Assembly (NCBI GenBank): GCA_033442325.1
Contig: JAWQFM010000001.1
Span: 2,854,420-2,918,419 of the forward strand
Length of the DNA: 64,000 nucleotides
Reading direction: 5' to 3'
Source: Salpingoeca rosetta
Lineage: Eukaryota > Protista > Choanoflagellata
The notes beneath the pieces were generated by a model that was not told where the DNA came from, did no database searches, and saw only the letters and a program-made list of their open reading frames with translations. Position 1 is the stretch's first letter. Each line of letters opens with the position of its first letter. The translations under genes and the position numbers were made by a program. Below, in pieces: positions 1-64,000 of the stretch.

Positions 1-212
1 CACATGCACACACACACATATGCACACACATACACACACTCTCTCTTCACATTTCCTGCTTTGCGTGGTGCATTGCTTCCTTCAATGTCTTTTTCGCTCA
101 TGAGCTCAACAACGCACACCCACATAATCTTTTTCCCATTCGTATCTAACCCACCCCCTCCCACCCCACGTGCGTGCATGCATGAACGCACACGCCCATT
201 GTCATTGTTAAG

Positions 213-3011
<2,799 letters not shown>

Positions 3012-3053
3012 TGTGTGTGTGTGGGTGTGTATGTGTGGGTATGTGTGTGTGCC

Positions 3054-3087
<34 letters not shown>

Positions 3088-4966
3088 TGTGTTCGTGTGT
3101 TTCTTCCCCACTTTTTTCCTTTCCTCCTGTTTTCCTGCTGTCCTGTTTTCCTGCTGTGTTTTCTTCCTTTGCTTGCTTGTCCGAATTTGTTGTGTTTGGT
3201 TGTGTTCGCACCCCATACTCGCATTTTGCATGTGGCGTGCAGGGTTGTGTGCGGCCGTTCGTTGGCATGAGAACGAGAATTTTTGAATATGTTGATACAA
3301 TATTCGACATAGGCGGGTCATGGAAGTGAATCCCATGTTTTGCACCACCATTCGCAGACTCGAATCCATCTAATGTCCCCGCAGTTCACGTTCACGCGTT
3401 TCAGCCTAACGGCAACCAACAGCTGCTGCAGTGCTGCATGATGCCATTCGGACCATCCTTCGCCACCGTTCCGTTGCGTGTCGCACGTTGTTGCGGGTTG
3501 GGTGTGCCATCGCGACGGCATTGGTGGATTTCCAACAACGAAGACCCAATTCCTATTCTTGCCTCACGATTTTCCTTTTCTTGCTCTTGCTTGCCGTTGT
3601 TCTGTTGTTGGGGGATTCGTTTTGGTTTGGTTTGTTGTTGGTTGGTTGGTGCCTTTGTTTGTTTTGTTTTTTGGAGTTGGTGTTGGGTGAAGGCACAACC
3701 AATGCTGCATAGGTGAATGTGCACGCTGACGGATCGATGCCAACCCCTTGGCCCGCAACGCATTCCTCCGAACCCAAAGGCAGGCAGGTTGCGCTGCCTG
3801 TTTAAAAGAGGTCGGCATAGATGGGAGGGGCAGCTGGTTGTTTTGTTTGGTTTTGTGTTGCTAGCTTGCTTGCTTGGTGTTTGTCGTTTGTGAGAGCCAA
3901 CAAGCAACAAGCAAGCAAAAGGAAGCAAGGAAGGCGTGGTTGTTTGCTTGTTGTTGTGGTTGCAGGCCAGACCGTCTGTCTGTTGTGTTGGCTCACATTT
4001 ACGTGGCTTTTCTTGGTGCTCGGCCCCTTCTGCTGTGCCTGTTGTTGCCCTTCCACCCACCCCACCCCACCTTTTTGATTTTTGGTCAGCTTCATCACTT
4101 GCGACACGCAGTCAGCACGAACCAGCCATTTCTCTTGTTGATCGCAGCAGCCAGCAGCAGCCCTTATTGACCCAGCACTCCCTCAACTGAACACACGCCC
4201 AACCGCCGCACCGACCGCTGTGCCTGCCTCCTTCAACGCAGATGGAGGTTCGTTGCTGCCGTGCCGTGTGTAGAGATACATGTGGATGTGCTCGTGTGTT
4301 GAAACCTCCGCCTTGAACCTGAGCTAGGGAAGGAGGGGGGTGGGGGCTGCGAGGTGCACCCACAAACATGCACAACAAAGAACAACCAAAGAATCACCAA
4401 GCAAACCAAGCAACCAAACCAAACACGTACCCCACCAAATGTGATGGGTGCGTGTTTTGGTGGTGCATTGCATGTGTGATCACCATTGGTCGGGGAACCA
4501 CCCCTCTCCGCATTGTCTGTGTTCTGTGTTGTTCTGTTGTTGGCGCTTGCTTGCACCTGCGTTGTGCATTCGTCCGTCCGCCCGCACCTCAAACACCATC
4601 CAACCATCCAACCAACCACAAAGAACGGCTTGCGTTTGTCCCCTTCTTCCCCTGTCAAGTGATTTGTTTGCATTGCATGGCAGCATTAACAACCTCGCTC
4701 ACCGTGCCTCGCTTGCCTCCTCCTTTCTTGATCGGTTTCCTCCCCCCCCCCTTCCCCCTCTCCTCTCCCGGCTTGCTGTTGCTGTTCCGCCGCGGCACAC
4801 ACCACCATTCCCGCTCTTTCAAATGGATCCACCACCAACCGCGACCAAACACGGTCAATCTGGGTGGCTGCCTCCGCTGTTCAATCATCAACCCGCCCCC
4901 TCGCCTTCTCCGCCGTGCTGCCGCCCCAAATCAAAGCTGTCGTCATCCGGAACGCCAAACTCTGCC

Positions 4967-6169
4967 ATGTAAGCATTCACAACTCATGCATGCAATCCTG
5001 CGGGCCGTCAGCCTTCCACGAAACGATCCAATCAAATCCACGCACCACAGCACTCAAGAATGCGTGCCTCCCACGCCACAGCACTCGGAAATCCAACACA
5101 CACCAGCGTGCTACCAACTGTGCATACACACGCACACGCACACAACACACACACACACACACACAAGAACACGCACGACACTACACACGTCAGCGTCTTT
5201 TCAATCCCTTCCTCACACAGAAGAGGACCAAGCTCTTGCTTGTTTGCTTGTTCGTGTGATGTGACCTGGTTTGCGTGTACCAGCTTTACTCATCACACGG
5301 CGCGCTTGGTGCATGCCCTATCATCACCATTACCACCAATCCACATCACACGTCAAAAGGTACCGACAAGGGAGGAAAGCACCTGCCAACGAGATTTCCT
5401 TCCCCACACCAGCCGCCCAACGCCCTGTGCTGCGCCCGCCATTCCTGAGCCAAACCAGAGCCCGCGGTGACTCGAACGCCAGCACCAGTAGCTCAAGCAC
5501 CGCCACAACCACGAACACAAGCTCAAGTAGCGGCTGGACATCTTCCGCCAACTCGTCCGTGTGCACAAGCACATCAAGCAGCACCACAGCAAGCAACCGC
5601 GGAAGCTTCTTGACATACAACGGCTCCAACAACAGCACCAGCAGCCCCCTCACCCACATGATGAACACCGCATCCAACCCCACCAAGGAAGGCGACAACG
5701 CTGCCATGCTGCACACAGCAGCAAAGGAGGCAAACACGCTCGAACCGTCCCCGTCCATGTCCCAGGAGCAAGCGCCATCGAAGCACGACAAGGTGCCTGC
5801 TCGCAAGGGCTCGAAGGAAAGCCTGTTGCGCCTGCTGGGTGGCGATGAGCCCACACACCAACAAAGCCAGCAAGAGCCGCAGGAACAAGACCAAGAGCCA
5901 GGCCAGGGCGGCCGTGCAGACAAGGCGCGGGACAGCGAGGAAGCCGATGAAATTGCAGACACGCTCTCTCCTCTCACCATTAGCTCACCGTCGCCACAAC
6001 GAGAGGGCCGTTCCCCCCGCAGGCGCGCTGTGCGTGCACCCAGCGCGTTCTCCAGTGCGCCCTGGTTTAACCGCCGCGCACCGACGGTACGACACTCGCT
6101 GTGTGTGATGGTGTGTGTGATGGTGGTGTGTGTGTGTGTGTATGTGTGTGTGCGTGTGTGCGTGCGTGC

Positions 6170-6267
<98 letters not shown>

Positions 6268-7343
6268 ATCTGATCCACCTGCTGTTCTGAAATCCCCCCA
6301 GAAAGCCATTGCCAATAATTGCTTCCTTGCTTGCTCGCAACAATTTCACCTCAACCCTGTGCCTGCAAGCAACCAAGCGAGCAATGGCTGGCTGTTGATG
6401 AGTGCTTCTCGCCGCTGCCCTCACTCACCCGCACACCTTTACCCCTGCTGCTGCCACTCCTCGTGGTGCCCCTGTTGCTGGCTTGCTTGCTTTCAGGAGC
6501 ACGAGCCCAAGGCGCGCCGCCGGTCGCAGTCGGAGCCACCAGCCATGCGCTGTACGGACGCGCTCGCAGCCATCCCCGAGGCAAGCGAGGAAGAGGAAGA
6601 GCGTGCGCAGAAGCAAGCAGAGGAGGAGGAGGAGGCCCGGCAACGGCAGCTGGGTGGACTCAACCTTGCTGGTCACCGCGCTGGCGCGAGGGCCAACATG
6701 GGCATGGGTCCACACGGACGCCACCCCGGACCACCCGGCATCGGGCACCGCGGCGTTGGATCGGACACCAACCTGCTTCGACCAAACCCTGGTACTTATG
6801 CCGTCATCCTTTTGTGGTTTCATTGCTTGCACTGCACTGCATTTCTTGCTTGCAGGCAAGATAGGCCCGTCGTTTTGCCTGATGCATGCACGCCCGTCTG
6901 TAGGTCATATGCCATGACATTGTGCGCACATTACCTGTCACTCGTCTCAATCTCACACCGATTCTTTGCCGCCAACCGTGATGGATGGATTGACACACAA
7001 GACATGCGAGCGCGCAGCCAGTCGCTTGATTCCAAGTCTCGCCCGCGTGTCCGGCACCGCAGTCCCCTTGGTGGCACGTTCAACCCCATTGGCGCACCCG
7101 CCCCTGGTCGCCCGCGCTCCATCAGCCCGTCACCGCTTAAGCAATCCAGGTGCGGTTTTGTTATTCGCGCAGGTGTTGAATATACGTGTGCGTGTGTGTG
7201 TGACATGTGTGTGTGTGTGGTGTGTGTTTGCGTATTGTGTGTGATGTGTGTTTGTGTATGGTGTGTGATGTGTGTGTGACATGTGTATGTGTATGGTGTG
7301 TGATGTGTGTGCGTGCATGTATGTGTGAGTGAATATATGTACA

Positions 7344-7438
<95 letters not shown>

Positions 7439-7987
7439 ATGTGCATCAAACAGGCGCGTTCCCTGGAGTTCTTGGTTCAGGTTCAAACAAAAAGAAGCCC
7501 ACCACCACCACCAGCCTCATTGCTCACGCATGACGCATTCACACGCTCACTGTGTACCAACTCGTCATGCCCACACCTCCTTGCTTGTCACATCACCACG
7601 CTCTGCAGCCGGCTGAAGAATGCAGTGACGCTGCCCACGTCGCCTTCCTCGTCACCCAGCAAGCCCACATCCGCTGTGTCAACCAGTGGCCCTTGCAGCC
7701 CCGCCAGCAACCCGCACACCCGGCCCCGCGCCGCCACCACTGCCGGCCTGATTGGTCGCCCCTTGAGGCCTTCCCCTGCTGCAGCCGCGATGAAAGCCAC
7801 GACCAAGACACCACCCCCGCCAACGCAGTCGCAAGCAGCGTCAACGCCAAAGTCACCGCTGCTGCTTGCCCTGAGCCGCAGCAACCCCACCACGCCCGGC
7901 ACCCACGCTGGCGACGGCGACGGCAATGGTGATGGCGAGGGCACGCGAGCCGACGGTACCAGATTTGAGTTTCCACGGCAGATGTAG
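4967..7987 (+). CDS. Uncharacterised intrinsically disordered Ser/Pro/Arg-rich protein (~516 aa)
   Basis: Phase-compatible exons 4967-4968 (AT), 5360-6086, 6497-6791, 7002-7149 and 7609-7987 give one open frame, MYRQGRK...FEFPRQM*. No globular domain recognised. The start is inferred. Confidence 0.7.
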
Positions 7988-8926
7988 TGGATGGGTCGAT
8001 GGGAGTAAGGAAGAGTGGGGTGGCTCTTCGGAAGAGGAAACATCATGCAGCAGTGTCCTGTGCGTGCGTGTGCATGTGTATGTATGTGTGCGGGGATGCG
8101 CACGAAGAGGGATGTGTACTCAGTGTTTACATCGTGTGTTCGGTGTGTTGTGTTTTCGAGCGGTTCATCATCATTATGTCTGTCTTCACTTGTGTCTGTG
8201 CCAGTCTTTACCAGTGCCCTCTCCCTTGCGCTTCTGCGTCTCTGTGATACTGAAACGATTTATTTACCGTCCTACCATCGAGTCCTTGTTCTTTCGTTGT
8301 TCTGTTGTTTGATAGCTTGATTGAATGCACGCTCACGCGCCAACAGACTTATTTCCTTACATCTGTGTGAGCGTGAGCTATTCAGCTTTGTATGGTCACG
8401 AGTGATTTTAGTCAACATCACACCCTTCACCGCAATGCTGCAGCTGGTGGTGCTCGTGCCACTTCCAAAGCTGTTGCTGCGTGGGACTGTGTACCCGTGG
8501 TGGTTTGTGTATGATGTTGTGTGTGTGTGTGCGTGTGTGTGCTGAGTGAATTATTTGCCGTTCTCGTTTTGCCACTTACGTGCCATGAATCGTACCTCCC
8601 TGCTCGTCCTCGTTTTTTCTCTCTCTCTGTCTCTTTCATATTGCGTCACATGCATGCATGGGTTGTGTACGTGTGTTTCCCTGTACTAAGTCGTGTTTGT
8701 CCTCGTTTAGTTGCGCGTCATTTCTTGCGTCGTACTCGTAGTTCTTTTCGTCTCACAAATGCCCGTCATTACAAATGACAGCCTGAATGCTGTGGAGCAA
8801 TCACGCAGGCAGACAGACACCCACGCGCGCGCGCACTTGTAACCACCATTCCCTTTCTGTCGGTTTCTTGGACCGCACAGCAGTCCGGGCAACCTGGCGC
8901 CGTGCATTGTGCACCTGGGCGCGTGT

Positions 8927-12617
<3,691 letters not shown>

Positions 12618-12953
12618 CCTTCCCTGTTGCTTGCTTACTTGCTCGCTGTCCTCTTCCGCTTTTCTTGTCAACAAACAGCAATTCGCCAATTGCACCATCA
12701 GGTCGCATCATGCAATTGGCAAAACTCCCACATCATCCTCAGCGCGGCAGCACACAAACTGCGCACCTTCTGCACACACAAAGCAGCAACGGCGCACGTC
12801 GTTCGCCACAGCACCCCACGCCACAAGCAAGCAAAACAAGCAAGCAAGAGCGAGCCAGCGAGCTGCCGCCACAAGACAGACAGCATTAACACGAGGGTCT
12901 AGACAGCTGACGTTGGCAAAGTCACAGCTGTGTTGAAGAAGAAGAAGAGGGGC
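12618..12953. promoter_or_regulatory. Probable bidirectional promoter, TMEM129 / SPCA
   Basis: Divergent start codons separated by only 336 bp, with no long microsatellite. Confidence 0.55.
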
Positions 12954-21064
<8,111 letters not shown>

Positions 21065-21775
21065 ACGTCTATGAACCATCAAGTGCGTCATGGGTGGGCG
21101 GTGGTTCGGGTTGATAGCTTCTCACAACAAAAAAGTAGGCTTCGATCCCAGTTGTGTGTGTGTGTGTGTGTGCATGTGTGTGTCGGTGTGTGTGTGCATA
21201 TGTGTGTGTGTGTGTGTGTGTGTGTCGGTGATGAGAAACGGGGAAATAAAGTGTTGCCATGAGGGGCAAATAATCTGAGATTTACTACAGGCAGACGCGC
21301 TTTCTGACACACACACACACACAAGCAAGCAAACAAACAAACAAACAAACAAACACACACACACACACGCACGCACGCACGCACACACACACACAAGCAA
21401 ACAAACAAACAAACAAACAAACAAACAAACAAACAAACAAAACAAACAAGCAAGCAAGACCAAGAGCCCGTGCAGAAACAAACAATGGGAAGCACAAAGG
21501 CAAATCATGACATTCAGCAAACACGAGAACACTTGGAAGAACAAAATGGCACAGGAATAAGCATTGTCGTTGCCACCATCACTTTCGTTGCCATGCCAGA
21601 GGCAATTGTGGACCACATCTCCACCAAAGCCGTGTGACCCACACGACGAGACCATACGACAGCAACAATGTGGGGACCGAGAGAGGATCCCATCAGCACA
21701 TGAGCGTGCAAACAAACCAGGACAGAGCGAGCCACACGTACACACAAGTACACACGTACACAAAGTACAGCACCC

Positions 21776-22141
21776 TCATGCCGCGCCCTCAATTTGTTTG
21801 ACGAGATCCTCGCAAATGCTCGTGAGCTCGCGGTTGTCCGCATCCTGTCATGCAGACACACACACACACACGCAGTGTGAGGACAACAAGCAAAGACAAC
21901 AGGAAGTCGATGGTACGACGGACACAACAGGCCACACGTGCGACGCCACAACACATGTGCATGGCCCGACCTTCGCTTCGAGCTGTCGCTTCAGTTGGCC
22001 AATCTCGACCTCCATCCGACGCATCTTCGCCGCCGACGCCGCCAGCTGCCCTTTGTTCTCCTCTCGCACACGCGCAATCTCAACATTCGCCCTGTTCGCC
22101 ATGTTGCGGTTGCGCAGCGTGTGCATCAAGAGAGAGAGAGA

Positions 22142-22186
<45 letters not shown>

Positions 22187-24305
22187 TGTGTGTGTGTGTG
22201 TGTGTGTGTGAGTGTGTGTGTGTGTGTGATTGTGTTGTTTGTGTATCTTTTTTATTTTNNNNNNNNNNNNNNNNNNNNNNNNNNNNNNNNNNNNNNNNNN
22301 NNNNNNNNNNNNNNNNNNNNNNNNNNNNNNNNNNNNNNNNNNNNNNNNNNNNNNNNNNGCTTCAAGAGAGAGAGAGAGTGTGTGTGTGTGTATATTAAGA
22401 GAGAGAGAGAGAGAGAGAGAGTGTGTGTGAGAGAGAGAGAGAGATAGAGAGTTTGCGCAGGTGTGTGTGTGTGTGTGTGTGTTTGCACAGGTCACCATCT
22501 GCACGTGCAAGTTCAATAGCAACATGGCCACCCATCACTAGGACCACAGTCATCACACCGGAACCAACATGACATGATAGCATTTCGCGTCGCCACTGCA
22601 CTTACGCCTGAATGCGGTCCTCTGCGTGCTTCTTCAGCGTTTCGTAGCTCTGAATGTCAACACCAAGCCGCGGGTGATACATAAGGCAATGTACAGCAGC
22701 TGCCACATCGCGCACTTCACTTACTCACCACACACCAACAAGCAAACGTCCATCATACACAACACCATCGCCCCCTCTCCACATGTATGCTGCATGAAAA
22801 GATAGCTGTATTCAACCAAGTCGCGAGTGTGCACAACAGCTGTCGCCGTGCATGTGCTACACACCTGCTGAATGTTTGCGTATGCCTCCTGCGCCTCCGT
22901 GAGTGCTTGCCGCAACTTCTCCTCGTTCTCGCGCAAGTTGTCTGCAGATGCACGTATGTGCATGTGTGTGTATGCGTGTCGATGTGAGAGAGAGTGTGTG
23001 TGTGTGTGTGTCGATGTGCAAGCTTGAGTGCGTGAGTTCATGGGGACGGATGGAACAATCAGACAAGCAACGCGTGCATCGTGATAAAGTACCACCACGC
23101 CCTCACGCGCCATTCCACAAGACACACCTGCGATTTTCTTCTGGTTCTCGTATTTCCGGTGCAGATCACTAAATGCCGTCTCTGTGGACCGCAAGTCCTG
23201 CTCGAGTGTTTCCGCGCGCCGGCGCAGCTCCTGTTGCGAACAAGTGGAGAGAGCGTGGGTGTGTGGGTGTAAGAGAGAGAGAGTGTGTGTGTGAATGTGT
23301 GTATGTGTGTGTGTGCGTGTGAGTGAGTGAGAGAGTGTGTGTGAGTGAGTGAGTGAGAGTGCGTGAGTGAGTGAGTGTGAAGGAAAGAGAGACGGTGGAA
23401 CATTGATCGAGGCAGAGATAGATGGGGAGATAGGGAGAGAAGAACAGGCAGGCACATGGTTGTGTGTGTGCACACGCGCACGCATGTGGGCTGCCTGCTC
23501 TTCAAGCCACTGACAACGACATTGGATTAAATCCCCCACCGAATCGCCTGACGCGGCGTTCTGCTTCTCGGCGACGAGTTGATTGAGTGTTCGCTCGTAC
23601 TCCAGCACAACCTCACTGCGAAGCCGCAGTGGTTCAAGCAGTGCATGTGTGTGTGTGTGTGCATGTGTGCATGTGTGTGTGTGCATGTGTTCATGTGTGT
23701 GTGTAAGATGGTTGTAGAGGTGAGTTGCTTCCCAAGGCCCCACATGTGAACAAACAACGGAAGCATTGTGAGCGACATATGTGCACACAACACATGTCCA
23801 CACACAAGACGCGTGCACAGAGAACACATGTGCATTTATTGACGTGGTGCAAGAGCCGGCTTCACCTCATCTCCATATTGGACGCCTTTGCTTTCTTCAG
23901 CTGTTCCTGAAGATCCTCAATCTCCATCTGTAGAGGAAGAAATCAGTGTGTCGTGGGCATGTGCGTGTACGTGGGAGACTGTGAGTGCAGTGACACTGGT
24001 ACCGTTGTTGTGGCCGTCATCAAGGCAAGGAGCACGTGTGCACATGCACGCGATCCCACGCGTACCTGTGCGAGGTTGAGATCCTCCTTGTATCGCTGCA
24101 GCAGCTCGTCATTCTGAGCTGACGCCTGATCACACACATACGCACGCAAACGCACACACACACGCGCGCGCGCATGCACACATGGATGTGGAGTTAGTAC
24201 GAGCACGGTGTGTCAGTGTTGTGAGAGGAGTGCACTCAGTGATGCACACCCATGCACACGCTTTCACAGACTGAAGCCCCTCTCCTTCTAACAAATGTCA
24301 TGCAA

Positions 24306-24339
<34 letters not shown>

Positions 24340-26119
24340 ACAAACACACACCTGGGGCGCGTGTGTGGAAGCGGATCGCATGGCAGATGGCGGGGGCTTT
24401 GCCGGCGTTCCACTCGTCGCTATGGGAGACGAAGGAGTGGCCGTGGTCGTGGCGGGGACGCTGGTCGTGGTAGGAGTGGTGGTGGTTGTGGTGGATGACC
24501 CGCCTCCAAGGGACGTGCGAGGGGAGGAGCCACGTGAGAGCTGCGACAGCCGCTTCTTCGTCTCTTCAAGCGCACGCGCAGCGGGGGTGGTGGCTGACGA
24601 CGATGACGATGATGTGGTGGCGACGGCGGTGGTGGTTGGCAATGGGGCTTTTGTGGTTGTCGTTGGTGTGCTCACCGTGTCCGCTGCGCGTGGTGTACCG
24701 ACAGCGCTGCGAGGGAGCCCTGTCGACGTTGCGTGTGTTGTTGTCGTGGGTGTGGCCGTTGCTGGAGTGCGTGAGGACGATGGTGTGAACGACTGCCCGC
24801 TCGGTGTTGCTGGCTGCTGCCGTGTCGGTGTTCGCCCACTGTCACCTTGTGATGGCGACGACGACGACGACGACGCGCCCTGCGAAGCGACATTGCCGCG
24901 GGTAGGTGTGGCGTTGGAGGATGCTGATTGCTTGTCGGGTGTGCCCGAGAGCAGGTCCCACTGCTGCTGGCTGTACCCCGAGCCGAGTTGCAGTTCGTGC
25001 TCGATTGCCTCGCGCTCCATACCGCCACCACTGGGCACAACCTCCCTCTGCATGCGGGCGCGGGCGCGGGCAAAGTCGGGTGTCTGCAAATCCAAGAGCT
25101 TCGACTGACAGTGAGGGTAGTGTGTGTGTGTGTGTGATTGAGGGCGTGAATGAGAGTGTGAGTAGGTGTTTGCACGTGAGCGTGGTTGAGAGTGAGTGAG
25201 TGAGTGAGTGAGACAACGTGTGTGTGTGTGTGTGTGTGTGTCCAGGAGAGGCAGTGTTCAAACATGTGTTGTTTGTTGGGCAACAAGGCGAGGATGGAGC
25301 AACTTCAGGTGGAACAATTCTACCACGCAACACGCAAGTGCAGGTGCAGCACAATAAAATGCGCACACACGCACACAAACACACACACACGCACACAAAC
25401 ACACACACACAAACACACAAGCACACAAGCACACACACACACACACCGCAGGTTCACTGGCGGTCTGTTTCGGCGTCTGCGTCTCAGATCCAGGCTGCGA
25501 TGAACGGGGTGGGCTATTGTGTTGTGCGTTGATTTGATTGGTGGAACGAACGGGCAAGGTGGCTGGCAGCATGAGTGGATGAGAAATTGCCCAACTCCAC
25601 ACCACAGCACAAGGGCGACCTTCACACGACATGTCATGTGACACAGCCCACCGCAAACACACACACAGCAGCCACATACGCACACAACAGCCACACACAC
25701 ACACGCACACATACACACACGTACACACACGCACACACGCACACACATGCACAGCAGCCACGCATGCTCATAATATACGTTGCAGAGACGAGGGGATCAA
25801 ACTTCACGTAGAGGGACTGGCGAGCGAGGTCGGATGGGATGGAGCCTCCACGCGCTGCCATGTACGCGTCTGCAAGTGGCGTCGTGTTGTTTGTTTGTTG
25901 TTGGGCAGTGAGGCGGTTTGACTGTGAGCGTGTCCTGGAGGTGAGGCTGACGGGCATATGCGTGACCAGGTGTAATTGAGGAAGCGACGCGAGCTCATTC
26001 ATCATGACGAGCCGTCCACTCACCGAGGTCACCCTGCGTCGTTGGCAGGTCCGCTGCTCCAAACTCCTCTACATGCAGTGCAAAAAGTTGAGTTGGAGTG
26101 TGAACAGTGCCCAGAAGAA

Positions 26120-26203
<84 letters not shown>

Positions 26204-26358
26204 GCGGAGGCGAGGGTACAACGCACGCGGCATCGAGGACAGCAAAAACAAACCCCCCCCCCAATTGGCGACCATTATGGCAACAACCGGCAAACACCAA
26301 CACACAGCAGTCAGCAACAAGGAAGCGATGGAGGGGCTGCCGTACCGTGGTCTGCCAT
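21776..26358 (-). CDS. TACC: Transforming acidic coiled-coil (TACC) protein
   Basis: N-terminal LARQSLYVKFDPLV motif and a S/T/P-rich middle exon. C-terminal TACC coiled coil: EVVLEYERTL, DLRSTETAFSDLHRKYE, NEEKL, YETLKKHAE, RANVEIARVR, NRELTSICEDLV. Start codon inferred. Confidence 0.9.
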
Positions 26359-27073
26359 GACTGCTCACTCGCTTGCTGGCTGGCTGTGGGTTCCCTGGCG
26401 GCGTCTTATTGGCAGTTGTGGTGGTTGACGTTGTGAAAATTTCGCGAATTTTGCCACTGGCAAGTGGGTAAAATTGAGCTGCGTGTGGTAAAATAGTGGA
26501 CGCGAGGAGTGGTGGGAATTATTGCCAATCGTCGTTCGCTCACACGCAGAGGAAGAAGACACACAAACGACCGCACCAGAGCCACAGCAAAGAGAGCAAG
26601 ACAACCCGCCAAAACAGAGAACAGAAGAACCACAGCAAGCAAGTGCAGCACGGTGAGTGGAAGCAATGCGTTGCCCGCCTTGCTCTGGCATCTGTGTCGG
26701 CGTGTGGCCTGCCTGCCTTGCTGCTGCTGGCCGCTGTTGCTTGTTGTTGCGATTGATGGTAGTTGGTGGTGTTGCGCTGCGCCCCCGTTGTGTCCCTTGT
26801 GTCGTTTTATGGCCTGCTTCCCTTCGTTTGCGTGTCCTGTGCACGTGTGTCGATGGCACGCATGTACTGTTGTGTGTGAGCACACACTTGCACCCATGCA
26901 CGTCGACATGGACATGTGGGCGACTACCATGCCTGTGCGATGCCCACCCTCGATTCGGGGTTAGATTGCGGAAGCCATCTCACGCGTGCGCCGCTCTCTG
27001 CTGCCCATCGGTGTGTGTTCGTTGTGGCCGTTCTCTTTTTGTTGGTGTTTTGCGCGTGGCTGTGAACATACAG

Positions 27074-28516
27074 ATGAGCGCCCACAAGGAGGACAACACC
27101 AAAGCAGAGGCCGTTGCAGACGACGCCACAGCTGCTACCGCCGTGACAGAGCCGGAAGAGTCGACGCCCGAGACACCAGCCCAGCAGCAGCAGGAGTCGG
27201 CCGAGAGCAAGACCGAAGAGAAGAAGGATGATGATGCGGTTGAACCCGCCAATGACGAAGACGATGACGACGATGAGGAGGATGACGAAGAGGAAGAAGA
27301 GGAGGTTGATGAAGAAGCTGCACTCGCCCGTCTCCAACAGCGCATGGGTACGCCTGCGTGTTTCGGTGTATGTGTGTGCGTGTGTGTGTGTGTGTGCGTG
27401 TGTGTATGTGTGTGTAGCTTTGCGTTTGAGCACATGCCTGTGCACGGGTTCGTGGTCGTGAGCGAATGCACGTGCTTGTTTAGATGGATGTGCTGCAGAG
27501 CAGTGTGCCGTGTGTTGATGCCTGTTGCCTTCTTGGTGACCTTGTCGACCATGCCTGCGTGTGCTATTCCACAGGCGGCGAGACAGAGGCTGCGGCAGAC
27601 GAGGATGCTGGCGCTGATGACAAAGAAGATGGTGTGAGCGATGCGGAGCCAGCAAGCAGCGGTGACGAAGACGATGATGAAGACGATGATGAGGATGAGG
27701 CGGCAAAGGCAGACAAGGAAAAGGAGGAGAAGGGCCGTCGCAAGGTATGAAGGTTCTTCCCAACCTTTCCTGCTTGCCATCCTTCACCTCCAACTGACAG
27801 TGAACCTTGAAGCAACACATGCACGTACCACACCTGCCCCCCTCCCTCTTGCCATTTTGCTGTCCACCGCGCGTTGTTGCATTCGCTCATGTTGACCAAC
27901 CACATGTATGTTCATGTTCATGTGTGTACGTATAATGATGTGGATGTATGTATGTATGTATGTGTGTATGTGTATGTATGTATGTATGTTACTGCGTACC
28001 CTGCTGCCCCATGTGAACCGCAATACCAGAAGGATCCCCAGGTCATCCCGCGTGGGCGGTACTTCATGCACGACGACCGAACAGCGCCTGCACCGCGTGG
28101 TCGTGGTCGCGGCGGCGGCCGTGGTGGCCGCGGCGGCCGCGGTGGCCGAGGCGATGGGCGGGGCAAGCCGCAGCTCCACCCTGGCGCAGGAAAACACGAA
28201 TCGGCGGGCCCACGTCATNNNNNNNNNNNNNNNNNNNNNNNNNNNNNNNNNNNNNNNNNNNNNNNNNNNNNNNNNNNNNNNNNNNNNNNNNNNNNNNNNN
28301 NNNNNNNNNNNNNNNNNNGTAGAGTATCTGAATACATCTATGGCCAAAACCCAAAACAATACGAATCGTAGGAGCCCTATACATGTAGGCCCAGCCCTCC
28401 CGCTTTTTTTTTTTTTTTTTAGATGTGGTTTTATAAAACTCTCCAGAGAAGGGGACCCCGCCAGCGTGCCACCTTCCAAGCACCAGCAGGCACATGGTCT
28501 GCCATTGGGACACAAC

Positions 28517-28570
<54 letters not shown>

Positions 28571-29136
28571 TTGTTTTGTTGTTTTTCTCGTGGTGTTCCA
28601 ACTTGCACGAGGTGGCCACGTGTTGTGCGGCGGTCATCATGCACGGCACAGATGTACGCTCACGTAATGCCATGTACACTTATGCCCATACACATCTCTG
28701 ACCACTGCCTGTTGTGCGTGCATGTGTGCGTGCAGGGACGGCAGCGGGGTCGCGGTGGGCGTCGGTCCGGTGGCGGCCGCAGAGACAGACAGCAGCAGCA
28801 AGAAGAGGATGAGGGCAGCCAGCCGCAGGCCAAGCAGGCACCTCCAGCCTCAACCAACCAGCCCCGCCAGCACATTACCCTCTCCTCCAAACCCCAGCCA
28901 AAGCAGCAGCAGCAGCAGCAGGGTAAGCCGTCGACACAGCCGCCAGCATCGCAGCCGCGCGGCCCCAGTGTACAGACGGCGCCGCCAGCCTCTGCTGCCC
29001 AGCCCGTCATGCCCACGGGCATCAGCTACGCTGCGCGCGTGCGGGCCATGCGTGGACGAGGTGGCGCCCACACTGCTGGTCGCGGCGGCCGTGGCGGTGG
29101 TCGTGGCGGGCACCACCAGCGCCCATACCCACACCC

Positions 29137-29169
<33 letters not shown>

Positions 29170-31543
29170 CATGCAAGCACGGCCCGTGCACGCTGCTGGT
29201 GGTGGTGTTCGCGGCGGGAAATGGGGCGCACCGCCGGTCGGGCGTCTTCCACCGCCAGGAATTACCGGTAAGAGCAGCAATGGGGGGAGAGGGGAGAGCA
29301 CGTTGTGTTTTGAAGCTGTTGATGTTATTGAAGGTGGTGTTGAAGGTGGTCCTGGTGTAGTTTTGGTTTTTGTGATGTTGCGTGGTGCAGGTGTCACTGC
29401 ATTCGCAAACGCACACGACTGCACCGCATCACACACACACACGCACGCACACGCACACGCACACGTACACACGGCTACACTGCATCTCACACGTTGTGTT
29501 GTGTGCCGGGGCACTTCTCTTGTGATGTGACAGCGGAGACACCGGCGCAGCAGCAGCTTGAGCAGGAGATGACAAACGCAATGGCCAAGTCAGTTTGGTT
29601 GTGCCTTTTTGTGGCTGTCCTGCCTGTTGTTCCGCAGGCGGCGAGAGACAATTTCTGTCATTGAGCACAACAGCCTCGTGTGGCATTGTGGTTGCGTATT
29701 TGCGAACCGTGCACGACCAGCTACTCACCCCCCTTGTCACATTTGCTGGCATTGGCATTGTGCACCGCAGTGTGTCGGTTCAGGAAGGTGCCGCCCAAAC
29801 GATGCAACCACAGCAGCAGCAACCACAGCAGCAGCAGCAACAGCAGCAGCAGCAACAGCAGCAACAGCAACAACTGGCAAGCAACGCTGCTCCGCAACAG
29901 CAGGTGTGAGCTTGGTACCACTGTGTGCTGTGGGCAGCGCTGTTATCGTACAGCTTTTGTAGTTTGACTCACGCTTTCCACCACGTTGTACTCGTGCATG
30001 TGTGTGTGTGTGCGTGTGTTTATATGCGTTTGTTTGGAATTTTGCAGGCGTCCACCACGACCACATCTGCTCGCCTCACTGCAAAGCGATTTGTCGGCGA
30101 TGATGGTGCGTATTTGCTGCTTTCACGGTGCACATGCGCGTGGTGGGTTGAAGCGCACATTCAGAGGTTGGCACGACTGTGCAACAAATGCATGGTCAGG
30201 AACTTGGCATGCAATCTCCATCACACCTCACAATGACATCGTGCGCACTCCACCACTTGAAATGGACACACTCACACACACACTCACACTCACACTCACA
30301 CTCACACTCACACTCACACTCACGCACGATCACGGTTGCAACACGCCAGGCGTTCCCACATCTCGCGTGCGCTTGACGCTATCGTCCTCGTCGCAGTCTG
30401 CCGTGAGCAACGGTCCCCCACCACAACAACAAACACAGCCGCAGCAGCAACAACAACAGCAGCAGCAGCAGCAGCCGGTGCCCCTGCACCTGCGCAGCCG
30501 GCGCTGAAGGAGGGGGAGTCAAACCTCCCGCAGTTGCTCAAGGCCCTTCAACATACACACCCACCCAACCACAACAACAGACACCACAGCAGCACCAGGT
30601 ACCACAGCAGCAGATACCACAGCAGCAGCAGCCACAGCGTCTGTTCCAGGCGTCATCGGCGTCAACAGCGGCTGAGAGCGCTGATGCTGCGATCAAGGAA
30701 GTGCAGCAGGTTGCAGTCGACATGCCCGCACAGTTTATCCACTCACAGCCCTTCCATCCCATGCAGGTACGCTTGGTTGTCGTTGATGCTCTTGTCCTTG
30801 ATCTTGCTCTTGTTGTAGTTCTTGTTCTTGTTGTTGTTGTTGTTCTTGTTGTTCTTGTTCTTATTGTTGAGAATGGCATCAGTGACGTGCACTCACTGCT
30901 GCTTCAATGTTCTGTCACGCTGTGTTTGCAGAGCCAACAACCGCCACAACAGCCACAACAACAACAACAGCCGCAGCAGCAGCAACAGCAGCAGCAGCCC
31001 ATGCCCATGATGGTGCCTGTAACGACCGCTCCTCCAATGCAAATGGGTGCGTGCAGCATACATACACATGTTCGCTGTGTCTGTGTGCGTCTAATTCGTG
31101 ATGCATGGATACATGCGCATGCTTGTCGCCACGCAATCTCACCCTGTGTATACCTCAATCAATGTTCCTTCATCAAACAGCGTACGCAGAAGGTTATGCA
31201 CCGTATCCTCAACGTAAGCGCCCCCCCCCCCCCCGACATGACATATTCCATGCTCGCGGCTTGCTCTCTGGCCTAACAGCCCCACACCCACACCCACAGA
31301 ATAATCTTGTGTTCACCTTTGTGTTCACTCACCTGTATGCACGCATGCCCGCATCACACCACGTGCCTTTCTTTGACAAACAGCGATGGTTGCGCAGCCT
31401 TCCATGCAAGCGCAACCGTTTTTCCCACAACAGATGCAGGTGTGCTTGTGGTTCACGCCTTTTTGTTTGAAGCCAAGCATGTGTACCCGCTTTGTTTTGG
31501 TCTTGTGTACCCGCTGTGCTTTGTTCGTGTGCGGTCCATGTGT

Positions 31544-31587
<44 letters not shown>

Positions 31588-32046
31588 CTGTGTGTGCACA
31601 TGGCTAATTTCACGGCTGTACACACCGCTGTGTGCGCGCGGCCACCCTTGTACGTGTACTCACGTGCGCCCACCTGTTTGGATGCGCTGGATGGTGCAGT
31701 ACATGCCTGGACATGTACCGTTCTTTCAGGAACAGATGGTTCCATATCCCAACGCCATGTTCGATCCACAAACGGGCGCATATGTTATGGTCAGTCCCTT
31801 CCACAACACGCCCTCATGCTGAACAAATAGCACACGCGCACACGCGCACCCGAAATGCGTGCACATGAGTACCTGCACAGCTGCGCACAGGCAAATTGTT
31901 GCGTTCTCACATGCTTGTGCATGCGTACACTGTGCCTTGCCTTGGTCCACGTGCTTGCGCAGCCCTCGAATCAGCCAATGCCCCCGTACCAAACAACGAT
32001 GAGTGGCATGCCTCCCTCAACCTCCTCGGCTCCGTATTATGGCTGA
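27074..32046 (+). CDS. CASC3: CASC3/Barentsz/MLN51-like exon junction complex protein
   Basis: Acidic N-terminus, Btz motif KDPQVIPRGRYFMHDDR (28030-28080), RGG tracts and a Q/P-rich C-terminus ending SAPYYG*. The second Btz motif is not seen; a gap at 28219-28318 interrupts the gene. Confidence 0.75.
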
Positions 32047-32404
32047 AGCATACACACCCTTTGGCATTTTTGTATGTGTGTGTGTGTTTGTGCGGATTTC
32101 GTTTTGTTTTCTGTCCAAGATGAGCCTTGTGTCTTGTGGCGTGCCTTGTTTTGCCATGTGACCTGCGGTGGGTTTCGTCCGAGCCCTTTCCCCAGGCGCT
32201 TGTCGTTTGTTGTCTCGCCGTGTCATTATCGCTACTCCTGCTGTTTTTGCGGCTGTTGTGTCGTCTCTTTCTGTCCTTTATTCTCCTTTCCGCTTTGATT
32301 TGTTTGATATCGGTAGGCTTTCTCCGTCACCCCCCCCCCCCTTCGCTTGGTGTGGTCTGTTGTGTCACAGGGTGTTGCTTCTCTCGTGTGCGCGCGTGCA
32401 ATCG

Positions 32405-32469
<65 letters not shown>

Positions 32470-33007
32470 GTTCGTGGTTGACATACGTGCATACGTGCCC
32501 TGCTTGAGTTGAACTGTGTTGTTGTTGCTGCCACTCGCCCTTGAATGAAGTCTGATGGCGTTGATGATGCCGATGCTGTGTTGTGCTTGGATGTGAGTTG
32601 TCCTGTTTGTGCTGAGCGACACGACTGTTTGGTGCGTTGTGTATTGTGTCGGCATCCTTCCTCATTAAACCACAGCAGCGGCAATGACAATCGCGAGTGA
32701 CCCGTGCACCATCACCGCTTCAACTCCCATTGTCACCACATTGTCACATGACACCTATCACGAAGATCAGATCACTGCCCAAGATGCACAACACATGTGC
32801 ACACGACACCATGAGGCACAAAGGGTGCGGGCTGTGAATACATTAGTCAGCGAGGGCAGTGCACCGCGTATCAAGACGAGGCCAAAGACTTTGGGGGAGA
32901 TGGAGACGTGTGTGTTGGGGGGGGGGGCTTGAGCAAAGGACGTGAGCAAGTGGTGTTGGAGCAAAATGCTTGGAGCCGTTTGGATGCTGCTGGGGCCTGG
33001 AGTTACA

Positions 33008-33131
33008 CTACTCGTCCTTGCCATCTTGGCAGGCGCGCCATTCATCGTACGACTTGAGAGGCAGGTTCTCCTCCTTCCAGCCGTCAAAGCCACCGTTGAG
33101 CGACGTCACATCCGTGTACCCCAGCTCCTGT

Positions 33132-33214
<83 letters not shown>

Positions 33215-34453
33215 GTGTGTGTGAGAGTGAGAGAGAGAATGTGTGTGTGTGTAAGTGAGTGAGTGAGTGAGTGTGAGTGAGTGTGAGTGTGTGTGTGAGT
33301 ATGTGTGTGTGTGTGTGTGTGTGTGTTGAGTGAGTTGATGAGACGGGTCACGGTACTTTGTGGTGGTAAGCTCGCAATGAGACACCAGAGGTGTCACGAG
33401 ATGGTCGTGCGGGCGTAACTCACGTTGAGAGATCGAGTAGCGAGGACGCTTCGCATGGCACCGGCACAGTACACCATGAGGGGAGTGCTCGTGTCGGGGA
33501 CACATTTGGGCAGCTCACGCTCAAGTACACCGCGCTCCACCAGATACAACTTGTCAACGCCAAGCACACCCTATGTGTGCGTGCGTGTGTGTGTGTCAGC
33601 TGGTGAGCGTGGCAGGAGAAGACAGCGAGGCACAGTCAAGGAAAGGGACAAGGAAGGACAACAACTCAAGTACCAAGAGAGTCTCTGGCGTTGCATGTCG
33701 CACCTTTGACATCCATTCCCTGTCCTCGCGGACATCAACAAACGTGAACTTGTCCCGGTTCTCCCACGCCTGAACAGGTGAGGTGTAAGCAGCGACCAGC
33801 AGCGTCCCGGGGAATGGCGTGAGCGAGTACAAAAGGCACATCAACCACACGGCAGGTGTTGGTTGGACAACGCATGGAGAAGCGTTGCGCAAACATTCAT
33901 GATGTGCATACACATGCACACACACACACACATGCACACATGTACGCACATGTACGCACACGCACATGCATACATACATATGCACACACATGCACACACA
34001 CATACATACACGCACATACATACACACACATGCATACACATAGCCTACAAACCTCCTTTGGGTCCATCTCCTTGATGCTTGGGCGCGTCTTGTCCACCAA
34101 CTGCTTGAAGAGGGAGGCATAGCGCAGCTCTGTTCCCACACAAAACACACGCACACAGGGTACAAGATGTAAGAGATGGGTGGTATGTCGAGGGAGGCAT
34201 GAGAGCAGAGGGGAGTAAATCGGGGGACAGCACGAGCAGAGGGATTCGAACACGCACGTTGAACGGCCGGTGTGCGAGCACAGCGTGCAATCGACGCCAG
34301 CTTTGCCTATGATCACCGGCGGAAGGGAACACATCGACAAGCACATAGGGCGCGTGAGCGTGCAGGTGTATATAGAGGGATGGACAAACGGAAACAGCAG
34401 GGGTCAGGGGAGAGATCAAGCACGCACACACACACACACACGCACACACACAC

Positions 34454-34484
<31 letters not shown>

Positions 34485-34533
34485 GGCTGCTTGTGCTTGG
34501 CAGCTCTTCATCATCCAGCATCACCATCACCAT
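33008..34533 (-). CDS. Single-domain rhodanese/sulfurtransferase, probably mitochondrial
   Basis: Exons give AKLASIARCARTPAVQQLRYASLFKQLV...FVDVREDREW...ERGVLERE...LMVYCAGAMRSVLA...LGYTDVTSLNGGFDGWK. The first exon (ATG at 34533) is tentative; the sequence is secure from 34306. Confidence 0.88.
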
Positions 34534-34646
34534 CACCACGGCCAACGCACCACAGAAGACACACGACACAACAACACTACACAACATCAGCCAGAGCATC
34601 AGCAACAACGGGTGGTGGGTTTGTGTTGGGGTTGGCTCTGAACGAC

Positions 34647-34801
34647 TCAGAACGACTCAGCCTCGTCGTTGTAGCCGGCATCGCGCAGGGTGCGCAGGAT
34701 GTGCCTACGTGGCCAGGTGGAAGACGCATGAGAAGACATTGAGCACAAAGGTCACTGCAGCAAACAAAACAAGGGTGTTGGGCACGAACAACACGCACGC
34801 G

Positions 34802-34883
<82 letters not shown>

Positions 34884-36400
34884 TACACACACACACACAC
34901 ATGAACTGACCGCTTGGCGCGCTTCTTGTGGGCGTGGCGAAGGTCGGCGACTTGCTGGCGCTCAATGTCGCTCAAATCCTCGTACTTGTCAGCAAAGTCC
35001 GCCACGGCCTTCCAGCGGCGCTTCTGTCGCCACCACACAAGTAGCATGGTGAGATCGTGCACGACATTGGTGAAGGAGGGGGTAAAGGAATATGGTGAGT
35101 ATGACAGCACGCCCGCTGCGTTCGCACAGTTCACGGCAGCTGCCAGGTACATGTGCACCGCACCGCACCTTGGCAATGGTAAACCAGTCGCGCATGGACG
35201 CGCGGTAAGCAAATTTTTCCTCCAGCTTACGCTGCTCAGCCAGGCCTTCCCGGTGGGCATTGTCCCAAGCTGGGCATGACACACACAAGCAGTTGTGGAC
35301 GGTCAGTTTGGACGTGGTGCAGTGTGGACAGTTGGTGCACGATTGCATGCATACATAAATGCATGCGTGCATGTGTGGTGCCTCCTTGAGCATACACATG
35401 GCACCAGCAACACACAAAAAAGGGTACCAGCAACCATGCAACGCACAAACAAGCGCACACAACAGCGCACACGAGGTATTTTCGTACCCTCTTGGAGCGG
35501 GGCGACCTCCTCTGCGCTGCGGACGCGCTCCTGGCGAAGTTTCTGCCAAGCGCCACGCAAGTACAGAGGAATATGCGTCGTGTGTGTGTGTGTGTGTGTG
35601 CGTGTGTGTGTGTGTATGGATGGATGGGTGGATGGTTGGGTGGGGGTGCACGGGAGATTGTGGGTGAGGGAGGCACGGGGACACAGAGACAGACACGCAT
35701 ACACACACATACACATACACACGCGCGCACGCGCCATACAAGAGCTGCTGCGTTGCAAATGTTATGGTCAGCATGCAAAAGCACAGGAAAGTTGGAAAAG
35801 CGCAGCCCTCAAGCACCAGCATCAGTCTCACCTCCTTCTCCTCTTCAGAGAGAGTGTGGCGAATTTCGTTCAGGGAGTCGATTGTTGCGCTCATGCCTGC
35901 AGGCAACACAGTCAATCATCCACACGCAGCACGCAGTTGCCGTGTGTGTTTGTTTGTTTGTAGATGTGTGTGCGTATGTGAGTGGTCGCGTGAGAGGTAA
36001 GAACGAAGTGGAAGCTTTCAGTGCACAAGCGCAAATGCACATCGATCAGCGGACAAGAGAAGGTCGTGTACAAGTTTGGTGCATACCACGCTGCTCTGCA
36101 ATGCGCTTCAGCTGTGTGTTGAGGTGCCTGAGCCATGATGATAAATAGGCATGATCAGGCAAGTAAACGCAGTGCACGACAGGTAGGGTGAGTTCTGCAT
36201 GTAATGCAGCGATGTGCAAACAGAGACACACACGCGGGAAGGGGAGGGGGTACACGCGAAAAACAAATGCACAGAGGCAAACGCGCACGCGCGCGCACAC
36301 NNNNNNNNNNNNNNNNNNNNNNNNNNNNNNNNNNNNNNNNNNNNNNNNNNNNNNNNNNNNNNNNNNNNNNNNNNNNNNNNNNNNNNNNNNNNNNNNNNNN

Positions 36401-36440
<40 letters not shown>

Positions 36441-37441
36441 CACAGCGTGAGACGCGTGCGTGCGTGTTGCGCTGGTTCAAGTGTCAGGGCAGCGTGATCA
36501 ACACGCATGCGGCGCACGACCCTACCGCGCGTGCTTCCGCGGGGAGCTCCTTGAAGCGGCGGGCAACCTCGGTCACCACGTGGTGTGCAGGCATGTCTGA
36601 TATAACGCACGGTCACACGAGATGGCAGCACAGTGGTGAGCAATACAGGCGAAATCAACTTCACGCCAACACGGCGATGCCCACAAAACGCCGTGAGCGC
36701 AGCCCACCCGCACACGACAAACAATGGAAACAAGCATTCAGCAAACAAAACGGGGCGCTCGGGACATTGGGTGGCATAGGAAGGGACAGGAGGGCATCAC
36801 ACGCCAGCTCGTGTTCGCAAAGACCAACCAGGGTTCTGCTTGACAACATCGTCGCGAACATCGTCGGAGAAGAGGAAGAAGCTGCTCTTCACACGGCGCG
36901 GGTACTTGTGCGCAAGCCTGCACCAACCCACGATTTTGTGTGTATGTGTGTGTGTGTGTGTGTGTGTGTATGTGATGACGCGCAGTGTGGCATGCGTGTA
37001 CAGCAGAGATCGGTGTTTGGCAAAGATATTGCATGCATGCATTACGGTGTATCCCGCGAATCCCTCATGCACATCTTGTGACACGCATCCCCCAACACGC
37101 ATTTCGCAGGTGAACAACATACACTGTAGCGCTGCTGAAGAAGGTGCGGGTTTGCACAACAGCGAGCGTCTGGACGCGGGTGCGAGCCGCGAGGCCAAGG
37201 AAGCGAGCAAAAGTCTGATCCAAAACGTGGGGAGAGGCAACAAGCGCCCAACAATAAGATAAGCAACAAAACGACGACAACCTTTGGAACTGAGACAATT
37301 ACTCGGTGACACGTGCAAGGTCGCTTGGGGGAAAGCATGGCCGACGCATGGGTGGTGGGGGAAAAGGGGGATTTTGCACATGATTTGCATGCGTGAGCAC
37401 GAAACACATGAGAGCATCGACACGCAGTCGCAACTCACCAT
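34647..37441 (-). CDS. HMG-box protein with predicted mitochondrial presequence (TFAM/Abf2-like)
   Basis: M|TFARFLGLAARTRVQTLAVVQTRTFFSSATV is basic with no acidic residues. It is followed by YPRRVKSSFFLFSDDVRDDVVKQNPDMPAHHVVTEVARRFKELPAEARA, an HMG box. A gap at 36301-36400 interrupts the gene; a helical C-terminus ends EAESF*. Confidence 0.75.
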
Positions 37442-38743
37442 ATCGGCCAGGCCGTGGAAAAGAGACGGCAAGTGAAGCGAGTTTGAGGTCTGCAGGGCAG
37501 TGAACGCGGTAGCGGTGATAAATGTGGTGCGTGAGGTGGTGAGGTGGTGAGGTGGTGAGGTGGTGAGGTCGGGCACTGCAGCAGAGCAACAATCAAGAAC
37601 AAACGCGCCTGTGTACCGAACAACCCGCCATTGTTCATGACCACGCGAACTGGGAAGCACACAACAAAGATCGTGTGGAAGAAAACAAGTGGAAGCACAG
37701 CTGCAGCGTACAAAGGAAACGGCTACTTCACCAACACACACCAACACACACCAACACACACACACACACAGCTCAAGGCCAGGAGCAAGGCCAGACACAG
37801 CCGAGGCGACAACATCAACATCAACAAACACACCACCACAACAGCCACTGCTCTGAACGCACACCTTCTTCGCCTTGTTTGCTTGCAAACAGGAAAACGG
37901 TGTAATGCCGAAAGTTGTCAGGTAATTTCAACAACCATCTGCAACCCTGTGTGCGTGTGTGCGTGTGTTTGCTGCGTTGTCATCCTTCTGTTTGTCGTTG
38001 ATGGTCGTGAAAGCACCACACGATTGGCTTAGTTGTCAAGCATCAGAATCACACCACGGCACGCATGTCGTGCCACGTAACAACATGGACACGTACGCAG
38101 GTGTGCGTGAGCGGCACTATGCACACAAATTACACGCACACACATCGCACACAAAACAACACACATACACACACGCACAAAGACAGGCAACAGTCTATCA
38201 CACAAGGAATAATAACTCAAGAGCACCAGGAACAAGCGCAGCGTCGATGTTGCACAAGCCAACACACGCATATGCACATACACATATACATGCACACATA
38301 CAGAGCACAAGCATGATGGCCAAGGAAACGCAACATGTGCGAGGCAAGAGAAAACAGGCGGCTGCAGCCATGTAACAAGGCAGAGCTGTGTGCAAGCGAA
38401 GAAAGTGCACAAACATCACCAATCGAGACACTTTTGAAAGAACACAAAGCAGGGGTGCTTCAAAACAAAACAAACCACTCAACCAATGGCAACGAAAGAA
38501 CAACCAACCCCACACAAAGGGCATTCACGAGAACGAGAAGAGGCATTGGGGGTGGGGGGGGGTGCCTCCTGCACACAAAAGGCACACGCGAGCGAGCTTA
38601 TGTACGATCCAAGAAGAGAGGGAGACAGCTCCAACCGGCAACGTGCGGACGCGGCACAGTGATGCGCATGCACCGTGTGCGTGTGTGGCTATGGAGCGTG
38701 TGGAGTGTGGAGTGTGGAGCGTAATCAGCGGTCAGTGCGGTGG

Positions 38744-38884
38744 TCACGGGCCGTATTTCTGGATGTATCTGATTCTTCGTTCCGTCTCGGCCTTTTGCCG
38801 CTCCAGCGCCGCCTTGCGCTCCTCCTCCTGTTTCTTCTTCTTCATCTCCGCCCGCTGTGTGCAGCCGTGACACGCCACGGAGTG

Positions 38885-38966
<82 letters not shown>

Positions 38967-39563
38967 TGTGTGTAGGATTGGTGGACGGTCTTGCGACGGT
39001 GGTTGCTCTGTGGGGGGAGCAAATCAAGCAAGCAGAGCAGAGCGAAAACAACATCACGGTAGCCACAACCAACAAACAACACATGCGCACCTTGGCCAGT
39101 GCAGCGGCAGCACGCTCTGCCCGCTCTCTCTCCTTGCGTTCGCGTTCCTCTCGTTCCCGCGCCACGCGCTGCGCCTGCGCCTCGGCCCGCTTGCGCGCTC
39201 GCTCCTCCTCCTCCTGCGAAAATGTGTACATTGTCGTGTATGCGCGTTTCATGTGAGCGTGTTGGTGTGCGAGCGAGTTCAGAGTCAGATGTGTGTGTGT
39301 GTGTATGTTGGTGTGCGAGCGAGTTCAGAGTCAGGTGTCGGTGTGTACAGGCGCATTCGTGATAATGATCATGGCAACACGACAGCGTGCACAAGGCAAG
39401 ACGAGACGACACTAAGGCACAGCACGACATCGAAGCGCAACACGGTATCGGACCTCGATCATGCGCAGCCTTTCCAGCTGGTCCATGAGTGCGCGCTCCT
39501 GCTCCCGCTTCATCTCCTCAAGCACCTCCTGCTCTTTTCGCAACTCCTCCTGCACACGTTTGT

Positions 39564-39649
<86 letters not shown>

Positions 39650-41566
39650 AATAAATGTGATAGCTCAGGTGGCACACATAGCGCGCACGTACACGCACAC
39701 AGCGACATGACCATGTAAACTGCACTGCTGCGCACCTGAAGTTGTTCCCTGCGCTGCTTCTGTAGTTGCTTGCGCTTTTCCTCGCGTCGCGCCTTTTCTT
39801 CCTACAATACATGAACACCGCATGTACATGTCAGCTCAAGCAAGCGCACTTCTTTCGACCACATACATTGTTCACCACCCCAACACATGTGCGTGCAAGC
39901 AAACAAGCACTCACACAATACACACATACACACTCTCTCTCCCTCACTCACACAATACACACACACTCTCTCTCCCCTCCCCCACCCTGTCTGTGTACAC
40001 ATACCGCTGCGCGTTTGCGCTTCTCGTGGACCTCGCGGCGTGCGGCCTCCTCCCGCTCCTGCCGAATCCGCCGCTGCTCCGCCCGCTCTCGCTCAGCCTG
40101 TGTTTGGGGGGGGGGAACAAGCGTGAGGAAGCAGCAGAGGAAGGTGTGTGTATGTATGTGCGTGTACGTGTATGTATGTGTGCGTATTTGTGTGTCTGCG
40201 TGTTTGTGTGTCTGCGTGTTTGTGTGTCTGCGTCTATGTGCTGCGTGTCCTTCATCCACAGTGTGATTGCTCGCGAAAGTTCGCACATGGTTGCATGTGC
40301 TGAACAAAGCTGTTGAGCAGTTTGCCTGCACGCACCATTTCCTTGAAGCGACGGCGCTTCTCCTCTTGTTGGCGCTCGTGTTCCTCTCGCGCCTTTCGCC
40401 GCGCCTCTTTCTCAGCCTGATGCGTCAAACAACAACACACACGGCAAGCACGCGCACACCCACGCACACGCATACGACATTGCTTTCGTGAGCTGCGTTA
40501 AGGCACTGGGTGGGTGATACAAGACGCGCAGAATGCATTCAGCTGCCTACAAGCGTGCATGCAAGGTACGCAAGGAACCCACCAGTTCGCGCGCCTTTCG
40601 TTCCTGCTCGGCCTCAACTTCAAGCCTGCGCGCTTGCACCCGCTGTTGGCACGAGGTACAAGTCAAAGCAACACACGGCGACAAGGTTGGCAAGACGCAT
40701 AAACCAAAATATGTGAGCACATACGCGCTGTTGGCACCCCAAAAACCTCATTGTGGCGCAACACCATGACATGGTTGACAAGGTTGCTCACCACATACCA
40801 TCATCGCAACCACAAACTACCACAAACCACCACAAACCTCCACCACAGGTCCACCATCACAGCTACAACCCCCACCACTCCCAGCACAGTGCGAGGGGCA
40901 CCATCACCTGCTGGCGTTCAAACTCTGCCTGGCGCCGGCGCAGCTCCTCCATCTCCCGCTCCCGCGCCGCCGCAGCCGCTTTCTGCTTCTCAAGCTGTGT
41001 GTGTGTGTGTGTGTGTGTGCGTGAGCGCAGGGGTTGGGCGTCATTGTTGAAGAGAGAGTGTGTGTATATGTGTGTTTGCACCTGTTTGCACCTGTTTGCA
41101 CCTGTTCGCACGGGTGCACACAATCAAACTCGAGTACGGGCTCACCTCTTCCTGCCGACGGGCAGCGCGTTGTTTATTCAGCTCTTCCTGCTCTTCCTGT
41201 TGCTCTGCAAACGCACACGACGCACACGCATCAATACACCCACAAGCATAATATGTGAGCGCAACAACGGCGCAGGGATGCAGCACCAGCACCAGCAACA
41301 ACTCACACCGCACACCTCCCCCCCCCCCCACACACACCACACCTTGGATGGCGTGTTCGAGGACCATGCGATCCTTCTTTGCCTCCTCCATGGCGTGCTG
41401 CTGCTTGCGCCTCTTCTCCTCCTCAATCTGCCTGCGCAAATCATCCTGTCGCCTCTTTCGCTCCTCAATGTCCAGCCGCACCCGCTGCAGCTGCTGCTCC
41501 GCCGCCCGGTGCGCGTGCTCAACCGCCTCCTGCCGCGCAGCGCTGTCCTCCCTGTTGTGTGTTTTT

Positions 41567-41608
<42 letters not shown>

Positions 41609-43737
41609 GTGCGTGTGTGCGTGTGTGCGTGTATGTGTGTGTGTGTGTTTGTATGTGTGTTTGTTTGTGTGTGGTGAGATGTCGAGAACAATGACACGAC
41701 ATTTCAAGTGGCGGGCAACAGCAGGCATAACCGTGTGCCGATAACACACGCGCTGCTTTCAACGTACTTGACGCGCTTGTCCTTGACTGCGTCCTGCAGT
41801 GTTTTTCTCGCCATGAGCTCGCGGTGCCGCAGCTCATCCTCTTGTTTCCTGATGGCGCACAAAGGGGACAACGAGTGAGCCTTGACATGTGTGTCTGTAT
41901 TTGCGTGTCTGTCTGTGTGCACCTGTGTCTGTGTCTGTTGTCTGCGTGTGTCTGTATGTAAATGCCTGTGTGACTCGACAGGTCGTTCACAAGCGGCAAA
42001 GATGTGTCGTCACCGGACCTAATATCCACTTTCTCCTTCTGCTCCTCAAGGAAGATGCGCTCACGCTCCGTCAGCGCGTAGTCCACCACGCTCTTCCTGT
42101 TACGTGACAGCTGAATGTATGTATGCATGTGTGTTTGTGTGCCCATGGGTGAATTTGCATCGCAGCAAGCGCACGCGATGATACAAACAACACAATCCTT
42201 GTTGGCTTGTACGCACACAGGCAAACATGACCGCCACCACCGCCACCAGAAACAGCAGCAGCCGTGTGGGATACGCACGCGCTTGATGTAGTTATCGCGG
42301 GCCTGCTTTTCCTTCTTGCGCCGCGTCTTGACACGACGCAGGGCCGCCTCCCGCTCCCGTTGCAGCGACTCCTGGTGGTGGTGGTGGTGGTGGTGGTGGT
42401 GGTGGTGGTGGTGGTGGTGGTGGTGGTGTGTGTGTATGTGTCACTTGAGTGAGAGGGTGGCACGCGGCAGCGTTCAAGGAGCATGGAGGCTGGAGCGCGT
42501 AACACAATCATGCACGCAATTCACACAACGCACATGCTGTTTCTTCATGCGGGCCACACGCTGCTCGTAAGCGTCATTCTTCTGTCCACGTGTCAGCTCT
42601 GTGTGAAACGTCTTCAACGCACGCTGTATGTGTGTGTATGTGTGTGTGTGTGCGGGGTCGTCGAAGCAGCCATGAGGAATATGCGTGAGTCACAATGTGA
42701 GGACGCAGAACATGCCAGCCAGCAGCACAACGCCAAAAACAATGCTGGCAAGGTGAGTGTATGAGCGCGTTCGAGGCAGGAGGTGGGCGTGTCCCTCACA
42801 AGACTGCAAAAAGCGTTTGGCCGGACGGACCTCGTTGGCTGTGGCAAGGAGCTGGCCGTCGTCGGTGATGGTACCGGTGCGCTTGAGCGTCTTCTTGACG
42901 CCGGGGCGGCGCAAGTGGCGCTGCACGTGTGGATCAAGCAACGGGTTGTATGCCAGTGGATTGGTATCCGGATCAACCCTGCAACGAGCACACGCAGTCG
43001 TGGTGGTGGTTGATGGTTGATGGTTGATGGTGGTGAGCTGCCAGTCAGCTCGAGGGGGCAGAGCGAGGGGGGCAGGCACAAGAGGAAGGAGGCGACGGAA
43101 TGCAAAGGAGACGGTCCGATGCATGTGTGTGTGTGTGTCGCATGCAGAGAGAAGGAGGCTTGGCAGTGAATACCTGGCGTCAAAATCTGTGTGATGTTCA
43201 GGGGCGCGCCTGGGCGAGGCGCCTTCGCTTGCGCTGGAAGCAATGGATGTGGAGCTTGCGTCCAAGGACTGCAGTGATGACGAGTTGAGGATGGATGGAA
43301 ACGAGATGGATGTGCGTGACATGCGCCGCGCAGTCTGTGGAGAGCCTAAAAACCCCGCATAACCACACAAACGACAACGTGAGACGTGGCATGGTGAGAC
43401 GTGGCATGGTGAGTGCGAGTTGCGGTGCTGCTGTGGTGCTGAAATGCAGGGTGTGTGTGTGTGTGTGTGCGCGTGTGCGTGTGTGTGTTCCCCTTTCCCT
43501 GCTTCCCTCATGACAGCTTGACGTGTCAGTGCACGCATCACGCAGCACGCATCACGCAGCACGCATCACGCAGCACGCGTGCCAGTGACAACGGAGCAAT
43601 CCTGTGTGTGACATGGTGGAGCAATGCGCACTTGTTGCATGGTGCAGAAGCAGTCCTTGAGATGCACGCCGCTTCTTCACGCTCCCTGCACGCTGCAGGG
43701 GTACCATCTCCGTTTTGGAGATCTGTGCTGTGGACAT
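38744..43737 (-). CDS. E/R/K/Q-rich coiled-coil protein with an N-terminal FSIP2/ERICH3-like motif
   Basis: Phase-compatible exons from MSTAQISK through YNPLLDPHVQRHLRRPGVKKTLKRTGTITDDGQ. Many short charged helical exons follow, ending RIRYIQKYGP*. Confidence 0.75.
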
Positions 43738-44581
43738 CCCGTGTCGCGTTGCTGGCGTGGACCGGCTGGCGCAGGTGGGTAAAGCGGAGCGATGGATGGA
43801 TGGATGGATGGATGGATGGGTGAACAGCGAGAGTGATTCTGGGGTTGGTTGACGTGCAGTCCGCCTTGCTTGCCTTGCTTGCTTGCTTGCTTGGTTCATT
43901 CATTCACCGTGCAATTTTGTGTGTGTTTTGTTGTTTGGTGGGCGCGTCGATAAGGGTGTGTGTGTGTTTGTTTCGCACAAGGCCGCAGCCAAAAGCGTTG
44001 CCAACCGTGCTATCCACCAGCTATGCACTGCACTTTGTGGTGTCGGCCAAGCGCCTTGTTGTGGTTCTTTTGTTTGTTGTGGTTCTTTTTGCTTGCAGGC
44101 AGGAGAGGAGGACGATAACGGGCCATGGTGCTCCTCAGCAGGGCGGAGTGAAGAAGTGGGCGAACAGGATGGTACAACGGAACGCTGCGTAACAACCGAG
44201 CGCATGAGCGCAATGGCAGAAGACCACAAGAACACAAGAACACAAGAACACAAGAACAGACAGAGAACAGCGACTCAGCGAGCCACGCGTACAGAAGTAC
44301 AGAAGTACAGAGCACAGAGTGTCACGGGGGAACACACAAAGGCAGTCAGGCAGTGAAGAAGCGTGCTTGTGGGGCTTGTGGAATGAGAGAAAAAAGGACA
44401 CAAAAGGCAGCACGAATGCGATCACAGGAGCAGAACAAGGAGGCAAGGGAGCGGGAGCAAAAGCAGCAAGGTCTGTGGATCAGACTAACGTCGCGTAGTG
44501 CTCCTCCTCTGGCAGGGGGTTTCTTCCTTTACATTGGTTCCAGGTGGGTGCGTCCTTCCTTCTTGGTGCTGCTGCAGCAGC

Positions 44582-45202
44582 TCAGAGATCGGTGTGGCCT
44601 TCGCCACTGCCGGAGGCGCACTCAGCAAGACAGCGCTGCGTGTTAGCCATGAGAGCAGCGGTATCGCAGGTGTAAAGGAAGTGGTCGATCTTCTTCGTGT
44701 GCGGGTTCAGCTTGATGTGGGCGTCCTCTGCCAACGTGAAATGGCACGGCTTTGTTGGGTTCTTGGTTGAGTAGTAACCAATCGTGACGGTGTTGCTGAA
44801 GGAGCAGGCAATGCGCAGATCGGCCTTGTCCTTGATGAGGAAGCTGTTGTTGGCTGCCGTGACGTGGTTGATGTCATAGGCCTCAAAGTGGCCACAGCCT
44901 GGGGGTGGGAGAATGCTGATGAAAAACTCAAGCACTTCATCCACGCCATGCAGAACGTTGAAGGATGGGAATTCCCCAGACGCGTCGGGGCTGAAAGTGT
45001 CGCGCACCAAGGTGCGAATGGCGTCGGGGCCACTGCTAATGGCATCCACAAGGGCGTCATAGCGGTCACGAGTGAATGCCTCGCACAGTTGTTCATCCGT
45101 CTGTCCTCCTTCGGCCTTTACACCAATGGCATTGTTGAGGTTGATGGCGGCGGCCACCACCACAATCGCGATCGCAAAGGAGAACCACGACCGAACCAGC
45201 AT
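44582..45202 (-). CDS. Intronless secretory-pathway protein (206 aa), NTF2/SnoaL-like fold, C-terminal HTDL
   Basis: Repeat-free ORF with signal peptide MLVRSWFSFAIAIVVVAAA, a SnoaL-like pattern RYDALVDAISSG...FSPDASGEFP...LHGVDEVLEFF, and 7 Cys. The CDS is likely real; the fold call is tentative. Confidence 0.8.
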   Translation of the reverse strand: MLVRSWFSFAIAIVVVAAAINLNNAIGVKAEGGQTDEQLCEAFTRDRYDALVDAISSGPDAIRTLVRDTFSPDASGEFPSFNVLHGVDEVLEFFISILPPPGCGHFEAYDINHVTAANNSFLIKDKADLRIACSFSNTVTIGYYSTKNPTKPCHFTLAEDAHIKLNPHTKKIDHFLYTCDTAALMANTQRCLAECASGSGEGHTDL

Positions 45203-45665
45203 GGTGAAGGTGAGGGTGAAGACTTGCTTGATGTGACAAAGAGCAAGAAAATGCAAGCTAAATGAATGGTGAAGTGGTTTTGATGTGTTGTTGATGTGTG
45301 TTGTGAAAGTGAAAGTGACTTGCTGGCAACAACCAAACAGACAAACACACAAGCCAACAAGCAAGCAAAACAGCAAGCAACAGAGCAAGCAAACAGCAAC
45401 ACCTCCCTGCCTGCCTCCATTGTGCATCAACAGTGACAATAAAGCAGTGTCAATCAGTCAGTCATAGATGTCCATGCATGGGGCAATCAGTGTCGTGCCC
45501 AAACAGCGACACGACACACAAAACCACACAAGCACCACGGTTCCATAAATGTGCATGGAATCGTGCGCATGGGTTTGAGTTGTGAGGTTTTATTTTGACA
45601 CAGTTGTGTGTGCGACAACAACACGCCCCACCAAACACACACACGCACGAGCTGCAGGAGCCACG

Positions 45666-48222
45666 ATGGAGCTGTCTGGGAGCAGTGCTACCGGTGTTGG
45701 GGCAAACATGAGCACCCCTGAAACCCTCCAGGTACGTGACACACACACACACACACCGCACATATGTTGTCATGTGTCTTGATTCCAGCGTGTGTGTATG
45801 TGTGTGTGTGTGTGTATGTGTCTCGGGGGAGGGGAACATACGCGCAGCTCTTGTTTTGTCCTTCTGTCACTATGTCTGTGTATCTGGTCATGCCAGTGCA
45901 TACACGCGCACACCTGTCACCGTCCGTCTCCTCTTCTTGTTCTCCTTGTTCTTTCCTTCTTGCACTCCTCCACTGTATGCAACACCACGATCTTGCCTCG
46001 GTCTCTGGTGTCGCTGTGCACGGGCCACTGGTTGTTGCACCCATGATGGTGTTCCATACTTGTTCCCGCCCCCTTCCCTCTCACATACATACATGTACAC
46101 ACACACACACACGCACACGCACACGTACACATACATGTATACACACACGTACACACACGTGTGCACATGTGTGCACATCCACACATGTTATATCCATCAA
46201 TCCCCTTGTTGATCCATGTCGGTTTCGAGTAGGCGCAGCCTAGAGGACCCATGGCTCGTGCTGTGCAGCCACAGCCTGTCGCCAAGCTCACGCCGTTCCA
46301 GCTGTCACAACGAGGCATGCTGCAGCCTCTCAAGCAAGCCGTGGAAGGCGGCTTCCACGTCGACACCCCAGATGAGGAAGGCATCACCTGCCTCCACTGG
46401 TGTGCCATCAACAACCGCCTCGAATGCATCCAGTGCGTACACGAAACGTGTGTGCATGAGAGCGATCGACCGTTTTATGTGCTTGTCTGTGTCATCTGTT
46501 TGTCTAGCCGCAGGTGCAATTGTGACGCAGTCCGTGAGTGAATGAAGAGCATCGTCCACCATCCACACGCGTGTATACACGCGATGTCCCACTCTCCCTC
46601 ACACACACACACACTGTACGCAAATCAGGTATTTGTTGGATGAAGGTGCCAATGTGGATCCAGTTGGCGGGGAGTTGCAAGCCACTCCACTGCACTGGGC
46701 AATCAGGTGCGATGATGGCAGACAAGAGGCGGAGTCTCCCATGTGCACTCAACTCCACACACACATACACACACAGGCATACACAATTCCAGACGCACAC
46801 ATGCACACGCACGCACACGCACGCCCGCACACACACGCACACACATACACACACGCACGCTCATGTTATGGGCACCAAACTGTGTGGTCGTGGCGCCCCG
46901 TATTGGCTGCAGGCAAGGCCACATGCGCGTCGTTGTGCTGCTTGTCAAGGGCGGCGCTAACACCGCCTTCAAAGACGCGCAAGGTGTGGGGGGGTTTGTT
47001 GCATGTGTAGGCGTGTTTATGTGCGCGTCTGTACATCCGCATGTGAGAGTGTGTGTGTGTGTGAATGTGTGAACGAGAGCGTGAGAGAATTGGTGAGAGA
47101 ATGAGAGAGATTGGGAGAACGGAGTGCATGTACCTCATGCCAACCTCCTCTTTCGTGCCCGTGCTCTTGGACGACCAACCCAACCAACTCTCACGCCCTC
47201 CCCGCATTATTGCTACTCATGCACGGATCACCATGCATGTGCATGACAGGGTACAACCCGCTTCACGTGGCCTCACAGTTTGGCTTCATGAACATTGCCG
47301 CGTACCTTGTCGCGCGGGGAGCGGTCAGTCATGGTGTATGATGCAACTCGCACGTGAATGCATACACACGAACGCATGCATGCACACCCACATAGACATG
47401 CACACGAACGTACGCGCACGCACGAACGTACGCGCACCCACAAACGCACGTCACACACACACACACTGCTCACACCAATGGTGCTGTGTTGTGCGCAGGA
47501 TGTCAATGCAAAAGACAACAACGGCCGCACGCCCCTCATCTGGGCGGCGACAAAGGCCTTCTCGTACGTGCTATACCACTCACCGCTGTGCACGTTATTG
47601 CTGCTGGGTGCTCTGTGCATGACTGTAATCGCCAACCACAACAACACATTGCATTCGTCCACGCAAATGTTTCAATGCTTCCCGGATTCCAACCAACTCA
47701 ACTCAAACAACACTCACACACCTGGCGTTGCAGCTCTGATCTGATCCGCTGCCTGATGGCGCTCGACGCGTCTCTAAATCTCCGCGACTCTGCCGGCAAC
47801 ACAGGTGCACACACACACACACATACACATACATGTGCGCATGTACACATGTGCATACATGAACTCAAACACATGCACGTCCGTTCGCATATGAGCATGC
47901 ACGCATTGGCTTCTTTGTGGTCGGCTTGTACTTGTGCACATGAGCGTTCGTGTGTATGCGCGAGCGTGTGGGCACATTGTGTGTGTGTGTTTGTGTGTGC
48001 AGTCTCATGGCTGTGTTTTGAATTGAACTGAACACTTTTTTCTCACGCACATATGTGCTTGTGTTTTTTACAGCGCTGCACTATGCTGTCGCTGCCAACA
48101 ACATGTTTGCGGTCATTGCCCTGGTTCATGCCGGTGCCAGCAAGGACGTCAAGAATGAGCAGGTACGCCTGGTGCAGTAAGCGAAGTGCTCACCCTCACC
48201 AATGAACCGCACATGCGGGCGC

Positions 48223-48277
<55 letters not shown>

Positions 48278-49002
48278 GAAACACAAATACACATGCGCGT
48301 GCACATTTTGCAACAGCNNNNNNNNNNNNNNNNNNNNNNNNNNNNNNNNNNNNNNNNNNNNNNNNNNNNNNNNNNNNNNNNNNNNNNNNNNNNNNNNNNN
48401 NNNNNNNNNNNNNNNNNNNNNNNNNNNNNNNNNNNNNNNNNNNNNNNNNNNNNNNNNNNNNNNNNNNNNNNNNNNNNNNNNNNNNNNNNNNNNNNNNNNN
48501 NNNNNNNNNNNNNNNNNNNNNNNNNNNNNNNNNNNNNNNNNNNNNNNNNNNNNNNNNNNNNNNNNNNNNNNNNNNNNNNNNNNNNNNNNNNNNNNNNNNN
48601 NNNNNNNNNNNNNNNNNNNNNNNNNNNNNNNNNNNNNNNNNNNNNNNNNNNNNNNNNNNNNNNNNNNNNNNNNNNNNNNNNNNNNNNNNNNNNNNNNNNN
48701 NNNNNNNNNNNNNNNNNNNNNNNNNNNNNNNNNNNNNNNNNNNNNNNNNNNNNNNNNNNNNNNNNNNNNNNNNNNNNNNNNNNNNNNNNNNNNNNNNNNN
48801 NNNNNNNNNNNNNNNNNNNNNNNNNNNNNNNNNNNNNNNNNNNNNNNNNNNNNNNNNNNNNNNNNNNNNNTTCACACGTCCCCCACATCTCCAGTCATTG
48901 ATGTTCATCTAAAGATGGGTTCTTCCTGAGATTACAGGCTCTCAGGGGCAGATGACTCGCAGCTGCTGGTGGCTGCTGTATTGACGGAGGTGACTGTAAA
49001 TT

Positions 49003-49062
<60 letters not shown>

Positions 49063-49269
49063 CTCACCAGCTTCGCTCCAGCATCGTCTGGGGTATTGTC
49101 TACCTCTTCCTTGCCATCTGGGGCTGGGTCATGGGCAACAAGTCAGTCACTGTCCGCTGTGTACACGTTGTAGCGTGCGTGTGCTTGCACGTGCCGGCGG
49201 CGCAAACTCTGCCTGAATGCCTGTGTGTGCACCATTAACTTCCTTTGCATCATTGACTGCTCACCCGGT

Positions 49270-49307
<38 letters not shown>

Positions 49308-50143
49308 ACACACACACACACAAATCCGTTTCCGTCCTACTCCTCACCTTCTCACTTACCCATACCACCACACCACACCACTTCTTCCTCCCGTTTCCCC
49401 TCCTGCCACTGCATCTCTGCTCCACAGCTTCTTCAACCACGGCTACAAGCCTGGCGAGTCGCCCGTGTCCATGTCTGTGTACTTTGGTACCAAGATCCTC
49501 TTTGCAGTCACAACCTTCCACCTCTTCTGGCCAGCTGTCTTGTACGTTGACATCCCGATGTGTGCTTTTGTCTGTGTGTCTGTCTTGTCTGTCTTGTCTG
49601 TCTGTGTGTCTGTCTGTGCGCCTCTGTTCCATTGCTGTACCCTGTTTTGTTCCGTCGCTTGCATCCTCCATGCAACCACCTGCTCACCTCTGTCATCATG
49701 TGCTCTTCACACACATCTCGTCGCTGCGTGCAGTGCCGACGGCCCGCTGATGTCGCTGCCCATGAAGATGGTGGTTGCAGTCAACATCTTCCTCCTCGCA
49801 TGGAGCTTCTACAAGGTGCTGTGTGATGGCACGCCACGCATTGCCAGCGAATGCTATTTCAAGGCAATCTCCACCAACTCACCCCCGTCTCCCTCGTCCT
49901 TCTTGCACATACATATATGTCCGCATGCGTATGCATTCGTGAATGTGATTGTGTGTATGTGTGTGTATGCGTGTGCGTATTGTGTTTTGTGTATGTGCAT
50001 GTATCATCAGACACACACGGGTGATCCAGGCTACATCCGCCCAGATCGCAGCACACGCGAGCGCGTCATCATTGAGCTCGCTGAGGTCCGCCCGAATGCT
50101 CTCATGTGGTTTTGCTTGATCGAGTTTTGTTCGGCTGATTGTT

Positions 50144-50206
<63 letters not shown>

Positions 50207-51010
50207 GTGTGTGGCCTCCTGTTTCTATCTCTCTGGCTCACTGTTGATCCTGCCCATGCGTCTCTTGAGTGTGTTCACCTGCCCTTTCTTGCCGTGCTCT
50301 TCTTCTATTTTTGCGTTGCTCCTCCAACCACCCAACACATTCGCTCACTCTCATTGCACACATACACACATACACGCACGCGCACAAACCTACAGAGGGA
50401 TGAGCTGAACGGAAACACGTTCTGCCCGACGTGCGCCGTACGTAGTGTTTGGGGGTTGTGATGTCTTTCATTTGTGTATTTTGTCGTTATCTTTGCGCTG
50501 CGTGCCCACTTGATGCTGTTTCACAGGTGCTGCTGCTCATATGCCATGCATGCCACACGTCTTTGATTGCAATGGCCCCATCGTTGACTGCGCAGATTCG
50601 ACGTCCACTTCGCTCCAAGCACTCCGCCGTCACGAACAAATGGTGCTCAACCTCCCTCTGCTTGTGCTCTGTTCATCTGTTGCCACGGCACTGTTGTGCG
50701 CTCTTGTGCGGCTTTCCGGTGGCACATGTTTGCTTCATTGTCGTCTTTAACAGCTTGGCGTCACCACCACCTTCGCACCACACACATATGCGCACATGCA
50801 CACATATGTACTCACTCACACACTCACTCACACACACACTCACACACTCACTCACACACACTCACACACGCACGCACGCACGCACGCACGCACTCACGCA
50901 CGCACTCGATCGCACCTGACAGCGTGGCCAAGTTTGACCACTACTGCCCGTTTGTGGAGAACGACGTTGGTGCGTGACAACATGCCCTCCTGCCCAACTG
51001 CACCACAAAC

Positions 51011-51083
<73 letters not shown>

Positions 51084-51315
51084 GCAAGCTGCGACGTTGG
51101 CGACGATGCTTCTTGCTTGCATGAAGTCGCATGCGCAAATTATTCTCACCAATTGCCAACCTCCTGTGCATCTGCTATTGCACAATGTACAGGCGCATGG
51201 AACCACCATTACTTTATGAACTTCCTTGTGTTCTTCGTCATGGCCCACGCCTTTTTCCTCCTCTACTCCTTCCAATGTTCGTTCGTCCGCCCTGACGCAC
51301 TTGCACGCGGGTCTC

Positions 51316-51379
<64 letters not shown>

Positions 51380-51479
51380 NNNNNNNNNNNNNNNNNNNNN
51401 NNNNNNNNNNNNNNNNNNNNNNNNNNNNNNNNNNNNNNNNNNNNNNNNNNNNNNNNNNNNNNNNNNNNNNNNNNNNNNN

Positions 51480-51568
<89 letters not shown>

Positions 51569-51896
51569 CCATGTGGGGCACGGTATCAACAGCTGCTTCA
51601 CAAACAACCCCTCCCCCTCCCCCCCCCGACACACATGCCGTTCGCCCACTTCTCCTCACCACTGTTCTTCTTCTATTCGCTTTACACACAGATATGTACC
51701 ATGCCAAGCCACCCGGTGCCAACGTCCTGAAGTCGTTCGCGGACTGGTGCTCCTTTTCTCCCTGGGTCATGTTCCTCATGGCGCAGTGCTGCGTCCACTT
51801 GACCTGGGTGGTACGTTCCCACGTAGTCCATCGTGATCGTGTGCTGTTGAGTTGCGGGCCTGACGTGCGTTTGTTTCCCCTTCGCCCTTGCCTCAC

Positions 51897-51945
<49 letters not shown>

Positions 51946-51957
51946 AAACAAAAACAA

Positions 51958-51999
<42 letters not shown>

Positions 52000-52548
52000 A
52001 AACAAATATAACACGACACGCCACAACAGGCATTGCTGCTGGGGATGCAGCTCAAGCAGGTTGCCATCACAGGCCTCACGACAAACGAGGAAATCAACAT
52101 GTACGTGTGACATGCATTTTGCTGGGTTCGCTTCCGTGTCCCCCCCCCCCAACCGGAACCTCGCTGCCACCGTTCCCTTCCGTTTTCACTTCTTCCTTCT
52201 CCAAAACAACAGCAGCCTCTCTTGCTTGCTTGATGTTGAGTTGTGCATCCTTTCCTCTCCCTCGCACACACACACACACACACGCACTCGCACACACTCT
52301 CATTCTCGGTCCTCTGAATCAGGTGGAAGTACGATTACCTGCAGGGCTATCGCCGCAGCCCTTGGCATCGTGGCGCCATTGGCAACCTTGTGGAGCTGTA
52401 CACGCACTCCACGGATTGGACATCCGTGTTTGAGACCCCGGCGCAGCTGCACCACCGCGCAACGTCCCTGGCGCGCGTCAGCGCCAGCGACAATGCACCA
52501 AGCGAGCGCGCATCCCTGCTTCCACCCTCTACCCCGTCCTCGAAGTGA
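45666..52548 (+). CDS. ZDHHC17: Ankyrin-repeat palmitoyltransferase (ZDHHC17/HIP14/Akr1 family)
   Basis: Ankyrin repeats (GITCLHWCAINN, ATPLHWAIRQGH, GYNPLHVASQFG, GRTPLIWAA, GNTALHYAV), TM exons, GDPGYI, FCPTCAIRRPLRSKH, VAKFDHYCPFVENDVGAWNHHYF and GLTTNEEIN. A gap at 48318-48870 hides some exons. Confidence 0.93.
48318..48870. other. Assembly gap; further 100-N gaps at 22259-22358, 28219-28318, 36301-36400 and 51380-51479
   Basis: Runs of N. Confidence 1.
51898..52005. repeat. (CAA)n microsatellite in a ZDHHC intron
   Basis: Directly visible, just upstream of the acceptor near 52030. Confidence 0.97.
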
Positions 52549-53339
52549 TGCTACCACGTCACACCACAACCCTCCGCAACACAACCCTCCACAACACACC
52601 ACAACACGCACACTCCACAACACAACACACCACCACATTGCCTGTGACTGTGAAATACATATTAGGCTGTGCTCATTTGCAGGCTTCTATTGTAGGCCTT
52701 TTGTGTTTGTGCGCTTCTTGCTTGTTTGTTTTGTGCGCCCACTTGCATGCGTGCGCTTTGTTCTTTGTTCGTTTGCTGGATTTGCTGACGCCCTACCACC
52801 CGATGACATCATCCTTTTGAGCGATTCAACTTTTAAACTTTGACGACGCAAGCACGTTGCGTACTTGCGTTCTGTTCCTGACACACAAGCGAGCTTGCGT
52901 TGCATGTCTTGCATCAGCAGTCTTTGCGTGGAATTTTCTCGAAGTGTTGTCAAAACGATGGGGGGAAAAATTGTCACACCAAGGCTTTGGGTAAACCCCG
53001 CGTTCGCCTTGCTTCTTTCGCTTTGCTTGTTGTGTGATGTGATGCACGCGCACACGTGTGTGTGCGTGTGCACTTTTTTCATTTCCCTTGTCGACAGCGT
53101 GTTCAGGAACAATCCACGCTTGGGCACCTCGACCCGTTTGACAGGTGTGCTTTGCTTGACAGCACTCGTTTCCTTGGTCATGCATGGATACGATCTCAGT
53201 GTTGATCTGTCCGATTGATCGCATCAGAAGATGTCTCACACACACGCACACTCACGCGCACACGCATGCACACACACACATACACACTGTTTCGTTGCCC
53301 GATCGCTCGCACGATGCTGCAGGCAACAACAACGCAACG

Positions 53340-56300
53340 ATGGCGCCCCGAGCTTCTTGGGCTGCCATCCTGTTCTCCTTGATGGTCGTAGTGGCCTGCT
53401 TCGGCGGTCACGTGGCTGCTGAGATCACGAGAACAATCCGGCTCGATGACAACACAACAGCGACGCACTCCACCTATCGCATTGCTGCTCTCAGCGATCG
53501 CGGTGAGTTGTTTTGCATGTGGGCGTGAAACTTGCGCGATGTGTGTGTGTGTGCGTGTGTGTTGAGAATACATGCGATCCCACCCTCAGGTGATGTGTTG
53601 TGACGCGTGCCACTTGTGATGGCGCGAAATTGCCAACGCTGTTGCGAACACAGCTCATCACACACACATACATACTTACGCACATACACATTCACTCACT
53701 CACTCACTCGCTCACACACTGCCCTTAGGCTTTGACTACTTCAACCGCACGATGGCGCCAACCTTTGACGAATATCTCAACAACGTTGTGTCAAAGAAGT
53801 TTGATGGCCTGGTTGAGTTTGTAACATACCCAGCGCGATTCCGCGATCTCCTGGATGAGGGTAAGGAAGACAAGTTTGACTTCGCCTTCACCAACCCGGC
53901 CATCTTCACGTGCGCCGAGGCCGAGCTGGCCATGTCGTCCCTCGTCACCCTTCGTCGCAACGAGCTGGGTCAGTGGGGCAGCGAAGCGCTGGAAGTACAC
54001 ACAACAACAGATGAGACTGTACATGTGCACACTGCCAGTCGGCGTGCAACTAGCCAGAAGTGGCCCTTGTCTGCCTTTCCAATCACTGCTATGGATAGCA
54101 AACACCTCACGACCACATGTTTCACGCTTCATCATTTTGAATCCGCCTCCCCACCTTGACTCACCGTCATTCATGTGCGATCGACAGGCGAGCAGCTGAG
54201 CCAGTTTGGTGCGGTCATCTTCACACGGGCCGATCGCGATGATATCAACGGCCCAATCGACATTGCTGGCAAGACTGTCGCCGCCGTATCCTTCATTACC
54301 TTTGGTGGCTTCCAAGCACAGTGGGGTCTCTTGCGTGATGAAGGCTTGGATTTTCTCGTTGATACGAAGCAGGTGCGGGCGGGCTTGTGTGTGTATGTGT
54401 GTGTGCGTGTGGTATTGGGAGCTGGAAGAAGGGGAGGCCTGTGATGCGGTGCTGTAGTGTCGCGTCACGCGTGCGAGTGGCTGAGACAATCGTGCTCACC
54501 CTGGTGTTTTCTCGTTGCATCTCCACCTGGCCAACCCAACACAGATCAAGTTCACGGACGATGAAAACTCGGTGGTCAATGAAGTGATGGAAGGCAAGAG
54601 TGATGTTGGGTTTGTCACCAGCGGCGTCCTCGAAAGTAGGTTCTGGTTTTATGGCTGTGCGACTCTGTGTGTGTTGCTGTGGTGCTCAGCGAGGAGCATG
54701 ACTTCGGTACACAGGCACACACATTCGGGCTTGACTCCTTGTTCAATGTAAACACCCTCCCCATCTCACACACAAACACACACACACACAACCATCACCG
54801 GTGTGTACTGCAGTGCAAGTGTTCAACGGCACCCTGGATTTGAAGCAGGTGAAGATTATCCACGCACAGAGCGTCATTACGACGGATGGAGACGTCTTTC
54901 CATTCATCACTTCGACCGAAGTGCTGTCTCCGGAGTGGGCCTTGGCGGCCATGCCACGCGTCAACTGGCAGGTACAGCACGAGCTTGATCCGCAGAAGCA
55001 CCATACGCACACACACACACACACACACGCACACACGTTCTCTCTCTCTCTCTCTTTTATGCGTGTGCATACAACCAGCATGTAATTTAGTCAGTGACCA
55101 CACCCCCAGGTGACATGACATGACATTGCTGTGTGGGGTGGCTGCATTGTTGAATATCCTGACGCCACCACCTGCATCACGTCCACCACCATGACCACAA
55201 CTATCACCACCTCCACCACTACAACGCAGGTGCAAGCAGCTGTTGTCGATGCCCTCATCGCCATCCAGCCCGACTCAAAGTACGCACTGCTTGGAAACTA
55301 CGTTGGTTGGCAACCGCCTCTCTCTTACACCGTCACGCGCGCCCTTCAGGTACGCCATCACCTGCAGCACAACAGGCAACTGCCTGCGTCTTTGCTTCGC
55401 TGCTTCTCTTCTCCTCCTGGGCAATGCATCCCAACTGCTTCGTCGCACTCGTGCACACACTGTGGTTGTTGTTGCATTCTCACTCCATCGGGTGCACCAC
55501 CATTATTGTCCAATCTGCCTGCTGACACGCACACACTGTGGTGGTTGCATTCTGGCACCATCCATTGTCTCATGCGCTCACACACATGCAAACAAACTCA
55601 CACGCAAACAACCGCACATATGCAACAGGTGTCGCTTGGCGTGTTGTTTGATGACGGTCTCGGCTCCTTCTCGTGTGTGCGCACCAAGTCCATCATCGAT
55701 GCTGTGGTGTGCCCGTTTGGATTTGTCAAGAAGTCTGTAGAAGAGGTCGCCAATGGCTGCGAGATGGCTGGCATCATTTGTGAGGACGGCTACGACTGCC
55801 TGTGCCAGCCATGCGAGCCCGCGTGCCCCTCCAACGCCCGCCTCCTGAGCACTGGCAGCTGTCAGTGCGAGTCTGGCTACATTGACTTTGGCGGCGCGTG
55901 CGCGCCCATCATCGCCCTCGTCATTACCATCCTCATCCCGCTGGCGGCGTTCATTGTCATCATCGTCGTCGTCGCCATGCGCTACCAGCAGAACAAGGTG
56001 GATCTGTTGTGGCACATTGCGCCCCACGAGCTCAAGTTTGAGGACCCCGTGGAGGTGCTTGGCATCGGCTCTTACGGTGTCGTTGTCAAGGCAGAGTACC
56101 GCGGCACTGCCGTCGCTGTGAAGCGCGTCGGACCACCGGAGAAGCACAAGGGTGGGCGCCACGCGTCCCGTGCAACCCGCGACAAGCAAGGCGTGCTCAG
56201 CCCAGCTGTGCTTGCCGGTGTTCGCAGCATGGCCGGGTCCACTGGCTCCACCAAGCACTCTGGGACCGGCAGCAAGCGTGGACGCTCGAAGCGATCTGCG

Positions 56301-59147
56301 CTCCAGTCTGCGCGCACGAAGGAGAAGCGGGCCATGGACTACATCCTGGAGGTCGGTGGAGCCAAGCGTGATTGCTGTCTTGCTGTGAAACACAGTGTCT
56401 GTAGCATTCTGTTGTTCTCCCGCACGTGTGTCTCATGCGCGCACGTGTGGTCAACCCGTGCATGTGATGGGCGTGTGGTCAACCCGTGCATGTGATGGGT
56501 GTGTGGTGAGCAAACAGCAGCGTAACATGCCACCGTTGTGCACACCATACTACCTCATCACCACCCCGCTCTTCCCACGCTTTCTTTGCGTCTCACCAAC
56601 CAACCACATCATGCTCCTCTTGTTTGCTTGACCCGCAATCCCAACCATAGGTCTTTGACGAGGCAGCAGAGCAAGGCCAGGCTGCTGGCACAAAGTCGCA
56701 CTCGATTGCCAACTCTGCCATGGCGAGCGGTTCTCGCTCACGGAACCTTGTCAGCCGGCTTCTGCACAAGTCCAGCAAGCGCGCCACCCTTGCACGCATG
56801 AGGTACAGAGTGTATCGCTTGTGTGTTGGGGGAGTAGGAGGACACAAGATCGGTTGGGTGTGGCTGGGACGAGTTGTGTTGTTGTTGTTGTTGTGGTGGT
56901 GGTGGTGTGTGTGCGTGTGTGGATATGGATATGGATATGGATATGGAACGCGCAAACATATGATCGTACATGAGGGAAATGGGAAGCGGAATGATGAAGG
57001 GGAGCGTTTCTTGTGTCAGTGCTCTGCTGCTGAACGGTCGAGGCTCACCTGACCGTGGGATAATTGGTACATCAACAGGGCTGACTTTATCACGGAGATG
57101 CGCACGCTGTCCAAGCTACGCCATCCGTGTGTGACGACGGTCATGGGTGCTGTGATGATCAACGGATGCGAGCCGATGATGATTATGGAGTACATGGATC
57201 TCGGAAGCCTCTACTCTATCCTGCACAACGAAACCATGGAACTCGACGGAGAGACACGTTACTACCTCGTAAGATGACGCCTAACGTGGGCAGCAATGGA
57301 ATGCGTGGCGTTTGATGGGCTCATGACAGCTGTGTGCAATCTTCGCGTTGATGGTGGAAGTTGTGGCCATCGTTTGGGCCGCTGTGATCAACCAACCTTT
57401 ATCCTCCTTTCCATCCAATGAGCTGCTATCTCACTGCTGTTTTGTCTGGGGCTGCGACATTGCTGTCTGCTCGCTTTGGTTGTTTGCACAGACGATTGAC
57501 GTGGTGTCTGGCTGCCGCTTCCTTCATTCGAGCAACCCACCACTCATCCATGGTGATCTCAAGTCTCTCAACGTCCTCGTCGACTCCAAGTTCCGCGCCA
57601 AGGTGATTTGCAGACTTTAGGGCTGCGATGCGGGGCTTGTTTTGCAAGACTGTTACACCACTGCGTGTTTGCGAGTATGACTGTCGTCAAGCCGACGACC
57701 ACTGTGCCTTGCACTGGTGTTACATTGCACGCACGACCTCAATGCCCCCTTTGCTTCTGCGCTGCTGTGATGTGAATATTGTTCTGTATTTTATGTGTGT
57801 TAGGTTGCTGACTTTGGCCTGAGCGAGTCTGGTAATGGAAAGGCATGCGGCACCCCCTACTGGATGGCGCCCGAGGTGCTTCGCGGCGAACCAACCACCG
57901 TCGCCTCTGATGTTTACTCCTTTGCCATCATTCTGGTGCGTACCCATGCGTGGCAATACCAATGCCCTTGCTTTGGGTATTTTGTGTGTGTTTGTGTTTG
58001 TGTGTGTGTGTGTGTGTGCTTGCGCTTATGTGTTACGTGAAGAAGGTTGCGCGCGTACATGAACGTTGTTGTTGTGGTGTTCACTCTGCATTGCGTGCAA
58101 TACGCGTGTTCAATCCACTTGATGGTGTGCAGTTCATGTCACTTCGGTACTTCATGCTTACATCAACACATGTGGTGTTGTGGTGTTTCAGAACGAGGTC
58201 TTCAGCCGCAAGGACCCGTACCCTGTAGATGCTGACCTTGAGAACACGTTGAAGGAGGTTATCAAGCGCAAGCGCCGTCCACTCGTGCCGCCCAACTGTC
58301 CCGAGAACATTGCACAGCTCATGCGGGAGGCGTGGCACCCCGACCCGGACCGCCGGCCCTCATTTGACGAGCTGGCGCGCCGATTTGGCCACATTGATCC
58401 TTCCAACTGCCGCATGGACGATGGACGAAAGAAGGGCAAGGACTCGAACAAGGTGCTGGAGGACGTCTTCCCGCCACACATCGCAAAGGCCCTTCGCGAG
58501 GTGAGCTGGGCTGTCCGTCTGGGCGCGCGTGTATGTACGTGTGTGTGTGTATGGGTGTGTTTTGTGCGTGTGTACGTGTATGCGTGTGTGTGCGTGCATG
58601 TGTGTAAGGGTGTGTTTTGTGTGTGTGTGTGTGCGTGTGTACGTGTATGCGTGTGTGTGTGTGTGTTTGTGTGTGTTTTTGTGTGTGTGTGTGTGTGTGT
58701 GCGTGCGTGTGTACGTGTATGCGTGTATGTGCGTGTGAATGTAATTGTGTGCTGCACCCTTGCACCGGATGCACTTCTCCTCCACATATCCTCAGTTTGC
58801 AACCTGCGCCATTGTGCCCCGCCCGCCTTTCCTCATCCATCCATCCATCCATCCAACCAACCCTAAATCCTGCTCTCTGCTCCTCCCCTTCTCCTTTGCA
58901 CCGCATCGCACCACCAGGGCAAGAAGATTGAGCCCGAGCACCACGACTGCGTGACCATCTTCTTCTCGGACATTGTTGGGTTCACCAACATCAGCGGCAC
59001 GCTTGCGCCAGAGAAGGTCATGAACATGCTTGACCGCCTCTACACCAAACTCGACGCCCTCGCCGACGAGATGGAGCTCTTCAAGGTCGAGACCATCGGC
59101 GACGCCTACATGGCAGGTGCGGTCACAAGGTGGTGTGGGGGCGGTGC

Positions 59148-59182
<35 letters not shown>

Positions 59183-61183
59183 GTGTGTGTGCTTGTGTGT
59201 GCATGTGCCTGTGTGCTCATGTGTGTGCATGTGTGTGCATGTGCTGAATCTCGTCGTCATGACATGCAATTCCTTTCTCTTCCTCACCATCATCACACGT
59301 CCCCCCCCCCCTTGTCACCCTCCCCCATCCCATTCACACCATCAGTGACCAACCTGTTGAAGGAACAGAAGGACCACGCTGCGCGCATCGGCCGCTTTGC
59401 CGTCGCCGCCATCAAGGCCGCCAACACCACGCTCATCAACGAGGATGAGCCAGACCTTGGCTGCGTCAACATCCGCGTTGGCTTCCACGCCGGCCCTGTC
59501 GTCGCAAACGTCGTTGGCACGAAGAACCCACGATACTGCCTCTTCGGCGACACGGTGAGCATTGGGTGCTGATTTGCTTGTGTGTGTATGTGTGTGTGTG
59601 GGAGTGTGTGTGCGTGTGCGTGTGCGTGTGTGTGTCTGTGTGTCTGTGTGTGCTTGTCTGTGTGTGTGTGTGTGTCTGCCACTGTTGTATCACGCCTTCT
59701 TTGCCTGTTCTCTCCCCATCCCTTCTCCCCACCCTCTCATCACGCATCCTCACGCCAACCCTCGTCAACCAACACATCCTCCACTCCCGTACCACCACTA
59801 CCCCAGGTCAACACGGCATCGCGGATGGAGAGCAACAGCGAGAAGAACCGCATCCACATGTCTGAGGCCGCGGCGGAGCTGGTGTCGCAGCAGGCGCCAG
59901 ATATGCTGCTGGAGCCGCGCAAGGCCATGCACATCAAGGGCAAGGGCAAGATGCAGACGTACTTCTTGATCGCAGACGACATTGACCACGCCAGCAGCAG
60001 CGACACGGCAGGTCTGATGGAGGCCAAGCGTAAGAAGGATCGAAAGGCCAACGCTGAGGACGATACGGAGACGGACAGCAACGACGACGAAGATGACGAC
60101 GACGACAAAGCCGCCAATGATGACAACAGCACCGACACGAAGGCCACCACCAACCCGCCTGCAGAGGAGGCGGACAAGCGCGCCGCGGACGGTCGTGAAC
60201 AGGACGTGCAGTCACAGCGCACACAGCAGGTGCGGGAGGTGATGCGTAACGGCAACATCCACCGCACCATCACGGAGACGATGCTCATGCCGGAGCCGTC
60301 TCCGGAGGACGCACCGTCACGCCGGCGGTCATTGACGGGCAGCAACGGCAGCGCCATGGGGGATCGCCACGTCTCCATCAACAACGTGCTTGAGGTGATG
60401 TACGCCGAGAGTGTGCAGTCTGACGACGTCGACTTTGGGGCTGACCGCATCAAGGAGGTGGGGGACGCCGTTCGCGCTGCTGATGCTGCCACCTCCGCCG
60501 CTAACAACAGCAAGCAGGAAGCCACCGGCTCTCCAAGTGCAGCCGTGTCCACGCTGGTTGATGCGCTTGCACAAGGCAACGTCAGCCCATACGAGAGCGA
60601 CGAGGATGACGAGGACGACTATGACGGCGAGGACAGCTCTGACATTGCAGAGGAGCTGCCGGGCGCAATGCCGCGCATGCTGCGCCAAGACTCGCTGTCT
60701 CGACGCATCGCCAGCAACATGGAAAGCCCCATCTTCAACGACGGCAGTAACAGCAACAGCAACAGCGGCAGTGGCAGTGGCAGTGGTAGCGGTAATGATG
60801 AGCTTGACGGGTTCACACACACGCCAGACATTGCCCACTCGCCAAGCGAGGAAGGCGATACGATTTCCTCGAAGCGCGTGCTTACCGACGCTCACGAGCT
60901 CCGTCGCCGCGTTTCCGACGGCAGCGGCAGGAAGAACACGCACCAGCAGGTCAGCGTGCAGCCCGCCACACCGCCCAAGCACAAGAAGGCGCTGAAGAGC
61001 ACACGTCGCAAGTCCACACCCCGGTCATCTGCTCCCTCGTCCCCAACGCGTTCTGCCACAAAGGCAAGTGGTACGCGTCGTTCGCGCAGCGCTGGTGCAC
61101 GCAAGCAGCCGCAGGTACCACCTGTCCGCGAGATGGAGCTGATCACGGATGCCGATGACAAGCAGAACGAGGTGCTCATTTGA
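53340..61183 (+). CDS. Single-pass receptor kinase-guanylyl cyclase with TtrS/PhnD-type solute-binding ectodomain
   Basis: Signal peptide. Ectodomain ~53475-55650 ([34 protein letters not shown]...[27 protein letters not shown]). Cys-rich stalk and TM helix ~55908-55978. Kinase motifs [30 protein letters not shown]. Cyclase motifs [39 protein letters not shown]. Disordered tail. Confidence 0.95.
56444..56498. repeat. ~28-bp tandem duplication in a receptor-cyclase intron
   Basis: gtgtggtcaacccgtgcatgtgatggg x2. Confidence 0.9.
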
Positions 61184-61716
61184 ACCCACATCGTGCTGTC
61201 TGGGCATCACGGCAGCTGGTGGTTGCACTCCCCCTTGTGAATGTGTGCATGTGTACATGTGGCGTGGAAAGATGCATACACATGTATGCACATGCTTGTA
61301 CACCACGCCATGCACACGCGCGCTGCTGATCGCCCATCACATCTCCCCTATTGTTGACACTTCCCGTCCATCGTGCAATTGATTTGAGTGTTTGATTGTG
61401 CGAGGTGTTGCTATTCAAACACCATGTCTCCTCCATGTTCCGTGTTGTACAGTGAAGACAGCGTTGAATGTTGCTTTATTCTCTTGCGTTGTTGTGTTGT
61501 GTCGCTTGTCACTGGTGTGTATCGAACTTGCCTGCTTCCCCTGCTGTTGTCCATTGAATGTTCGTGCTCTTTGCGCGCACTGTGCTGGGTCTTTTTGTTG
61601 CTTGTTGTTTGGGCTTGTCAATCGCTAGCTCAAGTGCCCCAAATGGTCCATGTAATTGACCCCCCTCCCCTTCCCACATCGCCCTTCGCAGGCTGTCAAG
61701 CATGGTATGGTGAAGG

Positions 61717-61793
61717 CTATGTTGAAGTTGCTTGTGTCTTTCTTCTTCTGGGGTCGCATGTCATTGATTGTTTGGGTCACTTGCGGTAGGCTC

Positions 61794-61882
<89 letters not shown>

Positions 61883-62979
61883 GCACGCACTCGAGCAGGC
61901 CGGATAATGACTGGTCGATCCAGAGATTCTTCTTATTCTTCTTCGTCTTCTTCTTTCGTCCGGGGCCTGTTGGAAGTGCGGAACGCGGGGAGTGAGCAAC
62001 ACAAAGTTTGGAGACACTCATGCACAGCAGCAACAGCGCACATTGCCTGAACATGTGAACGTTGTCACATAAAGTGTGTATGTTGGGTGTATGTGACCCA
62101 TTGCAGCACGCACCGCTGTCGTTGTTCAGGTGGATTTCTGACATGTATTTCTGGTTCATGTCCGAGCCAACACGCCAAAGGAAGCGGGCGAGAAGCGATG
62201 AGATGTGTGGTGCGATGAAGACATACATGAGGGAAGATGCGTCAAACGAGTGAGGAACACACACGCACACACACACGCACACACGCACACACGCACACAC
62301 ACGCACACACACGCACACACTCTCTCACTCTGACACACCAACGATCATGTGTGCAGACAAACCGTTAAGCCTTCGCTGGAAGGGTGAGTTCCCGTGACGG
62401 TTTGCGTGCGGTTGCGATCTGAAACGGCGACAAGAGATGGGATCACAAGGCACCGGTGCAGTTTGAGCACGCGCATAGAATTCAGCAGTGTGTGTTTGTG
62501 TGTGCATGCGTGCCAGTATGGGTGTGTGTGTGTGTGTGTGTGCGTGTGCGTGTATGTGTGTGGGTATGTGTGTGGGGGAGGGGGGCTGGCAGCCAACATG
62601 GAACAAGACAGGGTGCACAGGTGCAACAACACCACAAATGCTTACCGTTTGCATCAGTGTCGTCGTCGTCTTCGGCATCGAAGCCAAAGCCAGCGTCGGG
62701 GGAGTCGCGTACAGGGCCAGCTGGGACGAGGGTGCACGACAGGTGGGGTGATGGGAGCGGTCGGTGAAGTGAGTGAGTGAGTGAGTGAGTGAGTGAGTGA
62801 GTGATTAAGACGGGGGATGTCCACCTGTGTATGCGTGTGTACGGGCGACAGAATTCAAACGCAGACAGCCAGACGCACATACTTACACTCATGCATACAC
62901 ACGCACAGTTGCACACACAGTGGCACCCCCCCCCAAACACAGAAGCACATACAAGCAAACACACACACACACACACACA

Positions 62980-63011
<32 letters not shown>

Positions 63012-63595
63012 CACACGCGCGCGCGCACACACACGCACACAAGCAGCCGTACAAGCAAACAAACACGCCCTCTTGGCCCACCTGTGAGGTGCTCGGCAGT
63101 CTGCAGCTGCTTGCGCGACGCAATGGAGGAGGTGCGACTGGTGACGACGCTGCCAGTGTCTCTCACATCTGGTGCCGGCGCATCGTCCAGCTCAAGCGAG
63201 ATGCCGCGGTGCAGGGCAAGCGGCGACGGCCGCGAGGGCTGGCTGTTCACACGTTCGCCTGACAATATTAAAACGGAAATAAAGCAACAAGTTGGGGGCG
63301 AAGGGAAGGGGGGAAGAGCAGGGACGGATGTGGGTCGAGTGGTGGTGGTGGTTGTGAGATGAGAGGCACGGTGAGCGATAGGCTGGGAGCAGCAGTGAGG
63401 GTGCGGAGGGTATGCAAATGAAGATGGAATAGCGTGCAGTGGCATGGCACAAGTGTGTCTCAGACACTTACACACCCACACACCCACACACGCACATTCT
63501 CGCACACCCCCACATTCTCGCACACCCCCACATTCTCGCACACCCCCACACCCACACCCACCCCCACCCCCACACCCCCACACACACACACCCAC

Positions 63596-63681
<86 letters not shown>

Positions 63682-63842
63682 ACACACACGAATGAAGGAG
63701 GTGAGCGCGTGTAACGTACGGGTCTGGGTGTCTGATGCTGGCCTGGCTGATGCCGATGATCGCGTTGAGCCGCGCGAGCGCACGCTCGAAGCGCTGCTCT
63801 TCGTCGAGTGGCGGCGGGACGACGATCGCATCATCGGGTCCG
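61717..63842 (-). CDS. 3' portion of an uncharacterised low-complexity protein; 5' end beyond the window
   Basis: Phase-compatible exons: DPMMRSSSRRHST..., ERVNSQPSRPSPL..., GFGFDAEDDDD, DRNRTQTVTG, KYMSEIHLNNDS, GPGRKKKTKKNKKNLWIDQSLSGLL. The last exon is ambiguous (stop at 61717 or 61761). Confidence 0.6.
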
Positions 63843-63930
63843 CTGGTGTCGTGGTGCAGTGTGTGTTTGTGTGTAGTGTGTGTGTGTGGTGTAGTGTGTG
63901 TGTGCAGTGCAGTGTGTGTGTGTGTGTGCA

Positions 63931-63987
<57 letters not shown>

Positions 63988-64000
63988 TGTGTGTGTGTGT

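What the first reader, a model, noticed from the sequence alone, without database searches (positions are those of the whole stretch)
53340..61183. Chimeric receptor: bacterial TtrS/PhnD-type oxyanion-binding sensor wired to a eukaryotic kinase plus guanylyl cyclase
Seen: one spliced frame encoding signal peptide, ~280-aa ectodomain, Cys-rich stalk, TM helix, kinase and class III cyclase. The cyclase has the GTP-specifying Glu (KVETIGD) and Cys (RYCLFG). Knowledge: the ectodomain motifs follow the type II periplasmic-binding (Phosphonate-bd) sensor of bacterial histidine kinases such as the tetrathionate sensor TtrS. Animal receptor GCs instead use a type I ANF/Venus-flytrap ectodomain. Inference: a cGMP-coupled receptor for an environmental or bacterial small anion (phosphonate, phosphate or sulfur oxyanion), built from a horizontally acquired sensor. 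I recall similar architectures in algal proteomes, so it may not be unique, but I know of no characterised ligand.
Basis: partly seen in the sequence, partly recalled or inferred. Interest (0 to 1): 0.9.

Follow-up and report, generated by a model that had tools for sequence, protein, structure and literature searches.

The report
Choanoflagellate binding-protein kinase–guanylyl cyclase receptor
This is a real, already-annotated gene of the choanoflagellate Salpingoeca rosetta for a membrane receptor that joins a bacterial-type (tetrathionate-sensor-like) binding domain to a protein kinase and a cGMP-making enzyme; it belongs to a large protist receptor family for which I found no study, and its ligand is unknown.

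Summary
Window 53340-61183 (+) is a 15-exon, all GT-AG gene. Its translation is identical to the annotated S. rosetta protein "TKL/DICTY4 protein kinase" (1452 aa, scaffold GL832955.1).

Domain order:
- signal peptide
- PF12974 (Phosphonate-bd) class II binding domain
- Cys-rich stalk
- one TM helix
- kinase with all catalytic residues
- class III cyclase with the GTP-type Glu/Cys

The ectodomain folds like PtxB/HtxB/PhnD (AF2 pLDDT 93.5; Foldseek E 2e-17). By profile it is much nearer the TtrS sensor domain (57 bits) than transporter PhnD (17 bits).

The interpretation needs three corrections.
- **Not unique.** S. rosetta has at least 6 genes with this architecture, plus a seventh lacking a listed cyclase. 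There is a 66%-identical ortholog in Microstomoeca roanoka. Relatives occur in five other choanoflagellates, diatoms, cryptophytes and a green alga. Some relatives carry a histidine-kinase output instead.
- **Any bacterial origin is old.** Five introns interrupt the domain, and all 40 eukaryotic copies form one clade (100/99).
- **A phosph(on)ate-type ligand is not supported.** The STS-His oxyanion motif is absent (T-F-G and Glu instead).

The ligand stays unknown. This is a new, uncharacterised variant of receptor guanylyl cyclase, of moderate interest.

The parts
53340..61183 (+). Whole gene: 15 exons, 14 GT-AG introns of 172-417 nt, CDS 4359 nt, product 1452 aa (P0368, S. rosetta 'TKL/DICTY4 protein kinase'). 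Exons: 53340-53502, 53729-53968, 54188-54372, 54545-54635, 54814-54971, 55230-55349, 55629-56351, 56651-56802, 57079-57268, 57492-57602, 57804-57935, 58192-58500, 58918-59116, 59346-59554, 59807-61183.
   Evidence: translation identical to P0368; annotated span 7,844 nt on GL832955.1.
53340..53417 (+). Signal peptide, aa 1-26: one Arg, a hydrophobic core, then small residues before Glu27.
   Evidence: Read from the translation. No predictor was run. AF2 pLDDT is low for the first residues after it.
53469..55349 (+). Class II periplasmic-binding-protein ectodomain (PF12974 Phosphonate-bd, TtrS-like sensor branch), aa ~44-319. It is spread over exons 1-6 and interrupted by 5 introns.
   Evidence: Pfam 76.1 bits. 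Family HMM 264 bits over positions 3-313 of 317. AF2 pLDDT 93.5 with Foldseek PtxB 5o37 E 2.2e-17, TM 0.79. NCBIfam TtrS 56.9 bits.
55629..55901 (+). Cys-rich stalk (11 Cys, EGF-like spacing), aa 320-410. The Cys pattern is conserved across the family.
   Evidence: Weak hEGF hit of 20 bits, below the cut-off. AF2 predicts it confidently, pLDDT about 85-96.
55902..55979 (+). Single transmembrane helix, aa 411-436, followed by a basic juxtamembrane stretch (RYQQNK).
   Evidence: Read from the translation.
56010..58386 (+). Protein kinase domain, aa ~447-820, exons 7-12. Catalytic residues are all present: Gly loop GIGSYG; beta3 Lys484 (56121-56123); alphaC Glu; HGD catalytic loop with Asp at 57555-57557; DFG Asp at 57810-57812; APE.
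   Evidence: PF07714 167 bits and PF00069 132 bits. Motifs read.
56127..56794 (+). Ser/Lys/Arg-rich, low-complexity insert of about 120 aa between kinase strand beta3 and helix alphaC. Paralog P0100 also has a long insert here.
   Evidence: The Pfam kinase match starts only at profile position 34.
58930..59971 (+). Class III nucleotidyl cyclase catalytic domain, aa 863-1049, exons 13-15. Metal Asp residues lie in FFSDIVGFT and ETIGD. The GTP-type Glu is at 59089-59091 and Cys at 59537-59539. The Asn and Arg lie in [10 protein letters not shown].
   Evidence: PF00211 189.7 bits. It is 43-46% identical to an animal receptor GC cyclase and 29-30% to an animal membrane adenylyl cyclase.
59972..61183 (+). 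C-terminal acidic/Ser-rich tail of about 400 aa, probably disordered, plus the stop codon. Its sequence is not conserved in the M. roanoka ortholog.
   Evidence: No significant Pfam family. The ortholog alignment ends at about aa 1070.

Best explanation
The gene encodes a type I single-pass plasma-membrane receptor of Salpingoeca rosetta.

**Shown**
- The extracellular part is a two-lobed, class II binding domain of the TtrS-like sensor branch of the Phosphonate-bd family. It sits on a Cys-rich stalk.
- The cytoplasmic part is a protein kinase that keeps every catalytic residue, followed by a class III cyclase with guanylyl-cyclase-type substrate residues.

**Inferred**
- A small extracellular molecule binds in the cleft between the two lobes, and lobe closure is passed through the stalk and TM helix to the cytoplasmic side.
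- The cyclase works as a homodimer, as single-domain class III cyclases do, and makes cGMP.
- The kinase binds ATP and probably phosphorylates the receptor or a partner. It would then act as gate or second output, as the kinase-homology domain does in animal receptor guanylyl cyclases.
- cGMP would then act on the cGMP machinery known in this species, such as its CNGK channel.

**Ligand**
The ligand is unknown and is unlikely to be bound in the phosphonate/phosphite manner. Pocket residues differ between paralogs, as expected of a diversified chemoreceptor family.
For: - **Gene model and identity with the annotated protein:**
- **Domains:**
- **Fold of the window's own ectodomain:** AF2 pLDDT 93.5, pTM 0.89. 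Foldseek's top 35 PDB hits are all PF12974 binding proteins. A homolog gave the same result. The family profile hits PtxB in the PDB at E 9e-12.
- **Sensor rather than transporter branch:** TtrS model 56.9 bits against PhnD model 17.3 bits. Identity to ectodomains of bacterial hybrid histidine kinases is 30-34% over the full length.
- **Kinase and cyclase residues:**
- **Conservation:** ortholog 66% identical over 1064 aa in M. roanoka. Same architecture in at least 6 S. rosetta genes, plus a seventh with no cyclase listed, and in M. brevicollis, Choanoeca, diatoms, cryptophytes and a pedinophyte.
- **Pocket positions vary among paralogs:**
- **cGMP targets exist in S. rosetta:** CNGK channel (PMC4749565); guanylate cyclase GO term enriched in thecate cells (PMC11934334).
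- **Diatom parallel:** receptor-type GCs in diatoms change expression on bacterial exudates and acyl-homoserine lactones (PMC6688387, PMC7296067).
Against: - No biochemical or genetic data exist for any member, as far as ten full-text searches show.
- No ligand is known.
- No coiled-coil/HNOBA dimerisation domain (PF07701) is detected between kinase and cyclase, so coupling may differ from animal receptors.
- HGD replaces the usual HRD in the catalytic loop.
- The kinase carries a ~120-aa insert whose effect is unknown.
- Activity of kinase and cyclase is inferred from residues only.
- The tool returns no coordinates, so the pocket was judged from alignments, not from the model.
Confidence: 0.7

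Rival explanations
1. One reading: the receptor senses phosphonate, phosphite or phosphate, bound as in PhnD/PtxB.
For: The ectodomain belongs to PF12974, and its best structural matches are PtxB, HtxB and PhnD.
Against: - The residues that hydrogen-bond the oxyanion in PtxB/PhnD are not kept. These are the STS-His motif S124/T125/S126/H155 plus two Tyr (PMC5700983).
- The window has T-F-G, Glu and two Phe at those positions.
- The E. coli PhnD control aligns its S-T-S correctly in the same columns.
- The PhnD transporter model scores only 17.3 bits.
- PF12974 members also bind arsenite, arsenate, glycerol-1-phosphate and sterols, so family membership does not fix the ligand.
Confidence: 0.07
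2. The receptor senses a sulfur oxyanion (tetrathionate, thiosulfate or similar), as do the only characterised sensors of this branch, TtrS and ThsS.
For: - The best NCBIfam match is the TtrS model.
- TtrS and ThsS use a PF12974 sensor domain (PMC5408782, PMC11293645).
- The genome scan for relatives of the bacterial sensor P0166, itself 34% identical to the window's ectodomain, found Thioalkalivibrio and Chromatiales among other phyla. That these are sulfur-oxidising bacteria is from my own knowledge.
Against: - The score is far below the TtrS equivalog cut-off (57 against 750 bits).
- The His/Gln conserved in the bacterial sensors is Glu here, inside an acidic D-E-N cluster that would disfavour an anion.
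- The bacterial G-G-W is G-G-F here.
- No structure of a TtrS sensor domain with ligand appeared among the PDB matches to define its binding residues.
Confidence: 0.12
3. The binding-protein domain no longer binds a small molecule. It serves as a dimerisation or adhesion module, and the protein is regulated from inside the cell (phosphorylation, ATP, Ca2+).
For: The canonical ligand-contact residues are lost. The kinase looks active and carries a long Ser-rich insert that could be a regulatory phospho-site region.
Against: - The two-lobe fold and hinge are predicted with very high confidence.
- The domain is 61% identical to the M. roanoka ortholog.
- Family-wide motifs around the cleft are nearly invariant: FGG, the x-F/L-G-G loop, FPF, STx-PEW.
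- Pocket positions nonetheless vary between paralogs, the pattern of ligand-binding receptors.
Confidence: 0.1
4. The ectodomain is a recent bacterial insertion, assembly contamination or a mis-joined gene model.
For: The nearest non-eukaryotic relatives are bacterial sensor kinases.
Against: - Five spliceosomal introns lie inside the domain, and its GC3 of 0.68 is high like the other exons (0.73-0.87).
- The gene lies on a 2.68-Mb S. rosetta scaffold between eukaryotic genes.
- The same architecture is read from independent transcriptomes.
- All 40 eukaryotic domains form one clade, 100/99.
Confidence: 0.01

Closest known systems
Animal receptor (particulate) guanylyl cyclases (GC-A/NPR-A, GC-C, sea-urchin sperm GC; the 'RGC' kinase group)
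   Same: Single-pass receptor with an extracellular binding-protein-type domain, an intracellular kinase-like domain, then a C-terminal class III cyclase with Glu/Cys GTP specificity. The cyclase is 43-46% identical to a mollusc receptor GC. The segment before the cyclase ([15 protein letters not shown]...) is, from my own knowledge, the same signature as in animal GCs.
   Different: The ectodomain is class II PF12974, not class I ANF_receptor. The kinase keeps the catalytic Asp, Lys, DFG and Gly loop, whereas animal kinase-homology domains are, by established knowledge, pseudokinases. No HNOBA/coiled-coil domain is detected. There is an extra Cys-rich stalk, a ~120-aa kinase insert and a ~400-aa tail.
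Bacterial TtrS / ThsS sensor histidine kinases (tetrathionate and thiosulfate sensors)
   Same: N-terminal extracytoplasmic PF12974 sensor domain followed by a membrane span. The TtrS model is the best NCBIfam hit for the ectodomain. Shared branch motifs are the x-F/L-G-G loop in place of S-T-S, PEW, and GW..P..Y.
   Different: The output here is a eukaryotic Ser/Thr/Tyr-type kinase plus guanylyl cyclase, not HisKA+HATPase_c. The score is far below the equivalog cut-off. The conserved His/Gln is Glu. The ligand is unknown. Diatom relatives do carry HisKA+HATPase_c+receiver after the eukaryotic kinase.
PhnD / PtxB / HtxB / AioX / ArrX periplasmic binding proteins (PF12974)
   Same: Same fold: Foldseek E about 1e-17 to 1e-11, TM up to 0.79. 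Same Pfam family.
   Different: Those are free binding proteins serving ABC transporters or partner sensors, and they use the STS-His motif. Here the domain is fused to a receptor and the motif is lost.
Other protist kinase-guanylyl cyclase receptors (diatom 'receptor-type guanylate cyclases')
   Same: The kinase-cyclase module is 40-48% identical. 7,412 of the 8,000 scored candidates matched that module at E<=1e-30.
   Different: Many carry other ectodomains, such as ANF_receptor (with or without 7tm_3), SBP_bac_1/8, PBP_like_2, Peripla_BP_6 or PAN, or an added phosphodiesterase. The papers I could read do not describe their ectodomains (PMC6688387, PMC7296067).
Venus kinase receptors and ionotropic glutamate receptors
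   Same: Eukaryotic receptors built on bacterial-type binding-protein folds. By established knowledge the iGluR ligand-binding core is also class II.
   Different: Different binding-protein families and different outputs (tyrosine kinase; ion channel). No sequence relationship was tested here beyond weak GlnH hits.

Membership tests
Receptor guanylyl cyclase (animal RGC type) | Single-pass membrane topology with an extracellular ligand-binding domain | tested here: met
   Signal peptide, 385-aa ectodomain and one hydrophobic helix followed by basic residues. Read by eye, with no topology predictor.
Receptor guanylyl cyclase (animal RGC type) | Ectodomain of the ANF_receptor (PF01094, class I) type | tested here: not met
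   No PF01094 hit; PF12974 instead. Foldseek's top hits are class II PF12974 proteins.
Receptor guanylyl cyclase (animal RGC type) | Intracellular kinase-homology domain between the membrane and the cyclase | tested here: met
   PF07714 167 bits, residues 600-819. Here it has a full catalytic residue set.
Receptor guanylyl cyclase (animal RGC type) | Coiled-coil / HNOBA (PF07701) dimerisation segment before the cyclase | tested here: not met
   No Pfam hit for residues 810-875 even at E<=10. The mollusc receptor GC P0406 does list PF07701.
Receptor guanylyl cyclase (animal RGC type) | Class III cyclase domain with GTP-specifying Glu and Cys plus metal Asp, Asn and Arg | tested here: met
   PF00211 189.7 bits. 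Motifs [33 protein letters not shown]. Enzyme activity was not tested.
Phosphonate-bd / PhnD family (PF12974) | Profile match above the Pfam gathering score | tested here: met
   76.1 bits against a cut-off of 27. Exons 2, 3 and 4 hit colinearly.
Phosphonate-bd / PhnD family (PF12974) | Two-lobe class II periplasmic-binding fold | tested here: met
   AF2 pLDDT 93.5. Foldseek PtxB/HtxB/PhnD/ArrX/AioX E 2e-17 to 3e-11.
Phosphonate-bd / PhnD family (PF12974) | STS-His oxyanion-binding motif with flanking Tyr residues (PMC5700983) | tested here: not met
   The window has T-F-G, Glu, Phe and Phe at those positions. The E. coli PhnD control aligns S-T-S correctly.
TtrS/ThsS-type sensor kinase | PF12974 sensor domain nearer to TtrS than to transporter binding proteins | tested here: met
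   NF040750 TtrS 56.9 bits, E 1.3e-15, against TIGR01098 17.3 bits.
TtrS/ThsS-type sensor kinase | Reaches the TtrS equivalog score, and has HisKA + HATPase_c output | tested here: not met
   56.9 bits against a cut-off of 750. No HisKA or HATPase_c in P0368.
TtrS/ThsS-type sensor kinase | Responds to tetrathionate or thiosulfate | not testable with these tools
   Needs binding or reporter assays.
Active eukaryotic protein kinase (annotated TKL/DICTY4) | Gly loop, beta3 Lys, alphaC Glu, catalytic Asp and Asn, DFG, APE | tested here: met
   All present: GIGSYG, VAVK, E in [22 protein letters not shown]. Subfamily placement (TKL against RGC) is inconclusive: 32% to a mollusc GC kinase-homology domain, 30-35% to the other animal kinases compared.

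The most novel reading that the evidence does not exclude
[quoted passage not shown] It comprises six such genes in S. rosetta plus a seventh without a listed cyclase, some in tandem, with differing pocket residues. On this reading, the window's receptor and its M. roanoka ortholog use a conserved acidic, aromatic-lined pocket to recognise a cationic or zwitterionic bacterial metabolite rather than an oxyanion. A member of the family could be the still-unknown receptor for one of the bacterial cues that control S. rosetta development.
Probability: 0.15. Interest if true: 0.85.

Novelty: new variant of a known kind. Interest (0 to 1): 0.55.

Why it matters
Receptor guanylyl cyclases are a classic animal signalling family, but their pre-animal history is poorly described. 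This gene shows that the sister group of animals has many kinase-cyclase receptors that differ from the animal ones in two ways:
- The sensor is a bacterial tetrathionate-sensor-like binding domain, not the ANF type.
- The kinase appears catalytically competent, not a pseudokinase.

That offers a view of what the module may have looked like before the animal kinase-homology domain lost its catalytic residues.

S. rosetta changes its life history in response to bacterial molecules (my own knowledge). I know of no identified receptor for them, and the searches here found none. Diatom receptor-type GCs respond transcriptionally to bacterial exudates (PMC6688387, PMC7296067). A defined, genetically tractable family of candidate small-molecule receptors is therefore useful.

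The modularity is also of interest for sensor engineering. The same sensor, stalk and kinase are wired to a cyclase, to a histidine kinase plus receiver, or to a cyclase plus phosphodiesterase.

The gene itself is already in public databases with these Pfam domains attached. What is new is the reading of it, not its existence.

Tried and rejected
- **PDB search with exon 3 alone:** only a chance-level GlnH hit, because the query was too short.
- **The search for homologous proteins with the C. flexa homolog P0011:** mostly fish ephrin receptors, owing to the word index. It was useful only for a set of bacterial PF12974 sensor kinases.
- **The exon-7 search of the representative library:** it never returned the window's own protein (best hit 61%). 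I first thought the protein was absent from the databases. It turned up later as P0368, by searching with the kinase-cyclase part of paralog P0100.
- **My first gene model:** it had two wrong junctions (exon 5 acceptor 54820, exon 7 donor 56385). These were corrected against P0368.
- **The search for related loci with alignments A2 and A3:** A single bacterial protein worked.
- **Tree with E. coli PhnD as outgroup:** the outgroup branch is very long (about 6 changes per site), so I do not use it to name a donor lineage.
- **Kinase subfamily (TKL against RGC):** could not be settled by pairwise identity.
- **Rfam and tRNA scans of the window:** nothing found.
- **Ten literature searches:** no paper describes a PF12974-kinase-cyclase receptor. 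The library lacks most subscription journals, so this is not proof of absence.
- **Contamination, recent transfer and a separate-genes model:** considered and rejected (see the rival explanations).
- **Human origin:** the contig is not human. It is S. rosetta.

Full report
**What is there.** The window is eukaryotic. It has short introns full of (CA)n/(GT)n repeats, N gaps, and GC near 55%. A long ORF at 627-3011 is 100% identical to the NCBI protein "riboflavin biosynthesis protein RibA [Salpingoeca rosetta]" on a 2,682,829-bp contig. The source is therefore the choanoflagellate S. rosetta, not human and not bacterial.

Between 53340 and 61183 on the + strand, fifteen stop-free segments can be joined through GT...AG junctions in consistent phase. 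My first model (1461 aa) differed from database protein P0368 at two junctions. With the exon 5 acceptor at 54814 and the exon 7 donor at 56352, the translation equals P0368 exactly, at 1452 aa. P0368 is NCBI "TKL/DICTY4 protein kinase [Salpingoeca rosetta]" and UniRef "guanylate cyclase". It lies on scaffold GL832955.1 of GCA_000188695.1, and its 7,844-nt span matches the finding's coordinates. There is no second copy in the window.

**Domains.** Pfam on P0368 gives four families:
- PF12974 Phosphonate-bd, 76.1 bits, E 3.7e-21, residues 83-296
- PF07714, 167 bits, residues 600-819
- PF00069, 132 bits
- PF00211, 189.7 bits, residues 863-1049

There is no ANF_receptor. Even single exons 2, 3 and 4 hit PF12974 in colinear order, and the kinase and cyclase exons hit their families.

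From the translation I read the following:
- a signal peptide (aa 1-26)
- three N-x-S/T sites in the ectodomain
- an 11-Cys stalk (aa 320-410; only a weak EGF-like hit)
- a TM helix (aa 411-436) followed by basic residues
- a ~120-aa Ser/Lys/Arg-rich insert between kinase strand beta3 and helix alphaC
- a ~400-aa acidic/Ser-rich tail with no family

The kinase has GIGSYG, VAVK, the alphaC Glu, [11 protein letters not shown] and APE. Every catalytic residue is present, with Gly in place of the Arg of HRD. The cyclase has both metal Asp residues, the Glu of KVETIGD, the Cys of RYCLFG, and the Asn and Arg of [10 protein letters not shown]. It is 43-46% identical to the cyclase of a mollusc receptor GC, but only 29-30% to an animal membrane adenylyl cyclase.

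**The ectodomain fold.** An alignment of 48 ectodomains headed by P0368:27-412 gave an AlphaFold2 model with mean pLDDT 93.5 and pTM 0.89. Foldseek against the PDB returned PF12974 binding proteins as its first 35 hits: PtxB, HtxB, PhnD, ArrX, XAC2383, GpxB and AioX. The best was PtxB 5o37 at E 2.2e-17, with TM 0.79 on the target. Transferrin lobes followed. A model of the nearest homolog, from Pedinophyceae sp., gave the same picture (pLDDT 96.3). A profile of the family also finds PtxB by sequence, at E 9e-12.

**Sensor branch, not transporter branch.** Against NCBIfam, the ectodomain's best model is NF040750 "tetrathionate respiration histidine kinase TtrS" (56.9 bits, E 1.3e-15, profile positions 39-243). 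The transporter model TIGR01098 reaches 17.3 bits.

The window's ectodomain aligns over its whole length at 30-34% identity with the N-terminal domains of bacterial hybrid histidine kinases and PAS-GGDEF proteins. It also matches Azospirillum "sensor histidine kinase" genes on plasmids. That is about as close as it is to most eukaryotic relatives (30-37%).

TtrS and ThsS are the characterised sensors with this domain (PMC5408782, PMC11293645). The 57 bits are far below the 750-bit equivalog cut-off. I therefore call it TtrS-like, not TtrS.

**Ligand.** In PtxB and PhnD, the oxyanion is held by the STS-His motif (Ps_PtxB S124, T125, S126, H155) and by Tyr residues (PMC5700983). I mapped these through the profile alignment to PtxB and through an hmmalign table. 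In that table E. coli PhnD, fetched as a control, correctly shows N-S-T-S-G in the motif columns.

| Position (Ps_PtxB) | This protein | Other sequences |
|---|---|---|
| S-T-S (S124-S126) | T-F-G | M. roanoka ortholog T-Y-G |
| His155 | Glu, within D-E-N | His or Gln in the bacterial sensors; Gln in most diatom-type proteins |
| The two ligand-contacting Tyr | Phe, Phe | - |
| Capping Tyr | Phe | - |

All sensor-type domains, bacterial and eukaryotic, have x-(F/L)-G-(G/S) in place of S-T-S. The S. rosetta paralogs all differ at these positions.

PF12974 proteins are also known to bind arsenite, arsenate, glycerol-1-phosphate and sterols. A phosph(on)ate-type ligand is therefore not supported. 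A sulfur oxyanion is possible only by analogy, and the acidic cluster argues mildly against any anion. I could not inspect the pocket in three dimensions, because the tools return no coordinates.

**A family, not a singleton.** A search of 1.84 billion representatives with the stalk-TM-kinase N-lobe piece gave 656 hits at E<=1e-3 and 201 at E<=1e-10.

Full-length hits show two architectures:
- PF12974 - TM - kinase - cyclase
- PF12974 - TM - kinase - HisKA - HATPase_c - receiver

Named members:
- Seven S. rosetta proteins: P0100, P0338, P0339, P0340, P0342, P0368, P0421. P0342 has no cyclase listed. Two of them are tandem neighbours on GL832973.1.
- Microstomoeca roanoka P0386, the ortholog: 66% identity over 1064 aa, and a complete ORF from a transcriptome.
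- Salpingoeca infusionum, Choanoeca perplexa and C. flexa.
- Monosiga brevicollis MONBRDRAFT_34366, with three tandem PF12974 domains.
- The diatoms Seminavis, Stauroneis, Nitzschia and Rhizosolenia; the cryptophytes Rhodomonas and Hanusia; and Pedinophyceae sp. YPF-701.

The kinase-cyclase module is far more widespread. 7,412 of the 8,000 scored candidates matched it at E<=1e-30. It is combined with other ectodomains, including ANF_receptor with or without 7tm_3, SBP_bac_1/8, PBP_like_2, Peripla_BP_6 and PAN, and once with a phosphodiesterase. The claim of a striking one-off chimera is not.

**Origin of the sensor.** Five introns lie inside the domain, and its GC3 (0.68) is high like the other exons (0.73-0.87). 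The domain has therefore been in a eukaryotic genome for a long time.

I built an IQ-TREE tree (LG+C20+F+G4 PMSF, 63 rows, 291 columns). It held 40 eukaryotic domains, 22 bacterial or archaeal TtrS-like sensor domains and E. coli PhnD as outgroup. It shows:
- All eukaryotic domains fall on one side of a branch with 100/99 support, nested among the prokaryotic sensors.
- The window's protein is sister to the M. roanoka ortholog (100/99).
- Choanoflagellate sequences are not one clade.
- Proteins with histidine-kinase output sit inside the diatom-type cyclase group.

This fits one old acquisition of a bacterial sensor domain, followed by duplication, output swapping and perhaps eukaryote-to-eukaryote spread.

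Three limits apply. The prokaryotic sample is small and was chosen by similarity. The outgroup branch is very long. No donor can be named.

**How it probably works.** By analogy with animal receptor guanylyl cyclases and with bacterial sensor kinases that carry binding-protein domains, I infer the following. Ligand-induced closure of the two lobes is passed through the stalk and TM helix to a dimeric cytoplasmic part. The cyclase domains there form the active site and make cGMP. The kinase acts as an ATP-dependent gate and possibly a second output.

Only the parts list is shown. Coupling, dimerisation, and kinase and cyclase activity are inferred. No HNOBA/coiled-coil domain is found in the linker, so the coupling may differ.

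S. rosetta has cGMP targets such as a CNGK channel (PMC4749565). The guanylate cyclase GO term is enriched among genes upregulated in thecate cells (PMC11934334). In C. flexa, cGMP controls colony inversion, and its source was left open between particulate and soluble cyclases (bioRxiv 10.1101/2022.02.14.480389). In the diatom Seminavis, many receptor-type GCs change expression on bacterial exudates and acyl-homoserine lactones (PMC6688387, PMC7296067). That fits a role in sensing bacteria but does not prove one.

**Verdict.** The protein is a member of a large, uncharacterised protist family that I regard as a new variant of receptor guanylyl cyclase. Its sensor is TtrS-like, its kinase looks active, and its ligand is unknown.

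It is already present in public databases with the right Pfam domains attached. I found no paper that describes the architecture, within a library that lacks most subscription journals. Interest is moderate (0.55). It would be high only if a ligand or a role in bacterial sensing were shown.

No step had to be referred.

Noticed in passing
window 627-3011 (+): A long exon of the S. rosetta riboflavin gene. It is 100% identical to the 1091-aa 'RibA' protein, which fuses GTP cyclohydrolase II, DHBP synthase, pyrimidine deaminase and reductase domains. This identified the organism.
   Followed up: partly
window 54813/54819 and 56352/56385: Two places have alternative in-phase splice sites. Tandem acceptors 6 nt apart before exon 5 add or drop Gln-Val. 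Two donors 33 nt apart end exon 7, differing by 11 aa in the kinase insert. The annotation uses 54814 and 56352. Alternative splicing is possible but untested.
   Followed up: partly
window 22259-22358, 28219-28318, 36301-36400, 48318-48870, 51380-51479: Assembly gaps (runs of N; four are exactly 100 nt). The last lies about 1.9 kb upstream of the receptor's start codon.
   Followed up: no
window 50800-53330 and nearly every intron of the gene: Dense (CA)n/(GT)n and (ACA)n/(CAG)n microsatellites produce long spurious ORFs of the THTHTH, CVCVCV and poly-Thr/Gln kind on both strands.
   Followed up: no
window ~45666-52548 (+); L025 2327-9209: The upstream neighbour is an ankyrin-repeat DHHC palmitoyltransferase gene. 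The downstream neighbour (window ~61777-63834, - strand) is a 183-aa protein without Pfam hits.
   Followed up: no
window 22721-23827 (-): An ORF with a sub-threshold TACC_C match (27.7 bits, cut-off 29.9).
   Followed up: no
P0027, P0051, P0053, P0065 (diatoms; e.g. Nitzschia inconspicua KAG7340885.1): A sister architecture has the same PF12974 sensor, stalk, TM and eukaryotic kinase, followed by HisKA, HATPase_c and receiver instead of a cyclase. That is a Ser/Thr-type kinase placed between a bacterial-type sensor and a bacterial-type histidine-kinase output. Their sensors nest within the cyclase-type clade.
   Followed up: partly
P0347 (Monosiga brevicollis MONBRDRAFT_34366, 2261 aa): Three tandem PF12974 domains (about 80-338, 521-843 and 1052-1332) precede one kinase-cyclase module.
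   Followed up: partly
L024 2580-9136 and 10001-17043 (S. rosetta GL832973.1): Two paralogs (1350 and 1391 aa) lie head-to-tail, indicating tandem duplication of the receptor family. A third paralog, P0338, is on a contig of the same length.
   Followed up: partly
P0450 (1676 aa, ENA metagenome): A relative combines PF12974, kinase, cyclase and a PF00233 cyclic-nucleotide phosphodiesterase in one protein.
   Followed up: no
L023 5938-7704 (Salmonella enterica plasmid pCFSAN057241): A TtrS-like histidine kinase (320 bits to the TtrS model, below its cut-off) with a response regulator. It lies next to flavocytochrome c / NapC-NirT genes rather than ttrBCA, so it is probably a sensor for another respiratory substrate.
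   Followed up: no
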